Virus record (IMG/VR): IMGVR_UViG_3300024999_000042
Strand: one strand, 5' to 3'
Source: a virus
DNA length: 64,000 nucleotides
Part shown: piece after piece, positions 1-64,000 of the stretch
Layout of the letters: each line of letters starts with the position of its first letter
Position numbering within the stretch: the stretch's first letter is position 1
Made by a program: the position numbers and the translations under genes
The notes under the pieces: model-generated
The model's database searches: none
Seen by the model: the letters and a program-made list of their open reading frames with translations, nothing else
Told to the model about the DNA's origin: nothing

Positions 1-229
1 AAAGCATGAATTGTCATGATGGTACGGTTGATGCTAACGATTTACTTGATAATGCTGAATATGTTAAAAATTTATTAGAAAAATACTTGGAGTATGATAA
101 ACAACCAAATTCCATAAATACCCAACCCTATAACCCTACTCCCACAACACTTTTAAAATCATAAAATTCTAAAATATCAGATAAAATCTTCCTTTTAATG
201 GATATTAAATTAAGGAGGTGAAACAAAAA

Positions 230-379
230 ATGAATCCCACAAAAATCATCAATCGCATCGACGGTCAATGGACGCAATGCTCTTCTCAAGAGTACAATTC
301 CAATGACACAGCAAACTTCATGTTCTGTACCAGTACATTAACCAATACCACTACATACCTAAAAAAGATTTCCCAATAA
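230..379 (+). CDS. small hypothetical protein (49 aa), weak paralog of 513..722
   Basis: RBS AAGGAGGTG then ATG; MNPTKIINRIDGQWTQCSSQEYNSNDTANFMF...; shares W-x3-S-x2-EY...NFM pattern with next ORF; not in ORF track. Confidence 0.55.
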   Translation: MNPTKIINRIDGQWTQCSSQEYNSNDTANFMFCTSTLTNTTTYLKKISQ

Positions 380-512
380 ATCATCTAAAACAGTCATAAT
401 TAATTAATACAAATCATAATATAATTATCACAATAAAAATGGCAAGGATTTAATCACCAAGATTATTTATAAAACTAATTAAATCCTTGCTAATCAAAAG
501 AGGTGAATACAT

Positions 513-722
513 ATGAAAATATTAACAGACGCAATGGATAAATCAAAGTGGTTAGAAATATCCAAAGAAGAATACGATCAATTTTATACAGACAAAATCA
601 ATTTCATGTACTCCTTCGAAAAAGACACTGGTAAAATCGGTTATTATAAAAGAGAATCATTTATCGCATTAGGTAGAGAGTGGTTTGAATCAGAAATTAA
701 AAATGAGAGGATGGAAGATTAG
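513..722 (+). CDS. hypothetical phage protein
   Basis: ORF track, RBS GAGGTG. Confidence 0.6.
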   Translation: MKILTDAMDKSKWLEISKEEYDQFYTDKINFMYSFEKDTGKIGYYKRESFIALGREWFESEIKNERMED

Positions 723-725
723 AAT

Positions 726-920
726 TTGGCAAACATTTCAATGTGTAAATTCTTAGAATGTCCTAAATCTTCTATTTGTTTGAGATTTTTAGCACAACCC
801 GATATAGAACAAATTTACATGCGATTTCATAATATCTGTTCAGAAAGTAATTCGTTTCAGTGGTTCTGGCAAGCACCAAATGAATTGATTAAAAAGGAAG
901 ATGTAGGTATTGTTACATAA
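726..920 (+). CDS. small Cys-containing hypothetical protein
   Basis: ORF track; C-x4-CP-x4-C motif. Confidence 0.6.
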   Translation: MANISMCKFLECPKSSICLRFLAQPDIEQIYMRFHNICSESNSFQWFWQAPNELIKKEDVGIVT

Positions 921-1113
921 GATGAGAGAAATTTATATTGTCGAACAACTAAAACCATTGCTTAATAATTATCCTATTCTAAATATAAAACAATTAGAAG
1001 AATTGAGAATACTTTCTAATATGTTATCTGTTTCGCTAGGAAACTACCTCTATAATAAGAGAATCAAAGGAGTATTAGCAGAGGATGTGATAAATAAAAT
1101 TGAAAACAATTGA
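910..1113 (+). CDS. hypothetical protein, paralog of 1330..1491
   Basis: LLNNYPILN..QLEELRILSN matches LLDKFPSLN..WEQLRVLSN. Confidence 0.6.
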   Translation: MLHKMREIYIVEQLKPLLNNYPILNIKQLEELRILSNMLSVSLGNYLYNKRIKGVLAEDVINKIENN

Positions 1114-1300
1114 TGAATATAATCAAGAAAGACAAAGACAGTTTCAAATAGAAAATCCACAATGGCGAAATTGTAATATTGTTTGTGGTAAATGTGGTAA
1201 TGAATTGTTAATGGATATGTGGATTATACTTTGTTCAGATCCACCACAAAGAAATGTTAAATGTGACAAATGTAGTTATTATGGTAGTGTTTTGGTATAA
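1100..1300 (+). CDS. zinc-ribbon protein
   Basis: CGKC...CDKC pairs. Confidence 0.65.
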   Translation: MKTIDEYNQERQRQFQIENPQWRNCNIVCGKCGNELLMDMWIILCSDPPQRNVKCDKCSYYGSVLV

Positions 1301-1329
1301 GAATAAATAATGAAGGGAGATGATGTATA

Positions 1330-1491
1330 GTGAATTATGATTGTATGGATATTTTTGATGAAGTCAGGGAGTTAAAAGTGTTATTAGATAAATTCCCTAG
1401 TTTAAATAAAGAAGAGTGGGAACAACTAAGAGTATTATCTAATAATGTTAGCGTTGATGCAAAGGGTATATTATATGATTGGGGAAAGTAG
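1330..1491 (+). CDS. hypothetical protein (53 aa), paralog of 910..1113
   Basis: GTG start after GGGAG; translated by eye. Confidence 0.55.
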   Translation: MNYDCMDIFDEVRELKVLLDKFPSLNKEEWEQLRVLSNNVSVDAKGILYDWGK

Positions 1492-1527
1492 GGTAAAATC
1501 AAAGAAGATTTTTATAGGATAAAAACA

Positions 1528-1842
1528 ATGAAAGAAGGAAATGTGAAAATGGATACATTATCAGCAATTAAATTATTATTAGAAAATAATAATCTTAAAG
1601 CTACTATATGTTGGTTAGATAAAAATGGTAAATACTATAATGATATTGTAATAAATAATTATACCTTAGAAATGAAATGGGAATTAATTAAAGAACCAGT
1701 GGATTTTATGACAGCAATAAATAGTGGTAAGAAAATTAAAGGAAAAGGTTTCGTTGAGTATCATTTCCCTAATTGGTATTTTGGAACTGAAGATGCTCTA
1801 GATTTAGAAAATATTAATGGGAATTGGTATATTGAAGATTAA
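1528..1842 (+). CDS. hypothetical phage protein
   Basis: ORF track; VDFMTAINSGKKIK...NGNWYIED. Confidence 0.6.
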   Translation: MKEGNVKMDTLSAIKLLLENNNLKATICWLDKNGKYYNDIVINNYTLEMKWELIKEPVDFMTAINSGKKIKGKGFVEYHFPNWYFGTEDALDLENINGNWYIED

Positions 1843-1962
1843 ATTTCTAATTTATGAAAATTACAAATCCTTATAGGAGTAGGGTTTGAGGTTTCATATA
1901 ATCCAACGAAATAATCTTTTTAACCTATAAATACTAAAATAAAAATATTGGAGGATACATAA

Positions 1963-4662
1963 TTGAAAGTACAAAAAAGAAATAGCACATTGGTTGATTT
2001 TGATAAAAACAGTATTATTCGAGCAGTTGAAAATGCAATGCTTGAAACAAAAGATGGTGTTGATTCAAAACTAAGTCATGATATTGCGAATAAAATTGAA
2101 TCTATTGGATTGGACATATACTCAGTTGAAAATATACAAGATTTTGTAGAAGATATGTTAATGGAAAGCAATAGAAAAGATGTTGCAAAAAGATATATAA
2201 TTTATCGTGAAGACAGAAACAAAAGAAGAAAAAATAATAATGTAAATTTTAAATTTATTACAGATGAATTTGTTAGTCAGTATAAACATAAAATTGCCCC
2301 ATTTACCAATTTAGGACATTTTGTGTATCTAAGAACATATTCTAGATGGTTGCCAGAAGAAGGTAGAAGGGAGTTTTGGTGGGAAACTGTTCGTAGAGCT
2401 GTTGAATACAATTGTTCATTAGTTCCTGACATCACTAAACAAGAAGCTGAAAAACTATATAGCAACATATTTAATTTGCGTCAATTTTTAAGTGGTAGAA
2501 CTTTATACACAGGAGGAACGGAAGCAAGTAAAAAGTATAGCATGTCAAATTTTAACTGTAGTTTCACTATTGCTAATGATTTCGAAGCATTTAAAGATTT
2601 GTTTTATCTATTGCTTTTGGGTGCAGGGGTTGGATTAGGAGTAAAAAAAGAAGATGTAATAAAACTTCCTGCTGTTAGAGGAGATATTGAGGTAATACAT
2701 AAAGCATATACTCCTGTATTAAAGAATGATAGAAAAGAGTACACTTCATTAACATTTAAAGACAATATGGCAGAAATTTTAGTTGGTGATTCGAAAGAGG
2801 GTTGGTGTCAAGCATTAGAGCACTTCTTAAAACTATTTTACCTAAGTGAGTATAGCAAAAATAAAATTATTGTAATGAATTATGACAATGTTCGCATAGC
2901 AGGAGAAAAACTAAAAACATTTGGTGGTTATGCAAGTGGATATCAACCATTTATGGAAATGATGATTAAGATACATAAGGTGCTAAAAAAAGATAATACA
3001 GGTAAAAAGAAATTAAAACCTATCGATTGCCTTGATATTGCTAACATTATTGGCGTAAGTGTAGTATCAGGTGGAGTTCGTCGCAGTAGCGAAGTGATCC
3101 TATTTGACTTTGATGATGATGAAGTTTATAAAAGCAAATCTCAATTGTACGAACAAATTGAAGGAAAATGGGTTTTGAATGAAGAAATTTCCCATAGAAG
3201 AATGTCTAACAATTCAATTCAATACGATATAAAACCTTCAAGGGAACAATGGCATAAACATATTCAAGAAATGCGCTCAAGTGGTGAACCAGCATTTCAA
3301 AACCTTGAAGCATCTAAAAAAAGAAGAGAAGATGCTGAAGGTGGTAATCCTTGTTTTAGTGGAGACATGAATCTATTGACTGCAGATGGATATAGAACAT
3401 TTGAAGAACTCAATGGAAAAAAAGTAAAGATTGTTAATTTAAATGGTGATGTGTCAGATGGAAAAGTTTGGTGTAATGGTGAAAAAGATATTGTTGAGAT
3501 ACTATTAAGCAATAATATAATTATAAAATGTACTCCAGACCATATACTTATGTTAGATAATGGAAAAGAATGTAAAGCAAAAGATTCTTTGAATAGAGAA
3601 TTATCAGCATATTATGGAAAAAATCCAACAGTAATATCTATCAAAGTTTTAGAAAAACAAAAAGTATATGATTTCTCAGAACCATCAACAAATTGGGGAA
3701 TTGTAGAAAATGTAGTTGCACATAATTGTATGGAAATTATTCTTAGAAATCGTGGAATGTGTAATCTTACAGAATTAAATGGTATGGGTTTTGTTGAAAA
3801 TGGTAAATTAGATTATGAAGAAATATATGAAGCTCAAAGATTGTCAGCAAGAGCAGGATATAGAATGGCATGTATTGATTTTGAACTCTACAAATGGGAT
3901 ATTGTCAATAAAGAAGATATGTTGCTTGGTTGCAGTTTGACTGGATGGCAAGATATGATCAATGCTACTTCTATGAATTTAGAAGATGAAATTAAACTAC
4001 TTAAAAAACTAAGAGAGATTGCTCATACTTCAGCAAATGAACTAGCAGATAAACTAGGTAAAAATAGACCAAAATTATATACTACAGTTAAACCTAGTGG
4101 AACTATTTCACAATTACCAACTGTTTCAAGTGGTATACACTTCAGCCATAGTCCTTATTATATTAGAAGAGTAAGAATAAATGCCCATGATCCTTTAGTT
4201 GATGTATTAAAGGAATTAGAATATCCTGTATTGCCTGAAGTTGGTCAGACATGGGAGAAATGTGACACAGTAGTTGTTGAATTTCCTGTAAAATCTCCAG
4301 AAGGAAAAACAAAATATGATGTTTCTGCAATTGAACAATTAGAAATATACAAGAAATTTATGAAACATTATTGTGACCATAACGTAAGCATTACTGTTCA
4401 TGTTTGTAATAATGAATGGGATGATGTAGAAAAATGGGTTTGGGATAATTGGGATGAAATTATAGCAGTTTCATTTTTATCTTTAGATGATAATTTCTAT
4501 CAACTTATGCCATATGAAGAAATTAACAAAGAGGAATATGAAAAAAGAGTATCACTAATGAGTCCATTTATTGCATCATTAATTAATAAATATGAAAAAG
4601 TGGAAGCAGAATTAGATATTGGTAATGATGAGTGTAGTTCTGGAAGTTGCCCAATCCGTTAG
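1963..4662 (+). CDS. nrdJ: class II (adenosylcobalamin-dependent) ribonucleotide reductase with N-terminal ATP cone and intein
   Basis: ATP cone (MKVQKRN...FD..I), YLRTYSR, FNCSF, GGVRRS, NPC/CxE split by intein, TVKPSGT, C-terminal CSSGSCPIR. Confidence 0.92.
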   Translation: MKVQKRNSTLVDFDKNSIIRAVENAMLETKDGVDSKLSHDIANKIESIGLDIYSVENIQDFVEDMLMESNRKDVAKRYIIYREDRNKRRKNNNVNFKFITDEFVSQYKHKIAPFTNLGHFVYLRTYSRWLPEEGRREFWWETVRRAVEYNCSLVPDITKQEAEKLYSNIFNLRQFLSGRTLYTGGTEASKKYSMSNFNCSFTIANDFEAFKDLFYLLLLGAGVGLGVKKEDVIKLPAVRGDIEVIHKAYTPVLKNDRKEYTSLTFKDNMAEILVGDSKEGWCQALEHFLKLFYLSEYSKNKIIVMNYDNVRIAGEKLKTFGGYASGYQPFMEMMIKIHKVLKKDNTGKKKLKPIDCLDIANIIGVSVVSGGVRRSSEVILFDFDDDEVYKSKSQLYEQIEGKWVLNEEISHRRMSNNSIQYDIKPSREQWHKHIQEMRSSGEPAFQNLEASKKRREDAEGGNPCFSGDMNLLTADGYRTFEELNGKKVKIVNLNGDVSDGKVWCNGEKDIVEILLSNNIIIKCTPDHILMLDNGKECKAKDSLNRELSAYYGKNPTVISIKVLEKQKVYDFSEPSTNWGIVENVVAHNCMEIILRNRGMCNLTELNGMGFVENGKLDYEEIYEAQRLSARAGYRMACIDFELYKWDIVNKEDMLLGCSLTGWQDMINATSMNLEDEIKLLKKLREIAHTSANELADKLGKNRPKLYTTVKPSGTISQLPTVSSGIHFSHSPYYIRRVRINAHDPLVDVLKELEYPVLPEVGQTWEKCDTVVVEFPVKSPEGKTKYDVSAIEQLEIYKKFMKHYCDHNVSITVHVCNNEWDDVEKWVWDNWDEIIAVSFLSLDDNFYQLMPYEEINKEEYEKRVSLMSPFIASLINKYEKVEAELDIGNDECSSGSCPIR
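3352..3726 (+). mobile_element. mini-intein (125 aa, no endonuclease) in the RNR active-site motif
   Basis: Starts CFSGD after NP; block B TPDH; block F VYDF; ends VAHN followed by Cys +1. Confidence 0.92.
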
Positions 4663-4683
4663 AATAATAAATAAATTTATGAA

Positions 4684-5689
4684 ATGAGGAATACAAGAAT
4701 TAATATTTTTAATCCAGATATAGAAGAGTTCTTCTCCAAGTACAATGAAATGAAAAGTAGTAAAAAACTTGGCGAATTTTACGGAATGAATAAGACCACT
4801 ATACTAAACTTTGCTAAAAAAGTAGGATTTGATACGTCTCAATTTAAGGCATCTAAGTTATTAACAGATAAAGAGGAACAAGAAATTGCTGAAATGTATT
4901 TTACTCAAAATTCAACATCTTTAGCCAAACAATATAATTGCTCACCAAAATTGATTTCGAAAATATGGAGAAATCATAACTTATCAGGGAAAGAGACAAG
5001 AAGATATTATTCCAATTTTTCATATTTTAACAAAATAGATAGTGTTGACAAATCTTACTTTCTTGGATTCATTGCATCTGATGGTTGTGTGTATGCTAGA
5101 AACAATGACACACAGCAACAAATGTTAAGTATTGGGATTAATCAAAAAGACGAGGAGGTGTTAATCAAGTTTTTAAAATACATAGAGGGAGAAAACCCAA
5201 TTAATAATCATTATGCTGACAAAACATATGTATCTCAGATTCAAATAGTTAGCGATGAATTATGTAATGATTTGAGCAAATATAATATTGTTCCTAGAAA
5301 AACGTGGAGTTATTGTCCAACAAATATACCCGAAGAATTTATGTGGCATTTTATTAGAGGTTTCTTTGACGGAGATGGGAGTATATCATGGAGCAAAAAC
5401 TCTAATCTTAGCAAGTGTAATATAAATTTTTGTGGTAATAAAAAAAACAATGACATTTATATCAGATATTCTTAATATTCATAATATTAGTAATTGTATT
5501 ACTCCTGATAAAAGAACAAATAAATACACCAATGATTTTTTTAGCGTTTGTATTACAAATATAAAAAGTAGGGTTGATTTTATCAAACTTTTATATGTTA
5601 ATTCAGATGACTTATATTTAACCAGGAAAAAGGAACTATGCGAAAAATTTTTAGAACACGCGGATATAAAAGAAAGTGAGGTAATATAA
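4684..5689 (+). pseudogene. free-standing LAGLIDADG homing endonuclease with N-terminal HTH repeats, split by a frameshift in an A8 run
   Basis: FLGFIASDG and FIRGFFDGDGS motifs; removing one A at 5440-5447 joins 4684..5475 and 5432..5689 (FCGNKKTMTFISDILN...YLTRKKE). Confidence 0.8.
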
Positions 5690-6145
5690 ATGAAAATAAG
5701 AGGTTTTGAATTAGTATCAGATGATTTCAAAAAACAAACCGTTCCTACCATTCTACCACAAAGAGGTACAAAAACTTCAGCAGGTTATGATTTTTCTACA
5801 CCTGTAGATTTAACTATTTTTCCTAAAGAAACTGTATTAGTTTGGACTGATGTAAAAAGTTACATGCAATTTGGAGAAGTTTTAATTCTTGATGTTAGAA
5901 GTTCTATTGGTATTAAGAAAAAAATAATGTTAGGAAACGTTATCGGAGTTGTGGATCAAGACTACTATTCTAATTCAGACAATGATGGAAACATTGGTAT
6001 TTGTTTATATAATTATTCAGACACAACTGTTACTTTGAAAGCAGGAGAACGTATTGCTCAAGGAATTTTCTTACCATTTCTTGAAGCAGATAATGGTAAT
6101 ACGGATAATGAAAGAATTGGTGGAATCGGAAGTACAAACACTTAA
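5690..6145 (+). CDS. dut: trimeric dUTPase
   Basis: SAGYD, RSS, GVVDQDYY, GERIAQG, RIGGIGST motifs. Confidence 0.95.
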   Translation: MKIRGFELVSDDFKKQTVPTILPQRGTKTSAGYDFSTPVDLTIFPKETVLVWTDVKSYMQFGEVLILDVRSSIGIKKKIMLGNVIGVVDQDYYSNSDNDGNIGICLYNYSDTTVTLKAGERIAQGIFLPFLEADNGNTDNERIGGIGSTNT

Positions 6146-6255
6146 ATTTTGTAAATAAATGGGATAAAGTGCTAAATTACATTTTATCCCAACCCTATAA
6201 CCCTACTCCCATAAGGGTTTTAAAATCAGACAATCCGATGAAAGTGAAATTTTAA

Positions 6256-6501
6256 TTGATGAAGGAGATAAATATGAAAAGATTAGAAAAAGCATATTTA
6301 CAATATCCAAACGGAATAGTCTTACCAAAAGGTAGTGGATTAATATCTGATACATACATCACAGATTGTTGCCCATATTTTCTTGATTGTGGCAATGATG
6401 ATTTAGATGAAGATACTAAAATTGGAGAATATGGATATATAAAAGGATGTAGAGGTATTACTTGTGAAAAGTGTTGGGATAAAGAATATATTGAAGCGTA
6501 A
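6256..6501 (+). CDS. Cys-rich protein (CP...CxxCW family)
   Basis: CCPYFL...CRGITCEKCW. Confidence 0.65.
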   Translation: MMKEINMKRLEKAYLQYPNGIVLPKGSGLISDTYITDCCPYFLDCGNDDLDEDTKIGEYGYIKGCRGITCEKCWDKEYIEA

Positions 6502-6517
6502 AGGAGTTGCATCAAAA

Positions 6518-6823
6518 ATGAAACCATGCATACATTTTGACGGTGGAGTTTGTTATTCAGATGGATGGGGAGAACCATTTGGTGAAGGGTGTTTATTAAA
6601 TCATAAAGATTCATGTCCTCATTATAATCCAACTACTTTAATGACAGGAAAAGATAAATTAATAGAATATCTACAATTAGAACCTAATTCTAGAATAGGT
6701 AATTTATTTGGAATATGTCCTAATTCAGTAGGATTAAATGAAAATCAACATCGTAAATGTATATCAAGTAGCGATATAGTTTGTTCTGAATGTTGGAAAT
6801 TAGCATTGGATGAGGAATTTTAA
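6518..6823 (+). CDS. Cys-rich protein (CP...CxxCW family)
   Basis: Likely start MKPCIH after AAGGAG; ICPNSV...CSECW. Confidence 0.6.
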   Translation: MKPCIHFDGGVCYSDGWGEPFGEGCLLNHKDSCPHYNPTTLMTGKDKLIEYLQLEPNSRIGNLFGICPNSVGLNENQHRKCISSSDIVCSECWKLALDEEF

Positions 6824-7032
6824 TGGAAGATAAGTTACTATCTCTTAAAGAACAATTCTGTAATTGGTACTGTTCAAATAAATTAGAACATCTTAGAATT
6901 ACTAATAAAAGCAGCAAATGCTCAGAATATCAAGATTGCAATAAATGCAATGATAAATTATTTTGTGAAAACAATTTATGTGAATATTGCATAATAGAAA
7001 ACTTTATAGCATTCGTCAGAGACGAACTATAA
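6823..7032 (+). CDS. Cys-rich hypothetical protein
   Basis: Multiple CxxC; coupled start. Confidence 0.6.
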   Translation: MEDKLLSLKEQFCNWYCSNKLEHLRITNKSSKCSEYQDCNKCNDKLFCENNLCEYCIIENFIAFVRDEL

Positions 7033-7302
7033 TATTCACTATTATACCTATGTAATCACAAATAAATTAGACAGAAGGGAGGTGACATAAAGAAGAAGGG
7101 GGGGGAATAGTTTACAATGAAAGAGTTAAAAGAATGGTTAATCAATGAAATAAATTCTATTAATATAGATTATTACAATGAAAGCGTCTATATGTGGAAT
7201 AAAGGGTTCAAGAAAGCTTTGTTGGAAACTTTAGATGTTATTAAAAGAATTGAATGTGAAAAATAAAATACAAACAAATGATAGTCTGATTGGATGTGAA
7301 GT

Positions 7303-7545
7303 ATGAAAAATATAATTGTTTATACTGGTATATTTACTATTGAATTAAATAATGGAGATTATTATCAAGTAATTAGAGCAAGCGATAATGCTAGAGGATA
7401 TAGATGGCAATACGCCTATATAGACAGAGATATTAATCAAGAATCACTTGATCATGTCGTTCTTTGTAAATTTATACCTGAGTATGATACTGAAGATTAT
7501 TATAATCATGATAGAAATTTTAAAGATTACTATGAGTGGTATTAA
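7303..7545 (+). CDS. hypothetical protein
   Basis: ORF track; ARGYRWQYAYID. Confidence 0.55.
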   Translation: MKNIIVYTGIFTIELNNGDYYQVIRASDNARGYRWQYAYIDRDINQESLDHVVLCKFIPEYDTEDYYNHDRNFKDYYEWY

Positions 7546-7660
7546 ATAATAAAAGGAGTGAAAAATAGAGTGTTAAGAACTGAACAAATTGATGTATCCT
7601 TCAACCTAAAACTTCAAAAAGACCTCCAAGAACATGAAATTATCTGCTCTCATTGTGGAG

Positions 7661-8957
7661 TGAAATATGATTAAGTCTTTTAAAATTAGGTTAGAACCTA
7701 ATAATAAACAAAATTCTCTACTTTTTGGTTGTGCAGGAATAGGAAGATGGACTTATAACTTTGCTATTGCTAAAATACAGGAATATTATAAAGAAACAGG
7801 TAAATTCTTAAATGATGGAGAAATTAGAAAACAACTTACTCAACTAAAGAAAACTGATGAATATAAATGGTTATATAAATATAGTGCGGCTACTATATCT
7901 CAACATGTTAAAGATGCTTGCGATGCTTATAAAAGGTTTTTCAAAGGAATAAGTAAATATCCAAAATTCAAAAGCAAAAAGAAATCAAAACCTAGTTTTT
8001 ATAGTAGATATGATAGAATATCTTTTATATCAACACATGTACGATTAGAGAAAATAGGTAGAATAAAATTATCTGAATACAATAGAATACCAATAGGTAA
8101 AGATATTAAATATATGAATCCAAGAATCACGTTTGACGGATTACATTGGTATTTATCTATTGGAATTGAAATTGAAGATAAAATTAAACCTATTTTAACT
8201 AATGAAAAATTAGGGATAGATCTTGGTGTAAAAGATTTGGCAATTGTAAGCAATGGTAGTAAATATAAAAACATTAATAAGTCCCAAACAATTAAGAAAT
8301 TAGAGAAGAAGTTAAAAAGATTACAACGAAAAGTTTCTAAAAAATATTTAATGAATAAAGATGGTAAAAAATTCATTAAAACAAATAATATTAGGAAACT
8401 TGAAGTTAAAATACGAAAGGTTTATAAAAGACTTAGTAACATTCGTACCGATTATATTCAAAAAGTTTCCACAGAGATTGTGAAATCCAAACCGTCTCAA
8501 ATAATAATGGAGACCTTGAATATAAAAGAAATGATGAAAAATAAATATTTATCTAAAGCAATACAACAGCAAAAATTATATGAATTCAAAACATTATTAA
8601 AATATAAAAGTATAAGGGATGAAATTGAATTCATAGAAGCAAATAGATGGTATCCTTCTTCGAAAACTTGTTCAGAATGTGGTTATAAAAAACCAAAATT
8701 AAGCTTAGGAGAAAGAGAATTTATTTGTGAAAGTTGTGGTTTTATAATAGATAGAGATTTAAATGCGGCGATTAATTTATCGCGATATGAAATAATATAG
8801 GTTTATTTACATAAATTATGCTATATGTACCGTAAGTTGTACGGGAATTAACACCTTTGGACTACTAACAAACATGAGTAGTAGAAATATGAAAGTGAGT
8901 AGGATGAATAAGGAAATAAACATGAAAGTTATACTTTTTATAAGTTTTATACAACGG
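7661..8957 (+). mobile_element. non-autonomous IS607-type (tnpB-only) element; left end and tnpA apparently lost
   Basis: tnpB plus right-end region ending ...TAAGTTTTATACAACGG; host frame resumes right after GG. Confidence 0.75.
7667..8800 (+). CDS. tnpB: TnpB RNA-guided endonuclease
   Basis: N-terminal KIRLEPN HTH; RuvC GIDLG, METL, DRDLNAA; zinc finger SSKTCSECG...CESCG. Confidence 0.93.
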   Translation: MIKSFKIRLEPNNKQNSLLFGCAGIGRWTYNFAIAKIQEYYKETGKFLNDGEIRKQLTQLKKTDEYKWLYKYSAATISQHVKDACDAYKRFFKGISKYPKFKSKKKSKPSFYSRYDRISFISTHVRLEKIGRIKLSEYNRIPIGKDIKYMNPRITFDGLHWYLSIGIEIEDKIKPILTNEKLGIDLGVKDLAIVSNGSKYKNINKSQTIKKLEKKLKRLQRKVSKKYLMNKDGKKFIKTNNIRKLEVKIRKVYKRLSNIRTDYIQKVSTEIVKSKPSQIIMETLNIKEMMKNKYLSKAIQQQKLYEFKTLLKYKSIRDEIEFIEANRWYPSSKTCSECGYKKPKLSLGEREFICESCGFIIDRDLNAAINLSRYEII

Positions 8958-8977
8958 CACTGGACTTCAAGTAGGCG
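8801..8977 (+). ncRNA. putative omegaRNA scaffold plus flanking guide (8958-~8977)
   Basis: ATATGTACCGTAAGTTGTACGGGAATTAACACCTTTGGA...CAACGG downstream of tnpB, the position expected for the omegaRNA. Confidence 0.65.
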
Positions 8978-9235
8978 ATAATAATTTTTAACCTTTGCAA
9001 AGGGTAAACCTAACAATCCATTTTTATGTAAAAATAAAGTAATGGAATTATCTATTGATGCCTCTGATATTCTTGAAGATGCTTGCAGTGATTTGCATGA
9101 AGATGCTATGGATAATATATCTGTTGAAGATGAAAAAGAACTTCAATTGCTATTAGATAAATGGTGTGAAGATAATAAACAAGGAACTACTACTTATTAT
9201 GCTGATTTTGGTGTTGGAATTTTATTGTAAGGGAG

Positions 9236-9619
9236 ATGATTAAAATAAAATTATGGGAATATGTTCTAGCAAACGACAAAGAAGCAGATTTTATAAAATG
9301 GAGAAGTGGAAAAACTGACTTAAGAGATAAAACATTAATTTATGACTATTGCCCTATGTTTTTTACATGCTTGATTGGCACAGAATTTGAAAAAGCATAT
9401 AAATTAAAAAATAAAAAAGGAGATTGTAAATATCAAGAAGCAAATCATGAAACTATTAAATTAGAAGATTATGATAGCAAAGAACAATTCGAAAAAGATT
9501 TTCTTAAAGAATATAAAATATGTAGCGAATGTTGGAATAGGGAAATAAAGGATAAACCAGATGAAGAATATGAGACATATTTGAAACTTAAAGAAAAATA
9601 TGAGGATCAAACAAATTAG
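9236..9619 (+). CDS. Cys-containing protein (CP...CxECW family)
   Basis: YCPMF...ICSECWNRE. Confidence 0.65.
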   Translation: MIKIKLWEYVLANDKEADFIKWRSGKTDLRDKTLIYDYCPMFFTCLIGTEFEKAYKLKNKKGDCKYQEANHETIKLEDYDSKEQFEKDFLKEYKICSECWNREIKDKPDEEYETYLKLKEKYEDQTN

Positions 9620-9632
9620 TAAGGAGTTATAA

Positions 9633-9836
9633 TTGGAATCGTGGGAACATTGTGCTAAAACTTGGTATTCTATTGATATTTCATTAGCAATGAAAAATAT
9701 TAAATCCGGTTCTATTGTAAAATGTAAAGTAAATGATGAAGGATATTTGTTTAATATTCCTGATGAAGTAAATCAAAATATAACTCCAGAACTGATTAAG
9801 AATGGGAAATGGTATGTTTATACTTGGTCTGATTAG
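9633..9836 (+). CDS. hypothetical protein
   Basis: RBS AAGGAG; IKNGKWYV resembles the C-terminus of 1528..1842. Confidence 0.6.
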   Translation: MESWEHCAKTWYSIDISLAMKNIKSGSIVKCKVNDEGYLFNIPDEVNQNITPELIKNGKWYVYTWSD

Positions 9837-9874
9837 AATAAAAAATAAAATCAAATAGAAAGAAGGAAGATTAA

Positions 9875-10252
9875 ATGAGTTTATTAATAAAAGAAGACAC
9901 GGAAAATATCTTAGGAAGAAAATATAATGTTGAATATAAAGTAAATAATGATTCAATACATACATTTTCTAATGTCTTAACTAATGTAGATGGCACCTAT
10001 TTTTGGTTTAGTAGTTTAGAGGATGGGTTAGATATTATTCGCCAAGATAGAATTGTGACTATGATTTGTTTAGAAAGAAATAAGAAATTAAATAATATGT
10101 CAAATGATGCCCTTTGCCATTCAAATAGAGAAATATACTGTGAAATATGTGGATGCCAAACAGATAGAAGTAATAGTTGTTTTACAAATGGTAAAGAAGT
10201 ATTTTACTGCTATGATTGTAATTATTACAATGAGACGAATAACAAGAAATAA
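9875..10252 (+). CDS. hypothetical protein with C-terminal zinc ribbon
   Basis: CEICG...CYDC. Confidence 0.6.
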   Translation: MSLLIKEDTENILGRKYNVEYKVNNDSIHTFSNVLTNVDGTYFWFSSLEDGLDIIRQDRIVTMICLERNKKLNNMSNDALCHSNREIYCEICGCQTDRSNSCFTNGKEVFYCYDCNYYNETNNKK

Positions 10253-10272
10253 TGATTTGCTAGGAAAGGGAG

Positions 10273-10482
10273 TTGATTCAAATAGATCAAATGGAACAAA
10301 TATTAAAAGATATAGATAAACTTGATAAAAAGTTTGCTAAATTAAATCAAGATAGAAAAATGTTAATGACTGCACTTCAAGCAGTATGTCCTCATAGTGA
10401 GTTTGCAGAGTATACCGATCACGACTATCCAAATGTGTATAGAGTTAGATATTGTAAACTGTGTAAAAAGGATTTAATTTAA
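10273..10482 (+). CDS. hypothetical protein (coiled coil + CPH...CxxC)
   Basis: ORF track, RBS. Confidence 0.6.
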   Translation: MIQIDQMEQILKDIDKLDKKFAKLNQDRKMLMTALQAVCPHSEFAEYTDHDYPNVYRVRYCKLCKKDLI

Positions 10483-10525
10483 ATGATAAATTTTAATTGA
10501 TTTATGAAAGAATGGAGAGAAATTT

Positions 10526-10732
10526 ATGTTACAATTTCAAATTAATCTATGTCGAAGAGATGAACAGTTTTGTGCTCCAACTATATTAGTCACAGATGAT
10601 AATAATAATAGAAGATACCCTATTATTCTTCCAAATAACTTGACTGTAGAAAAAGCTATGGCATGGTTAAATAGTGTTATTCCTATTATGAGTAAACATG
10701 AAACGATAGAGTCTTTATCCGAATTCTTTTAA
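10526..10732 (+). CDS. hypothetical protein
   Basis: ORF track, RBS GGAG. Confidence 0.55.
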   Translation: MLQFQINLCRRDEQFCAPTILVTDDNNNRRYPIILPNNLTVEKAMAWLNSVIPIMSKHETIESLSEFF

Positions 10733-10838
10733 GAAAGGAGCGAATCAAATGCTATATATAATCAAACTATGGTTAATTACAAGTGGATTAATGTGTTAGA
10801 AGAAATATAATTTATTAGAATATAAAGGAGAAAACAAA

Positions 10839-11030
10839 ATGAAATACAAATATCTCTCAGGAAGAAGCATAATCCCAGATGGAATCAAATCACCTAAATT
10901 AACTTGCCATGAATGTAATAAACCACAATCAAGATCATATCGTACAGAATGTAATAAAAACATTTGTTATTCCTGTAAGGTAAAAGATGAGAATGGTTCA
11001 TTAGAATCAGAATTAAAGGAGAAAAACTAA
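10839..11030 (+). CDS. zinc-finger hypothetical protein
   Basis: CHEC...CYSC. Confidence 0.55.
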   Translation: MKYKYLSGRSIIPDGIKSPKLTCHECNKPQSRSYRTECNKNICYSCKVKDENGSLESELKEKN

Positions 11031-11222
11031 TTGGACATTCTATTATACAACTCAAAGAATGAAATACTAACCGCATACACCTCAAACACTCCTAATTATG
11101 AACTCAATAATCAAATCACTATCAAAGATAAAAATAAAAATTATAAAGTTGTTGACATCCACAAATATCATGTTATGGGCAGAGAACAACATATTGCATT
11201 GGAATTAAAAATTGTAAAATAA
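11031..11222 (+). CDS. hypothetical protein
   Basis: RBS AAGGAG, TTG start. Confidence 0.5.
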   Translation: MDILLYNSKNEILTAYTSNTPNYELNNQITIKDKNKNYKVVDIHKYHVMGREQHIALELKIVK

Positions 11223-11256
11223 ATATTCATAAATCATATAATAAATATGAGAGAAG

Positions 11257-11457
11257 GTGAATATCATGGATAAGGATGCTAAAGTTTTATGTACTGATTG
11301 TATTAATTGGAATGATTTAAAAGAAAAATTAGAATCATATTTTGGTTGTAATACTGCACTTTGTTCTAAATGTAAATGTTTTAATTGTGATTGTATTTAC
11401 CCAGAAACTAGTAAGACACTTGACATTAGATCAAAATTCATACTAAAAGAGAGTTGA
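11257..11457 (+). CDS. Cys-rich hypothetical protein
   Basis: Multiple Cys. Confidence 0.55.
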   Translation: MNIMDKDAKVLCTDCINWNDLKEKLESYFGCNTALCSKCKCFNCDCIYPETSKTLDIRSKFILKES

Positions 11458-11624
11458 TATCAATATGAATCAAAATTGCAATCTTATTAAATGTATTCAT
11501 AATATGAGTAATTCTATTGCATTATGTTTAGGTGTTTCTAAATTAGAATATGGTTATATGAATACATGTTGGTTGCAGAGTGGAGTAAAATATGGAAGTT
11601 TAGATTGTTTGAAATATAAGGAAT

Positions 11625-11671
11625 TTAGAGTGAAATAAGGATTATATTTACTACGTCTTATTTCACTCTAA
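11625..11671. terminator. 15-bp perfect inverted repeat, probable terminator
   Basis: TTAGAGTGAAATAAG ... CTTATTTCACTCTAA. Confidence 0.55.
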
Positions 11672-11997
11672 CTAAATTAATGAAATAAAATTTAAAGGAG
11701 TATGATTAATATGACTAAAAACAATGCAAATGAATTAGAAGCAAAACATTATGACAAAATGATGGAATTTTTTATTACAACCTTTGAAGGTAAAGATTTT
11801 AGTGAGTGTGACATTATCCTTAGACAAACTATCAAAGTAGCCTATGAACTATTAAACGAGCCTGACTTATTGAAGTAGAAATGCTCTATGAGCGACAGAA
11901 TGGTCTGTAGAATTGATTTGAATTTTGTTAGGGTAGAATTGTGTCAAGGATTGATTTGTGAAGGCTTAGAGAAGCAAAATTAGAGGAGGAATACATA

Positions 11998-12210
11998 ATG
12001 TTAGTAAAAATTAATGATGTAATTTATGATTCTACTCAAGTTCCTATATTGTTAATATTTGATGCAAAAGAAATTAATGATATGCAAAATTTAGCAGACA
12101 ATAATCATAAATATTGTTCTTTCCCTGATAAATTTGAGGAAAAAGATATTGAGGAATTTATGAGAACTGATGAAGTAGAAATTGAGATTACTGGTTTTGT
12201 AAGATATTGA
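11998..12210 (+). CDS. hypothetical phage protein
   Basis: RBS GAGGAGG. Confidence 0.65.
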   Translation: MLVKINDVIYDSTQVPILLIFDAKEINDMQNLADNNHKYCSFPDKFEEKDIEEFMRTDEVEIEITGFVRY

Positions 12211-12249
12211 GTGCGGAACAAATACTAAATACATAAATAATTATTTAAT

Positions 12250-12278
12250 TTGACTTAGTTTGTGGATTAATATATAAT
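12250..12278 (+). promoter_or_regulatory. sigma-A-type promoter for the thyA/DHFR operon
   Basis: TTGACT-N17-TATAAT. Confidence 0.7.
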
Positions 12279-12290
12279 ATTTATTATAAG

Positions 12291-12818
12291 GTGGTGAAAA
12301 TTATGGCAAAAGGAAAATCATTACTTAGCCAAACATCAAGCAAGTCTAAAAAACAAGATAAATATAAAGAAACTAGTGAACAATCTAAATTTAAATATTC
12401 TTTTGAAATTGGAGAAAATATAATCTATAAGGGTATTATAGATGAATATCGAAATACCATTGCTATCATTACAAAAAGGAGTCATAAAAACCAAAACGAA
12501 TATTATGGTATTAAATTTTCGTTGGATGATTCTGAATTAAAAGATATTAATGGCAATATCTTAAAAAACTTAGAAGAACATGAAGCAGAATTAGCAAATG
12601 AAGAAGAGTATAGAGGAAATAAAGATCAAGAATATAATCAGGAGGAAATTTCTGAGATTGAGATGGAGGTATTAAAAAACGGATTCAAATCAATTGATAA
12701 TAAAACAACCTGCATGAATCCTCTATTGTTTTATGAAAGACGATGTGAACAATGCAATAGCTTTAAAAATGTATGTGTTTATAGGAATAAAGGAAAGTAT
12801 GAAAAGATTAAATTTTAA
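12291..12818 (+). CDS. hypothetical protein
   Basis: ORF track; C-terminal Cys cluster. Confidence 0.65.
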   Translation: MVKIMAKGKSLLSQTSSKSKKQDKYKETSEQSKFKYSFEIGENIIYKGIIDEYRNTIAIITKRSHKNQNEYYGIKFSLDDSELKDINGNILKNLEEHEAELANEEEYRGNKDQEYNQEEISEIEMEVLKNGFKSIDNKTTCMNPLLFYERRCEQCNSFKNVCVYRNKGKYEKIKF

Positions 12819-12837
12819 TTAAGAGAGGAAGATTATT

Positions 12838-13668
12838 ATGAGCAAGGCAGATATAGTTTTTATTACAATGTGTAAAGATATACTTAAAAATGGATTTTCT
12901 TCTGAAAATGAACAGGTAAGACCAAAATGGGAGGATGGAACTCCAGCACATACAATTAAGAAGTTTGGTATAATTAACAGATATAATCTTGCAGAAGAAT
13001 TTCCAATTATGACATTAAGACCAACAAATTTAAAATCTACAATTGACGAACTATTATGGATTTGGCAAAAAAAATCTAATAATGTTAATGATTTAAATAG
13101 TAATATTTGGAATAGTTGGACAGATGAAAATGGAACGATAGGCAAAGCATACGGATATCAACTAGGAGTTAAACATCAATATAAGGAAGGTAAATTCGAT
13201 CAAGTTGATAGAGTGTTATATGACTTAAAAAATAATCCATATAGCAGAAGAATCATTACCAATATGTATAATCATGAAGATTTACATGAAATGGGTCTAT
13301 ATCCTTGTGCTTACGGTATGACATTCAATGTTGTTGATAATAAACTTAATGCAATATTGAATCAACGTTCACAGGATATTTTAGTAGCAAATAATTGGAA
13401 TGTATGCCAATATGCAATTCTTGTACATATGTTTGCGCAGGTTAGTAATTTACAAGCTGGAGAATTTGTACACGCAATTGCTGATGCCCATATTTATGAT
13501 AGACATATTCCTTTAATCAAAGAATTAATTCAAAGAACTCAATATCCAACGCCAAAATTACTAATTAACCCAGATATAAAAGATTTTTATGACTTTAAAG
13601 TTGAAGATTTTGTATTAGAAAACTATCAAAGCAATCTACAAATTAAAAATATTCCTGTTGCAATATAG
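12838..13668 (+). CDS. thyA: thymidylate synthase
   Basis: ELLW, YGYQ, SRRII, MGLYPCAY, NQRSQD, DAHIY. Confidence 0.96.
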   Translation: MSKADIVFITMCKDILKNGFSSENEQVRPKWEDGTPAHTIKKFGIINRYNLAEEFPIMTLRPTNLKSTIDELLWIWQKKSNNVNDLNSNIWNSWTDENGTIGKAYGYQLGVKHQYKEGKFDQVDRVLYDLKNNPYSRRIITNMYNHEDLHEMGLYPCAYGMTFNVVDNKLNAILNQRSQDILVANNWNVCQYAILVHMFAQVSNLQAGEFVHAIADAHIYDRHIPLIKELIQRTQYPTPKLLINPDIKDFYDFKVEDFVLENYQSNLQIKNIPVAI

Positions 13669-13678
13669 GGGGTGTTAA

Positions 13679-14170
13679 ATGAAAATTATTGTTGCAGTTG
13701 ATTCAAATTGGGGAATTGGGAATAAAGGAAATTTGTTATTTTGGATTCCAGAAGATATGAAATTATTTAAACAAATTACTTTAGGTAAAGTCGTTGTCAT
13801 GGGGAGAGAAACGTTCGAATCATTACCAAATAAAGAACCTTTGAAGGACAGAGTTAATATTGTACTAAGTAAGAATATTAGTTTCTTTAATGATAAAATT
13901 AATATTTGTAGGTCTTTAAATGAACTATTTATTGAATTAGACAAGTATGATTCAGATGATGTTTTTATTATAGGTGGAGAATCAATATATTTTCAACTTT
14001 TAGATTTTTGTAATGAAGCGTATGTAACTAAAATTGAAAAAGAATGTGTTGATGTAGATAAGTATTTTGTTGATTTAGATGAATATGAAAAATGGAGAAT
14101 GGTATCTATTAGTGAAAACAAAAACTTTGAAGATGTTGAATATAGATTTGTAAAATATATTAAAAAGTAA
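13679..14170 (+). CDS. folA: dihydrofolate reductase
   Basis: IVAVD..WGIG, VVMGRETFESL, PLKDRVNIVLS, IIGGESIY. Confidence 0.95.
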   Translation: MKIIVAVDSNWGIGNKGNLLFWIPEDMKLFKQITLGKVVVMGRETFESLPNKEPLKDRVNIVLSKNISFFNDKINICRSLNELFIELDKYDSDDVFIIGGESIYFQLLDFCNEAYVTKIEKECVDVDKYFVDLDEYEKWRMVSISENKNFEDVEYRFVKYIKK

Positions 14171-14183
14171 GGAGAGAAATAAT

Positions 14184-14573
14184 ATGACAAATAATAATTC
14201 TTTAGATGGGAAAATGCAAGACGGAGGAGATAGAATTACATTTGGTAAAAATGCTGCACAAAGAGAACCTGCTACTGGAAAAGGTAGACCAGATTTAATT
14301 ACTCCATTTGCACTTACAAGAATAGCTAAATGGTATGAATTAGGAGCTAATAAATATGGAGATAGGAATTATGAAAAAGGAATGCCATTTTCAAGATATA
14401 CAGCTTCAATGTTTAGACATGTCATTGCTTGGATGAAAGGTGATGAAACAGAAGATCACTTATCTGCTATTTCATGGAATGCTTTTGCTATTATGCATCA
14501 TCAAGAATTGAATGAATTAAATTGGGATGATATGCCACATTATTTAAGTAAAAAGGAGGATACCAATGCCTAA
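14184..14573 (+). CDS. dATP/dGTP diphosphohydrolase-domain protein (DUF5664-like)
   Basis: GKGRPDLI, GANKYGDRNYEKG, RH...EDHL..WN. Confidence 0.85.
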   Translation: MTNNNSLDGKMQDGGDRITFGKNAAQREPATGKGRPDLITPFALTRIAKWYELGANKYGDRNYEKGMPFSRYTASMFRHVIAWMKGDETEDHLSAISWNAFAIMHHQELNELNWDDMPHYLSKKEDTNA

Positions 14574-15141
14574 AATCAAGTTGTTTTTGGATTGTGACAA
14601 TACCATCACAAATTCAACTAGAAGTTTCTGCACTTCTTATAATTTCATATATGAATATCATAAAGATTTTACTCCTGCTAATTGGGAACTGGTTGATACA
14701 TGGAATTTTAGTAATCAATGTCCTATCCTCAAATCTGAATCAGATGTCTTAGATATATTTGAAAATCCACTATTTTTCGATTGTCTTGAATTAATAAATG
14801 ACAATACATTTGAGATATTAAAAGAATTAAATGAAAAATATCAGATAATTATTGCATCAATTGGAACTCCAATTAATTTATCATTAAAAGCACTATACCT
14901 GCAAGAAACTTTACCATTTATTAAGGATTATATTCTCATGTATAATAATGGCATTAAAATGAACAAAGAAATAATCCAAATGAATTATCCTGATTCTATT
15001 TTTATTGATGACCATGTATCAAATTTAATTTCTAGCAATGCTGTAAATAAATATGTGTTTGGTAAAGATTATCCATGGAGTAAAACAAATGATTACAAGA
15101 GATTGTGGAATTGGACAGATGTAGCAAAAGAATTGTTGTAA
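14566..15141 (+). CDS. HAD-family 5'(3')-deoxyribonucleotidase-like protein
   Basis: LFLDCDNT motif I, IFIDD motif IV, RLWNW tail. Confidence 0.8.
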   Translation: MPKIKLFLDCDNTITNSTRSFCTSYNFIYEYHKDFTPANWELVDTWNFSNQCPILKSESDVLDIFENPLFFDCLELINDNTFEILKELNEKYQIIIASIGTPINLSLKALYLQETLPFIKDYILMYNNGIKMNKEIIQMNYPDSIFIDDHVSNLISSNAVNKYVFGKDYPWSKTNDYKRLWNWTDVAKELL

Positions 15142-15158
15142 AAATAAAGGAGAAATAA

Positions 15159-15579
15159 ATGAAGGAAGATTATAAGGAAATACATAAAATGTGTAACATG
15201 TGCGATAGGGCAAAGAGTAGTTCTTGTAACTTCCCATGCAATGATTATGCAGATTATATGTATAATCAATCATTAAAAAATAATATTGGCGAATCAGAAA
15301 GCAATAATGATAATGATGGTAATGATATTGAAAATTTCTTAGAATATGATGTTTCAAATGACATATGGATTAAGTTTATTAATAAAGAAATACCCATCAT
15401 AGAAATACTGGATGAAAATTCATTTTATGACTATCTTGAAACGGAAAATGAAAAATATTGCAAACAAGAAGGAATTTGTCCTGAGTGTAGAGGAAATCTT
15501 GTTTTAAAGGTGGAATACGAGGAGATATGGGGATCAAAAAGAGAATCAGAAAGATATTTAGTTTGTGAGAATGGATGTT

Positions 15580-15581
<2 letters not shown>
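15159..15581 (+). CDS. hypothetical protein with C-terminal zinc ribbon
   Basis: CPEC...CENGC. Confidence 0.6.
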
Positions 15582-15625
<44 letters not shown>

Positions 15626-15710
15626 ACAATGAAAGAAGGAACAATAAATGGCAAAGATTAAACAATTCAAATGAAAAAATACCACTAATACTAACAATAT
15701 CAAATATCAG

Positions 15711-16019
15711 GTGAGATTTGGAATCCAATTAAATAATAATGAAGATGAATCAGGAATTTTTGCAAAATCTGAATATTATTCATCACTTGAAAAAGCGAAA
15801 GCTGAAGTAATGAATATATTTAATGACGATATTAAATATATGTTTCCTGATGCTACACATAATGGATTATTTATGACAAAAGATATGAAATGCGAGTGTT
15901 GTGGTGAAAATGTCAGTTCTGTAAAATATAGTGATAGTGGGAAATTGCTGTTTGGTAGAATGGATGGATTATTGGGCAATGGTCAAGGAGAATTCTTTAT
16001 TGATATTGTAGAGGGTTGA
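15711..16019 (+). CDS. hypothetical protein
   Basis: ORF track; start uncertain. Confidence 0.55.
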   Translation: MRFGIQLNNNEDESGIFAKSEYYSSLEKAKAEVMNIFNDDIKYMFPDATHNGLFMTKDMKCECCGENVSSVKYSDSGKLLFGRMDGLLGNGQGEFFIDIVEG

Positions 16020-16123
16020 TATTAATTAATAAATCTAATAATTATTATGATTCATAATCCTATTCTCTCTAACAACTCTATTTTTAAAATTTTCTAAATT
16101 AGGTTCTAAATTATTCAAATATG

Positions 16124-16153
16124 AAGTTATTGCTATTTCTTTGGCAATAACTT
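16124..16153. terminator. terminator between convergent units
   Basis: AAGTTATTGC / GCAATAACTT stem. Confidence 0.6.
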
Positions 16154-16272
16154 TCATTCTTTCACTTACTTAAATTTCTGATGATTCAACTGAATCAATT
16201 AATTCTTGATATGAATCTTTACATTCTTGAAGTTCCCATGTTTTTTGTCTTTGCATTTTTAAACATATCCTT

Positions 16273-17040
16273 TCATGATTGATAATGATAATTAAAATAA
16301 GCACTTTCGCCTGAAACAAAATCTCTAAGAACTTTCTTAACAAAACCAAAAGGATTTTTAATATGGAATTTTGCATTAAAAAGTATTGAAAGCGCTTCCT
16401 TCAATTGGTCAGAATTTGCTTGTACCTCTCTCATTATACTAGTTATAGTCATTGCGAAACTAGAATCTGGGTCTATCCGAGAATCGCCAAGAGTTTTTAT
16501 GATAGACCAATCTTCTTCTTGATTCCAAAATTCTTCTTTTACTAATTCATATTTCTGAGAATCCATACATACAGAAAGAGTATTAATTGTATTAGTATTA
16601 TCTGTATAGATTCCTTCATTTTGAATATTTCCGATTCCTTCATTTTGACTTTTTTGAATTAAGTTATCCACAGATTTAGGTTTTCTCTCTTCTTTTCTAG
16701 GATTTGGTATTCCAATAATTTCATAAAATAAATCATAATCAATTCTATAAAATTTAACATGATGATTTTTAAAACTATTAAATTTTTTAGAAATAAGGAC
16801 TCCACATTTCTCTAATACATTTAATGCTCTTGTGATTGTTGATTCAGATTTTCCCAACTCTTCCATAAAGTTTTCATATGTTTTATAAACCCACCATTCA
16901 TTTTGTTTATACGTTGTCGAACTATCCATCCAATAATCTAATCTACTAAGTATTTCAGCAGGGACTTGACCAAATCTTTTAACAACAGATAATTGTACTA
17001 CTATACAGGCTTCTTCTGGGATCAATGTTTTAATACTCAT
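16273..17040 (-). CDS. replication initiator (winged-helix Rep)
   Basis: WVYKTY..ELGKSESTITRALNVLEKCGVL wHTH; internal 16-bp direct repeat and perfect DnaA box in the linker. Confidence 0.72.
   Translation of the reverse strand: MSIKTLIPEEACIVVQLSVVKRFGQVPAEILSRLDYWMDSSTTYKQNEWWVYKTYENFMEELGKSESTITRALNVLEKCGVLISKKFNSFKNHHVKFYRIDYDLFYEIIGIPNPRKEERKPKSVDNLIQKSQNEGIGNIQNEGIYTDNTNTINTLSVCMDSQKYELVKEEFWNQEEDWSIIKTLGDSRIDPDSSFAMTITSIMREVQANSDQLKEALSILFNAKFHIKNPFGFVKKVLRDFVSGESAYFNYHYQS
16609..16672. promoter_or_regulatory. iteron pair plus DnaA box inside rep
   Basis: GATTCCTTCATTTTGA x2 (24-bp period); TTATCCACA at 16664-16672. Confidence 0.6.
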
Positions 17041-17100
17041 AATAAAAACCTTCTTTCAGCATTTTGTCAAAAAAGACAATAGCAATGCTAAGAAGAGGTA

Positions 17101-17215
17101 TAGACTTTTTTCTAAAAACATAGTATACTAACATTAATAGAAAAATCATCTAGTCTTCTTGGGCCTCTTATGAAATGTTGAAGTTGGTCGCTCTGGCATT
17201 TCATAAGAGGTTTTT
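17101..17215 (+). ncRNA. putative countertranscript 1 antisense to the rep leader (span includes promoter)
   Basis: TAGACT-N17-TATACT; 14-bp stem 17164-17210 followed by T5. Confidence 0.55.
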
Positions 17216-17337
17216 GCATGTTCTTTTTTAAGTTATTAAGATACTTTGACTGATTATCCAATAAAAAAGTTAGTAGCATGTGTTTTCACAAACTACTAAC
17301 TTTTGACTTACTTCTAAATTACCCCTATACAAAACTA

Positions 17338-17458
17338 TTGCATTTTAATTTGTATTTGGTATAATCTTAATTAAGAAGTCTAAGCGTGTCGGTGAGAGGA
17401 CATTGCTAGATTAGAGACTACTTGGTTTTGCAAGAACTGAGTAGTCTTGATTTTTTTT
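17338..17458 (+). ncRNA. putative countertranscript 2 antisense to the rep leader (span includes promoter)
   Basis: TTGCAT-N16-TATAAT with TG extension; stem 17414-17448 and T8 tail. Confidence 0.55.
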
Positions 17459-17507
17459 ATTGGACTGATATTGTATATTCGACATGGTATGCCAAATCTC
17501 CTTTAAG

Positions 17508-17559
17508 TTATCAACATGTAGACAGATTTATTTTCCAGAGGTTATCCACATGTTGATAA
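17508..17559. promoter_or_regulatory. DnaA-box cluster, probable plasmid-type origin
   Basis: TTATCAACA 17508, TTATCCACA 17542, TGTTGATAA 17551. Confidence 0.7.
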
Positions 17560-17653
17560 ATGTTATAACTCATAAGACCCCAATAATAAAAGTGAAAAAA
17601 ATAAGCACTATCCAAAATCAAATGGATAGTGCTTTTACTATTTTAAAACTATT

Positions 17654-18472
17654 TTACCTTACATTAACTGGCAACCATATTTTCTCCTTAATCTCTAACC
17701 TCTCATTTTCCTTTTTCATCTCATTAATCCTATTATCACATTCTTCCCTTAATTCTTGCCTTAATGCTTTTAATTCCAATGTATAAGACTCTCTTAATTC
17801 ACTAATCTCTTTCAATCTATCCTGCTTTGATTCAACCAATTGCCCTTCTAAAAACACTGATTTATTCTCAGATTCCTTTAATTGAAGTTGTAAATATTTA
17901 TTAGAATCTTCTAATTCACCAATTGAAAATTCTAATTCATCTACAGACCCAATTCTTTTTCTTATCTCATCATTTTCTAATCTTAAGGTCTCTATTAAAT
18001 AATTTGAGTTATTGTGTCCGGCCTCTAACTCAATATTTCTTTTGGATAATTTATCTGCATTTTCTTCTGCTTCTTTTCTGAGTTTATCAGAATCCTTTTT
18101 GCTATTTTCAGCAATATCAATTCTTTCTCTTAGAGAATCTAAAGTTGTTTTAAAGTCATCGGTTAATGTTTGAACTGTTTCTTGATTGAATTTCTTTTGT
18201 TCTGCTCTATCCCTTGTAAGTTCCAAGAAACTTTGAACTATACGTTCAGTGTGCTCTTTTACTTTTAAAACTTCTGGCACAATTAATTCAGATATTCCAC
18301 CTGATTCTGCTTCCAATTGATCTTTCTTTAATCTTATTACATCAAGCAATAAGTCTTTTGATGTCAAACCTGTGCGATTTTGAAGTGATACCCATTCGTT
18401 TTTACCTTCATCATTATCTAAACGGATTGAAAGTGATGGAGATGTTTTTCTTGATTCTTCATTTTCATTCAT
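17654..18472 (-). CDS. coiled-coil DNA-binding protein (KfrA-like architecture)
   Basis: N-terminal SLSIRL beta/helix start then long heptad coiled coil; divergent from parM. Confidence 0.6.
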   Translation of the reverse strand: MNENEESRKTSPSLSIRLDNDEGKNEWVSLQNRTGLTSKDLLLDVIRLKKDQLEAESGGISELIVPEVLKVKEHTERIVQSFLELTRDRAEQKKFNQETVQTLTDDFKTTLDSLRERIDIAENSKKDSDKLRKEAEENADKLSKRNIELEAGHNNSNYLIETLRLENDEIRKRIGSVDELEFSIGELEDSNKYLQLQLKESENKSVFLEGQLVESKQDRLKEISELRESYTLELKALRQELREECDNRINEMKKENERLEIKEKIWLPVNVR

Positions 18473-18503
18473 GGTTATTACCTCCTTTGATATGGTTGAG
18501 ATA

Positions 18504-18571
18504 ATGTATACATTTTAGTGGGTAATAATGCTAAGTATACACATGTATACGTGCCAACATGATGTATACAT
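18504..18571. promoter_or_regulatory. four GTATAC palindromes, candidate operator
   Basis: ATGTATACAT 18504 and 18562; GTATAC 18535 and 18545. Confidence 0.55.
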
Positions 18572-18631
18572 TGATATTTGTATTGATTATATCAGGAGGA
18601 ATTGGATTAGACAAGTGAGTATGAAAAGTTG

Positions 18632-18660
18632 TTGTAAAGTATGGGGTAATGCGATATAAT
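18632..18660 (+). promoter_or_regulatory. sigma-A promoter of parM, overlapped by a centromere-like repeat
   Basis: TTGTAA-N17-TATAAT. Confidence 0.6.
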
Positions 18661-18720
18661 CTAGATAAATTTAAATACCACATACTATATAGTGGGGTAA
18701 AATATGAAGGAGGAATATTT

Positions 18721-19572
18721 ATGCCATTTCAAATCATTCCTGTAGATACTGGTCGCAATGAAACAAAACTACTTGATGGTATATCATTTAAGTCAATAGT
18801 TGGAGACTGGCATCACAGAGAAATGTCAGATGGTGGAGAATATGAAGTAATTATTAATGACAAAGAAAAGCATTTTGTAGGGCAACTTGCAGAAGATGAA
18901 TCTTTTGCTCCAACATCTATGAATACAGCATCAAAGATACACAATCAAACTCGTGTATTATTTATTACAGCCGTAGGATTATCTATTGTCGAGAACGAAT
19001 CTGATTTATTGATCGTGACTGGTGTTCCTATAATTGATTTTAATACCACAACTAAGAAAGCATTAGAAGATTTATTATATGGTGATTATGACATTCAAAT
19101 TAACGGAGAACGTAAAAAATTTAGTATTAATAATCTAAAATTAGTTCCTGAAGCAGTTGCTTCTTTTCAATATGCTTTATACAAAGATGAAAGTTTAGCA
19201 ATTGGTAAAAAGAGAATTCTTGACCTTGGTTCGCTCACTGTTAACTACGCCACTATAAAGGAAACTAAGTTTATAACCAGAGATAGTGGAACTGTCCAAT
19301 TCGGCAGTATTAAGCTGAAAGATAATCATATTGATGATAAGCAATATGTACAGAAAATCATCTCAGAGTTGAGTGAAAAATTTACGGATTACGAAGATTC
19401 AGATAGAATTTTATTAACTGGGGGAGGAGCTTTAAAATTTGGTGATTTATTTAAGCAATTTTACAAAAATGTTGAGATAATCACTAATCCAGTCTTTAGT
19501 AATACTAATGGCTACCATCGAATGGGGCTGAAAGCATGGGCAAATCAGTTGGCGAACTCACAGGCAGAGTAA
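18721..19572 (+). CDS. parM: ParM/StbA-family actin-like partition ATPase
   Basis: VDTGRNETK, VTGVP, VPEA, ILDLGSLTVN, LTGGGA; RBS AAGGAGG favours the 18721 start. Confidence 0.88.
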   Translation: MPFQIIPVDTGRNETKLLDGISFKSIVGDWHHREMSDGGEYEVIINDKEKHFVGQLAEDESFAPTSMNTASKIHNQTRVLFITAVGLSIVENESDLLIVTGVPIIDFNTTTKKALEDLLYGDYDIQINGERKKFSINNLKLVPEAVASFQYALYKDESLAIGKKRILDLGSLTVNYATIKETKFITRDSGTVQFGSIKLKDNHIDDKQYVQKIISELSEKFTDYEDSDRILLTGGGALKFGDLFKQFYKNVEIITNPVFSNTNGYHRMGLKAWANQLANSQAE

Positions 19573-19787
19573 AGAGAAAAGGTGTTTATTTTAATCTTGA
19601 TGATGAAGATGAATTATTACTTTACAAAAAAGCAAATGAGATTAGAAATTTTAGCAAATGGGTTAAAAAGCAATTGATTAATGATGGGGTTGTAATTAAG
19701 GAGGGGATAAAAGAGACTGTAGTAGAACATATTAAGGTTGAAAGAAGGAGGATAGAAAAGGATGAACTTGAAGATATAATGCTTTAA
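19536..19787 (+). CDS. ParR-like ribbon-helix-helix adaptor
   Basis: RKGVYFNLDDEDE...NFSKWVKKQL; overlaps parM end. Confidence 0.72.
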   Translation: MGKSVGELTGRVKRKGVYFNLDDEDELLLYKKANEIRNFSKWVKKQLINDGVVIKEGIKETVVEHIKVERRRIEKDELEDIML

Positions 19788-19821
19788 GATGCAACTGTAA
19801 TGGTTGTGTCTTCTTTTTTTT
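19786..19821 (+). terminator. terminator after parMR
   Basis: AAGATGCAAC/GTTGTGTCTT stem plus T-run. Confidence 0.65.
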
Positions 19822-20113
19822 GTTTTGGTGAGTATGTGGTAATGTTTGTGGTATTGGGTTAGTATAGAGGAAAGTTTGGGGTATACCGCATATTTGATGT
19901 ATTATATCTAAAATATCACAAATTATCACAAATTATCATCAATCTAAGCCTTTAAAAATAATGTTTGGTGTGATTATAAGGGTATTATTTATTATGTTTG
20001 TTTTAGTCCAAAGATTTGGGATAAATTACTATACATAATAGACAATTATGGTTCAATAAGATTAACCATGAAACATTTGCAGACATTGATAAAGATTGAA
20101 GGTGATTATCTAA

Positions 20114-20356
20114 ATGCTTAATAAAGTTGAGGTGGAAATTTTACATCACATGTTGCAAAACAAACTTACTGATCAAATCAATAGTCGTACAATTCGCAAT
20201 ATTTCTAAGGGGATTGAAATCAATTATTACAGAACTCGCAATTATGTGAATCACTTGAAGCTTTTAGGTCTGTTGGACTCTGGATTCAAAGAATTAAATT
20301 CAGGTACATTTTACATTACAGCTAAAGGAGTTGAAATGATTGAAACAAAAACCTGA
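20114..20356 (+). CDS. winged-helix DNA-binding protein
   Basis: TIRNISKGIEINYYRTRNYVNHLKLLGLL...FYITAKG. Confidence 0.7.
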   Translation: MLNKVEVEILHHMLQNKLTDQINSRTIRNISKGIEINYYRTRNYVNHLKLLGLLDSGFKELNSGTFYITAKGVEMIETKT

Positions 20357-20567
20357 ATGCAAAATCATATGTAACGAAGGTAATGATTTATTTGATCTTA
20401 TCATAAATGAGGTTTTAAAATGTCTTATGAATCTTGAATACTTACATCTATATGATGATTATTTTTTCAAAGTTCATTGTGAAACTAGTTGTGAAGATGT
20501 TTTAAAACTAAGTTTAGATTATGTTAATTTTATTTTTGTTTATGAGTGCGGAGGAGGGAATTATTAA
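20340..20567 (+). CDS. hypothetical protein
   Basis: ORF track, coupled start. Confidence 0.55.
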   Translation: MKQKPECKIICNEGNDLFDLIINEVLKCLMNLEYLHLYDDYFFKVHCETSCEDVLKLSLDYVNFIFVYECGGGNY

Positions 20568-20788
20568 TAAAGAAATCAATTAAGGTAATTAAATCAAGAA
20601 ATCTAATTAAAATTGAAGGTAAAACTGATGCAGAATTGTATGAAGATTTTACAAGAAGAGTTAATGACTTATATACAATTAGTAAATATTATGAGGAAAA
20701 TAATCTTAAAATGCCTGTATGGGTTGAGGATAAGATTATTGGGATGGGTGAGTTGATTGAGAAGTTGGATATTTTGAGGAGGAGATGA
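20546..20788 (+). CDS. hypothetical protein
   Basis: ORF track. Confidence 0.5.
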   Translation: MRRRELLIKKSIKVIKSRNLIKIEGKTDAELYEDFTRRVNDLYTISKYYEENNLKMPVWVEDKIIGMGELIEKLDILRRR

Positions 20789-20792
20789 ATTA

Positions 20793-20993
20793 ATGCTTAA
20801 ACAACTTATATCTGATGTTCAAAAGCAAATTCATAGTGTTTTTGTAGGTAGGGCAATTATTAGACCACCTTTTATCAATGAAGAAGAATTAATTGATTTT
20901 ACTGTTAAATTAACAGATATTGATAGGAAAACTGTGTCTAGGGTATTGGAAGCTGAATTTGTTTTTCTTAGATTGAAAGGGGTTGTTGAGTGA
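20793..20993 (+). CDS. small protein resembling the HU dimerisation helices
   Basis: INEEELIDFTVKLTDIDRKTVSRVLEA; paralog of 25011..25178. Confidence 0.6.
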   Translation: MLKQLISDVQKQIHSVFVGRAIIRPPFINEEELIDFTVKLTDIDRKTVSRVLEAEFVFLRLKGVVE

Positions 20994-21156
20994 TAATTTT
21001 GTGATGTTTGAATGTTTTATTAAATATGAGCAAAAAATAATCCCCAATAAGGGGATTTGGTGAGAGGGTATATTTCAGCTATGGTTTCATCTTTCCATGA
21101 AATGCTTCATGTTCAAATGAATATGCCCTCTATGCTTGAATTATGCCAGTACATGA

Positions 21157-21249
21157 TTAAAATAATCCACTGCCAATATTTACTATCTGAATTATTGAAT
21201 ATCCAAACCCTACTAAACCTGTTAAAACTAATCCTGCTCCTAAAATCAT
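21157..21249 (-). CDS. 30-aa hydrophobic peptide
   Basis: AAGGAGGT RBS; MILGAGLVLTGLVGFGYSIIQIVNIGSGLF. Confidence 0.5.
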   Translation of the reverse strand: MILGAGLVLTGLVGFGYSIIQIVNIGSGLF

Positions 21250-21372
21250 ATTAATTACCTCCTTAAAATTTTGATTTATTTTTTATGTTGTTTAAAATGA
21301 TTTCTCGCTCACGACCATAATTGTATTGTGTCCTAATTAGATTAATTTATACATGGAAAGGAAGATTAATTT

Positions 21373-21483
21373 ATGAAGATTTTAGAAACTTTATTAAATA
21401 TTGCTTCATACGCATTATTAGCTATGATATCAGTAACGCTTGTTAAATTAGGTATTAAGATTTATAAGTTCAAAAGGAGGTAG
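21373..21483 (+). CDS. 36-aa single-TM peptide
   Basis: MKILETLLNIASYALLAMISVTLVKLGIKIYKFKRR. Confidence 0.55.
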   Translation: MKILETLLNIASYALLAMISVTLVKLGIKIYKFKRR

Positions 21484-21489
21484 TAACTC

Positions 21490-21714
21490 ATGCTTGTTGA
21501 AGCATTTAGAACATCTATATTTCCTTATCTTGTAGAGATAGCGGTCATAATGTTCGTGTATAGTTTATGTGGCCTCGGTTACACAATGTTCCGTAGACCT
21601 GATTTCCAAATGCTTATTGATAAATTAAAGGGTTATATCTTTGCCTATATGTTAGTTAAAGGAGCATTTGTTATTGTAAATTTCATCGACAAAGTTATCG
21701 ACAAGGTAAAATAG
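21490..21714 (+). CDS. two-TM small protein, pilin/VirB2-like topology
   Basis: Two hydrophobic helices around a basic loop; strong RBS. Confidence 0.6.
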   Translation: MLVEAFRTSIFPYLVEIAVIMFVYSLCGLGYTMFRRPDFQMLIDKLKGYIFAYMLVKGAFVIVNFIDKVIDKVK

Positions 21715-21726
21715 GAGGTTCTAATT

Positions 21727-22056
21727 ATGGCAGGTTTCTTGAGGGATTTATTTATACCAGATCCAAACTTTGACACAATTCCAGAAAGCAATTTCATTGA
21801 AAGAGGTATCAGTAATGGAATTGAAAGAGGATTTGGCAAAGTAGGAGACAACATCATAAATGCAGGTAAAATTAAATCTCAAAATATGGCTCTGCATTTA
21901 CCGGATTTAGCAGGAGTAATATTAATGACTTACTTAATTTATATAGGATACAGATCATTTCTTAAACGAGAAGTTCCAGACTTTTCAAACGTTTATACTT
22001 CAATCATGATATATACAATATTCAGACTATTTTGGAAGGTAATATTGCACATATAA
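21727..22056 (+). CDS. membrane protein
   Basis: Two C-terminal hydrophobic segments. Confidence 0.65.
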   Translation: MAGFLRDLFIPDPNFDTIPESNFIERGISNGIERGFGKVGDNIINAGKIKSQNMALHLPDLAGVILMTYLIYIGYRSFLKREVPDFSNVYTSIMIYTIFRLFWKVILHI

Positions 22057-22070
22057 AGGAGTGAAACCCT

Positions 22071-24446
22071 ATGCAACAAAAATCACTAATCAAAATCAAA
22101 AGTAAAGAATTACTTCGTACAGATTCATTTGAATACGAAACATATACTATTACTCCTTCTAGATTTAATATTGAGTCGTCCAAAAGTTTTGAAGAAATCT
22201 TAAATACAATGACCGCAATTACCGAAGATAAACTTAAATTCGATCATCTTTCTAAATCTGTAGTATACAGTAAACCTGCACCATTTTATTATGAAATTTT
22301 ATATGAAGGAAAAACTTCAGTAAAGTTTAATTATGCTATTCCCAATAAACACAGCAAAGTATTGGTCAATAAAATTGATCGTATATTTAGAACATCTTCA
22401 GTAAAAAAATGTGAGATTGATTATTTTTCTAAATTTATAAACAAATATTATTGTGAATTTCAACAGTCTAAACATTTCATGTATTCATTAAATAGTGATT
22501 ATAGGGAGGGTGGTTTATTAGATGGAATAATGAGTGTTCTAAATAATATTCAAGATGACGATTCTGTACTTTTACAAATTGGAATTTATCCTTTACATGA
22601 AAGCAAATGGAAAGAAAAATGGAAAATAGCAAATGTGAAACAAAAGTCAGGAGAAGAATTAATAGTTCACACTAATCCAATTAATTTTGTACTGGATAGT
22701 TTCTTTAATTTGTCTGAGAGTTTTCTAGATGTTTTTGACCATGTGATGGGAGTAGATACTAAAACAAATGAAAAGGTACAAAAACAAATGGATAAAATGG
22801 GCAAGTGGAAAGATTCACATATGACAACTCAAAAAATCAATTTCAATGGTTATGAAGTACAAATTAGAGTTTATTGTACAAGTGAATATAGAACTAAATA
22901 TTATGGAAGAATTTTTGATTCTGTGTTTAAAATACTTGACGCTGATCAAGAACTTGAATTAGGTAAAATTAAGCAACATAAAAGCAAAAACAGAGAATTT
23001 GGAATGCAATTTAGCAAGCAAATTTGGAGCACAAAGGAGTTAGCACATGTATTCCGACTTCCTGACCGCAGAATGCAAATGGATTATAAGGAAAGTTTAA
23101 CTTCAATTGATATTGTTGAAACTGATATTCCAAAAGAATTGCAGAAAGGCCAAATTATAATTGGAGAAAGCACCTATAAAGGAAATGTGATTCCTGTATT
23201 TTGGAATACAAAAGATTATGCAATGGCGACACAGCATAAAGTTATTATTGGTTTGCAAAGAACCGGAAAAAGTTCATATATTAAATCTTATGCTATTGAG
23301 GCAATGAAAGCAGGACATTCGGTTTTTGTTATTGACACGATAAAAATGTGTTCTGTAGCAAGTGATATAAGAGACTTTTTACCTCCTGAATTTCATGAAA
23401 AAATTATTGTATTAGATTATGGTAATCTTGATTATTTACTTCCTTTGAGTTGGAATGAATTATTAAATGATAGATCAAATAGTGCAAGACAAAAAATGAT
23501 GATTGCAAGTCAAATTTCTGCTAATCTTGAATCTTTTATTGAAACTGTTGGAGGATCTACTACAGATGATAAATTATCTCCAAGAATGAGGAAATTCCTT
23601 TCGGCTGCTTCTAAGCTCGTTTTAAGTCAAGAAGGAACAAATTTAAAAGATATTTTAGATGTTTTACAAGAGAAAGAAATTAGGGACAAGTTTATTGCAA
23701 AATCAGGATTATGTGAAACAAATTTAATTGTTCAAGAGTTAAGAAGATTAGATGACCATAAAACTAATGGGACAAACTATAGTTTAGTTTCTGGGATTTC
23801 AGACAGATATTCTATTTTGCTTAATGATTATATTATGGAACAATTATTATCTGTCAAACCTAATCCAGAAATAGATTTTAAATATTGGAGTGAAAATGGT
23901 TATTGTGTGCTTATTAAAATGCCAGATTTAAAATTTGATAGAAGAAGTTTAAGACCCCTTGTGACCTTCATTTATAGTAAGATATGGCTTTCGATGTTAA
24001 GTAGAGGTGAGCAAGAAGAACCAAGAGTAACACATTGTATTTTAGATGAAGTGCATTCGTTTCCAGAGGTGTGTAATATGTTAAGATCAACTTGTAGGGA
24101 ATCAGCTAAATTTGGCCTTTCTTATGTTTTTACAAATCATATGCTCACAGATTTAAAATCTTTGCTTCCTGCTATTAAAAGTTCAGGCGCATCATTTATG
24201 TTATTTAAAACAACAAAGGAAAATTATAAGATGCTTGAACAAGAATTAGCAGAAGGAGAAGTGACAATCGAAGAAGCTCTTACTACTAAAAAATATCATA
24301 GTATTAACATTGTGAACTATGATAGACAATATTCTGTGTTTACCACTAAAGCCCCTGATTTAATAGAAAAGAGATTTAAGAAATATGATAGGAGTCATTT
24401 AGATTTAGAATGCAGCAAAAGATATGGAACTCCTTTTGAAGAATAA
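22071..24446 (+). CDS. VirD4/HerA/FtsK-superfamily P-loop ATPase
   Basis: Walker A HKVIIGLQRTGKS, VFVID, Walker B CILDEVH, RESAKFGL. Confidence 0.8.
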   Translation: MQQKSLIKIKSKELLRTDSFEYETYTITPSRFNIESSKSFEEILNTMTAITEDKLKFDHLSKSVVYSKPAPFYYEILYEGKTSVKFNYAIPNKHSKVLVNKIDRIFRTSSVKKCEIDYFSKFINKYYCEFQQSKHFMYSLNSDYREGGLLDGIMSVLNNIQDDDSVLLQIGIYPLHESKWKEKWKIANVKQKSGEELIVHTNPINFVLDSFFNLSESFLDVFDHVMGVDTKTNEKVQKQMDKMGKWKDSHMTTQKINFNGYEVQIRVYCTSEYRTKYYGRIFDSVFKILDADQELELGKIKQHKSKNREFGMQFSKQIWSTKELAHVFRLPDRRMQMDYKESLTSIDIVETDIPKELQKGQIIIGESTYKGNVIPVFWNTKDYAMATQHKVIIGLQRTGKSSYIKSYAIEAMKAGHSVFVIDTIKMCSVASDIRDFLPPEFHEKIIVLDYGNLDYLLPLSWNELLNDRSNSARQKMMIASQISANLESFIETVGGSTTDDKLSPRMRKFLSAASKLVLSQEGTNLKDILDVLQEKEIRDKFIAKSGLCETNLIVQELRRLDDHKTNGTNYSLVSGISDRYSILLNDYIMEQLLSVKPNPEIDFKYWSENGYCVLIKMPDLKFDRRSLRPLVTFIYSKIWLSMLSRGEQEEPRVTHCILDEVHSFPEVCNMLRSTCRESAKFGLSYVFTNHMLTDLKSLLPAIKSSGASFMLFKTTKENYKMLEQELAEGEVTIEEALTTKKYHSINIVNYDRQYSVFTTKAPDLIEKRFKKYDRSHLDLECSKRYGTPFEE

Positions 24447-24458
24447 GGAGGTGATATT

Positions 24459-24989
24459 ATGGCAATTACTGATTATCCAATTACTTCTGACTGGAATGAA
24501 ATTGATAATATGCATCCAAATGGTCACACAGGAATTGACTATGCCCTGCCACAGAATACACCATTAGAGGCAATTTCAGATGGAGTTATTATAGGAGTAT
24601 CAACCAATGAAATACTAGGCAACAACATACGTTACAAGACTGCTGAAGGCGAAATTATTGTCTATGGACACTTATCTTCATTCAAAGCAAAAATAGGGGA
24701 TATAGTCCATAAAGGGGATATTATTGGAATGTCGGGTGGTGATCCTAAAATACAACCATCTGGAAGGTCGAGTGGTAGTCATTTACATTTAAGTGTTTAT
24801 AGCACAAATGGAATTCTTGTAGATCCGGCTCCTTATGTATTGAATCAAGTGCAACATAATAATTCTAGTCCATTTTTATTTTCTGTAATGTTGATATTAT
24901 TATTTATTGTACTATGGAAATTTAGACGCTTGTTTATTTATAGCATAGCGATTTTACTAATTATATTAATCATATTCATTGTGTCGTAA
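24459..24989 (+). CDS. M23 metallo-endopeptidase with C-terminal membrane hairpin
   Basis: HTGID, YGHLS, SSGSHLHL, VDP; two TM helices at the C-terminus. Confidence 0.88.
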   Translation: MAITDYPITSDWNEIDNMHPNGHTGIDYALPQNTPLEAISDGVIIGVSTNEILGNNIRYKTAEGEIIVYGHLSSFKAKIGDIVHKGDIIGMSGGDPKIQPSGRSSGSHLHLSVYSTNGILVDPAPYVLNQVQHNNSSPFLFSVMLILLFIVLWKFRRLFIYSIAILLIILIIFIVS

Positions 24990-25010
24990 TAGATAAAAGG
25001 AGTGATAATA

Positions 25011-25178
25011 TTGGGAATGATTAAAAATATTATCGACAATTTTACTAAACAAGAAATTGATATTGATGATTTGATAGATTTTATAGTCGAGGAAACACAT
25101 ATTAGAAGAGATACTATTGAGTTAATTTTGGACACAGAAGAAATTTATTTGAGAATGAAAGGAATTATTATTGATTAA
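25011..25178 (+). CDS. HU-helix-like small protein, paralog of 20793..20993
   Basis: IDIDDLIDFIVEETHIRRDTIELILDTEEIYLRMKGII; not in ORF track. Confidence 0.6.
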   Translation: MGMIKNIIDNFTKQEIDIDDLIDFIVEETHIRRDTIELILDTEEIYLRMKGIIID

Positions 25179-25464
25179 AAACAAAGGAGTGGATATTAAT
25201 GGATGAAACTTCCAGAACATTTATTGAACAAGCGATTAATTTTCTCCAATTGGCTACTGATAAACATGGTAAAATTTCAAAAGAAAAAGTAAGAATTATA
25301 AAGAATGTAATTGAGGAGTTAGAAGATGTTCTGTATGAGATGGAGTGATGAATGTCACTCTTTTCTTTTTGAGGATTATTTTTAATAAATTTTAATAAAA
25401 ACTGGCATTAAAACTTGCGAAACTAATAAAATAGATTATAATAGTGTGAAAGGGTTGATTTTGT

Positions 25465-27006
25465 ATGATTTTTAAATTTGATAAAGGTGGAAATATGAAT
25501 ATGGAAGGAGACATACAGGATATGGTTAAGAAGAAGGATAAGGAAAGGTTTTCTCAGATGGATATTGGTGTGGTTAATCAGGTGAAGGAAGAGGTGATGG
25601 GGATGGTAAATGAAACTCAAAGTCAAGTTGCTGTTGGATTTAATGAAGTTTTGGATGAGAATGAGGATGCAGATATGATTCAACAGCATGAAATGGAATT
25701 AGTTAAGGAAATGGAAGGTGAGAGTGATAAGGTTTGGGATAAAGGGAGCAGAGATGGTGAGGAAATGCCCCCAATGATGACTTTGAGTGAAAAAACTAAA
25801 TTAGAGGAGTCAGGTGGTGGCGACAAGGAACAAATTCCGAAAGAGGAATTTAATGAAGAATATAGTGAAACTCAAAGAAAAAAAGATGAGTTAACGAAAA
25901 AACGTGAAATGAAAAAACTTAAACAAGAATTAAAACAAAATGACTTAAAATTAAAAGAAAGTACAAGTTGGTCGTTCCCTTTGGTTGTTCCATGTTCTCG
26001 TAGAGGGGAAATAAAAAAATATGTCACTGTAATATCAGCTTATGATCTTGCCTCTTGGTTTGAAAATTCCATAATAAAATTTATTCCTAGTATTCAACGT
26101 GGTTCAAAATTATCATCTTCAGGACAAGAAAAAGATAATTTTTCACCAAAACACGTAATGGAAATATTTAATGCTTTTACACAAGATAAAATTCATGGAA
26201 ATACGATTGTCCTTAACTATTCACTAGACAATGAATCTGAACTTGTATATATACCTGAAGAAAACAGTATTTCTGGTGATGGTTATCTTCAAGGGGTAGA
26301 TTTCAGCCATCGTGCTAGGGCTGCAGTGAAATGGAAATCGGCTTGGGTTAAGAACCCAGACCAATATGAAGACCCTAGAGAATATCAATTCAACTGCGAA
26401 GTAAATAATCTTAGTGATGACGATGCGCGTGAAATGTTCGCTGAGTACAACAATTACTCTTTAAAAGTAAATCCTACTAGAATTAGCTATTTAGGAAATA
26501 CTAATTTTTCAAATAAAATTACAAGAAAAATTGAATCAGATTCAGATTGGAAAGGGAAGATTGAAACAGTTAGCACAACCATAAAATCATCAAGTCCTAA
26601 TATTTGTACTTTTGGAGTATTAAATAGTGCAATACGGAAAAATTATAACCCTCAAACTAAATTAGAGCAAAAAAATATTGAAAATTGGTTAATAGAATAT
26701 ATTGATGAACTTGTATCAATATTTCCACAATTCATGGCTAATTCTAATTTAGAAGCTCGTAATAATTTAAAGAAGTTGTATTTCACAATTGAACCTCTCG
26801 CTATGGGAGCATTGATTGCATTGAGTGCTGTTTTAAAAGATGATCCAGATTGGAAGATTAAACTTGCTAAATTAGCAAAAGATGATTTCTTTTTAAGAAC
26901 AGATAAGCGTTGGAGACCAGTCCTTAAAGAAGGTGGAAAAATTATCAATGGAACATCGAGCGTTAAGTATTTTAATGAAACTGTCATAAACTGGTGTACT
27001 AAGTAA
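25465..27006 (+). CDS. DndB/DGQHR-like (ParB-superfamily) protein with acidic N-terminal extension
   Basis: IQRG, LQGVDFSHR (DGQHR variant), MFAEYNN; start may be near 25522. Confidence 0.65.
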   Translation: MIFKFDKGGNMNMEGDIQDMVKKKDKERFSQMDIGVVNQVKEEVMGMVNETQSQVAVGFNEVLDENEDADMIQQHEMELVKEMEGESDKVWDKGSRDGEEMPPMMTLSEKTKLEESGGGDKEQIPKEEFNEEYSETQRKKDELTKKREMKKLKQELKQNDLKLKESTSWSFPLVVPCSRRGEIKKYVTVISAYDLASWFENSIIKFIPSIQRGSKLSSSGQEKDNFSPKHVMEIFNAFTQDKIHGNTIVLNYSLDNESELVYIPEENSISGDGYLQGVDFSHRARAAVKWKSAWVKNPDQYEDPREYQFNCEVNNLSDDDAREMFAEYNNYSLKVNPTRISYLGNTNFSNKITRKIESDSDWKGKIETVSTTIKSSSPNICTFGVLNSAIRKNYNPQTKLEQKNIENWLIEYIDELVSIFPQFMANSNLEARNNLKKLYFTIEPLAMGALIALSAVLKDDPDWKIKLAKLAKDDFFLRTDKRWRPVLKEGGKIINGTSSVKYFNETVINWCTK

Positions 27007-27018
27007 AAATGAAAAAAT

Positions 27019-27051
27019 AGAGGATATCACAAATTAATGTGGCATCCTCTA
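27019..27051. terminator. bidirectional terminator
   Basis: AGAGGATATCAC-AAATTAAT-GTGGCATCCTCT between convergent genes. Confidence 0.65.
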
Positions 27052-27060
27052 TTTAATAAA

Positions 27061-27846
27061 TTAAGCTTTTATTTTACCTGCAAATCTCAAATGTCCAAAG
27101 TCATAATCTTCTTCATATTTACTTGTTATTATTTTACCATTATCATAATCAAAAATAACTCTGTGAAAATCTTTAAGGACTTCTCTACCTTTTTTAAACA
27201 TTTCTAATATAACTTCGTCTGTAGGAGTATAATCTCTTCTAGATATTATTCTTATTTCTTTCCATCCTTTTTTAACTAAAACAAAGAAACGTCTTTGTTC
27301 TTTTACGTCAAAATATTTTTGAGTGACATTTCCCATCTTTACATTTAAGTTATGTCCTCCACCATCATATTCACAATAAATCATTTCGTCAGGGAAAGCC
27401 ATATCTAACCACAATCTATCTTCGACAGAATAATTTATTTCTCCATTAACTAAATTGCATATGTATCTTTGCATTTTTGAACTGGCTTTTCCAAATTGTT
27501 TAGTTCTTTCTTTTACATCATCAAAATGAAAATTATATTTTGTACCATATGTAATTGCATTAGATTCTTGAGTCTTTTTATTTTGACATTCATTACAACA
27601 ATCTTTTTTGATAACACCATTCCTACTTCTATTAAATTCTTTCCAATGTGGAAAAATATGTTTCTCTATTCCTTCCTCTAAACAATAATCACATAATACA
27701 TCTACTTTTACATGCGATCCTTTTGTCAAGTGTTCTACTTTAACTTCAAATTCATCCTTCATTCCAGTACATACATAACCTAAACCAACATAATGCATAT
27801 ATGTTTTTGCATTCCACGTAGCCATTACTGTTTTACTAATTAACAT
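27061..27846 (-). CDS. homing-endonuclease-like protein (Zn module + Vsr/DUF559-like nuclease)
   Basis: CDYC...CNEC; WLDMAF..IYCEYDGGGH; GWKEIRI. Confidence 0.7.
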   Translation of the reverse strand: MLISKTVMATWNAKTYMHYVGLGYVCTGMKDEFEVKVEHLTKGSHVKVDVLCDYCLEEGIEKHIFPHWKEFNRSRNGVIKKDCCNECQNKKTQESNAITYGTKYNFHFDDVKERTKQFGKASSKMQRYICNLVNGEINYSVEDRLWLDMAFPDEMIYCEYDGGGHNLNVKMGNVTQKYFDVKEQRRFFVLVKKGWKEIRIISRRDYTPTDEVILEMFKKGREVLKDFHRVIFDYDNGKIITSKYEEDYDFGHLRFAGKIKA

Positions 27847-28388
27847 TATTAATCATCCTTCTTTCCCTTTAATAAAGATTTTTACAAATGGAATAAGACG
27901 CTCCACTGTTAAAGGCAGTAAGCGTCTTGTTTTACACTCAAAATTATCAAACTCTCATCCAATAATTCATCAGGTATCGATCCCTGAAGTAGTAACCAAA
28001 ATTATTATTTTTATAATTCCAACTCAAACCTCCACAACCCAAAAAAGAGAAGTCCTCTCAGACTTCCCCTACAAACCAAACAATATAAAATTAAATTAAA
28101 TATTCCCAAAACACAAAAATTCCTAACTACTTTAATTGTGGTTAGGAATTTATAATTCTTTCATTATGTAATTATTTCTTTATTATATTTATGTGATAAT
28201 AATTTCTGCAATCATCAAAAGGTAAAAAAATTGAGGAATCCTAAAATTAATTAGAACTCCCTCACAAACAAAAGAAAGAGAGTTGTAAATGAAAATAGAA
28301 AATAATAATAATGAATCATTTACATTTGTATTGTAACATTATTTTTATATTTGTGTCAAGTGTGGTGTTTATTTATTGGTTTATATGT

Positions 28389-28619
28389 TTAAATGTTTGT
28401 TTGATACAATTTCCTACCACACATTGGACAATAATTAATTACCCTATCACCAAGATAACTTGAACCATTATCGTCTATTTCCAACATAATCATTAAGTTA
28501 TCTTCTATATAAATGAAAAATTCTTCATCTTCATTCCATATATTACCTTTATTTGATATAATAATCTCATTAATTTCATCAGATTTATTATTAGAACAAT
28601 ATTTACAATTATTACTCAT
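28389..28619 (-). CDS. small zinc-binding phage protein
   Basis: CKYC...INYCPMCGRKL. Confidence 0.7.
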   Translation of the reverse strand: MSNNCKYCSNNKSDEINEIIISNKGNIWNEDEEFFIYIEDNLMIMLEIDDNGSSYLGDRVINYCPMCGRKLYQTNI

Positions 28620-28644
28620 TAAGTATCCACTCCTTATTTATTAA

Positions 28645-30654
28645 TTATAAGTTTTCACAAATTATAAAGGGGTATCCTTCACCATCCATTCCAAATTTCT
28701 CTTTAATAACCTTATTTGCTCTGATTCTCTTCAAACCATAAGAATCCAATATTTCCTTCAATGATTTCTTAATTTGGACTTCAGTTGTAATATATAAATA
28801 TTTGTCTCTTAATTTAATCACAATTTCTCTTTCTGTTGCATACCCCTGTTCTTCGATTAATTCAAATATTGCCCTTACAATATTAAGAGTCCTTTCATCA
28901 CTTTTCTTAGTTGTAGTTCTATCAACAACCTGATATGTACCTTCAACAACCTCTGTAACCTTTTTATATTGAGGGTATAATTCATTTGCCATGTCCAATC
29001 CCTCTGCTCTATAAAACATCTCCCTACTAACACCCTTCATAGTGTAATGATTCTCTTTCCATTGTTTTGCTCGTTGCTCGATTTCAGGAAATTTATTTAC
29101 AGTGTATGAAGGAATAGAAAAGAAATTAATGTGATTATTTTTATCTGTATTAATACTTATTGCTTTTGCTCGCTTTAGAAACCTTTCAGGCAAATCAGCA
29201 TCATCGAGTTTATTAAGTAATTTATGATAAGTTAAAACCACTAATTTTTGATATATTTTATTTATAGAGTTAGGACTAATTCCCATTTGTTTAGCAAAAT
29301 AATTAGCACTAGTAAAGAATGCTACATGACCATCTTCGTCTGTTAAGTTTTCATTCCTTACATTATCCATAGCAATCCATATTAATTTCTCAAGATAATG
29401 TTTTATATTTTTGATATTCTTGTTAGCTTGAGGACAATTTTCTTCAAATTCTATATCACCATTTAATACTCTTAAATTTTCATGCAATATTTCTTTTTGT
29501 TCTTTCTGCCAATCTGTTTCCATAATTTCAAGATTGAACATTTCTTTAATAAATTTATAAGTTTTTGGTCTACTTTGGAAATTAGCTAATCTTTCAATAA
29601 CTCCAATAATATTGTAAGTTATACCACAATTACTACTATGGCATTTATAAATCCATGCTCCATCGTCTGCTTGAAATATTCCTGCTGAATTATTATTATC
29701 ATTGTGGAATATACATTTAATAGAACTTGGATAATGGAACTCTAATAATTCTCCTAAATTAATCTCTTTTCTAATATAATCAATAAATTCTTGATTAGTC
29801 TCAAATATCTTTTTATCTCCTGAACCATATTTCTCCTTTAAATACTTAATATTTCTATTGCTTATTGCTTCAATAGTATAAGTATTGGATTCAAGAGGAG
29901 GGGTTTTAGGGGTACTAGATAATATAGGTATTATTATTTTATCATTATTATCTAGTACCCCTTTTCTTGAATTACTATTATTGAGAGTAATAGTTTTATT
30001 ATTAGATTGTTGTTTAATTTCCTTTGCCTCTATGCCCTTACTTATCTCTATAATGTTGTTACTATTTAATATATTACCACTATTAAAAGGCATTGTTTTA
30101 CCAGCATAATAAAATCTATTTAAATTTTTACAAGATGGATCAGATTCGCCCATCATTTCCATAAAATATAAATGTATTCTTTTAGCTGTCTCAAAATCAG
30201 TAATTACCTTATCAAGTATAAATACCAATCTCATTTTATGTTGTTCTTCTTTATGACTAAAAGAGGTATATATAAAATTAGGTATTAAATTAATATCTTT
30301 ACAATGTTTAATAATATCATCATAACTTTTATGTTGTTTACTTCCTACTAGAAATCTTACTTTTGTCTTTTTCCCTTCAACTAATTTTACAGAATCATTT
30401 AGAACAATATCGTCAGTTAAATTTCCTTCATTATCAATATCAATCATAAATACTTGTTGAGATATCCATTCACTTTCTTGCTTACCACAATAGGATGGCC
30501 TAACTGTCTTGCCCTCAAGAATACTAGTTTTTATCTCTTCGATGGAGTATTCTTTCATAATATCAATTGTCATTCTTTTTGTTATGTCCGATGGATCATA
30601 ACCTTTCGGTTTAGTTTGATAACCTACTGTGTCAATTATTAATTTGATTTCCAT
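28645..30654 (-). CDS. primase-like replication protein (AEP/primpol-like N-terminus + CHC2 zinc finger + wHTH-like region)
   Basis: VFMIDID, YTSFSH..KMRLVF, DPSCKN; CIFHND...YKCHSSNC. Confidence 0.7.
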   Translation of the reverse strand: MEIKLIIDTVGYQTKPKGYDPSDITKRMTIDIMKEYSIEEIKTSILEGKTVRPSYCGKQESEWISQQVFMIDIDNEGNLTDDIVLNDSVKLVEGKKTKVRFLVGSKQHKSYDDIIKHCKDINLIPNFIYTSFSHKEEQHKMRLVFILDKVITDFETAKRIHLYFMEMMGESDPSCKNLNRFYYAGKTMPFNSGNILNSNNIIEISKGIEAKEIKQQSNNKTITLNNSNSRKGVLDNNDKIIIPILSSTPKTPPLESNTYTIEAISNRNIKYLKEKYGSGDKKIFETNQEFIDYIRKEINLGELLEFHYPSSIKCIFHNDNNNSAGIFQADDGAWIYKCHSSNCGITYNIIGVIERLANFQSRPKTYKFIKEMFNLEIMETDWQKEQKEILHENLRVLNGDIEFEENCPQANKNIKNIKHYLEKLIWIAMDNVRNENLTDEDGHVAFFTSANYFAKQMGISPNSINKIYQKLVVLTYHKLLNKLDDADLPERFLKRAKAISINTDKNNHINFFSIPSYTVNKFPEIEQRAKQWKENHYTMKGVSREMFYRAEGLDMANELYPQYKKVTEVVEGTYQVVDRTTTKKSDERTLNIVRAIFELIEEQGYATEREIVIKLRDKYLYITTEVQIKKSLKEILDSYGLKRIRANKVIKEKFGMDGEGYPFIICENL
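29908..29962. repeat. 17-bp perfect inverted repeat in the linker of the primase-like gene
   Basis: AGGGGTACTAGATAATA / TATTATCTAGTACCCCT. Confidence 0.85.
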
Positions 30655-30704
30655 TTTTACAACATCTCCTTCAATATTTTATTTGTTTCCTTAATTTTAA
30701 AAAG

Positions 30705-30758
30705 AGCAGACAAAGTGTTAAGGATTACACTCTTTTGGATGGCCTATCCTAGTCTGCT
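30705..30758 (-). ncRNA. three-way-junction/pseudoknot leader RNA (copy C)
   Basis: P1 AGCAGAC/GUCUGCU, P2 GGAU/AUCC, P3 loop UCCUUA complementary to downstream UAAGGA. Confidence 0.6.
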
Positions 30759-30826
30759 GTTGTGTATATTTCAACACAAAAAAGATGCACTCCCAAAAAC
30801 GAAATGCATCAATTTCTATTGAAATA

Positions 30827-30964
30827 TTATTTGTTTTTAAACATTGTGTAAGGATCGCCTTTGTTACCTGTGCCAACCTTAACAGGTAGAATTCCCTTAG
30901 AAAAATAGAATTGTGATTGTTGAGGGTTGTAAATATAAACGAATTCTTTTTCTTTAGTAATCAT
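30827..30964 (-). CDS. small DUF5659-like protein
   Basis: FVYIYNPQQSQFYFSKG; RBS AGGAG. Confidence 0.5.
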   Translation of the reverse strand: MITKEKEFVYIYNPQQSQFYFSKGILPVKVGTGNKGDPYTMFKNK

Positions 30965-31059
30965 ATAATTTAAATCTCCTTTGTTTTTTTTATTGTGATA
31001 TAATTATTAAAAGGAGTCATCCAAATTGGACAACCCCCTTAACGCCACATATTATTTAT

Positions 31060-31293
31060 TTAACTGTCTATATCCCCGGTCCATCTAAATTCAGCATCAT
31101 CTTCAAATAATTTATTATATAATTCAGTCAACCCTATACTATAAACATCTACAAGTTCATCATTATTATCAATTACACTAACATTGAATGTGTGATTAGA
31201 ATGATCAATTCCCATATCCATGAAAAAACCTTCGTTATTTAGTAGTGATTTAATTTCTTCAATTCTTGATTTGCTCATATTTATTCCTCCCAA
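31060..31293 (-). CDS. hypothetical protein
   Basis: ORF track. Confidence 0.55.
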   Translation of the reverse strand: MGGINMSKSRIEEIKSLLNNEGFFMDMGIDHSNHTFNVSVIDNNDELVDVYSIGLTELYNKLFEDDAEFRWTGDIDS

Positions 31294-31311
31294 TTATTTA
31301 TTATTTATTTA

Positions 31312-32478
31312 TTAACTATTAGTACCCGAATCCATTTTAATAAAATATTTTTCCCAATGATCTGTTATCTTTTTAAATCTTTCTTCTTTGTAAAATTCCT
31401 TACCCTGATACCATTTTCTAACAGGCTTATCATTCTTATCTTTATTACAACTTTGGCAAGCTGGAATTATATCATAGATAATATCACTACTATGTTCTTT
31501 AGATTGTGCTATGACATGCTCAGGAATCAAGTGATTATTCTCATCTTCTTCCTTGCCACAATATGCACAACAATTATCAAACTCATTCTTTATTTTCTCA
31601 AACTCAACATCATTTTTGGTATATCCATTTAAATCAATCCAATGTCCTTTATCTGATTTTACGATTCTTCCAATTAAGACTCCATTAACAAATTTCTCAA
31701 CTAAATCAATTCCATATTCTCTTAATATGTATTGCTTAGTATTACCAACAGTTTTAGGGAATTTAACTCCTAACCAATCTTCTAATGCTTTATAGCAATA
31801 CGAATATTGAGATGGTTCTTGATAAATATTAAATTTATATCCAAACTTATGTATTAAATCATTGAACAAATAACTAGGATTTTTATATTGTTTAAATACA
31901 ACAGTCTCCTTTAATTCAGAAATTGTTGCATTTGCATTGTCTAATTTAACTTCTAAATTATTTACTCTATTGTTTAACCAATTCATATTATCAATTAGTT
32001 CAACATTTTGTTGAGTGATGCTTTCTAATTTATTAATATTGATTTCCATAAATGATTGCATCTTTAATTCTATATCTGCATTATTCTCAACATTGAGTAA
32101 ATAAGTTCTAACTTGTTTTGCTATTATACTATCTCTCAAAAGCATACCTAATCTAAGAATACTTCTCCTTGGAAGAATTGTTAAAGATCCTGCTCTTGAC
32201 TCAATTTGACTCTCCGCTTTCAAAGCGGAAAGTTCTTTTCCTTTTAAAACCTTCATTCCGTCATCAGTTAATTCATCTTTATTATGTCTAATATGGCTTT
32301 CTATAGCATCTATATTAACTTCATAATAATTTGCTACATCTTTAACTGTTGTGTGAAGATTATCTGGCAACAAAACTAGTGCTTTTACTTTTTCTAAGAC
32401 ATAATCTTTATCCATATATTGATCTCTCATTGTTTTTGACTCTACCAACATTAACTCATTATTATTATTATTTTCCAT
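31312..32478 (-). CDS. antirepressor-like DNA-binding domain + coiled coil + HNH endonuclease
   Basis: VANYYEV...LRLGMLLRDSIIAKQVRTYLL; CAYCG...EHVI...PACQSCNKDK. Confidence 0.8.
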   Translation of the reverse strand: MENNNNNELMLVESKTMRDQYMDKDYVLEKVKALVLLPDNLHTTVKDVANYYEVNIDAIESHIRHNKDELTDDGMKVLKGKELSALKAESQIESRAGSLTILPRRSILRLGMLLRDSIIAKQVRTYLLNVENNADIELKMQSFMEININKLESITQQNVELIDNMNWLNNRVNNLEVKLDNANATISELKETVVFKQYKNPSYLFNDLIHKFGYKFNIYQEPSQYSYCYKALEDWLGVKFPKTVGNTKQYILREYGIDLVEKFVNGVLIGRIVKSDKGHWIDLNGYTKNDVEFEKIKNEFDNCCAYCGKEEDENNHLIPEHVIAQSKEHSSDIIYDIIPACQSCNKDKNDKPVRKWYQGKEFYKEERFKKITDHWEKYFIKMDSGTNS

Positions 32479-32506
32479 TATTAAAACAACCTTCTTTCTT
32501 TATAAT

Positions 32507-32671
32507 TTATTTTTTGTAATTATTGATAATATTTCTAAGTAATTCTCCATCTCTAAACAGATATACATTTCTTCCACCATTTTTTGCATCAATTCTAATA
32601 CTGTGCATTGGGAATCCATTCATTAGAATAAATCCTGCTAACCTTTGTGAAAAACAATTGTATAGTTCCAA
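32507..32671 (-). CDS. DUF5659-like small protein
   Basis: AAGGAGGTG RBS; CFSQRLAGFILMNGF...NVYLF. Confidence 0.6.
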   Translation of the reverse strand: MELYNCFSQRLAGFILMNGFPMHSIRIDAKNGGRNVYLFRDGELLRNIINNYKK

Positions 32672-33286
32672 CTTTCTCACCTCCTTTCAATAAATCAATT
32701 AAATCTGGACATAAATAAAAGAGAGAATCTTAAATTAATAAAATTCTCTCAAATCGAACTAAATCGCCTAATATTTGATTTTATAACCTATTTTACCTCT
32801 CTCATGCTTCCATTATCTCTTGATTCCTTCTATTTACTACCTAGTCTATACCTACCCTATGAATTGAGAATTTTCTGGGATTTATGTTTTAATTGTTTTA
32901 TTTCTCCAATATTAATAGAATTATAAGAAAAATAAAATATCCTATAATACATCCAACAATTATGTACTTCATATCTTGTCACCTTAATACAAATTACAAT
33001 ATTTACCACATTTACAACCTTACTACACCAACACTTTCAGGCCCACAATAAATTGAAATGCACAAAAACAACCCTAGAATCAATCAGAACTATCTTATAG
33101 CATAATTGTTCCACTCAATAAATCAAGACGCTTAAATGGGCCTCTAATTTGTGATATCTTACATTTATTAATATTCAATTAAATCAAATTTTAATAAAAT
33201 TTTTCTTACACCAAAATAAATTTCTACACAAAAATTTGTATATAATTTATCAACTTGATTAATAAAATTTTTCATTATTGTCATAA

Positions 33287-33823
33287 TTATTTCTCCTCTG
33301 TGATAGATTTATTTACAGTTTCTATAACTGATTTAACTGCCAATTCCGCATCGTTTGTTGCTTTGACTAAAACTTTATCATATGTTTCTTTCATCATTTC
33401 TTCAGGAATAGAAATTGTATTTGTTGATGTTTCTTCTTTAATATTATTTTCAATTAATTCTGTTACAGGAATATCAGGTTGAACAATTACATTATCTAAC
33501 TCATTTAAACCCTTCTTAACTTCTAATACACTACTCTCCAATAATAGTCTCCATTGATTATCATCTAATTTTACTCCGTACTTTTTAGCTAATTGATTTG
33601 CTGAATTTAAAGCAGAACTTAGTTTTACACTATTATCAATTCCTAAATCCTTTGAGACTTGATTTACGTAAGTAACTGCATTTGTAGCTATAATTTTTGC
33701 TGTATTAAGTTGTTTAGCGTTTGTATGTTGTCTGATGAATGAGACTAAATATGCGATTACAACTGGCAAACCAGTAGTGATAATTGTGAGTAAAGTGTTA
33801 TAAACTAAAGTATTAAAATCCAT
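33287..33823 (-). CDS. phage holin, LL-H-like
   Basis: N-terminal TM; AVTYVNQ..K; LLESSV; downstream of the endolysin. Confidence 0.75.
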   Translation of the reverse strand: MDFNTLVYNTLLTIITTGLPVVIAYLVSFIRQHTNAKQLNTAKIIATNAVTYVNQVSKDLGIDNSVKLSSALNSANQLAKKYGVKLDDNQWRLLLESSVLEVKKGLNELDNVIVQPDIPVTELIENNIKEETSTNTISIPEEMMKETYDKVLVKATNDAELAVKSVIETVNKSITEEK

Positions 33824-33854
33824 TTAATTCATCTCCTAATTTTCTTATTTTTTA

Positions 33855-34298
33855 TTACATAGAAATTTTAATTCCGTATTTATTAGCTAAATATCCCGCT
33901 ATACAAGCTCCTAAAATAGCTAATACTTTAATAATTATATCTTTTTTATTATTATCTTTTGTTTTTATTACTTCTGTATTTTTTGCATTTTCTGATTTTG
34001 TAATCTCAGTGTCTTTAATGTCTTTTGATTTAATTATCTCTGTATTATTATTACTGGTGTTAAGTACGAGTTGTGTCATTAAATTGGTCATCGAACTGGT
34101 GGTTTGCAAATAATTATTTTCGAAACGTACTAATGTGCCTTTGATATCCTTAACCTGTTCTTCTAGTCCAAACATTTTTTCTTTTGTAGTAGCTGTGTCA
34201 ATTTCTAACTTAATAATCCTGCAACCGTGGTCGTCTAATATTTCCTTGACTTCATTATCATCCAAACTCACATCTAACACCTCTTTCGTAATTAACAT
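33855..34298 (-). CDS. XhlA/holin-associated coiled-coil protein with C-terminal TM
   Basis: LDDHGCRIIKLE; C-terminal TM; lysis cassette position. Confidence 0.6.
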   Translation of the reverse strand: MLITKEVLDVSLDDNEVKEILDDHGCRIIKLEIDTATTKEKMFGLEEQVKDIKGTLVRFENNYLQTTSSMTNLMTQLVLNTSNNNTEIIKSKDIKDTEITKSENAKNTEVIKTKDNNKKDIIIKVLAILGACIAGYLANKYGIKISM

Positions 34299-34425
34299 TT
34301 GACTTTGCCCCTTTCTTATGATATATTGTTTATAGGTTGCATCTCTAGTACAGATGTATCCCTAGACAAGTTACAGAAATTGGGCAATTTTTCTGTACTT
34401 GTCATACATATGACAACTAAGTAAA

Positions 34426-34529
34426 TAAAATTAATAATTTCACTAAAGTTTAAACATTTACTAAAATTAATAATTTCACTAAAGTTTAAACATTTACTAA
34501 AATTTAATAATTTTACTAAATGTTTAAAT
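34426..34529. repeat. 36-bp tandem repeat (2 perfect + 1 degenerate copy)
   Basis: TAAAATTAATAATTTCACTAAAGTTTAAACATTTAC at 34426 and 34462. Confidence 0.9.
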
Positions 34530-34613
34530 AAAATTAAATTAACTTTAGTGGATTATATTTAAAGAGATATAATTTATAATTACATCTCTAATTTGAGTTT
34601 TTATTTAATAATA

Positions 34614-35279
34614 TTAAGCAAGTTCTAATCTTTTGGTAGCATATCCCAATTTTATAATATCCTTAATTAATTGATCTGCTTTTGAATCTAACACCCTCAC
34701 TGATAAATATACATCTTTATCTACTTTTGTTGTTGCATCTGCCACTTTATAAACAACTCCCTTATTATTTTTCAACTCAATAATCTTTGCATCAATGGCA
34801 TCACATAATTGTTTCCATGTTTTCCCCATTCTCGTTAAATAACCATAAGGATCTGTATGGTCGATCCCCTTGTATAATGATCTTAATCCATTATGTGACC
34901 AAACATTATCATCAACATTCCAATTGTGTTTAATACATAAATCAGCAACAAACCAAACTGTTTTATTCCATACAATTTCAAATTGAGCTTTATCTGCTGT
35001 TTCACACATTTCTATTCCTAACCACTCTCTATTACCTTGCCAATTACCTGTATGCCATGCCATTTCATTTTCAGGAATAAATTGATATATTTCTTCTCCA
35101 ATCCAATCTGCAATAAAGTGGACAGATGATTGTCTATCTGCGTTGTTCCAATAATTATAATGATTTAGAGAATTTGCTTCAATATTTGCTGTGCTGTGGA
35201 TTACGATTCCTTTAAGATTAATAAATTTTTCTTTTGGTCTATTCATTGATATTAATTGTTGTTTAATATAATATAACAT
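34614..35279 (-). CDS. endolysin, N-acetylmuramoyl-L-alanine amidase (Amidase_2)
   Basis: IVIHST, SSVHF, AWHTG, GIEMCE, SH...HTDP; start MLYY after AAGGTG. Confidence 0.9.
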   Translation of the reverse strand: MLYYIKQQLISMNRPKEKFINLKGIVIHSTANIEANSLNHYNYWNNADRQSSVHFIADWIGEEIYQFIPENEMAWHTGNWQGNREWLGIEMCETADKAQFEIVWNKTVWFVADLCIKHNWNVDDNVWSHNGLRSLYKGIDHTDPYGYLTRMGKTWKQLCDAIDAKIIELKNNKGVVYKVADATTKVDKDVYLSVRVLDSKADQLIKDIIKLGYATKRLELA

Positions 35280-35375
35280 AATTATTTTCACCTTCCTTAA
35301 TAATAAACATTTTTTAAAAGAGATTATTATAAAAACCATCCTCCAATATAAATCCACTATTTCTAGGATGTTATT

Positions 35376-35852
35376 TTAACAACTTTCAACAAATATTAAC
35401 TTATCTGAACTAACTATATCTTGTGGATTAGGATATCTTTTCTTCACAAGTCTACAATTTGCTTTAGAATAACTATCATTAACTAATTCACTGCATATGT
35501 CTGCTTTAGAATCTATAAATCTAAATTTAAATTTAAAAATTTGCTTTAAGAATAGAAAAAACAACAACAAATAATCATACTTTTGTCCGATACGTGAGAT
35601 TGCATAATCACAAATTTCTTTACGTTGAGATTCTGTTAAAAAATTACATGTGTAAATATCCATACCGCCTTTATAATCTGAGATATTGCGATAGCGAATA
35701 TGTCCCACATATCCATCTGCCTCCACTAATTGAGTAGGAGAGACTACTATGGCAACATGACTATATTTGCTAGATGTAATTGCTCTAATTGCTTCTGAAA
35801 CTATTGAATTTGAACGATACGCCACCACATCTCCAATCTTAATATTTTCCAT
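35376..35852 (-). CDS. permuted papain-like NlpC/P60 (YiiX/YebB) protein
   Basis: GDV, YSHVAI, IGQKYD, CSELV. Confidence 0.85.
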   Translation of the reverse strand: MENIKIGDVVAYRSNSIVSEAIRAITSSKYSHVAIVVSPTQLVEADGYVGHIRYRNISDYKGGMDIYTCNFLTESQRKEICDYAISRIGQKYDYLLLFFLFLKQIFKFKFRFIDSKADICSELVNDSYSKANCRLVKKRYPNPQDIVSSDKLIFVESC

Positions 35853-35938
35853 TATTTTAATTCACCTCCAATACAAAAATTGAGAGAAGAAATCAAATCT
35901 TCTCTCAATACTTAAAACCCGTATTTTCAGGGATTATT

Positions 35939-36352
35939 CTACCAATTAATAATTTCAGCTTTTGCGATAGTATCACAATTTATATCTTCAATTCCAGCTT
36001 TCAATCCAAAATACTTCATTAATAAACCTTCTTTATGTGTTTTTGCTTCTTTAAAGATTACTAAGAATTGCTCTCTTGTAAACATTGCTAATCCTGCGTC
36101 AGATGTATTAAAAGCGATTGAATTTAATTCAGGGTAAAGAGCGAGTGACAAACCCGTTTGAGTCATATTGTTTTGGTAGTCAGCATTTAATGGAAAAATA
36201 TGTCCTGTAGATTCTGAAACAAATCCATTCTCAATTTCTGCTGTACATTGTTGAAAGAGTTTTTCTATTTTCCAAACTTTGTATTCTAAAAGCGTGTTTG
36301 GAATTGCTAATTCTGATATTTCCGTATATACCCCATTTTCTAATATTTGCAT
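35939..36352 (-). CDS. DUF4376-like tail-fibre-associated protein
   Basis: IENGF...YQNNM...HKEG...EIINW. Confidence 0.7.
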   Translation of the reverse strand: MQILENGVYTEISELAIPNTLLEYKVWKIEKLFQQCTAEIENGFVSESTGHIFPLNADYQNNMTQTGLSLALYPELNSIAFNTSDAGLAMFTREQFLVIFKEAKTHKEGLLMKYFGLKAGIEDINCDTIAKAEIINW

Positions 36353-36390
36353 ATATTATTTTACTCCTTTTTAATAATTTATTAATTATC

Positions 36391-36699
36391 TCAACCAATA
36401 TCTACATATTTTCCAAAACAATTTGTCTCCATTAATAAATCATATGCTTTTCTAAAATTTCCTTCACATATGATAAGTGCTTTTTTGATATCCATAATTC
36501 CATGTCCTGTAAGTTCACGAAATTCTTTTATCATTTTTGCAGTTATAGTTGTTGTTTTATAATCTATTGAATTCAACTTTTTCCTATATTCAGGTGCATG
36601 TAATTCTTCTACAATTGGAATCATACCAAGAGTAATTATTTCATCACTCTTGGTTTCATAATGTTTATTGTAAATTGGACAATCTGCTGTTAATAACAT
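36391..36699 (-). CDS. small protein containing an EF-Ts N-terminal (UBA-like) domain
   Basis: [38 protein letters not shown] versus the EF-Ts pattern ITA..VKELRE.TGAGMMDCKKAL. Confidence 0.75.
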
Positions 36700-36718
36700 T
36701 TAATTTGTCACTTCTTTC

Positions 36719-39700
36719 TTAACCCAATGCTCCTAGCAATTTAGTAACATATTTTTCTACACCAGTATTTGCCCTAGTCATCACGATTCTCTGAGCAATT
36801 TTACTTCCAACAGGAGCAAATATTGTATATTGATCTTCTTTGGTGTCAACATCGACTACTGTAGTTTTTTTAGTAGGGGTTAGAAATATCTCATTACCTG
36901 AGTTGATTATTGAGAATTTAGAGTCAATTGTGAAATTTACATCGTTACTATACTGTATCCAAGAGGCAATTTGTCCTGAACTTACAGCAGGAGTAATATT
37001 ATAAACTACTGACTCTTCTAAAAGTGGCAAAAAGGTAATATCTGACCACAAACCAAAAAATTTAACAACACTGCTACTCATATAAATAATCAATGGCTTA
37101 CTAAAATTAACTCCACTCGAATTATCTAACGCACTTGCATTAGTACCTGCTCCAATAGTTGTTAATCCACCAAAAGTAGTTGTTCCATTTAAGCAAACTT
37201 GATAAACTAATGTTCCATTATCTTCATAAATAGCATAAATATTTCCACTTGAATCTTCTGTTAAGGATACATTTTTACGGTCAACTGTATTTCCTGTTGT
37301 GATTTTAGTAGCTGTATTCCATGTTGCACCAGAATCATCTGAATAGTTAACTCTTACGTTTTGTTTTATTGTATCGGTAGAATCTAATCCGTGCCATCCA
37401 GTCCAAATTCGTCCGATGTTTGACCCATATTTTTTGGTTAGCGAGGAGGGATTGGATTGAATATAAGAAGTCGCTCCTGCATTATAAACGTATACTCCAC
37501 CATTCCAAGAGGAGCCAGAATAAGAGTAACACAAGATGCCATGTTCGCTGGTTGAATAATTAAGATCACAAATAATCCTTGGATTTCCATTGTTTAAACA
37601 AACTATTGAAGGATTCTTTAAATCTTCATTAACTGTGTTTAAAGTAGTAATCTGTGTCACAGCACTCCAAGTAACCCCGCCATCTGTAGATTTTGAATAT
37701 CTAATATTGAAACTATTGGGATATGTGGCATTTTTACTACACCATGTAGCATAGAGATAACCGAGGGAGTCTATTGCTATGGAACAACCTGAACCAAGTG
37801 CTGTCTGAGATTCCAAAGTATAAGCTCCTAGATTGACGTTTGAAACGGTTGTGGCATCAAATGAGTTATAGTTTATAGTTAAAGTCGATTGACGACTAAT
37901 TAAAAACCAAACTTTAGTACCTGAACTAACTAAAGCAAAACTACTACCTGCGCCTATGGTTTCAGACGTACATAATTGAGTATATATAGAACTATTATCT
38001 TTCGATACGTAAAATCTTAAGGTATTTCCAGTAGAGTCATAAACTCCTGCAACCAACCACCCATTACTCAACCTAACTAACTTCCTACCACCATTACCAC
38101 TTGTATCATACGCACTTGCAACAACAGTTGTAGGAGTAGACCTATCATAAGTTGTTGATGATGTGAAACCTGATGAAAACCCTAATCTGCCATTTACAGT
38201 ATCAACATTACCTAAACTACGATAGCACCAAACATTAGTTTTATAGTTGTTTTGTAAAGGTGTTACTTCTAGGTGAGGGTCATAAGTTGTTGTTGAGAAA
38301 ATGCCTCGGAATTTTACTGAAGGTGTTTGATTGTCCTGATAGATACAAATTGGGTCAGTGAAGTTTTGGTAATTAGAACAGATTGAAGGATGCAAAGCAT
38401 CAGCAGTTGTATTAGTTGTAAGGTTGATGATTGAACCCCATAAACCACTAGAATAAACAATTTTTCTAATCTGTGCATATGTTGCAGATTCTGTAAAACG
38501 TGCTCTCCACAAAACATACAGATTATTGACATTATCAAAAGTAATTGAGGGAATATATTGAGAATAAGTGTTGCCAGTTGTTAGTTTTAGCATAGCACTC
38601 CATGTAACTCCACCATCAGTTGACTTAGAATAACGAATATTAGAAGCTGATGATTCAGTCACGTCTAATCCATACCAAATCACGTGAATAACTCCATCAC
38701 TGGTAACACAAGCATTTGGTGTAGATTGAGTGTAAGTTGAGTAATAAATATCATACCTAGTCCATAAACTACCATTGTAGTTTAGATTGCGTACATAGCG
38801 ATTAGTCCCATCAGTCCAAGCATAAACTATATTTGGATTACCATTTTGCATTACTATACACGGGGAGCTACAGTCATTCCCTGAAGCATTGAATGATTGT
38901 AATTGCTGAACACTACCCCACGTTACACTACCATCACCTGCAATTGTGCCTTTTGCATAGCGAATGTTGAAACTATTGGGATATGAACTGTTTTTTGAAC
39001 ACCAACAAGCGTGTAGTTCTGTTCCTGTTGAGTTAATTGCTAGGGAACAGGTGCCCATTGTGGTCTGCGTAGATTCAATAGTTGTTCCAACAGCACTTCC
39101 GTCTGTACTTATACGATAAACCTGTTCACCCCAGTTATTAAAGTTAACCATAACGTAGACATAGTTCCCGTGTGCACATGTAGCTATTCCCTGAACTGAA
39201 GTAAATCCTGATGATAATGCATTATGTAATACTGTCCATGTGGCACCATTGTCTATACTTTTGTAGCATATAAACCCAGTAGTGGATATTTGAACTGTAG
39301 ACACTATCCACCCATTGCTCAAAACCTGTGGTCTAGCTGAAGCAGAGGTAGTATAAGCAGAAGCAACAACAGTAGTAGGTGTGCTTCTGTCATAAGTTGC
39401 ATTTTCTGTACTAATTCCACCATTTGTCACTGTTACATATTCTTTATTCACATCATCTTGAATGGTGATTTGTTGCCCTGTTGCAAACCATTTAGTTGAT
39501 GCAGTTGATGTGTCAACTTTAGATATTAGATTTGTGTCACCTGCTGTTAAGGGGGATGTTGCTTTGGTTTTTGTTGTGTCTAATATTCCAGTTGAATAAG
39601 TTGTGATTCCGTTAAATAAGTCAAAAAATCCTGCTGACATACCTGATGTTCTATTGGATATTGCAGCTAGGGCAGCACCATTTGCAGCTAATTTTTCCAT

Positions 39701-39772
39701 ATCTAGATATTTTTGTTTACTTATTCCCCCAAGATACCCACCTATTTGTAAAGCATTCTCAATATTACTCAT
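36719..39772 (-). CDS. receptor-binding/tail protein with two BNR/Asp-box beta-propeller units
   Basis: SIDNGATW, STDGGVTW x2, SDDSGATW; ~415-aa internal duplication. Confidence 0.75.
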   Translation of the reverse strand: MSNIENALQIGGYLGGISKQKYLDMEKLAANGAALAAISNRTSGMSAGFFDLFNGITTYSTGILDTTKTKATSPLTAGDTNLISKVDTSTASTKWFATGQQITIQDDVNKEYVTVTNGGISTENATYDRSTPTTVVASAYTTSASARPQVLSNGWIVSTVQISTTGFICYKSIDNGATWTVLHNALSSGFTSVQGIATCAHGNYVYVMVNFNNWGEQVYRISTDGSAVGTTIESTQTTMGTCSLAINSTGTELHACWCSKNSSYPNSFNIRYAKGTIAGDGSVTWGSVQQLQSFNASGNDCSSPCIVMQNGNPNIVYAWTDGTNRYVRNLNYNGSLWTRYDIYYSTYTQSTPNACVTSDGVIHVIWYGLDVTESSASNIRYSKSTDGGVTWSAMLKLTTGNTYSQYIPSITFDNVNNLYVLWRARFTESATYAQIRKIVYSSGLWGSIINLTTNTTADALHPSICSNYQNFTDPICIYQDNQTPSVKFRGIFSTTTYDPHLEVTPLQNNYKTNVWCYRSLGNVDTVNGRLGFSSGFTSSTTYDRSTPTTVVASAYDTSGNGGRKLVRLSNGWLVAGVYDSTGNTLRFYVSKDNSSIYTQLCTSETIGAGSSFALVSSGTKVWFLISRQSTLTINYNSFDATTVSNVNLGAYTLESQTALGSGCSIAIDSLGYLYATWCSKNATYPNSFNIRYSKSTDGGVTWSAVTQITTLNTVNEDLKNPSIVCLNNGNPRIICDLNYSTSEHGILCYSYSGSSWNGGVYVYNAGATSYIQSNPSSLTKKYGSNIGRIWTGWHGLDSTDTIKQNVRVNYSDDSGATWNTATKITTGNTVDRKNVSLTEDSSGNIYAIYEDNGTLVYQVCLNGTTTFGGLTTIGAGTNASALDNSSGVNFSKPLIIYMSSSVVKFFGLWSDITFLPLLEESVVYNITPAVSSGQIASWIQYSNDVNFTIDSKFSIINSGNEIFLTPTKKTTVVDVDTKEDQYTIFAPVGSKIAQRIVMTRANTGVEKYVTKLLGALG

Positions 39773-41598
39773 TAACTCATCACCTCATTTGAAGAAATAA
39801 CATAACTTCCATCTGTACTCCATACTACTGTTGCTGTATTTGTTGTTTCTAATACAGATGATGAAGAATATAATTTTGTTACTATTGTTTGTGGTTTATC
39901 ATTTGAGTTGAAATTAGAATAATCAATTGTTTTATATGTTGATGTATCTGAGCGAGTGTAAGTTATATTTGTTGTTCTGCTATTTATGTCTTGAGTTGAT
40001 GTCATTATTAAAGCAGAGGAACCATTTAAAACAGAGATTTTATCGTAATTAGTATCTGTCGTATTTTTTATTTTCCGCTTATCTGTAATATTTGCAGTAA
40101 TAATAATTGTAGCATTTGCTGCCACACTAATTTCTGCTAATAAAAATCCTCCTGCAGGAGTAGTTGGCACAACAGGAGAAACATTAGGTGTTCCTGCTAA
40201 GTAAGCAATTACCCCAGAACTATTTACATAAACAATATCAATTCTAGGATTAGTAACATCTGAAGCAGTTATTGCTAAAGTTGGACTTGCAGTTGGAACA
40301 TATCTAACTCCATTCGCCATATGAACTGTTCCTGTCGCAACATTTACTGTCATGTCAGGTGTGGATTGAGTTGTTGTTGTTAGACCTGATATGATGCCGT
40401 AGCCTGAACTCTCTAATGATAGGGGATAAACAGAATCAATTGAATCTTGAACAGATTGAACCAATTTGTCTAATGTTACCGATCCTGTTTGAATTAAACT
40501 ACCATCATTAAATGTAATTGCTTGTATTAAATTCTTAATAACTACAAAATTAAAAACAATAGGAATATCAACAGTACCATCCCATGTACCACCACCAGTA
40601 ATATTAATTGAAATTCCATTCGCATCAATTGTATAATCTTGACCAACTTCTTGATAAACAGAATTTTTATATACAAATAAAGAATCATTATTTACATTAA
40701 ATGCGGTTATTCCTCCCGAAACGAAGACAATATTGCTCACATTTATAGAAAGTGTAACCGTATTCCTTAATGTGGTGAAAGTTACACTTGCACCTTGAGC
40801 AACTGCTAAAGAAAAATAAGTAGTATTAGTCGGGAGAAATCCAGTTGTATTATCTTGTAAGCAAGCATAAAGACTTCCATTGTATTGAACTGCCTGATCC
40901 TTCATATATGTTACAGTTGGGCTATAAGTCCCGATAAACTGGAGTCCCACACCTGGAATTCCCTGTTGCCCATCTTGGCCTTGTACTCCACGAATCGACA
41001 AAACTCCCCAATAAGTTGTATCAACAGGAGGATATGCTTGGGATGGTTGTTGATTTGTATGACTTTGAATACAATAAAAGGCACTTCCATTTGAATATAC
41101 AATATCTATAAAATCTTGATTATTAACATAAGCCGTTATACCATTCCATGCAGAAAGTGGTCTTAAACTTACTCCTTTCTTTGCAATTAATGTCCACCAA
41201 GTATCTAACTCTCCACCAATAGGAGAATGATTTAAATTCGTATTTTGCTTTGACATAAAAGATTGACCATTAAGCGTTACAATTTGAAATTGCTTATATG
41301 TAGTTAAATTCGACCATATTCCTTGATCTGATAAATTAATAAAATTTAAAAGTAAACCTTCCATTGAAGACAATGCTTGTGCAAATTTATTCCATTTATC
41401 TGGATCAATAATATAACTTTGTAATGCAATTGTTAAATTATTGAGTTCAATTTGCTCGGCTTCCGATAATGACGCTTGTAATTTAAGAGTTTGAAATCTG
41501 GCAGCATTAATTTTTTGAGAAGGGGGCAAATCTACTAATATTTCGAAAATGTCTGGAATGTATCCATTTGCTTGCGTAAAAGTAGTAAGATTGGACAA
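39772..41598 (-). CDS. tail fibre/baseplate protein with carbohydrate-binding-like repeats and a short collagen-like stretch
   Basis: W..TTY..V.YNG..Y repeats, GVQGQDGQQGIPG, NPRIDIV. Confidence 0.7.
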   Translation of the reverse strand: MSNLTTFTQANGYIPDIFEILVDLPPSQKINAARFQTLKLQASLSEAEQIELNNLTIALQSYIIDPDKWNKFAQALSSMEGLLLNFINLSDQGIWSNLTTYKQFQIVTLNGQSFMSKQNTNLNHSPIGGELDTWWTLIAKKGVSLRPLSAWNGITAYVNNQDFIDIVYSNGSAFYCIQSHTNQQPSQAYPPVDTTYWGVLSIRGVQGQDGQQGIPGVGLQFIGTYSPTVTYMKDQAVQYNGSLYACLQDNTTGFLPTNTTYFSLAVAQGASVTFTTLRNTVTLSINVSNIVFVSGGITAFNVNNDSLFVYKNSVYQEVGQDYTIDANGISINITGGGTWDGTVDIPIVFNFVVIKNLIQAITFNDGSLIQTGSVTLDKLVQSVQDSIDSVYPLSLESSGYGIISGLTTTTQSTPDMTVNVATGTVHMANGVRYVPTASPTLAITASDVTNPRIDIVYVNSSGVIAYLAGTPNVSPVVPTTPAGGFLLAEISVAANATIIITANITDKRKIKNTTDTNYDKISVLNGSSALIMTSTQDINSRTTNITYTRSDTSTYKTIDYSNFNSNDKPQTIVTKLYSSSSVLETTNTATVVWSTDGSYVISSNEVMS

Positions 41599-42819
41599 TT
41601 AAACAACCTCCGTTTCTGTATAAAATTTATTTCCAGTTTTTAAATAATAAAACTCCTGAAAATCTTCAGGAGTAAAATTAGCACTACCATAAATACTATG
41701 AAACTCTTCATGTAATTCTTTTGTTAAACAAACACCTAAACCATATTTTGATTGTAATTCCAGAAACGTTGCTGTAATTAATTCCAAAGTATTTTCATCA
41801 TAATCATTCAAATCATCGTAAAAGGTAATATAATTTAATAATTCTATAGTTTCTTCGACAATTTTATGGAATGGATATAAATGGTGTATATTATCAAATT
41901 TTTTACCAGTTATTACACATTCATAATTACAAACTGTCATAGATTCATTTTTCCATTCTATCATTTTACATGTTCTTATATATCGTTTTAATGATTGATT
42001 GCCTTTCCAATTAGGATGATTCTTACCAGTCCAAGAACGAAGAATATCATCATGTATACACCCACAACTTTTTGTATTACCACTAATTAAAGCAGAAGTT
42101 GGTAAGGTTAATTTATTACCACAAATACATTGACAATCCCATGATACACAATCACGAATCCTTTCTTTAGAAAACCCCAAAACTGTCAATCTTCCATATT
42201 GATTACCTGTAATATCATTATAATTATTGTGGAGATATTCACTTCTATAGCAACCACAAGAGATAGTATTTCCAGATGTTAATGCTTGAGAAGTAACATA
42301 TGTAGGCGGTGTACCACAATCACAAACACACTCCCATAGTGGTTTCGTATATGCCGTACCAATTCTTTTAATAACCGTTAATCTACCAAACCTTTGATTA
42401 GTTAAATCTTCAATTAAAGGTGAAGGTATTCCTCTTTTAGCTAATCCTGCATTAGTCATAGGGCATTCTCTACAAGTAATATCTGGTTTACTCAATAAAA
42501 CATTAGAACTAGTTTCATAATCATTTCCACAATCACATCTAACTTTCCAGAAAGAAGATTTTTGCTTCTTTTCTTTTTCTTTATCTTTTGATCGTTCTAA
42601 GACAATAAGAGTTCCATATTTATCACCAATTTTTATATCATGTTTATCATGACACGATGATAAAGTTTTTCCATTTAAAAAATTTCCAATATACTTATTT
42701 TTCTCTTTGCCACAAGTACAAACACAAACCCATAATGATTTCCCTATATACTCTTTTACCGTCCATGCACCAAAAACTTGACCAGTATAATCAATATTAG
42801 GAATACCTTTCTTAGACAT
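41599..42819 (-). CDS. HNH homing endonuclease with repeated GxxFGRLTV...CxCxCG modules
   Basis: Four Cys modules; CVITG..IHHL...GVCL..H..FH..YG; start MSKK after GGAGTG. Confidence 0.8.
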   Translation of the reverse strand: MSKKGIPNIDYTGQVFGAWTVKEYIGKSLWVCVCTCGKEKNKYIGNFLNGKTLSSCHDKHDIKIGDKYGTLIVLERSKDKEKEKKQKSSFWKVRCDCGNDYETSSNVLLSKPDITCRECPMTNAGLAKRGIPSPLIEDLTNQRFGRLTVIKRIGTAYTKPLWECVCDCGTPPTYVTSQALTSGNTISCGCYRSEYLHNNYNDITGNQYGRLTVLGFSKERIRDCVSWDCQCICGNKLTLPTSALISGNTKSCGCIHDDILRSWTGKNHPNWKGNQSLKRYIRTCKMIEWKNESMTVCNYECVITGKKFDNIHHLYPFHKIVEETIELLNYITFYDDLNDYDENTLELITATFLELQSKYGLGVCLTKELHEEFHSIYGSANFTPEDFQEFYYLKTGNKFYTETEVV

Positions 42820-42870
42820 ATAATCAATCACACTCCTTAAATTACACTCAACCAACTAAAAATATAAAAA

Positions 42871-42935
42871 GACAAGCAGAAAATTCTCTATGAGTGTTCA
42901 ATAGAGAAGTCAGGTGTACATCCTGTCTACTTGTC
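42871..42935 (-). ncRNA. three-way-junction/pseudoknot leader RNA (copy A)
   Basis: P1 10 bp, P2 CAGG/CCUG, P3 8 bp with loop ACACUC pairing to UGAGUGU and SD GGAGUGU. Confidence 0.65.
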
Positions 42936-42966
42936 AAAATCATTAATATTAAATTACTACCACTTG

Positions 42967-44073
42967 TTACTGATATACCTTAAATCCACTTATCGACATC
43001 TGTGCATCAAATTTTAAATCTATTCCAATGCTATTTACACAATAAATGCCCTCCAATCCATCTTCGGTCGAATTGAAATTTATATTATTTTCAACATCTA
43101 AGAAATATATTGGCACAGTTGAAACACTAACTTGTTCATTAAAATTACCATGTTTAAATAATTGATATTGCCCATTAATCAAACATTGCTCATTGGTAAA
43201 ATAATTATCATCCTTGATAACTAATGCCTTCTTACCAATCTTAGCAATTGAAAATGGAGAATTTATATCATTATTTTCCACAATAGCAGATGCAATTGTT
43301 CCATCATTATTAGTTCTTCCTATTACTTTTATATAATTCTTTACGTTCGAGTAATCTGTAGAAACTTGACTGTTAATTCTAAAATCTGCTTTATCCAAAA
43401 AATTCCAGACGATATTATCATTTAAAGTATTAGGTGTTTTTCTAAAAACGAATCTTCCATTAATATCATAAAAACAAGACCATGAAAGATATAACTCTTT
43501 AACTTTCTGCACAACATCTAAAACAGTTTGATCTGGAGAAAATTCCAAATCATATGGAAGGTAATAAGGGGATGTATCTATAGACATACTTTGTTCTCCA
43601 CCCAACGTACCAACAACTAATTTCATTACATCTGAAATAGGAGTGTTAGAATTAAGAACCGTTATCATTTCTAATGGTATATTTTCAAGTAAATACATTT
43701 TGTCTACTAAGTCTAGAGATATTGTTTTTCCATCAGAAGAAGAATCTATAGATACATTTTTAATCATAAAAACACCCATACAATAAGGATGTTTAACACT
43801 TAAATAATCTTCAATTTCGATCCATAATTTCAATTTATTATTTATAGCCAATTTTGATTGCTGAGAGGGAAGCAGTGTTGTCGACAATAAGAATTTGATG
43901 TTCCCTGTACGTCTTATTAAACTATCACCAGAAACGTTTATATTCCCTGATAAACTTACACCCGTAAGAACATCAATTTTAGCATCTGAAGAATTAAGTA
44001 ATTCTACCTTTACATTTAAAATTCTAGTAGATTGCAAATGAGCATTATATTCTGCTTGTGTTATATTTGCCAT
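42967..44073 (-). CDS. baseplate hub/Tal-like tail protein (DUF5048-like)
   Basis: IRRTG, MGVF, LVDKM, FYDINGRFVF; tail position. Confidence 0.7.
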   Translation of the reverse strand: MANITQAEYNAHLQSTRILNVKVELLNSSDAKIDVLTGVSLSGNINVSGDSLIRRTGNIKFLLSTTLLPSQQSKLAINNKLKLWIEIEDYLSVKHPYCMGVFMIKNVSIDSSSDGKTISLDLVDKMYLLENIPLEMITVLNSNTPISDVMKLVVGTLGGEQSMSIDTSPYYLPYDLEFSPDQTVLDVVQKVKELYLSWSCFYDINGRFVFRKTPNTLNDNIVWNFLDKADFRINSQVSTDYSNVKNYIKVIGRTNNDGTIASAIVENNDINSPFSIAKIGKKALVIKDDNYFTNEQCLINGQYQLFKHGNFNEQVSVSTVPIYFLDVENNINFNSTEDGLEGIYCVNSIGIDLKFDAQMSISGFKVYQ

Positions 44074-44114
44074 TTAATTGTTTATCACCCAATTTCTTTT
44101 AAAAAATTATCAAA

Positions 44115-45017
44115 TTAAATTGTTGTTAGTCCTTCTAATAAACCTGCATTTATAAGTATATCGGTATCCTCGTAATTTCCAATTTCAGCAAGAGCAAATG
44201 AAACCTTTGAAATACCGTTTATTCCATTTTGATGTTCTTCAGTAGGATTGCCGAGTAATGATACTAAAAATATATTACCGTTTCCATCTCTATAAATTTT
44301 AGGTTTTTTATTCTTCAAGAAATTAAAAAGTTTGTTCCTTGTTAATTTCTCTTGTTTAATATCAATTTTTCCTCCAGAATTATAAGTTGTATCCGAAACA
44401 GAAGTGCTTTTTATATCAAATTTGACATAATCAGAATTTCCAAAAACTATAGTTGGGTATTGAGCGTTTAAAGGCATTAGTTCTGTGCTCTGAGTAATAT
44501 GTTCGTGACTTCCATACTCAACATCAAAAATCAATGAATAGTTATTATCCTTATCTGAGAGAAATACCCCATCGAACAAAACTGTCACAGTAGGACTAAT
44601 CACACGATTACCTTGAACTTCGTTAACCATAGGTAAAAGTGAGTATTCATAATCAAAATCACAAGCAACATATTTATCTATTGCTTCATAAAATGTACTT
44701 GTTCCATCATATGTTATTTGAGAAACATCCGACCAATATAATTCATCTGCTTTTCTTTTTTGAAATAAAATATGATCTATGACAAGACCATTGCTCGTAA
44801 TTGACCCACCCTCAAGAGAATCATCACTAAAAGGAGCATCTAACACAGTTTTATAACCCCATACAGTAGGTTTTGCTATAGAATCAGTAATTTCAGTATC
44901 TTCATCAATATATATTTCATCTACAACAGAATTGCTTAATTCCGTTTTATAAAATGATGGTAAAGCGACAGTAGTTTGAAAGCAATCGCCTTGAAAAAAA
45001 TTAAGTCCAATTAACAT
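44115..45017 (-). CDS. distal tail-like protein
   Basis: FLKNKKPKIYRDGNG, VSF..EIG; tail position. Confidence 0.6.
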   Translation of the reverse strand: MLIGLNFFQGDCFQTTVALPSFYKTELSNSVVDEIYIDEDTEITDSIAKPTVWGYKTVLDAPFSDDSLEGGSITSNGLVIDHILFQKRKADELYWSDVSQITYDGTSTFYEAIDKYVACDFDYEYSLLPMVNEVQGNRVISPTVTVLFDGVFLSDKDNNYSLIFDVEYGSHEHITQSTELMPLNAQYPTIVFGNSDYVKFDIKSTSVSDTTYNSGGKIDIKQEKLTRNKLFNFLKNKKPKIYRDGNGNIFLVSLLGNPTEEHQNGINGISKVSFALAEIGNYEDTDILINAGLLEGLTTI

Positions 45018-45038
45018 TTATTATTTTCACCTCAATTC

Positions 45039-46085
45039 CTAAATAACCAATTGTTGTGTAATTTCTAAAGCATTACTCAAAGATTGTAAATAAATCATAA
45101 ATTCAATGTTAGTTCCAACCACTAAAACATTACTAATAAAATGAGGAATTATTGTAGTTAATCCATTCAAATATTTAAAACCATGAATCTGATTATTATA
45201 CTTAATTAATTCAATTTTCCCATATTCAGAAACTAATTTTAAAAATACTGTGTCATCAGGAATATTTTTACACCATAATTTCAATATAAAATCTGAGCCT
45301 AATTGAAATCCATCTTGAAAACTAATTTGCCCACTAGTTAAATTAATCCAATCATTATTAATAAATGTAACTGTTCCAGAATCAATTTGACCGATTTCTT
45401 GGATAAGTTGTACTGATAATTTTATTGCACCTTGAGATGGAAGATTTTCAACATTAAGTGTTGTGATTAATCTAGGTGTGATAAAAAAAGGAGTAAACGC
45501 AATTAAACCAGAAGTTGAAAGTTGCGAATGTATTGAAATTCCTTTTACTTCTAAATAATATAATTCTTCATTTTCTAATCCAGTTATTTCTTGTGAAATT
45601 GGTGGAATTGTACCATTAGAAAATTGCTCAGAATATGTTTGAAGTAAATTTTGATTAGAATTATATAATAGGAATTTATATGACTGTAATAACTCATTTT
45701 CTAATTGACTATACGTTGCTGTAAAATTTATTGTTGAATTATAAACTTTATTATTGATATCTATTGTTGGAATAAGAATAGTAGGGGATGATAATACATA
45801 AAAATAAATCCAATCAGAGAAGTTTGACCAATTGTTAGCAACGTCACCAACACGAATTTTTGCTTTATATTCTACACCGTTAATAAGAGAGTTAATAGGC
45901 AATGGATGATTAAGAGCAAAAGATTGGATAGTTTGATCATACGAAACTGAATTATCAATATTTTTTTGTATGACTAAGTTATTTTGAGTTGCTTGATTGC
46001 TACCCGAATAAGAAAATATAAAATTTTGTGCTTGAGTTGATGGAAAGGGCAAAATAATACTAAGTAATGGAGTTGTGAGAGACAA
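45039..46085 (-). CDS. tail structural protein with Fn3/Ig-like region
   Basis: NGVEYKAKIRV..WSNFSD. Confidence 0.6.
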   Translation of the reverse strand: MSLTTPLLSIILPFPSTQAQNFIFSYSGSNQATQNNLVIQKNIDNSVSYDQTIQSFALNHPLPINSLINGVEYKAKIRVGDVANNWSNFSDWIYFYVLSSPTILIPTIDINNKVYNSTINFTATYSQLENELLQSYKFLLYNSNQNLLQTYSEQFSNGTIPPISQEITGLENEELYYLEVKGISIHSQLSTSGLIAFTPFFITPRLITTLNVENLPSQGAIKLSVQLIQEIGQIDSGTVTFINNDWINLTSGQISFQDGFQLGSDFILKLWCKNIPDDTVFLKLVSEYGKIELIKYNNQIHGFKYLNGLTTIIPHFISNVLVVGTNIEFMIYLQSLSNALEITQQLVI

Positions 46086-46137
46086 TTATTTTCACCACCT
46101 TTATTTTTAATATTTAAATTATTATATTTACTTGTAT

Positions 46138-46401
46138 CTATGGTCTTTTACAGTCAATAAATTTCTCAGAAAAATTTCCATTCACTATACAAATATAAAC
46201 TATATCTCCAACAATTAAGGTTAATCCTTCTCTTGTTTTTATATTTGTTAATGTATCACCGTTGTATGTTAAATTATATGTACCATCTACATTAACCACA
46301 GTAATTTTTCCTGTTATATAATAATTATATTTGAAGTTTCTTAATCTTTCAGCAATTAATATATCAATTGATTCCATTAAAATTTCTTTTTGATTTGACA
46401 T
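46138..46401 (-). CDS. small baseplate/OB-fold-like tail protein
   Basis: GKITVVNVDGTY...VGDIVYI..NGN. Confidence 0.55.
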   Translation of the reverse strand: MSNQKEILMESIDILIAERLRNFKYNYYITGKITVVNVDGTYNLTYNGDTLTNIKTREGLTLIVGDIVYICIVNGNFSEKFIDCKRP

Positions 46402-46445
46402 TATTTTTTATCATTCCTTTTTGTGAAGATTTATTTTGTTTTGTT

Positions 46446-47441
46446 TTATTGATTAAAATGCTTTTTATAAGTTTGATTAATCTGGTCTCCTGTTACATCA
46501 ATATATCCCATAGTAGTAGAAACTGAACTGTGTCCCATAATTTCTTTTATAACACTTAAATTAGCACCGCTAGAAGTCATATTACTACATAATGAATGAC
46601 GAAAAACATGTGGATGTAATGGTTTAGTTATTCCTGAACGCAAAGCAATAATTCTAATTTCTCTTTGTATTCCTTTCATTGATAATTTTCTATATGGTTT
46701 CCTAACTGTTATAAATAAAGCAGAATCATTATCTGTTCTAGATGCTAAGTATTTATTCAAATAAAACTTTGCTTTAAATCCAAAATGAACGATTCTTTCT
46801 TTATTTCCTTTGCCTATTATATGTATTGTCATATTCGCCCAATTAATATCTGTAAATCTATTAATATTGTATATTTCTTGAAGTCTACACCCTGTAGCAT
46901 ACATGATATTTACCATAGTCTTTTCTCTAAGAGTTACACAAGATTCTCTTATTAGTTCTAATTCCTCAATATTTAGTGATTTAGGTAAACGTTTTTCTTT
47001 TTTAGGTGTTTTAATTATACAAGCATTGTCTTTTATAATAATATCTTCATTTCTTAACCAACTGAAGAAGGTTTTTAATATGGAGATTTTTTTAGATAGA
47101 GAACTAATTTTAAGTTTATCCCACTTGCTTAGATATACTCTAATATCATTTGTTGTAATGTCATCTGCTTTTTTCTTTACATGTTTTGCAAAAATAGATA
47201 ATTCTAACTTATAACTTTTTAGAGTAGAATCGCTTAGTCTCTCTAATTTTTTACCTGCTAAAAATAATTCTGCCTTTTCTAATAAGTCTGTATAGTCGTC
47301 CGTGTAAGTTGTCATTGAAATGTTATATTTTGATATTACAGAGAATAAACTATGTATTTCTGCTTCTGTGTTTAATTGCGGAAAATTGTTTATTATTTCT
47401 TGTTGGAGTAAGTCATTATAAATTGACATAGTATGTACCAA
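46446..47441 (-). CDS. tyrosine recombinase (XerD-like)
   Basis: TGCRLQE, GKGNKER, HPHVFRH, MGHSS..TT..Y; catalytic set intact. Confidence 0.92.
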   Translation of the reverse strand: MVHTMSIYNDLLQQEIINNFPQLNTEAEIHSLFSVISKYNISMTTYTDDYTDLLEKAELFLAGKKLERLSDSTLKSYKLELSIFAKHVKKKADDITTNDIRVYLSKWDKLKISSLSKKISILKTFFSWLRNEDIIIKDNACIIKTPKKEKRLPKSLNIEELELIRESCVTLREKTMVNIMYATGCRLQEIYNINRFTDINWANMTIHIIGKGNKERIVHFGFKAKFYLNKYLASRTDNDSALFITVRKPYRKLSMKGIQREIRIIALRSGITKPLHPHVFRHSLCSNMTSSGANLSVIKEIMGHSSVSTTMGYIDVTGDQINQTYKKHFNQ

Positions 47442-47526
47442 TTCCTTTCTTTTTATTCATTTGTTCTCTAAAGAAATAATATCATACTATGCCAATTTAT
47501 ACAAGGAAAATAATTATTTATTAGTT

Positions 47527-48300
47527 TTAGTTAGTTAGTGATGCTGTTGAGATTAAATGTTTTAACTCTTCGGGACAATTATCCAAATAATAAAAGTAAT
47601 ATCCATGTGTTTTATTTAAAGTTCCAGCTAAACATCTACTAATATTTCCCCTATGTGCTTTTGTATCTCTGCTACAATAAGTCTGATTATACCAAGTGCC
47701 TATGTATTTATTATTTTCATTAAACACTACAAATTCTCTTGTGTTTCTAACTCTTTTTAATCTATTATCTAGATTTTCTTTTGTAAAATCATCTTTATAA
47801 ATAAGAATAAAATCACCAACTGATGGTCTCCTATTTGTTAATGATTGATTAGCATCCGATGTAGTTATATTATTCTCTATACAAAATAAAAACCTATTAT
47901 CAGATTCTTCAATAAAGTTACCAAGTTTATCAAATACTAAGAGACTTCTATCATCATGCTGTGTGCGTAAATACTCAATATGCTCTTCTTTTGATGGTTT
48001 ATGAATTTTTTGACCACCAACAGTCATATTATACCCATTATTGCCATATGTTCCAAAGTGGTCAATCCAATATGTTTCTTTATAATCAAGTTCCTCTGGA
48101 GAATCGGCATAGTCAAGTTCTTCCCATATGAAATTTTCCGCACCGTATTTTTTCATTGCTCTTTGAAAAATATATTTTTGTTGACTAATAGAATTAATAT
48201 GCTCTCTTTTTCTTTTTTCTAATGTACAAGTAGTTTGTCCTATATATCGCTTATTATTTGTTAAATTTTTTGCAGAATATATTATACCGTAATAATCCAA
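47527..48300 (-). CDS. GIY-YIG homing endonuclease with NUMOD1-like repeats
   Basis: GIIY..N..NNKRYIGQT, E..WI, GYNMTVGG. Confidence 0.88.
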   Translation of the reverse strand: MDYYGIIYSAKNLTNNKRYIGQTTCTLEKRKREHINSISQQKYIFQRAMKKYGAENFIWEELDYADSPEELDYKETYWIDHFGTYGNNGYNMTVGGQKIHKPSKEEHIEYLRTQHDDRSLLVFDKLGNFIEESDNRFLFCIENNITTSDANQSLTNRRPSVGDFILIYKDDFTKENLDNRLKRVRNTREFVVFNENNKYIGTWYNQTYCSRDTKAHRGNISRCLAGTLNKTHGYYFYYLDNCPEELKHLISTASLTN

Positions 48301-48469
48301 TAAATCTCCTCGCTTCTCTTTTACATTAGAAAAAGAGAGTACAAAAATTATACTCTCTTTGATAAAATATTATTTTTACTTAATGAACAGTTGATTGTCT
48401 ACTGCAAACTAGTTACATCAGTAAAATATGTAGTAAAGGGCAAAGAAAAAGCTTTGCCCTTTATTTAAT

Positions 48470-48610
48470 TTAAGGTGTTACGATTGGATTTCCGCTGTCA
48501 TCAAGCCCAAGTGCCAACAGATCAGCGTGTACTTCTGTTTGGTATTTTACTGGAACCTGCGCAAAGGTTCTACGTCCAGCCATAATCAAGGCGACGTACA
48601 TATCTACCAT
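48470..48610 (-). CDS. CD1375/XkdX-like small tail-associated protein
   Basis: MVDMYVALIMAGRRTFAQVP. Confidence 0.75.
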   Translation of the reverse strand: MVDMYVALIMAGRRTFAQVPVKYQTEVHADLLALGLDDSGNPIVTP

Positions 48611-48658
48611 AACATTACCACCTCCTCTCAATAGCAGTAGGATAATACTAAACATTGC

Positions 48659-49054
48659 CTATACCGTCCCTTTCTCTAACATACCTTCGTAGATTGTTGC
48701 GAGGACTTCCATGATAGTGAGGTTATCAGCTTTAAGTTTGGAGTTATCGTCTTTAAGCTGGGCTAGTTGCTCTTCAATAGTTAGGGATTCGCTTACGTTT
48801 TCAGGTATTTTAGGGATAGTTATTTTTCCGTCTGTAGGACTGTACTCCACTCCGTCAACCGTGATCGGGTCAGTATTAGCTGAATCCGCCTCCCATGCTT
48901 CAGAAGTTGGGTTAAACTTCACCCATCGGTAGATTAATTGGGTTTCATTCTCTTCAACTTTTAGTGCTATTACAGGACTTACACTTTCTTTAATAATAGT
49001 AGTGCCCACAACCCTGATACTAAAAACTATTCCATTTTCAATCATTAGCGTCAT
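48659..49054 (-). CDS. tail fibre chaperone-like protein
   Basis: C-terminal EEQLAQLK..N...LATIYE before the XkdX-like gene. Confidence 0.6.
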   Translation of the reverse strand: MTLMIENGIVFSIRVVGTTIIKESVSPVIALKVEENETQLIYRWVKFNPTSEAWEADSANTDPITVDGVEYSPTDGKITIPKIPENVSESLTIEEQLAQLKDDNSKLKADNLTIMEVLATIYEGMLEKGTV

Positions 49055-49740
49055 GTTTCTGTCCCTCCAGCATATTCAAAATCTAATGGATAACTGGTTG
49101 AGCTACATTTTACTTCGATTAAACAACTTTGGCTAAAGAACAGTGGCATTGTAGTAGCCATTATATTCCCCTTATCAGATATTATAGATTGGGGGAAATT
49201 TGCGTTATGCGGAATGCCGTGTATAGTAATGTCGTAAACACCTTTATCAAGTAAGCACATATACCCATTATATCTACCGCCTGATTCAGATTTCCCTTGT
49301 ATTTCCTCATATAACGCGATTCCATCAAGGGTTATCTTAAAATATCCCGTCACTGTTGCATCCGACCATCTTCCCAAATATCTACTTAAAAAACCTTTAC
49401 CTGTAATACTTAAAATAGGTTGATAGGTATTTACTAGCGTAGGAGTAAAACGGTTCCTATTACCAATGCCCTGCCCTGCTAAATTTCTGTATGTTGAAAA
49501 ATAGTGGTACTTGCTCCAATCCGTACCCCCAGTGTTAACCCTTATATCCTTTAATTTTGCATGAACACTACCAGTTGCGCTTGAAGGATCAGCATTACTA
49601 CCTAAATTTGCAACAATATTATCATATATTTGTTTTAGTCTAGCAAATAATGTAGTAGTTCCGCCAGCATCAACATTTGTCCCTACTTTAGTGTTTATAG
49701 TTTCTACTTGCGCTTTCGTTGGAAGTAATATCTCTGGCAT
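49051..49740 (-). CDS. short tail fibre/tip-like protein
   Basis: GTTTLFARLK, ATGSVHAKLK repeats; variable C-terminus. Confidence 0.55.
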   Translation of the reverse strand: MPEILLPTKAQVETINTKVGTNVDAGGTTTLFARLKQIYDNIVANLGSNADPSSATGSVHAKLKDIRVNTGGTDWSKYHYFSTYRNLAGQGIGNRNRFTPTLVNTYQPILSITGKGFLSRYLGRWSDATVTGYFKITLDGIALYEEIQGKSESGGRYNGYMCLLDKGVYDITIHGIPHNANFPQSIISDKGNIMATTMPLFFSQSCLIEVKCSSTSYPLDFEYAGGTET

Positions 49741-50007
49741 TTATACCACCGCCTCATAAATAAATGATAGTTCTCCGCTTACTGCTTTCCATCCGTACCT
49801 ATAAACTACTCCACCATCTGTAAACCGATGTGGCATAGTTTCCGCCTGATGTAGAGCAAGGGTATCAGAAACACCCTTCACTGTTTCAGTAGTTCGACCT
49901 TCTCCTGCTAAATTGTCTAGTCCACTTTGTAATGCTTTAGTATCTAATTCATTTATTAATCCTGAATTCAATTCATTATCTGAAATTCTTCCTTGACCTC
50001 TTGCCAT
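49741..50007 (-). CDS. small tail-fibre-related protein
   Basis: LAGEGRTTETVK...LALHQAE. Confidence 0.55.
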   Translation of the reverse strand: MARGQGRISDNELNSGLINELDTKALQSGLDNLAGEGRTTETVKGVSDTLALHQAETMPHRFTDGGVVYRYGWKAVSGELSFIYEAVV

Positions 50008-50109
50008 AATTTACCTCCTTAAATTATTAACCACTGATTATTTATCATAAAAAAGTTAGAAGAAATTAATCCTCTAACTTTTTCACAAAACCATATAAAA
50101 CTGTAACTT

Positions 50110-53100
50110 TTATTTCTTAGAATACTGAATCGCATAACTGTTGAGACCCTGAATCAACAAATCCACATCACCTCCAGATTTTATATTCGGAAATTCTAAC
50201 TTATCAATATTAAATGTATTGCTCACACTTTGACTAGTTTTACTAATTAAATTACTCGCTATATCTAATGGCTTAAAATTATTTAGCATATTTACCATCG
50301 GAATTTTACTCAAATCAAATCCATTAGGTATACTTTTAACTAAATCATATAATTTCTTTGCTTGACCTGAATTAAATATTACTTCGGATGATGAAGGAGT
50401 CCCGTGAAGCATCGCTAAACCAGTTTCTGTACTTACTCCCCCTTCAGCATATGATCCTGTAATTTTCCTTCTTATATTAGGATTAGATTGACCATACTGT
50501 AGGTTGTCTGTATTATCAACTGTTGAATTAGATGTATCTGAAACGACAACTGTAGTATTAACTGCTATGACATCTAATGGTGTATATGGTATATATTCAT
50601 CAGAAACAGGTTCTGGAGCAGTATTAGATGTATTTCCAACCACGGGAGCAGTTGATGTATCAGCAACAACAACTGGGGCTACTGGAGCAGTTTCATTTAC
50701 TGTTGTTATAGAATTTTGTGATTCAAAAATATCCTTATATGCCTGTTTTGCCTTTTCAGCCAACGATTCCATATTTCCAACATAAGTTGAATATGCACTA
50801 GAAATATTATTTAAATTAGTCTGAGTAGCATTATAAATATTATTCCATTCTGTTGAATTTTCTAATCCCATACCACCTAGATATTCTTGATTAAGGGTAC
50901 TCATAGCATTAGTAAATTCTTCCATGCTGGCATATTCACCATTTTGAGCCTTATCCATTATCGCCTTAACTTTATTTAAATATTTGCTCTTTTCAGAAAG
51001 TGCATTTTGATCTGCTGTATTTACTTGATCTTCCTCAAAATTTATTAATTCTATTCTCTTATTTGCTAATTCTTCTTGTGCTTGATCAATTGCAGTTTGA
51101 TCTGCAACATAAGTAAAATCCCATGTACCATCTGCATTCTTAGTCATTTGTTGAATGGTTTTTTGTTCCATAAGATTTTGTACTTTTAATTGCAATTGTT
51201 GAATATCAAGTTGTTTTTGCAATCGTTCAATTGAAGATTTCTCAATTTTTCCTTGAGTATTTAATAAAGCAGTTTGTTCAGCAGTTAAAATTAATCCTTC
51301 TGATTGAATTTGAGTTCTTATTTTACCAATTTCTAAATCTTTTTCAGCACCATCAAGATATTTGTCTTGTAAAGCAATTCTTTGATTTAAAGCATCTTGT
51401 GCTTCTTGCTCTGTACTACCATTGAAAATTGTTTTCTCAATTGATTCATATTGAGTATTAAATGCTTTTGCAAGAGTTTTATTCTCAAAATCTTCTGATG
51501 CTTCTATTAAACCTTTCATTGCTAATTCTGCTTCATTTAAATCAGTTGAATATTTCTCTAGTTTTTCAGATTTATCTTCAGCAGTTAAAGATGTATCTGC
51601 AATTGTTTCTGCGATTTTTTGTTTAATCTTATCAATTACAGAAGATTCTGCTTCCATTTGCTTGCCGATATTTTCTATACTACCTGCAAAATCATTTTCA
51701 TCAAGCAATTTTAATAGAGTTTCAAGATTAGATATGACATCTTTAAAAGGTTTTAATAAATTAGCATAATTAAGATTATCCATATCTTGCAAAGTTTGAT
51801 CAATTGTGTCCTGAATCTCTTTTGCACTAACTTTTGCATCTGCTAGTTTTTTCTTTAATCCATCTACAAAAGTTGCTTTATCCTCAGCGTTCATTTCAGG
51901 ATGTAATGTATCAACATTGTTAATTTGATCTTGAAGAATTACTTGTTCATTTACAAAATCTTTAAGTTTCGTATTAGCAATGTCTAATTTACCTTGCAAG
52001 TCATCATCATCAAGTAATTTATCAGCAAGGTCTAGTTTATCCAAATCGTCTGTCATGGGTTTTAATAAATTATCAACATTTAAATTAGCAATCTCTTGAT
52101 AAGTTTGAGCAATTACATCCTGAATTTCTTTTTCATTTACTTTTACTTCTCCTAATTTGCTTTTTAAACTAGCAATAAAAGTAGCTTTTTCTTGATCATT
52201 CATTTCAGGATGATATGTGTCAATATTATCAATTTGATCTTGAAGTTCAGATTGTTCATTAACAAAGGTTTTAAGTTTATCTTTTGCATTGTCTAATTTG
52301 CCTTGTAAATCGTCATCATCAAGTAATTTTTCAGCCAAGTCGAGCTTTTCCAAATTATTTGTCATAGGTCTTAGTTCTTTTTCCAAGTCTAGATTAGCGA
52401 TATCTTGAACAGTTTGAGAAATAGCGATTTTAGTATCTAGTAATCTTGAATTCACATCATCCAGCTTATCAGACGCTAGTTGATATTCTTCGGAATTTGC
52501 TAAAGCATTATTTAAATCAGCTTCAGTATAATTTGGATCTACAAGAGCCAAGTCTGATTTTACCCTATTCTTTGCATTCTTCTTATCTCTTTCTGCTTTC
52601 ACTTTTTCCAATTTGAGTGAAGATTGTTCGCCTTTTTCTGATTTTAAGATTTCCTGCTCAGTAGCTAATTGATCTTCAACGCTTGCGCCAATTAATTTTT
52701 GATAATCTAAAGTTTTTTGCAAATATGAGATTCTGTCTTCTTCAAGCTTTTGGACTTTCTCAAATCCTTCATACTCAGCCTCGAATCTTTCTTTTACTAA
52801 TTGTTTGATTGATAATTGAGCACTTTTTTCAGCTTCAAAATATGATTTAATTTTACCCAAAACATCTCTTGTGGTTGCATTGTCTTGATAAGTGCCGTCA
52901 TCATTTTGATATTTGGCAATAGATTCATATAATTTGTCAATATTTGTTGATGCAACAGTTATCGCTTCTTGATAAAGATCAATTTTTTGTTCAATATATT
53001 GTGAAGAATTTAAATTAGCCATTGCTTTTTGAGTTGCAATGAGTTTTTGGGTGTAATCGGTTCGGGTAGCATTTTGAGTATCAAGGATAGCTTGGTCTGA

Positions 53101-56100
53101 TTCCGCTTTTGTTACCAATTTCTCATTTTTAGATGCTTCTTTATCAAGTCCTCTTTGAGCAGATTCGACTTTTCTTTCAGCTTTTCTAGAACCTGCGTAT
53201 TCTGAACCAGAATACTTATCTATGATTGCCTGAAATTTATCAATCTTCTTATTTGAATTTTCTACTGCTTTATTGTCTGCATCGACTAGTTTTGAGGATT
53301 TGGAAATTACTTTAGTAAGATCAGTAATTGCTTCGGAAAATTCTTTTGCACTTGAGTTGAGAAAATCCATATCAGTGACATGGGAACCTGTGCCATCGGC
53401 ATATGCAGGGATTTTACCATTATTAGATTTTAGTATTTTTTCAGTTTCTGAATTAGGTGTTATTTGGGTTCCTTCTGGAAGATTTACTAATTCTGCTCCA
53501 TTATCACCAGATAAGTAAATTGATCCATTTGGAAGTTTTATTAATTCTCTACCTTTTTCTGAGATTATAGCTAATCCAGAGGGCGAAGAATTAGTTCCTT
53601 TTGCAAAACCTTCTGGCTTTTCTCCTTCTGCGGTTTGAACATAAATAGTATGAATAGAAGAAGTTGGTTGTTGTAACATTAATATTGCTTGCTGTGCTGC
53701 AATATCATCTAAATTTGCTGTGATAATGGTTTCATAATTTTTACTAATTAATGCTAATAATTTATCATCTGCAAGTTTTGTATCAGCATCAACAACAATA
53801 TTTTTCATAGATTCTTGAAGTTTATTGATTCCTTCAGTTGCTTCTGCTGTAATTTGAATTTTAGGAATTGCAAGGACTTCGATTGAAGCAGATTGAATTG
53901 CTTGCATTTTATTATTAAAATCTTCTTGGGATATTTCACCAGTAGAGAGTTTTAATTGAAGTGAATCTTGAGCATTTTTAGCAACATCAGATAATGTTTG
54001 AACTTGATCTTGAATTTGTTTATAATAGGATAAGATTTGATCTTTATTCTCAGGAGTAACTGCACCTAATGCAGTAATTTTTGATTTTAGGTCAGAGATA
54101 GTAGTATTAGCAAGAGATACTGCGTTTGTGAATTCGTTATTTATGAATTCAACGAAGGAGAGTGGAGGTTTATACGAGTAGAGGTCTTCATTAGGTTTAG
54201 GAATTTCGTCGATTGCCTCTTGAACTGTTTTATAATCGATGCGAGGGACAATCTCCATATCAATTTTAGGTACTGCTGAAGATATTCCACCTTTTGATAG
54301 TTGTTGTTCTTGGTCTACAGCATCAATTTTATCCATTATTTCTTGGAGATTTGCATCAGTAGATTCAAATAATTTTTCTTGTCTCATTTTATCTACGGAT
54401 TTAGCATATTCATCTTCTGCTTTTTTAGCATCTGCAGCTAATTTTGCAGACTGAACCATTAATTCATTAAACTTTTTCTGACCTTCTAATGTTGTTGGAT
54501 TACCTAATTTTGAGAGTTCTTCTTGGAGTTCTGAGATTGTTTCTGCCCATGTTTTTGTTGCAGAGACATTTTTCTTTATCCATAATTCAATGTCAAGGTT
54601 TTGGAAGGATTGGTCGAGTTTGGATGTTTCGGAGGATGATAGAGCTTGAGATTGTTCTTCTAGGGATTTTATTAGGTCTTCACGGGATTGTTTTGCGAAT
54701 GCTTTTTGGGTAATGAGGGTTTCTTCCATGGAAGATTTATTTGACATCCAAGCATTACGAAGTAATTGAAGTGAATCAAATGTTTCATCCATTATTTTAC
54801 GAGTATCTTCGGATGCTTTATTGTGTTCTTCTATAAAAGATGCGCTTTTCTGGTTGTCATTCCCAATGAACCATCTATCACTTACATTTCCAAATTGAGA
54901 TGATGCAGTTGAAATTGCAGAATCTTTTAGTTGATTTATTTTTGAACGAGCTGTTTGTAATAATTCCATTTCTGTTCTTTGTGATGCGATTAAAGAATTA
55001 GTAAGTTCAAGTGTTTTTGCATAATCTTTTTGGGATTGTGCTTGGGTTAGGTCTTTTTGGATTGAGTCTGATTTAGCTTTTTGGAGGAGGTATTCTTGTT
55101 GGATTTGGGTTATTAAGGCTTGGGTTGTGGACTCTATTGAGAGTTCTTGGGATTTGTCGTCTTTTTCTTTTTTATAAGGATTATAACTTCCGGAATTTGC
55201 TGCCGATTTTATATTACCTAACAATGCTTTCATTGCGTTGATTTTATCATCTACGCCATTATCTGCATTAAGTTGTGACTGTAAAGCATTTGCTTCTGCT
55301 CTTATCTTGTCTTCTTCATTAAGCCATATAGTTCCAGTGCTAGGGTTTAAAGTTGGTTTGCTTAAAAAAGTAGGAAGTGCATTAAGAGCATTATTTCTTT
55401 GTCTTATTGCTTCTGCTTCTGCTATAAGATTACTAATTCTTACTTTAGTTTGTTCAGCTTGATTAGTAGTAAATGTTTTTTCTGCCTCAAGAGCAGTTAT
55501 CATCCCATTGATACGAACATCTAACAAACCTTGAACTGCTTCTTTATTGAGTGTTAGTTGTCCATTTTCTACTTTCAATTGATCAATTAGTTCTGGATAT
55601 TTTGTAACTAAATCTACAATTGTTGATGCTGATAACTTTCCTGTCTCATTATATTCCTCCATGGCTTTTGAAACATCAGTTGCCACAGAAGTAACATCTT
55701 TGAGGCTATCAGCTAATTCTTTGGATGATACTGTCATGTCTTTTAGATTGGTTATTGTTTCTGGTGCATTATCTAATTTTATAGCATTATTAAAATATTT
55801 AATAATTTTAGTTGCTATATCTGCCTCAACACCATATTTATTTAAAGCAGATTCCATATCTTTAATATCTTCTTTTGCTTTTTCAGTAGTAGTTCCTTTA
55901 GTCATATCTTCAGATATTCTTTTAAATACTTCTGATACATCTGATTTACTGAATACTCCCATTACAGATAAAAGATCATTAAATCCTTTACCAGAATCGA
56001 AAGTTGCTTTTGATAAATTATTAATTAAACTTTGACTTAATTTATTAGATGACTCAGTAGATTGATCAAAAGCGTATGCTTCTTGAGATAATGTTTTTTG

Positions 56101-59100
56101 GATTTCAGAACTCTCACCTGTTAGTTTTGTTCTTTCTATAGATAATTCTGCTAAAGTTTTTTTATATGACTCTATTCTTTTATTATCTATAGTTATTCCT
56201 ATTACATCATCAGGATTAGCATTATCATAACTCTCCAAGTTAGCAATCTTATCATTTTGCTTTGTAATTTCTGCATTAATTTCTTTAATTCTATTTTGTT
56301 TGGTTAATATTTCATCATATTGATCTTTACCCATAGATTCAAATTTAGATGCTAATTCTTGTTGTTGAACAATTAATAAATCTTTTTTAGCTTGAGTTAA
56401 TTGCTTGACATATTCTATGTCAACTTCAATTGCTTTTCCTTCAGAATCTAGTTGAATTACAGAATCTCCAAAAAGTGCTGATAATTTTGCTGTTGTTGTT
56501 GCTAATTCTTCCTTTTCCTCGGTAGTTTTTCCTAACTTATCAAATAATTCTTCGTAAGAAGATATAAGAGAAGGTAATTCAGAAGTTTCTTGTTTTAAAG
56601 ATTGAATTGATTTTGTTAAAGTATCAAATGCTTCTTTTGCTTTTTCATCTGCATGAATCCAAGAATCAGCAAGATTCATTACTTTTCCAATTATGAACAT
56701 AAGAGCAACTGACAATCCTAATGTAGAAACTGCCTGAAATGCAGACATAGCAACTCTTGCTGCAATTGTCGAAGTTGTTAACGATCTCATTGCTGTGTTA
56801 ATTCCTGTAATAGCAACGCCTAATGCATTGGCCCATCCAGTCCTGCCCATTGCTGTTTGTTGCACAGTTGCCAAACGAATACTCGTTATATAACTTAAAA
56901 CTGATGTTTTTGCCATTTCAAAACCAACGATAAATGGATTTGCCCTCCAAGTGTTAGCATATCCACTAAATTGTCTCATAACTACTGCTGTTTCTAATAC
57001 AGACGCCTTAAATGCTAACATTGGAGCAATTAAAAATGACCTGCTCATAAATCCTTGGAATTTAGTGGAAAACAATGATGCGGTTAGGACAACTGTGGAT
57101 AATATTGTAGGTATTCCACCAATCACATCAGCAAATTTTGCAAAACCAGATATTACAACAGTTAAACCATCTACCATGTTTTTCCAAGTGTCAGTGTTTA
57201 TTGAATTCAAATAAAACAATTCCCACGCTGATGTCAATCTTTGAACGCTGGCGGCCAAAGAATTATTATATATTTCTTGTTTTTGTGCTGTTACGCCCTC
57301 GCTTTCTTGGGCAGCAGTAGTATTTTGTAGAACTTTGTCGTAATTAGTCATAAGTGATATGAAGGCATTTCTTCTATAAATTCCCGCTGCTGCGGTAGCT
57401 ATTGACTGACGTTCGACATCATTTAAAACCTTCCATTTTTCGCTAAGATTCGACAAAATATTTCCCATGGGTAAAATTGTATCAGAGGATGATTTAATTG
57501 CCACTCCAATGTCATTGAATTTCTTTTCGATACCTTTAAACTCTTCTGGATTTGATTCTTCACCTACGTTTGATATTCTACTGATAACGGTTCTCAATGC
57601 ATTGGCATTTTCACTTCCACTACGTCTCGTAACTTCGATCATTGTCGACAAAATTCCCGTTGTTTCGGCAATATTCAACCCTGCGTCTTTTGCCACGCTA
57701 CCAACAGTTCTTAATCCACTGGAAATTTCTGCCACACCTTTAGGGAAGTCCAATTGAAGCATCCGGGCCGCTCCAAGAATAGAATCTGTTACACCTGTAA
57801 TTTCATTTGCAGTTAAACGATATTGTGTCATTACCCCCATAAGTTCGTCACTGGTCTGCTCGATTCCCTGTCCAGTGATGGAACTAAGAGTTACCGCACT
57901 TCGGCTTTTAGTTAAAACCTCATCAATTGTAGAGGTGTACGTTCCGAATACAGCTATGGCTTTCATAACCGTATCTGTTGTTGCTCCCATTTCAGTTGCA
58001 AATTTATTTGCAGTATTAGTTATTTCGCTAAAAACTAAATTAGTGTCAGACATTTCCAACTGTAAATTTGTAAATAATTTACTTTGACCAGACATAAACT
58101 CAAATGACTCAGAAAGCTTATGTAGGCTAGACATTACTAGCGTAGATACTGCTATCCATAGAGGAAACCGTTGCAGGGCAACAGATGTGGCTTCTCCTAA
58201 TCCTATTTGTCTATTTGCTAAGTTACCTGTAGATGTACTTAAAGAATCCATTTGTCCTCTAAGCATATTATAATTTCCAGAAACACTCATTGTCTGAGTA
58301 TCATTAAGTTTATAAGTTTGAGTAACTTGTTGCATACCCGTACTCAATGTTTTTAATTTTGCATTCAACATCTCTAAATCAGGAACTAATTTTTGAGTCT
58401 TAAAATCAATAGGATTGCTTCCTGATTGCTGTTTAAGAACATTAAATTGAGTGGTAATGTTCTTTAGGTCACTAAAAGTTTTTTGTGCTGCAATCGTTGA
58501 TTGATTAAGTAAGTCTGGAACTTTTGTACTTGAGCCAATTTGCTGAAACGATTTACTTGCTTCGTCAAATTGATATTTCAGTCTTATAGTTTCATTCTGT
58601 GCATTTTTTAATACAGCAATTAATTTTCCAGCTTGATCATAATCATAACTAATTATTGTATTCCCTTTATATTGTCCAGCAGTAGTTAAACTATCTGCAA
58701 AAGTTTTTGCTTGTGCTAAAGAACCTGATCCTGGAGTAGCAACTGTATTTTGTCCCTGAACTTGAACCTTAATTACTGGTCTAAGTCCTTCTATCTGTTG
58801 TTTTAATTTTGTAATTTCAGAATTGGGGACACGTAAGGATATATCAATTTTCTTTCCATCAATCTTAGAGGTATCAAGTTTTAAATTTCCAAGTTTAAAA
58901 GATATTGACTCTATTTTACTCTTTAATTCTTTGGTAGTATTAGAAGGTATTTTAATATTATTTATTGATACATTATCTAATTTTATAGACATTTTTTCTA
59001 AGTTTGTTTTTATATTATTTAAAGAGGTTGAATCTATTTTGATATTGCTAATAGTAATTGGATTCGCTTTAACAAAATTTTGTAAACGTTCGATTGTAGT

Positions 59101-59163
59101 TTTAATTTCAGACTGATCATAATTAATTATTATTTTTGCACCAACAGTATATGTTGTTGTCAT
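50110..59163 (-). CDS. tape measure protein (3017 aa)
   Basis: TP901-like core (TRRSGSENANALRTVISRI, AGIYRRN); long helical body; tail position. Confidence 0.9.
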   Translation of the reverse strand: MTTTYTVGAKIIINYDQSEIKTTIERLQNFVKANPITISNIKIDSTSLNNIKTNLEKMSIKLDNVSINNIKIPSNTTKELKSKIESISFKLGNLKLDTSKIDGKKIDISLRVPNSEITKLKQQIEGLRPVIKVQVQGQNTVATPGSGSLAQAKTFADSLTTAGQYKGNTIISYDYDQAGKLIAVLKNAQNETIRLKYQFDEASKSFQQIGSSTKVPDLLNQSTIAAQKTFSDLKNITTQFNVLKQQSGSNPIDFKTQKLVPDLEMLNAKLKTLSTGMQQVTQTYKLNDTQTMSVSGNYNMLRGQMDSLSTSTGNLANRQIGLGEATSVALQRFPLWIAVSTLVMSSLHKLSESFEFMSGQSKLFTNLQLEMSDTNLVFSEITNTANKFATEMGATTDTVMKAIAVFGTYTSTIDEVLTKSRSAVTLSSITGQGIEQTSDELMGVMTQYRLTANEITGVTDSILGAARMLQLDFPKGVAEISSGLRTVGSVAKDAGLNIAETTGILSTMIEVTRRSGSENANALRTVISRISNVGEESNPEEFKGIEKKFNDIGVAIKSSSDTILPMGNILSNLSEKWKVLNDVERQSIATAAAGIYRRNAFISLMTNYDKVLQNTTAAQESEGVTAQKQEIYNNSLAASVQRLTSAWELFYLNSINTDTWKNMVDGLTVVISGFAKFADVIGGIPTILSTVVLTASLFSTKFQGFMSRSFLIAPMLAFKASVLETAVVMRQFSGYANTWRANPFIVGFEMAKTSVLSYITSIRLATVQQTAMGRTGWANALGVAITGINTAMRSLTTSTIAARVAMSAFQAVSTLGLSVALMFIIGKVMNLADSWIHADEKAKEAFDTLTKSIQSLKQETSELPSLISSYEELFDKLGKTTEEKEELATTTAKLSALFGDSVIQLDSEGKAIEVDIEYVKQLTQAKKDLLIVQQQELASKFESMGKDQYDEILTKQNRIKEINAEITKQNDKIANLESYDNANPDDVIGITIDNKRIESYKKTLAELSIERTKLTGESSEIQKTLSQEAYAFDQSTESSNKLSQSLINNLSKATFDSGKGFNDLLSVMGVFSKSDVSEVFKRISEDMTKGTTTEKAKEDIKDMESALNKYGVEADIATKIIKYFNNAIKLDNAPETITNLKDMTVSSKELADSLKDVTSVATDVSKAMEEYNETGKLSASTIVDLVTKYPELIDQLKVENGQLTLNKEAVQGLLDVRINGMITALEAEKTFTTNQAEQTKVRISNLIAEAEAIRQRNNALNALPTFLSKPTLNPSTGTIWLNEEDKIRAEANALQSQLNADNGVDDKINAMKALLGNIKSAANSGSYNPYKKEKDDKSQELSIESTTQALITQIQQEYLLQKAKSDSIQKDLTQAQSQKDYAKTLELTNSLIASQRTEMELLQTARSKINQLKDSAISTASSQFGNVSDRWFIGNDNQKSASFIEEHNKASEDTRKIMDETFDSLQLLRNAWMSNKSSMEETLITQKAFAKQSREDLIKSLEEQSQALSSSETSKLDQSFQNLDIELWIKKNVSATKTWAETISELQEELSKLGNPTTLEGQKKFNELMVQSAKLAADAKKAEDEYAKSVDKMRQEKLFESTDANLQEIMDKIDAVDQEQQLSKGGISSAVPKIDMEIVPRIDYKTVQEAIDEIPKPNEDLYSYKPPLSFVEFINNEFTNAVSLANTTISDLKSKITALGAVTPENKDQILSYYKQIQDQVQTLSDVAKNAQDSLQLKLSTGEISQEDFNNKMQAIQSASIEVLAIPKIQITAEATEGINKLQESMKNIVVDADTKLADDKLLALISKNYETIITANLDDIAAQQAILMLQQPTSSIHTIYVQTAEGEKPEGFAKGTNSSPSGLAIISEKGRELIKLPNGSIYLSGDNGAELVNLPEGTQITPNSETEKILKSNNGKIPAYADGTGSHVTDMDFLNSSAKEFSEAITDLTKVISKSSKLVDADNKAVENSNKKIDKFQAIIDKYSGSEYAGSRKAERKVESAQRGLDKEASKNEKLVTKAESDQAILDTQNATRTDYTQKLIATQKAMANLNSSQYIEQKIDLYQEAITVASTNIDKLYESIAKYQNDDGTYQDNATTRDVLGKIKSYFEAEKSAQLSIKQLVKERFEAEYEGFEKVQKLEEDRISYLQKTLDYQKLIGASVEDQLATEQEILKSEKGEQSSLKLEKVKAERDKKNAKNRVKSDLALVDPNYTEADLNNALANSEEYQLASDKLDDVNSRLLDTKIAISQTVQDIANLDLEKELRPMTNNLEKLDLAEKLLDDDDLQGKLDNAKDKLKTFVNEQSELQDQIDNIDTYHPEMNDQEKATFIASLKSKLGEVKVNEKEIQDVIAQTYQEIANLNVDNLLKPMTDDLDKLDLADKLLDDDDLQGKLDIANTKLKDFVNEQVILQDQINNVDTLHPEMNAEDKATFVDGLKKKLADAKVSAKEIQDTIDQTLQDMDNLNYANLLKPFKDVISNLETLLKLLDENDFAGSIENIGKQMEAESSVIDKIKQKIAETIADTSLTAEDKSEKLEKYSTDLNEAELAMKGLIEASEDFENKTLAKAFNTQYESIEKTIFNGSTEQEAQDALNQRIALQDKYLDGAEKDLEIGKIRTQIQSEGLILTAEQTALLNTQGKIEKSSIERLQKQLDIQQLQLKVQNLMEQKTIQQMTKNADGTWDFTYVADQTAIDQAQEELANKRIELINFEEDQVNTADQNALSEKSKYLNKVKAIMDKAQNGEYASMEEFTNAMSTLNQEYLGGMGLENSTEWNNIYNATQTNLNNISSAYSTYVGNMESLAEKAKQAYKDIFESQNSITTVNETAPVAPVVVADTSTAPVVGNTSNTAPEPVSDEYIPYTPLDVIAVNTTVVVSDTSNSTVDNTDNLQYGQSNPNIRRKITGSYAEGGVSTETGLAMLHGTPSSSEVIFNSGQAKKLYDLVKSIPNGFDLSKIPMVNMLNNFKPLDIASNLISKTSQSVSNTFNIDKLEFPNIKSGGDVDLLIQGLNSYAIQYSKK

Positions 59164-59177
59164 TAAACGTCACCACC

Positions 59178-59657
59178 TTATAATTTTTTAATTGCATCAC
59201 CTACAGCTTTGTTAATTAAGTTTAAAATATTATCAGAATTTTTTTCTATTGCGTTTTTCATAAATGGTCTTTGCAGAGTTTGATAAGGCCATTGTGATCC
59301 ATTCCATGAACCATAATCATACCCTATTCCACTTTCAACTATTTGAGCATATGGTTCTAACGGATTGTTGATATCATTCATATGATGACTTTTCGCTACA
59401 TCGTCATCCGAATAAACATCTATACTTATTCCATTTACATTCTTCTCTACAATAGATTTTGTTATAGATTTTTTAAGGTTTCCAGTTCTTTCGTATACTA
59501 AAGGATCGTATACAGCTAGAACATCAGAATCAATATGCTCTTTTACATCTTCAACCAATATTGTTCCAATAGTTTTTAACTGACTTGATAATTCTCTTTC
59601 GAATGTTTTGATTAAATCATTTGCTAAAAATGATATATCTTTTGGCAACTTTTTCAC
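59178..59657 (-). CDS. HK97 gp10-like tail completion protein
   Basis: YERTGNLKKS, VESG, RPFM. Confidence 0.7.
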   Translation of the reverse strand: MKKLPKDISFLANDLIKTFERELSSQLKTIGTILVEDVKEHIDSDVLAVYDPLVYERTGNLKKSITKSIVEKNVNGISIDVYSDDDVAKSHHMNDINNPLEPYAQIVESGIGYDYGSWNGSQWPYQTLQRPFMKNAIEKNSDNILNLINKAVGDAIKKL

Positions 59658-59729
59658 CGCCTTCGTTATATTTTCTTTACAAAAGCATATATTTTAGTAT
59701 ATAATTGTAAATAAAAAGGAGTTGATATT

Positions 59730-60236
59730 TTGATTAAAATAATATTAGCAACAATAATATTTATTATAGTAATGGTTATTGTGGAAATGATTAATGAACC
59801 GAAAGATAAGAAAGCAGAAAGAACAAGAATTACAAATCAAACTATAAAACCAATCACTTTAACTCATATAGATGGTTTATTAGGATATGGCAAAGGAGTA
59901 AAAGTAAAGTTTTCTAAAAATATAGAAAATATTATCATTGATAAAACTTATTCTATTCCTACAAAAAATATAGAATCAACAACATTTAATTCCTCCAAAG
60001 AACTTACTGAGCATCAAAATAGTGTTGTGGGAAGATCATTAGTCGGAGGACTCTTATTGGGGCCATTGGGTGCAGTTGTTGGGGGAATATCAGGTGTAGG
60101 AACACAAAAAGAAACAACAATGATGTGGACAATAACTATTAATTATAAAGAATATGGAAATAGTAAAACAGTTATATTTGCCACAGATGATGAATCTATA
60201 ATTCCAAGATTAAAAACTGCTCTAAATTCATATTGA
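59730..60236 (+). CDS. moron: membrane-anchored protein with its own promoter and terminator
   Basis: N-terminal TM; SVVGRSLVGGLLLGPLGAVVGG; TTTACA-N18-TATAAT upstream; hairpin at 60244-60272. Confidence 0.7.
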   Translation: MIKIILATIIFIIVMVIVEMINEPKDKKAERTRITNQTIKPITLTHIDGLLGYGKGVKVKFSKNIENIIIDKTYSIPTKNIESTTFNSSKELTEHQNSVVGRSLVGGLLLGPLGAVVGGISGVGTQKETTMMWTITINYKEYGNSKTVIFATDDESIIPRLKTALNSY

Positions 60237-60294
60237 AATACTAAAAGAACCCATATTACCTACGGGTTCTTTTACATTTCTTTCTTTAATATAT

Positions 60295-60753
60295 TTACTC
60301 TTCGTTATTGCTTGATTCTTTTTCTTTTTCTGCTACCATAAATTCAACACTTTTTTTAAATTGTTCTGCAATATTTCCCATATTTAAAAGTTCATTTTCT
60401 GGTAATAGATTAAGAATACTGTTAAACAATTCTAATTCAATTAATTTATCTGCCATTATTAATAATTTTTCTCCTTCATCTTGAATTGGAATATTTGTAA
60501 AATATTTTATCATAAGCATAGGAAGTATAATACTATCTTTTAAATTATCAATATTCTCCATGCCTTCAAGTTCTTCGATGATATTCATATAATCAATCAT
60601 AATCTTTTGTGTGTCTGTCTTTTTGAGATATTTAGAGAACTCCACTTCATATTCCTCACCAAAACGATCAGTTACTCTTTCTGTGATTTTTTCATTGAAC
60701 TTACTAAATCCTTTGTTTAAAGATACCTCATTTAATTTTTTAACATTTGCCAT
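60295..60753 (-). CDS. putative tail assembly chaperone
   Basis: Position upstream of the TMP; IKYFTNI. Confidence 0.5.
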   Translation of the reverse strand: MANVKKLNEVSLNKGFSKFNEKITERVTDRFGEEYEVEFSKYLKKTDTQKIMIDYMNIIEELEGMENIDNLKDSIILPMLMIKYFTNIPIQDEGEKLLIMADKLIELELFNSILNLLPENELLNMGNIAEQFKKSVEFMVAEKEKESSNNEE

Positions 60754-60786
60754 TATATTTTCCTTCTTTCTTATTATATTATATTA

Positions 60787-63549
60787 TTAATTTAATTTTG
60801 ATAATACGTCAATTAATTTATTTTTTACACCTTCACAATTGTTCTTCAAGTCATATGGATATAAGTCTATAAAAATAATATCATCTCTAGATTTATAATA
60901 ATTATTTTTCAACACTATTTTATCTTGGTAATTTTTAAACATAGTTAACTCACCTTGATAATTTTTTAAATATAAACCATAATACTCAATAATTATTGGT
61001 TTTACTAATTCAATATCTTTATAATTATCAATGACAAAATCGGGACATATTTTATTTATACCATTATATTTATATGTATATTTTCCTGAATGATTAGAGC
61101 CAATAGCACAAATACCATCAATATTTAAGTCTCTTTTGATTGATTCGTACACCATTATTTCTTGTTTACTATCACATTTTACCCCATCATACGCTAGACA
61201 TAACCCAAAATCTTCTGGAGTCCACTCCTTGCTATATTCAGGATATGATAAACACGCCCATTCATAAAATGACGTAAATTTTCTTAATCGTGTGCCACTA
61301 TTTTGTAAATAGGCACAAAATTTAGGATATAATTCATTCATAAAAGTAAAATTTAAATATGTTGGTAAATCATCCTTTATGTCAAAGACCAAATCATTCA
61401 TTCTATAAATCACAAATTCCCTTAAAAATCTAGAAAGATCATGTACAGAAGTTTTATTATTTCTACTCAACTCCCATTCGAAAAGTAAATTATTATCTTT
61501 TATTATAGAGTATGCCTCGACAAGTAAATCATATGTATCAATTTTAAATGTTGCAAAAGTATATAGTTCTTTTAACTTTTGCTTAGAAAAATATTTCAAT
61601 ACCCAATCTTGAACATTTTTCCATGAATCTAAACAATTTAATATATTATCTTTACATTGATTCTCACAATAATGCCTAATTGCTCTAATTCTATTGTCTT
61701 TACTTTCCCAAAATCCATCAGTTTTATTTGTAAAATCTAAATCTATAATAGGGGTTTTAGTATCGGGATGTACGATATTTTTTATTTGAAACAGCCATAT
61801 AAGTAAATCCATATGAGCCATATTGAATTTTCTATACTTATTTTGCCATAAATTCATCATATCCCTATTAAATAGTCCAGTTATTCCGTAACTAGTTAGG
61901 ATTTGTTTTACACTTATATTCTCACTTTTCACCCAATCATCAAAAATTTTCATTGCAGTATCATTATCATATTTATCAATGTCATCATCTGAAATATTAA
62001 ATTCAGGAAAACATGCTTGCAATGTTTCTAAAACAGTACCAAATCTTTGTGTAATTTGAATTTTATATTGATTTAAATTAGGGCAATTTACATTATTGCA
62101 TATTTCATCTTTTGTTTTACAGTCCATCTTTTCAAAAACAATATACCTTACTATCTGAATAAAATTTTCTTGTATATGACAATGCTTTGGCATTTGTGTA
62201 ATTTCACCATCATAAAAGTATTTCCACCACCTTTCAAGAGGTATGTCCGTTATCTCTTTATATATTATTCCTTTCTCTTTATACAAGTCTCTGTTCTCCC
62301 GTTTTTGCATACATTCTAAACATATGTTTTTTAAGTAAAACAAACTATAAACATTACCTTTAGGGAAAAATTCGTTTGTAAAATCTTTTGTTTCTCCACA
62401 TTCTAAACATTTATTCAATACAATGATATTTGATTCTTTTATATCCTCATTAAAAATCTTGGAAAATAATTTTTCTGAATCTCTATTAAATACTATAATA
62501 CATAAACCGTCTAAATTATAATCGCATAATAATTGGTTAAAATTATGGTCTATCAAATCGCTTCCATTAATAATATTTTTATCTAGTTTTAATTTATATT
62601 TCAACCACTCTAAAGCATCATTTATATTATTTTCATTTTTCCAGAAAGCAGAAGGAAAGTTAACATGTTTCTTAAATTCCCAAAGTTTAATATTGTACTC
62701 AGAATATATTTCTATGATTAATTGTTTTGATTCTTTAATTTTAATAATTGAATCAAGTTTATATTCTTCTAAAATATTATTGTCAAATTGGTTACATATA
62801 TCTTGGTATCCCCAATTAAGAATAGAATCAAACAAATGCTTTAATACAATATATTTGTATTGTTTATGTTTAGAAAATCCATTTGGAAATGACTTCAATT
62901 TTCCATTTAATACTAAATTAAAAATATGTATTACTTCAAACTCAGATAAACTATTAATTACAATGCTACTCGTTATATTGTATTTATCTGCCCAGTATGT
63001 AATAGTTTTTGTATGTTTACTGTATAATAAAGAGGCCCCTTTTCTCCCTAATATTCTGTAATTTGTAATAAATTCATCTATATTATCAATCCAATCAGGA
63101 GTGTCTTTTGGTTTATGACTCCATGAATTATTTTTTCTATTATGATCTGTCGAACATTTTACAGAGCAAAATCTTAATCCATCTTCTAAAAACTTATAAA
63201 GTTTTTGCTCAATATCTCCTCCGCAATTATCACATTGTCGTATAACTTTCAATGGTATACTACCAAGTTTAAGTTTTTCACTCAATAATATTACAACATC
63301 TTTTAAAGTTTTATTTGGTAACATTGGTACAATTTCATTAACATGTTGTACTCTTCTATTTAATAAAGAATCAATTATAATTCTATACTCTTCTATTTTC
63401 CAAACGTCATTCTCTTCTAATTTATTATTCTGAATCACCATACATACCTTACATGTTGTTCTGTAGTATCCTCCACCTCTTGAATGATACTCACCAACTG
63501 GTTTCTCTTTACCACAAACCTTACAAACTTTTGTCTCAACATTACTCAT
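60787..63549 (-). CDS. large homing-endonuclease-like protein (Zn ribbons, DUF4046-like repeats, C-terminal PD-(D/E)XK)
   Basis: CKVCGKEK, FCSVKC, FP..FW repeats, DSKQE...PDFV...IIIEYYG. Confidence 0.7.
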   Translation of the reverse strand: MSNVETKVCKVCGKEKPVGEYHSRGGGYYRTTCKVCMVIQNNKLEENDVWKIEEYRIIIDSLLNRRVQHVNEIVPMLPNKTLKDVVILLSEKLKLGSIPLKVIRQCDNCGGDIEQKLYKFLEDGLRFCSVKCSTDHNRKNNSWSHKPKDTPDWIDNIDEFITNYRILGRKGASLLYSKHTKTITYWADKYNITSSIVINSLSEFEVIHIFNLVLNGKLKSFPNGFSKHKQYKYIVLKHLFDSILNWGYQDICNQFDNNILEEYKLDSIIKIKESKQLIIEIYSEYNIKLWEFKKHVNFPSAFWKNENNINDALEWLKYKLKLDKNIINGSDLIDHNFNQLLCDYNLDGLCIIVFNRDSEKLFSKIFNEDIKESNIIVLNKCLECGETKDFTNEFFPKGNVYSLFYLKNICLECMQKRENRDLYKEKGIIYKEITDIPLERWWKYFYDGEITQMPKHCHIQENFIQIVRYIVFEKMDCKTKDEICNNVNCPNLNQYKIQITQRFGTVLETLQACFPEFNISDDDIDKYDNDTAMKIFDDWVKSENISVKQILTSYGITGLFNRDMMNLWQNKYRKFNMAHMDLLIWLFQIKNIVHPDTKTPIIDLDFTNKTDGFWESKDNRIRAIRHYCENQCKDNILNCLDSWKNVQDWVLKYFSKQKLKELYTFATFKIDTYDLLVEAYSIIKDNNLLFEWELSRNNKTSVHDLSRFLREFVIYRMNDLVFDIKDDLPTYLNFTFMNELYPKFCAYLQNSGTRLRKFTSFYEWACLSYPEYSKEWTPEDFGLCLAYDGVKCDSKQEIMVYESIKRDLNIDGICAIGSNHSGKYTYKYNGINKICPDFVIDNYKDIELVKPIIIEYYGLYLKNYQGELTMFKNYQDKIVLKNNYYKSRDDIIFIDLYPYDLKNNCEGVKNKLIDVLSKLN

Positions 63550-63620
63550 ACTCAACACTCCTTAAAATTTTATATTTCTAACCATACCAACCACACACTC
63601 CAAACCAAAACATTATAAAA

Positions 63621-63682
63621 AGGCAACAAAAAGAAGGGAAGGAGTGTATTCCCTTCTACAGTCAGCTAAACTGATGTTGCTT
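63621..63682 (-). ncRNA. three-way-junction/pseudoknot leader RNA (copy B)
   Basis: P1 GCAACA/UGUUGC, P2 UCAG/CUGA, P3 9 bp with loop ACACUCC pairing to two downstream GGAGUGU. Confidence 0.65.
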
Positions 63683-64000
63683 ATTTAATAGCAAACCAAA
63701 GCGTCCAATGATTTGCTAAAACTATCACATTAAATTAAAACCATAAATTACACAAATAAAAAAGACACATATTTCTATGAGTCCTTTAAAAATTAACCTT
63801 CTTATAAATTATAAAATAAAAAACACTATTGTCTTGAAAATCCAGACATATGAGATTTAGGCAATTGATTAATCAATTCAGTATAAGCCTGACTAATCGA
63901 TTCAAACATATCATAATTATATGCTAATGCCATATCAATCACAAAACAATCTGTTATTTTTCCTAAATACCACTCTTCACATAATTCATCTTTAGAAATC

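Follow-up and report, generated by a model that had tools for sequence, protein, structure and literature searches.

Organization of the locus

We analysed a 64,000-nucleotide stretch (the window) of IMG/VR virus record IMGVR_UViG_3300024999_000042, which comes from a large phage with a putatively Clostridium-like host. A preliminary description had proposed a DNA-translocation-like operon at positions 20,114 to 25,178. Re-computation of the open reading frames and membrane segments found every listed ORF on the plus strand at the size given before, with the motifs and membrane segments also where they had been placed. The features are as follows; related loci and genomes are designated by L and G numbers.

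18649..19572, plus: ALP/ParM-like actin-like partition ATPase, a context gene (PF17989 ALP_N, 72.9 bits; phrog_691, 3.9e-43)
19536..19787, plus: 83-aa ParR-like ORF overlapping the end of the ALP gene; kept in L004, L011 and L033
19786-19812: terminator after the 83-aa ORF
20114..20356, plus: 80-aa winged-helix (wHTH) protein (PF14947 HTH_45, 1.5e-6; phrog_17403); kept in most relatives
20793..20993, plus: 66-aa small protein with a good Shine-Dalgarno site; paralogue of the 58-aa ORF at 25002-25178
21039..21057, minus: intrinsic terminator 3' of the p30 gene (7-bp stem, 4 GC pairs, T-run)
21157..21249, minus: p30, an uncharged, glycine-rich single-TM micropeptide of 30 codons, with AAGGAGG 8 nt before the ATG
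21250..21372, no strand assigned: divergent promoter spacer; an alignment of 6 loci shows two conserved blocks, which read GTATA-N17-CACAATA on the minus strand upstream of p30
21373..21483, plus: p36, a conserved peptide of 36 aa with one TM segment, basic at its C-terminus
21490..21714, plus: p74, 74 aa; two TM segments form a hairpin joined by an RRPD loop; resembles a pilin in shape only
21727..22056, plus: p109, a conserved soluble N-terminal part of ~55 aa and two C-terminal TM helices
22071-24446, plus: 791-aa P-loop ATPase (phrog_5156, 2e-121 over the full length)
22071..23120, plus: ATPase residues 1-350, N-terminal domain with a predicted VirB4-NTD-like fold
23121..24446, plus: ATPase residues 351-791, coupling-protein-type C-terminal motor domain
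23250-23273, plus: Walker A, GLQRTGKS (residues 394-401)
24039-24056, plus: Walker B, ILDEVH (residues 657-662)
24459..24989, plus: M23 metallopeptidase (PF01551, 69 bits; cut-off 28.7)
24867-24986, plus: C-terminal TM hairpin of the M23 protein with a KFRR loop (residues 137-176)
25002..25178, plus: o58, an ORF of 58 aa (53 aa in the version favoured by gene callers); paralogous to the 20793-20993 ORF
25199..25348, plus: o49, a 49-aa ORF with a good Shine-Dalgarno site, final gene of the unit; kept in L012 and L033
25342..25361, plus: intrinsic terminator ending the operon
25465..27006, plus: DndB-like (DGQHR) 513-aa protein (PF14072, 53.6 bits; phrog_5732)

The region had been described as a single co-oriented run of genes next to ParM and ParR. 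The actin-like gene was confirmed, and the position of the 83-aa ORF, which gave no match in family searches, suggests a ParR role. Co-orientation holds for the core transcription unit (about 21373-25361), in which genes are spaced 6-20 nt apart; good Shine-Dalgarno sites precede p74 through M23, the p36 site is weaker, and o58 has a GTG start with no clear site. The wHTH group (20114-20993), by contrast, is probably a separate transcription unit, because a minus-strand gene, together with that gene's terminator, sits between it and the core. Its 66-aa ORF and o58 cross-match each other in L011, L015 and L033. The DndB-like gene lies outside the core: a constant neighbour on the downstream side, it probably has a promoter of its own (promoter-like site at 25415-25442).

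The intervening minus-strand gene, p30, had been overlooked and is transcribed divergently from the operon. A same-length ORF with a Shine-Dalgarno site and conservative substitutions is present in 9 of 11 loci, and metagenome gene callers also called it independently; family searches returned no match. The upstream boxes are conserved across loci as GTATA-N17-CAYAMTA. The strict pattern GHATR-N17/18-CATNNTA, a putative sigma-G/F consensus applied here to AT-rich DNA, matches L004, L007 and L013 at this position, and the window, L011 and L015 match it there with one mismatch. The background is 0.004-0.014 per 160 nt, to be read with the loci being related, the recurrences thus not independent, and the window copy carrying a mismatch.

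Predicted architecture of the ATPase

The preliminary description had named a TM-less P-loop ATPase of VirD4/HerA type behind small membrane proteins. No TM segment is predicted in the 791 residues, and G399/K400 and D659/E660 of the two Walker motifs are invariant across 20 homologs. The N-domain was folded on its own (pLDDT 79) and compared exhaustively with 48,161 chains; the best match was TrwK/VirB4 (7o42_A; Z 13.1, 252 residues aligned, rmsd 4.3) and the runner-up reached Z 7.2. With Foldseek, VirB4 chains were the only matches at E<1e-3. For the C-domain, VIA Z scores were highest, and effectively tied, for the VirB4 CTD (4ag5, 27.3), DndH-C (26.3) and TrwB (25.8), above DotL and HerA (both 23.8), many HerA defence complexes (19-20) and FtsK (about 17). 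The structure search that had been suggested, TrwB/TraG versus HerA versus FtsK, thus ranks HerA and FtsK lower but leaves VirB4, DndH-C and TrwB level. Judged from these folds, the protein appears to join a VirB4-type N-domain to a coupling-protein-type motor domain, an architecture that is new here. The original class assignment accordingly suits the C-domain but not the N-domain. Likewise, the reported absence of relaxase, VirB4 and VirB6 from the window stands for relaxase and VirB6 but not for VirB4, since the ATPase itself has VirB4 architecture.

The small membrane proteins and the M23 peptidase

None of the small proteins has detectable sequence similarity to VirB3/PrgI or to pilins (Atlas matches <0.9). 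The closest named Atlas clusters for p74 were T4SS_pilin, TrbC/VirB2, DUF3852 and Maff2, all below 0.9 and to be read as leads only. The p109 gene lies directly 5' of the ATPase gene, the slot that VirB3 has in type IV secretion systems (T4SS), and its product shows a weak positional match to SPP1 gp31.2 (E 0.0024), with an NLP[DE] motif before TM1.

The M23 protein has intact catalytic motifs (H23xxxD27, H71, H108xH110), no N-terminal signal and, as first described, a C-terminal TM hairpin; motifs and hairpin (KFR[KR]) are kept in 7 loci. The M23 protein of the alternative cassette in L033 and L034 carries an N-terminal signal-like segment instead of the hairpin, so the catalytic domain probably lies outside the membrane, as had been proposed. 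The peptidase had been counted as part of the machine. It is present and intact, but the gene is missing from L004 and L006, and M23 is therefore an accessory to the module.

Conservation of the cluster and replacement by a complete cassette

In the neighbourhood survey proposed earlier, the order p36-p74-p109-ATPase recurs in L004, L007, L009-L013 and L035, with ATPase identities of 42-83%. In L006 a 41-aa ORF stands where p36 would be, followed by p74-p109-ATPase; L015 retains p36, p74 and p109 on a contig that ends inside the ATPase. Because this gene order recurs across relatives, the cluster is no chance arrangement.

The sister phage L033 carries a different set of genes in the same slot. 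Its flanks share 89% and 82% DNA identity with those of L011, which has the minimal module, and between them a full T4SS-like set replaces that module: M23, T4SS_pilin-like, TrbL/VirB6-like and PrgI-like proteins, a true VirB4 (NF045971, 2.7e-29; NF041017 CedB, 9e-14), a C-domain-only ATPase (phrog_5156, 6.4e-71; CedD weakly, 8e-4) and a MOB_C-type protein (Replic_Relax, 2e-9). This cassette swap is new here. The C-domain-only ATPase is homologous to residues 328-791 of the window ATPase (hhalign 99.5%, E 2e-23); hhalign of p74 against the L033 pilin-like protein was negative, and p109 gave no match to the PrgI-like protein. The DndB-like gene lies 3' of both the minimal and the full cassette and is missing in L006.

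The minimal form, as had been stated, is sparse. A Replic_Relax homolog is absent from the window, and neither the operon nor its immediate surroundings contain a polytopic ORF resembling VirB6. A full T4SS with relaxase elsewhere in the genome had been named as evidence against the original proposal; in G001, a 92%-complete relative, no match to PF13814, PF12846, PF02534, PF01580 or PF03432 was found, and hence neither a relaxase nor a further T4SS ATPase or coupling protein. Without relaxase, VirB6 or VirB8, the window and G001 have no obvious channel or DNA-processing enzyme.

Relationship to phage and plasmid modules

The ATPase has full-length homologs in SPP1 (gene 32), SPO1, CP-51 and Clostridium plasmids, preceded in every case by small TM genes. 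SPP1, SPO1 and CP-51 are lytic phages, and the module is thus not peculiar to plasmid-prophages. We are confident that the operon represents, in large Clostridia phages, the SPP1 gp31.1-gp31.2-gp32 / SPO1 (gp31-gp32) module noted before in these two Bacillus phages, and that it descends in reduced form from a Gram-positive T4SS; the proposed kinship with secretion and conjugation machinery is upheld by the fold searches, and T4SS ancestry is very probable. The translocon idea is not new, having been raised for that module by Godinho et al. in 2018 (PMC6316719). The SPP1 genes are transcribed early, within unit PE5, and the phage grows lytically without genes 31.2 and 32 (PMC6316719).

The suggested restriction to spore-formers holds, with a single exception, for the 137 matching phage records, none coming from Staphylococcus, Streptococcus, Lactococcus, Listeria or Enterococcus, and for nearly all plasmid matches. 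It is broken by one Microcystis phage match and by distant relatives throughout Patescibacteria, and could reflect mere gene flow among related phages.

Substrate and possible functions

Replic_Relax is the MOB_C relaxase family, which travels with VirD4-type coupling proteins (PMC5357655). Such a gene lies directly 3' of the ATPase gene in SPO1 (47.3 bits) and G004 (57 bits), with a weak match only (19 bits) in the Clostridium clade. In SPO1-type phages the ATPase is accompanied by both an actin-like and a MOB_C-type gene. SPO1/CP-51-type phages and L037 likewise have an ALP gene 5' of the ATPase gene, and L006 has TubZ instead; one or the other is present in four lineages. Because MOB_C-type genes stand beside the ATPase in relatives and the module stands beside DNA-segregation genes, the DNA substrate proposed earlier is plausible, and we lean slightly towards phage DNA. 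VirB4 ATPases are not known to move DNA by themselves, which counts against a DNA pump.

VirB4 proteins supply the energy for assembling the pilus and the machine, not for pumping DNA, and the module may, with some possibility, be a T4SS-derived membrane machine with a non-DNA job whose DNA-related neighbours are incidental. It might serve protein export or assembly, for example by bringing the signal-less M23 domain to the outer side or building a surface structure from p74. Remodelling of the wall or membrane at an early stage of infection, or a block to superinfection, would be other such jobs. The relaxase-free minimal clade, an M23 protein expected to act outside the membrane without a signal peptide, the early, dispensable SPP1 genes and, as a lead only, the pilin families nearest p74 are consistent with such a role. 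However, the C-domain family occupies the coupling-protein position beside a MOB_C-type gene in L033 and stands beside one in SPO1, ALP or TubZ adjacency recurs, and M23 export cannot be the core function where M23 is missing. Virion-free passage of the phage genome into neighbouring cells through conjugation-like contact would fit the ancestry, the complete L033 set and the MOB_C-type genes of SPO1-type phages, but we consider it unlikely: in the window and in 92%-complete G001 the minimal clade lacks relaxase, VirB6-like channel and separate coupling protein, the module is also carried by strictly lytic phages, and 37 of 40 carrier plasmids in PLSDB are typed non-mobilizable. On pCLJ the module lies apart from the annotated T4SS genes, with TraG/TraK elsewhere and the plasmid typed MPF_T, so it is not simply the conjugation apparatus.

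A role in defence or counter-defence, built on a HerA/DndH/mad8-type ATPase and possibly the DndB-like neighbour, is suggested by the DndH-C and HerA scores, by PADLOC mad8 (residues 380-715, 4.9e-11) and by the DndB-like gene always being next downstream in the window's clade. These matches span only the shared P-loop domain, however, and the N-domain is of VirB4 rather than HerA type. PADLOC gave no defence-family match for the small proteins, M23 or DndB-like protein, and the DndB-like gene, set apart by a terminator as a unit of its own, also follows the L033 cassette, which makes this reading quite improbable. The archaeal Ced system has a similar parts list, small membrane proteins and a VirB4-like ATPase with no relaxase, and two L033 ATPases match CedB and, weakly, CedD. 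Yet import of the rest of the phage genome or of foreign DNA seems highly improbable for the window: its ATPase gives no Ced match, a CedA/VirB6-like polytopic protein is absent, proteins made only after infection cannot help first DNA entry, and SPP1 manages without genes 31.2 and 32.

For movement of phage DNA, our best specific guess, offered tentatively as a whole chain, concerns the forespore. The ATPase would oligomerise, its N-domain docking on the small membrane proteins in the manner of VirB4 on VirB3. The M23 domain, anchored outside by its C-terminal hairpin, would cut peptidoglycan locally, and ATP hydrolysis would push a macromolecule through the complex. If the host sporulates, the extrachromosomal phage genome could thereby be helped across, or kept at, the septum and so reach the forespore, the compartment in which p30 would be produced; assembly, substrate, direction and timing are all conjectural here. 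Indirect hints of a forespore connection are the spore-former bias of the matches, the boxes upstream of p30 and the trapping of SPO1 genomes in spores (PMC12991052).

Organization of the module

The window is part of a large tailed phage. Its G+C content is about 28-30%, and it encodes ribonucleotide reductase, thymidylate synthase, tail proteins, a Xer-type integrase, a replication initiator, an actin-like partition gene and many homing endonucleases. A near-identical ATPase (P0044; same 90%-identity cluster) is found on 16 contigs, and several groundwater metagenomes contain the same phage. No DNA near-identical to the window was found in the phage and plasmid collections searched. The module and its surroundings are laid out as follows.

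Features of the module and its boundaries
18649-19572: ALP, a ParM-like actin gene
19786-19812: terminator after the ParR-like ORF
21157-21249, minus strand: p30, a divergent micropeptide gene
21373-21483, plus strand: p36, small membrane protein
21490-21714, plus strand: p74, small membrane protein
21727-22056, plus strand: p109, small membrane protein
22071-24446, plus strand: 791-aa ATPase
24459-24989, plus strand: M23 peptidase
25342-25361: terminator after the 49-aa ORF (o49)

The ORFs named in the preliminary description are all present with the features claimed for them, but its gene list overlooked p30. This 30-codon ORF encodes an uncharged, glycine-rich TM peptide, has AAGGAGG 8 nt 5' of its ATG and is followed by a terminator at 21057-21039. 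It is found in 9 of 11 loci with equal length, a Shine-Dalgarno site and conservative substitutions, and it is also predicted by independent gene callers. Because this minus-strand gene with its own terminator separates the winged-helix (wHTH) group from p36, we define the core unit as about 21373-25361. The wHTH and 66-aa genes are conserved as an upstream unit that is probably transcribed separately from the core. Within the operon, intergenic distances are 6-20 nt, and good Shine-Dalgarno sites precede p74 through M23, and o49. The ALP gene product contains an ALP_N domain (72.9 bits against a cut-off of 26.3), and the overlapping 83-aa ORF is a putative small adaptor gene downstream. Paralogous 66-aa (20793-20993) and 58-aa (25002-25178) proteins flank the core operon and cross-match in the related loci L011, L015 and L033. 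A DndB-like protein of 513 aa (DGQHR, PF14072; 25465-27006) with a long acidic N-terminal extension forms a separate unit 3' of the module, and a DndB-like gene follows the module in nearly all relatives, regardless of cassette type.

NCBIfam contained no match for the small membrane proteins or for the ATPase, Atlas feature searches scored <0.9, and hhalign comparisons of p109 and p74 with the PrgI-like and pilin-like proteins of L033 and with SPP1 gp31.1 were negative. No polytopic VirB6-like ORF lies in the operon or beside it. A complex prediction for the ATPase N-domain with p109 scored 0.00 and, run without controls, speaks neither for nor against contact.

The ATPase combines a predicted VirB4-like N-domain with a coupling-protein-like motor

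We modeled the ATPase with AlphaFold from a 20-sequence alignment (pLDDT 82). Searched by structure, the C-domain (about residues 345-785) matched the VirB4 C-domain 4ag5 with a Z score of 27.3, DndH-C with 26.3, TrwB with 25.8 (376 residues aligned), DotL and HerA with 23.8, and FtsK with about 17. VirB4, DndH-C and TrwB are nearly tied for the fold of this domain (Z 25.8-27.3), and HerA and FtsK both fall under VirB4 and TrwB. The RecA-like C-domain carries Walker A and B motifs, with invariant GKS and DE, and has a TrwB-type nucleotide-binding domain with a helical insert, placed at residues 472-608 in the model.

Only TrwK/VirB4 gave a whole-length alignment, and we therefore folded residues 1-350 separately (pLDDT 79). 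In an exhaustive search against 48,161 chains, this N-domain matched TrwK/VirB4 (7o42_A) with Z 13.1 over 252 aligned residues, and the next match scored 7.2; no HerA chain was listed. Foldseek matches below 1e-3 were to VirB4 chains only. These structure matches indicate that the ATPase has a VirB4-like architecture. The protein shares with VirB4 ATPases (TrwK of R388, Thermoanaerobacter VirB4, and ConE, PrgJ and CD1110-type of Gram-positives) a soluble two-domain architecture of about 800 aa, and a small two-TM gene lies directly 5' of the ATPase gene, in the position of virB3. In contrast to these proteins, it lacks VirB6 and VirB8 partners, its C-domain sequence is nearer to coupling-protein types, and the VirB4 models PF03135, PF12846 (AAA_10), TIGR00929 and NF045971 from Pfam and NCBIfam gave no match to it at E<=0.1. 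VirB4 models do match the true VirB4 of L033, a related phage contig.

The weak sequence signals favor coupling proteins (TrwB, VirD4, DotL), with matches to TrwB_AAD_bind (0.002; 17.5 bits, below the 20.5 cut-off) and DotL (0.03) and none to PF02534. The fold of the C-domain (Z 23.8-25.8) and the position of a C-domain-only homolog in L033, between VirB4 and a MOB_C-type (Replic_Relax, PF13814) gene, are further likenesses. Unlike coupling proteins, the 791-aa ATPase has no hydrophobic segment that could serve as an N-terminal TM anchor, which is replaced by the 350-aa VirB4-like domain, and no relaxase is present in the window's clade. A single-sequence PDB search returned only QacR and BmdC, which we rejected as spurious; the profile search yielded just marginal matches to DotL and TrwB.

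The preliminary description had compared the ATPase with Streptomyces TraB and the SpoIIIE-FtsK double-stranded DNA pumps. The likeness consists of a single ATPase of the same broad superfamily and a proposed movement of DNA across a septum or wall. The comparison holds as analogy and not as membership: TM and gamma domains of the FtsK type are missing from the ATPase, its fold is clearly less similar to FtsK (Z about 17 versus 26-27), and PF01580 is silent on the ATPase and absent from G001, a related contig.

The module is of a kind already described in SPP1

The ATPase matches phrog_5156 over its full length (2e-121; residues 10-790 on profile positions 16-798 of 824). Full-length distant homologs (22-30% identity) are encoded by SPP1 gene 32, SPO1-like phages, CP-51 and 40 plasmids, and in the phrog_5156/SPP1 gp32 family small TM-protein genes lie co-oriented directly 5' of the ATPase gene. 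In SPP1, gene 32 is preceded by the small genes 31, 31.1 and 31.2. Godinho et al. (2018, PMC6316719) reported that SPP1 gp32 has no TM segment and that HHpred relates its C-terminus to TrwB, VirB4 and FtsK; they described gp31.1 and gp31.2 as TM proteins that may form a translocon with gp32, and found genes 31.2 and 32 to be dispensable. Because this module was published in 2018, its kind is not new.

The window's operon resembles SPP1 31/31.1/31.2/32 (also found in Geobacillus phage GBK2) in its ATPase family, with a full-length tblastn match at 22% identity. It also resembles SPP1 in the lack of a TM segment in the ATPase, in the two or three small TM proteins directly upstream with a winged-helix protein further upstream, and in a weak similarity of p109 to gp31.2. 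In contrast, SPP1 is lytic and lacks both ALP and M23, a divergent micropeptide of the p30 type was not seen in it, and its sequence identity is low; gene 33, which encodes a beta-helix wall-binding protein of another unit, comes next instead. The window's variant of the module features an M23 with a C-terminal hairpin, the divergent micropeptide and the linkage to ALP. The structure model adds a VirB4-type N-domain, since the SPP1 paper had noted C-terminal similarity only.

SPO1/CP-51/Shanette-type Bacillus myoviruses (the SPO1 ParM gene 27.9 region) likewise have a trio of small TM ORFs followed by a full-length ATPase homolog, with an ALP gene about 1 kb upstream. They differ in that the phages are lytic, the ATPase is about 907 aa long and a Replic_Relax/MOB_C-type protein comes next rather than M23. 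In the announcement of phage Grass, ParM and a gene annotated 'FtsK/SpoIIIE' had already been pointed out (PMC3853049).

Sister phages carry an alternative cassette at the same site

The minimal module is carried by L011, a relative of the window, and two further contigs, L033 and L034, are members of L011's phage lineage. The left flanks are 89% identical in DNA (L011 3337-5727 and L033 1-2369), and the right flanks 82% (L011 10159-11836 and L033 9659-11305). Between them, L011 has p30, p36, p74, p109, ATPase and M23 in about 4.4 kb; L033 has an alternative set in about 7.3 kb.

Products of the alternative cassette in L033
M23 peptidase with an N-terminal signal-like segment: PF01551, 100 bits
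86 aa, two TM: T4SS_pilin, 0.002
344 aa, 5-6 TM: TrbL/VirB6, 0.014
138 aa: PrgI family, 1.3e-4
502 aa, true VirB4: NF045971, 2.7e-29; DUF87 and AAA_10; CedB, 9e-14
567 aa: phrog_5156, 6.4e-71, profile positions 380-808 only; hhalign 99.5%, E 2e-23, to window ATPase residues 328-791
254 aa: Replic_Relax, 2e-9

Several of these matches are individually weak, yet the genes stand in the usual order of a type IV secretion system (T4SS). In this full set, the family of the window's C-domain holds the place of the coupling protein, with VirB4 on one side and the relaxase-type gene on the other. The minimal set has no separate VirB4, and its C-domain of this family bears a VirB4-like N-domain. Because hhalign detected no sequence similarity between the ATPase N-domain and the L033 VirB4, fusion and divergence are indistinguishable as origins of the ATPase. 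A further implication of the swap is that the roles of VirB4 and coupling protein may be united in one ATPase, a point that concerns the minimum size of a type IV-like machine.

The cassette at L033:2882-9287 (also L034:441-7119) is on an IMG/VR viral contig with shared ALP, wHTH and DndB-like flanks, and it comprises a seemingly complete Gram-positive T4SS and a MOB_C-type gene. L033 is a candidate for a phage that could conjugate, and the swap indicates that tailed phages can carry an apparent whole conjugation set.

A complete Gram-positive conjugative T4SS (VirB4, VirB6, coupling protein and relaxase) is lacking in the window. The preliminary description had held that a full T4SS and relaxase elsewhere in the genome would count against its reading, and we looked for them in related contigs. 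G001, a 153.8-kb contig rated 92% complete, has the minimal module, M23 included, and also encodes a homolog of the window's tail protein. We found no Replic_Relax (PF13814), AAA_10 (PF12846), T4SS-DNA_transf (PF02534), FtsK_SpoIIIE (PF01580) or MOB_P Relaxase (PF03432) in it; the SPO1-type contig G004 served as positive control for Replic_Relax. The absence of these families from G001 indicates that the minimal module stands alone within the phage.

The M23 peptidase is an accessory protein

The M23 protein has a Peptidase M23 (LytM) domain (69 bits against a cut-off of 28.7) with intact, conserved zinc ligands (H23xxxD27 and H108xH110). Its C-terminal segment, SPFLF…KFR[KR]…IIFIVS, is kept in seven loci. 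The positive loop of this segment and the signal-like N-terminus of the alternative cassette's M23 both argue for a hairpin with a predicted N-out/C-out topology. The gene is absent from the related loci L004 and L006, and we therefore consider it accessory. Two other assignments were rejected. A holin/XhlA-type lysis region lies elsewhere (33287-34298), so M23 is not the main endolysin; nor is it SpoIIQ, for which the equivalog model scored 29.5 bits against a cut-off of 250 and which has an N-terminal TM rather than a C-terminal anchor.

Genes linked to DNA transfer and segregation adjoin the ATPase

Replic_Relax (PF13814) is the MOB_C relaxase family and is associated with VirD4-type coupling proteins (PMC5357655). 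It has no homolog in the window, but lies directly 3' of the ATPase gene in SPO1 (47.3 bits) and G004 (57 bits). The literature consulted on SPO1/CP-51-type phages contained no mention of a relaxase-type gene beside the ATPase. SPO1 (L025:4779-10289), CP-51 (L032) and Shanette (L026) each have a co-oriented block of ALP, a 129-141-aa ORF, three small ORFs (mostly TM), the roughly 907-aa ATPase and the Replic_Relax/MOB_C-type protein; one further locus, L029, has a block of this type with no ALP detected. In a clade of Clostridium chromosomes and plasmids, a conserved ORF of about 212 aa (199-217) follows the ATPase (L037:9460-10098, L019:9443-10042 and L003:6770-7423). Its product has no Pfam match as a protein, and in the genome search the L037 copy reached a sub-threshold 19 bits to Replic_Relax; the product could be a divergent nuclease of the MOB_C type.

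The window's clade, SPO1/CP-51-type phages and L037 all have ALP 1-3 kb 5' of the ATPase gene. At L006:3586-4638, the place of the actin-like partition gene, immediately 5' of the module, is taken by a TubZ-type tubulin gene. The module is linked to a segregation filament across filament types.

The ATPase family is found mainly in elements of endospore-formers

Among phage records matching the ATPase, 127 of 137 are Bacillus phages. Hosts named in the phage matches are Bacillus, Lysinibacillus, Geobacillus, Brevibacillus, Alicyclobacillus and Clostridium, with one Microcystis exception; we take two 'Deep-sea' thermophilic phage records to be Geobacillus phages. Phages of non-sporulating Bacillota genera were absent from the phage matches. 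The 40 matching plasmids are mostly large Clostridium plasmids (genera Clostridium, Bacillus, Alicyclobacillus, Laceyella, Thermoactinomyces and Embleya), and the family is rare in the Clostridium-phylum sample (5 of 401 genomes). Relatives of the ATPase at about 20% identity are very common in Patescibacteria/CPR genomes (loci L038-L114); these are presumably the T4SS-like ATPases of those organisms and could help to root the family.

Plasmid pCLJ, which transfers by conjugation (PMC2884020), carries the module (L118, 62126-64528) among hypothetical genes, away from its annotated T4SS genes. With its MPF_T typing and TraG/TraK-type genes at other sites, pCLJ shows that the module coexists with a conventional T4SS. 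On other large Clostridium plasmids, typed MPF_T or reported to be conjugative, the gp32-type ATPase likewise lies among hypothetical genes.

Possible functions of the module

We conclude that the operon very probably encodes a pared-down membrane module of T4SS type, of the kind represented by SPP1 gp31-32. The MOB_C-type and segregation-gene neighbors, together with the coupling-protein position of the C-domain, incline us toward DNA as the more likely substrate. As for a specific role, we tentatively rank the loading or retention of DNA in the forespore first. Spores are known to trap SPO1 genomes (PMC12991052). How lytic and plasmid-like phage genomes enter spores is an old question, the chromosome being what the SpoIIIE pump of the host acts on, and the module is a concrete candidate that could be deleted in SPP1, SPO1 and B. 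subtilis.

The spacer between p30 and p36 bears on where p30 might be expressed. These 123 nt contain only two conserved blocks, which read GTATA-N17-CA[TC]A[AC]TA on the minus strand. The conserved TATACAT block is too near the p36 Shine-Dalgarno site to be the p36 -10 element, and was therefore assigned to the minus strand. Three loci have strict GHATR-N17/18-CATNNTA here, and another three, among them the window, have it with one mismatch, against a background of 0.004-0.014 per 160 nt. The boxes are a candidate match to the forespore sigma-G/F consensus, with the relatedness of the loci and the AT-richness of the DNA as caveats. No convincing, conserved promoter type was found for the plus-strand operon.

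A more elaborate and more speculative proposal is that phages and large plasmids of endospore-formers carry a dedicated, T4SS-derived machine that crosses the septum and brings extrachromosomal genomes into the forespore or keeps them there. Such a machine would consist of one ATPase in which the docking domain of VirB4 and the motor of a coupling protein are merged, a few micro-membrane proteins and, in some cases, a wall peptidase, and it would be expressed compartment-specifically, with p30 on the forespore side. If true, this would explain how even lytic phages become 'virospores'.

A membrane role unrelated to DNA is as possible as the forespore role or close behind it, and the module would even then be a widespread, uncharacterized phage membrane machine. 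Transfer of the phage genome from cell to cell, one of the two routes in the preliminary description, is improbable in our estimate; the observations of that description were borne out, and its interpretation as a transfer channel is supported in part. Ranked below transfer is DNA import like that of the archaeal Ced/Ted systems, in which small membrane or pilin-like proteins and a VirB4-like ATPase operate without a relaxase. The minimal set of parts is alike, and CedB and CedD models match the L033 ATPases; unlike Ced/Ted, the operon has no CedA-like polytopic protein, the window's own proteins have no Ced match, and the systems belong to another domain of life and type of element. A defense role is also placed below cell-to-cell transfer, its sole support being the shared P-loop domain.

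Other genes of the window

Homing-endonuclease-type genes (HNH, GIY-YIG and others) are unusually many and scattered (4684-5475, 27061-27846, 31312-32478, 41599-42855, 47527-48300 and 60787-63558). An IS605-type TnpB/OrfB gene (phrog_506, 5.5e-111) lies within the nucleotide-metabolism region at 7667-8800, and TnpB genes are also found near the ATPase module in L006 and pCLJ. A 669-aa protein (phrog_25531; 28645-30654, minus strand) has as its positional counterpart in L004 a 513-aa ORF annotated AEP-TOTE (primase-polymerase type), and may act in replication in addition to the DnaD/O-like initiator encoded at 16273-17040. Finally, a 3017-aa ORF (50110-59163, minus strand) is located among the structural genes.

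Follow-up and report, generated by a model that had tools for sequence, protein, structure and literature searches.

Ahead of an HNH homing-endonuclease-like gene on a phage-like stretch of DNA lies a branched RNA leader whose apical loop is complementary to the Shine-Dalgarno (SD) sequence of that same gene. The locus raises the question of whether such a leader is an ordinary terminator, a DNA-level element that mobilises the gene behind it, or an RNA that pairs with the SD and governs translation, and, in the last case, whether the pairing turns the gene off or on. We approached it by comparing the leader with other copies in the window, by which we mean the whole 64-kb stretch of DNA that was analysed, and in related contigs.

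Results

The window and its likely host

The window has a G+C content of 29.6% and is phage-like, with tail-type genes, a 3017-aa open reading frame and several nuclease genes; the genes beyond ~27 kb are encoded on the minus strand. No close relatives were found in INPHARED, where the sole match, at 66%, was to an endonuclease of Geobacillus virus E3, and the 64 kb contain no tRNA or tmRNA. The host is probably a member of the Clostridia, since the best cellular match of the primase-like protein encoded in the window is from Paratissierella segnis (45% identity) and the next are from other Clostridia.

Several spacers carry features of their own. A scan of the whole window against Rfam at gathering thresholds returned a single match, a RAGATH-18 RNA (RF03064; 52.7 bits against a gathering score of 44.9) at 8854-8915 on the plus strand, in the spacer between a 377-aa gene (7667-8800) and the next plus-strand gene. 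At ~34400-34520 on the minus strand, two ~50-nt tandem repeats form long hairpins when the intergenic region is folded; they sit within the 315-nt spacer between the genes at 33855-34298 and 34614-35357. G/U-rich words of the GGGUU/GAGGUU type, conspicuous against the 30% G+C background, stand beside plain terminators at 28001-28045, 6141-6256, 1838-1967 and 107-189, and GGUUGG words that resemble them are also present in the spacers after leaders A and B.

Three leaders with a common fold and layout

The first-pass annotation of this DNA had described three clear copies of a three-way junction, here called A, B and C. RNAfold predicted a three-way junction at all three of these minus-strand sites (z -3.0 to -4.7), and 0 of 200 shuffled sequences for each site folded as well. 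P1 measures 6-10 bp, P2 4-5 bp and P3 7-9 bp, a U tract follows, and the junctions persist when the entire intergenic region is folded. In each leader the P3 loop is complementary to two purine tracts in the stretch that separates the U tract from the start codon, with loop-tract duplex energies of -5 to -13 kcal/mol. P1 is followed by tract 1 at a distance of 10-26 nt; the other tract, tract 2, ends 8-12 nt before the start codon and is the SD sequence of the cargo gene. That the partner tract occurs twice, the second time at the SD, had also been claimed and agrees with our reading: GAGTGT is present on the minus strand at 42830, 42844, 63555 and 63595, and the two tracts of C are placed likewise (Table 1). 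The leader module covers ~145 nt, with a P3 loop address of 5-9 nt.

Leaders A and B use the same SD. The exact 9-mer AAGGAGTGT has three occurrences in the 64 kb, as the SDs of genes A and B and as the complement of the P3 loop of B. Paralogy of the two cargo genes was considered as the source of this shared SD and was ruled out, because the proteins are unrelated.

A further, variant copy had been placed at 27893-27987, and here the earlier description failed. The region folds as three separate hairpins without a three-way junction, and the loop of only one of them (27895-27928) has a downstream complement. A mechanical scan of the whole window found no further clean intergenic junction followed by a U tract.

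Table 1. Positions of the leaders, their cargo genes and neighbouring features in the window and in related contigs, with the loop and tract codes of the copies
Feature	Position	Strand	Details
Leader A three-way junction	42871-42935	-	P1 10 bp, P2 4 bp, P3 8 bp; RNAfold -24.4 kcal/mol, z -4.7
A P3 apical loop carrying ACACUCA	42890-42901	-	
A U tract directly after P1	42858-42870	-	read from the sequence
A tract 1 UGAGUGU, 7-nt loop complement	42844-42850	-	
A tract 2, SD AAGGAGUGU	42830-42838	-	start codon 42817-42819
Cargo A, HNH homing-endonuclease-like gene, 406 aa	41599-42819	-	phrog_374 HNH endonuclease, E 5e-52
Insertion of ~1.24 kb, leader A and most of the HNH ORF	41707-42948 (approximate)	-	from alignments with L001
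Leader B three-way junction	63623-63680	-	RNAfold -21.5 kcal/mol, z -3.5
B P3 loop	63641-63648	-	
B tract 1 GGAGUGU	63595-63601	-	
B tract 2, SD AAGGAGUGU	63555-63563	-	start codon 63547-63549
Cargo B, 920-aa protein	60787-63549	-	N-terminal endonuclease/HNH/EndoVII-like zinc module and DUF4046
Leader C three-way junction	30705-30758	-	RNAfold -18.0 kcal/mol, z -3.0
C P3 loop AAUCCUUA	30719-30726	-	
C tract 1 UUAAGGA	30688-30694	-	begins 11 nt after P1
C tract 2, SD GAAGGAG	30666-30672	-	start codon 30652-30654
Cargo C, primase-like protein, 669 aa	28645-30654	-	phrog_25531 (function unknown)
Plain hairpin terminator upstream of C	30784-30810	-	
Conserved small hairpin, 18-mer, upstream of C	30760-30777	-	
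Single hairpin of the annotated variant, loop CCUUUAA	27895-27928	-	one 7-nt complement near the next SD
Copy A2	L139:17647-17711		
Copy B2, homolog of B	L140:17833-17890		
Copy C140	L140:8889-8939		P2 not predicted
Copy D	L143:8602-8661		
Copy E	L140:5701-5756		
Cargo-less C-type leader	L093:12623-12769		ATG-TGA
Cargo-less C-type leader	L118:3404-3550		ATG-TGA
Cargo-less C-type leader	L095:9423-9549		5-codon ORF, then ~350 nt non-coding
Code of C in the window			loop UCCUUA; tract 1 UUAAGGA; tract 2 (SD zone) AAGGA
Code of the L085 group			loop ACUCGC; tract 1 GCGAGU; tract 2 (SD zone) GCGAG
Code of the L095/L113 group			loop CUCUC; tract 1 GAGAG(UA); tract 2 (SD zone) AGAGAG
Code of L138			loop UGCCUUU; tract 1 AAAGGCA; tract 2 (SD zone) AAAGGC
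Code of L140 (C140)			loop GCCUUA; tract 1 UAAGGC; tract 2 (SD zone) AAGGC
Code of D			loop UCCUCAA; tract 1 UUGAGG; tract 2 (SD zone) UUGAGGA
Common code of A, A2, B and B2			loop ACACUC(C); tracts (G)GAGUGU

Loop and tracts change together among relatives

Relatives were retrieved with the 18-nt hairpin upstream of C as a probe, which gave ~20 homologous loci from IMG/VR and JGI metagenomes, and whole related contigs were also searched for further copies. Eight were found in related viral and metagenome contigs; all fold as junctions and bring the total to 11. These relatives were all drawn from a small number of related metagenomes, so that their alleles represent a single phage population. 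A full descriptor of the leader matched nothing but true copies in ~460 kb of relatives (both strands counted), and a descriptor scan of ~860 kb for leaders before ~80 distant HNH homologs from IMG/VR returned only the known copies and AT-rich chance matches. A single-sequence covariance model of copy C recovers only C140 and E; A, B and D thus repeat the design of C without detectable sequence homology. Since MAFFT alignments of the junctions were not column-consistent for P2 and P3, coordinate-based tests were used instead.

The first-pass annotation had remarked that loop and partner change together, and the enlarged set bears this out. At least seven loop codes are present across the 11 copies, and in each case both tracts match their own loop and not those of the others, so that a matrix of self and cross comparisons between loops and UTRs is block-diagonal; several tracts are SD-like, and part of each match is therefore generic anti-SD/SD likeness, which inflates the matches somewhat and accounts for some off-diagonal 5-mer matches. 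In a position-aware test, each loop had to find two complements of at least 5 nt, the first within the SD zone and the second further upstream. Compared with shuffled UTRs, this two-site complementarity had p values of 0.0002-0.035 in all copies but E, whose complement at tract 1 is limited to 5 nt and whose SD match contains a wobble. Fisher's combination over seven codes, with E counted as a failure, gave p ~1e-9. The match is usually longer at tract 1 (6-7 nt) than at the SD (5-6 nt).

Individual substitutions point the same way. Between the L085 and L095 groups the loop changes from CUCGC to CUCUC and both tracts from GCGAG to GAGAG, in leaders whose P1 and P2 are otherwise identical; this is an exact compensatory swap of one interaction base pair (G-C to U-A), altered at all three sites. 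In B2, an A-to-G change in the loop still pairs with the unchanged GGAGUGU tracts, as G.U, and therefore fits RNA of the sense strand. A strand test by the number of G.U pairs had too few of them (17/222) to discriminate. The helices are conserved or covary as well. P1 of the C family has double substitutions at 3/7 pairs among four C-type copies, a U.G pair in P1 of A becomes C-G in A2, with the same change given for a near-identical copy in G001, and a U.G pair in P2 of B becomes U-A in B2. The comparison demonstrates that pairing of the loop with both tracts, in the RNA of the sense strand, is under selection.

How much of this would be expected of ordinary branched intrinsic terminators, in which the loop-tract matches are functionless and reflect SD-like composition? 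P1 with its U tract is terminator-like. Leaders A, B, C and D are canonical by the usual criterion of a stable helix followed directly by a U tract, and a U-rich tract follows P1 on the sense strand in all copies, with the U run displaced, weak or interrupted in the C085, C113, C138 and C140 alleles. The loops are mostly CCU- or CUC-rich and the tracts GGA- or GAG-rich, so 5-nt cross matches do occur, and the other terminators of the window are plain hairpins in comparable positions. Composition, however, does not account for the block-diagonal matrix at the p value given above, for the CUCGC/GCGAG pair, which is not SD-like, or for its three-site swap to CUCUC/GAGAG. The tract positions are also fixed, and the consensus of the Rfam family int-alpA, discussed below, conserves the same loop and post-terminator tract. 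We find the plain-terminator explanation barely credible.

The leader is a module that changes cargo

At the A site, the relative L001 has an upstream gene whose protein is 97% identical to that of the window, and it has neither the junction nor the HNH gene; the ~1.24 kb at A are therefore an insertion. HNH-less relatives carry a plain hairpin terminator in the intergenic spacer (L001 ~1040-1062), and in the window the native plain terminator hairpin (41652-41673, minus strand) now lies within the last codons of the inserted HNH ORF. Similar short words (TGGTAGT..TAAT) stand on both sides of the A insertion.

The contig of L001 has a near-identical A-type leader elsewhere, before an unrelated DUF7487/phrog_12131 homing endonuclease gene, and A and A2 are homologous over a segment that begins ~24 nt before P1 and ends at the start codon. 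B and B2 likewise sit before unrelated proteins. C-type leaders precede the primase-like gene, whose product falls closest to ESM-Atlas clusters with Zn_ribbon_DnaG, RepB_primase or Prim-Pol (a lead only), a GIY-YIG/NUMOD SegE-like gene (L140:8996-10069), or no gene. Copy E is followed by an HNH_repeat protein and copy D by a 112-aa protein without assignment. In the three orphan C-type leaders the junction, both tracts and the ATG are intact, and the recombination breakpoints fall exactly at the start codon. The same leader types thus front unrelated cargo (HNH, DUF7487, HNH_repeat, GIY-YIG or primase-like) or none, which shows, together with the indel at A, that the leader is an independent module moving as a unit, mostly with selfish nuclease genes, much as had been proposed when the leaders were first noticed. 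A 388-aa protein with an ORF6N-like N-terminus and an HNH domain is encoded at 31312-32478 on the minus strand without a junction leader upstream.

The 9-mer TAATTTAAT is found at 42948-42956 and 63729-63737 on the minus strand and also in L085, L138 and L140. In the A, B, C-family and E leaders it precedes P1 by 21-83 nt, and it forms the 5′ end of the A/A2 homology. As a promoter it is unconvincing because it is a common AT-rich word; 7 of its 12 occurrences in the window are inside genes.

Exchange of cargo behind a conserved structured element is familiar from cassette systems, and the leaders might accordingly act as DNA, with the inverted copy in the loop and the two direct copies serving either as protein-binding sites, as in autorepression by an endonuclease, or as attC-like single-stranded recombination or priming sites that mobilise the cassettes. 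I-TevI, for one, acts on an operator similar to its homing site and thereby represses its own promoter (PMC2988022). Such a DNA-level role is nonetheless very unlikely. One code is common to unrelated nucleases, the HNH protein of A and the DUF7487 protein of A2, as it is to the unrelated cargo of B and B2, and the primase-like cargo family has four codes, the opposite of what protein-specific operators would give. The sites are only 5-9 bp long, and no integrase or recombinase is adjacent. The loop change in B2, which is G.U in RNA, would be a C.A mismatch on the other strand and an altered protein site. Covariation, a code shared by unrelated nucleases and the B2 change argue against the DNA-level and the plain-terminator readings alike.

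One copy matches int-alpA

Comparison with Rfam, which the first-pass annotation had suggested, gave a divided answer. Copy C matches int-alpA (RF02996) above its gathering score (37.8 bits against 35.8; E 6e-7), with model positions 1-71 aligned to 30689-30759. The match was missed in the 64-kb gathering scan and emerged when 200 nt (30630-30830) were scanned with laxer filters. A and B, in contrast, match no family at E<=10, and the weak miRNA, snoRNA and sRNA matches were noise. The other C alleles and the relatives' contigs gave nothing over the cutoff for RF02996, nor did the family turn up above it in four Clostridia genomes, in 151 genomes of the putative host order or in E. coli CFT073; the sole match in these genome and contig searches, at 19 bits, lies inside an ABC-transporter gene. 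Around the copies we found no match to C4 (RF01695) at its gathering score or at E<=10, and none to the ribozyme families (hammerhead, twister and others) at E<=10.

Int-alpA is a candidate sRNA of unknown function (Weinberg et al. 2017, PMC5737381). The main text of that paper does not discuss it, and the mentions of int-alpA that we found in the literature include none that is mechanistic. The family name implies a place between integrase and alpA genes, but neither int nor alpA lies near C, whose neighbours are the primase-like gene, the HNH/ORF6N gene and small ORFs.

Discussion

With modest confidence, and on the evidence of folding and comparison, we favour a model in which the leader, as a leaky terminator or as an sRNA, occludes the SD of the cargo gene and so provides a programmable off-switch on swappable cassettes, in a group of AT-rich phages that probably infect Clostridia. 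The P1 closing helix and the U-rich tract would form a leaky intrinsic terminator that stops most transcription into the cassette. On RNA that reads through, the P3 loop would pair with the SD, block 30S binding and leave the cargo poorly translated. The earlier suggestion of a terminator-pseudoknot is close to this model, in that a terminator-like P1 and U tract are joined with an anti-SD loop. Transcripts that end at the U tract would yield a stable junction RNA of 55-65 nt, which could repress read-through mRNAs in trans; cargo output would then be set by the ratio of read-through to terminated RNA, as with P4 CI and P1 c4. Tract 1 may take up the loop of the mRNA itself, as a decoy in cis or as an entry site, and distinct codes would limit cross-talk among the leaders of one genome and of co-infecting relatives. 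The direction and timing of cargo-gene control are what we infer here.

The layout presents this model with a difficulty. The loop in cis should sit on tract 1 and not on the SD, because tract 1 lies closest to it and in most cases offers the longer match; and since capture of the cis loop by the nearer tract would in itself leave the SD unoccupied, repression would need an excess of RNA acting in trans or an exchange between the two sites. The same pairings could also work with the opposite sign, with a pseudoknot between the loop and tract 1, or the short terminated RNA in trans, remodelling the read-through leader and so freeing the SD or stabilising the mRNA. IsrK of the Gifsy-1 prophage offers a precedent, for its terminated short isoform activates its own read-through isoform from the same promoter (PMC4825925). 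Activation is unlikely here, however. The loop covaries no less strictly with tract 2, the SD itself, than with tract 1, and direct pairing with the SD is hard to read except as occlusion. Moreover, the spacer is A/U-rich and the SD already unpaired in the MFE folds, so activation would have nothing to open.

Returning to occlusion of the SD, a more specific version is possible, and we put it forward tentatively. The junction RNAs may be trans-acting, dosage-sensing repressors with interchangeable 5-9-nt addresses, and the codes may be alleles of heteroimmunity or incompatibility. Excess terminated junction RNA from each cassette would titrate the SD of its own read-through mRNA, and tract 1 would cancel the cis loop, so that expression would turn on only when read-through outruns termination. 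The presence of many codes at one locus could then reflect heteroimmunity among co-infecting phages or phage-plasmids. Such RNAs would represent the Gram-positive equivalent of P1/P7 c4 and P4 CI, would provide the first mechanism for the orphan int-alpA family, and would constitute a natural set of orthogonal translational repressors.

If occlusion in its general form is correct, int-alpA gains a concrete mechanism, in which the apical loop pairs with a decoy site and with the SD, and the homing-endonuclease cassettes of Gram-positive-type phages carry a portable RNA brake. A single scaffold that bears at least seven loop/SD codes, all orthogonal to one another, would amount to a natural series of compensatory mutations and could serve as a regulator toolkit.

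The closest structural relative is int-alpA itself. Its consensus consists of an 8-bp P1, a UA junction, a 4-bp P2 with a 5-nt loop, an A-rich junction, a P3 loop with CCUU, the returning strand P1′, a U tract and, ~10 nt after P1, AAGG. Like the leaders, it is a three-way junction whose closing helix, P1, resembles a terminator and has a U tract behind it. The CCUU loop and AAGG are found literally in copy C, and the other copies substitute other mutually complementary words. Since the consensus carries both CCUU and AAGG, the motif as described already has the pair of loop and tract 1. Its structure line, however, contains no pseudoknot, and loop and AAGG are not annotated as paired. The loop of the leaders is hypervariable and covaries with two tracts, the second of which is the SD, and the leaders belong to an AT-rich phage of Clostridia type, where they front genes for homing endonucleases and a primase-like protein. 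They appear to be a new, cassette-borne and hypervariable variant of the int-alpA-type junction RNA, with a logic like that of c4 and CI.

The functional parallel is with the immunity RNAs of P4 and P1. The CI RNA of P4 comes from the leader of the operon that it controls, pairs with the sites seqA and seqC, and holds the replication genes in the off state (PMC4825925), and c4 of P1 is required for full repression of ant (PMC8198154). In these systems, as in ours, an RNA from the leader of the same strand exposes a sequence complementary to two sites in its own transcript. Two complementary targets and allele-specific covariation are thus features of C4 RNAs and of the leaders, as an analogy of function only. 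Citron and Schuster, in 1990, reportedly found that one c4 target overlaps the icd ribosome-binding site, and that the heteroimmunity of P1 and P7 arises from covarying changes in loop and target. The leader RNA is, in contrast, predicted to end at its own intrinsic terminator instead of being excised by RNase P, its two targets are both downstream, the hosts are of Gram-positive type, and the cargo consists mainly of homing endonucleases.

IsrK activates translation by restructuring its leader, whereas the leaders described here are complementary to the SD itself. In that respect they are nearer to the homing endonuclease genes of the T4 type (I-TevI/II/III, segB, mobE), which are damped by terminators and by RNA that sequesters the SD (PMC2988022). 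Both cases join selfish nuclease genes with terminators and, in the leaders by prediction, with sequestration of the SD on read-through transcripts. The SD of the T4 genes is part of a local hairpin, from which a late promoter inside that hairpin frees it. In the leaders, a remote loop on a three-way junction would pair with the SD and with a second site, many codes are in use, and the leader moves between cargo genes. If our interpretation is right, the leaders extend the SD hairpins of T4 and the same-strand antisense RNAs of P1 and P4 to a new structural solution.
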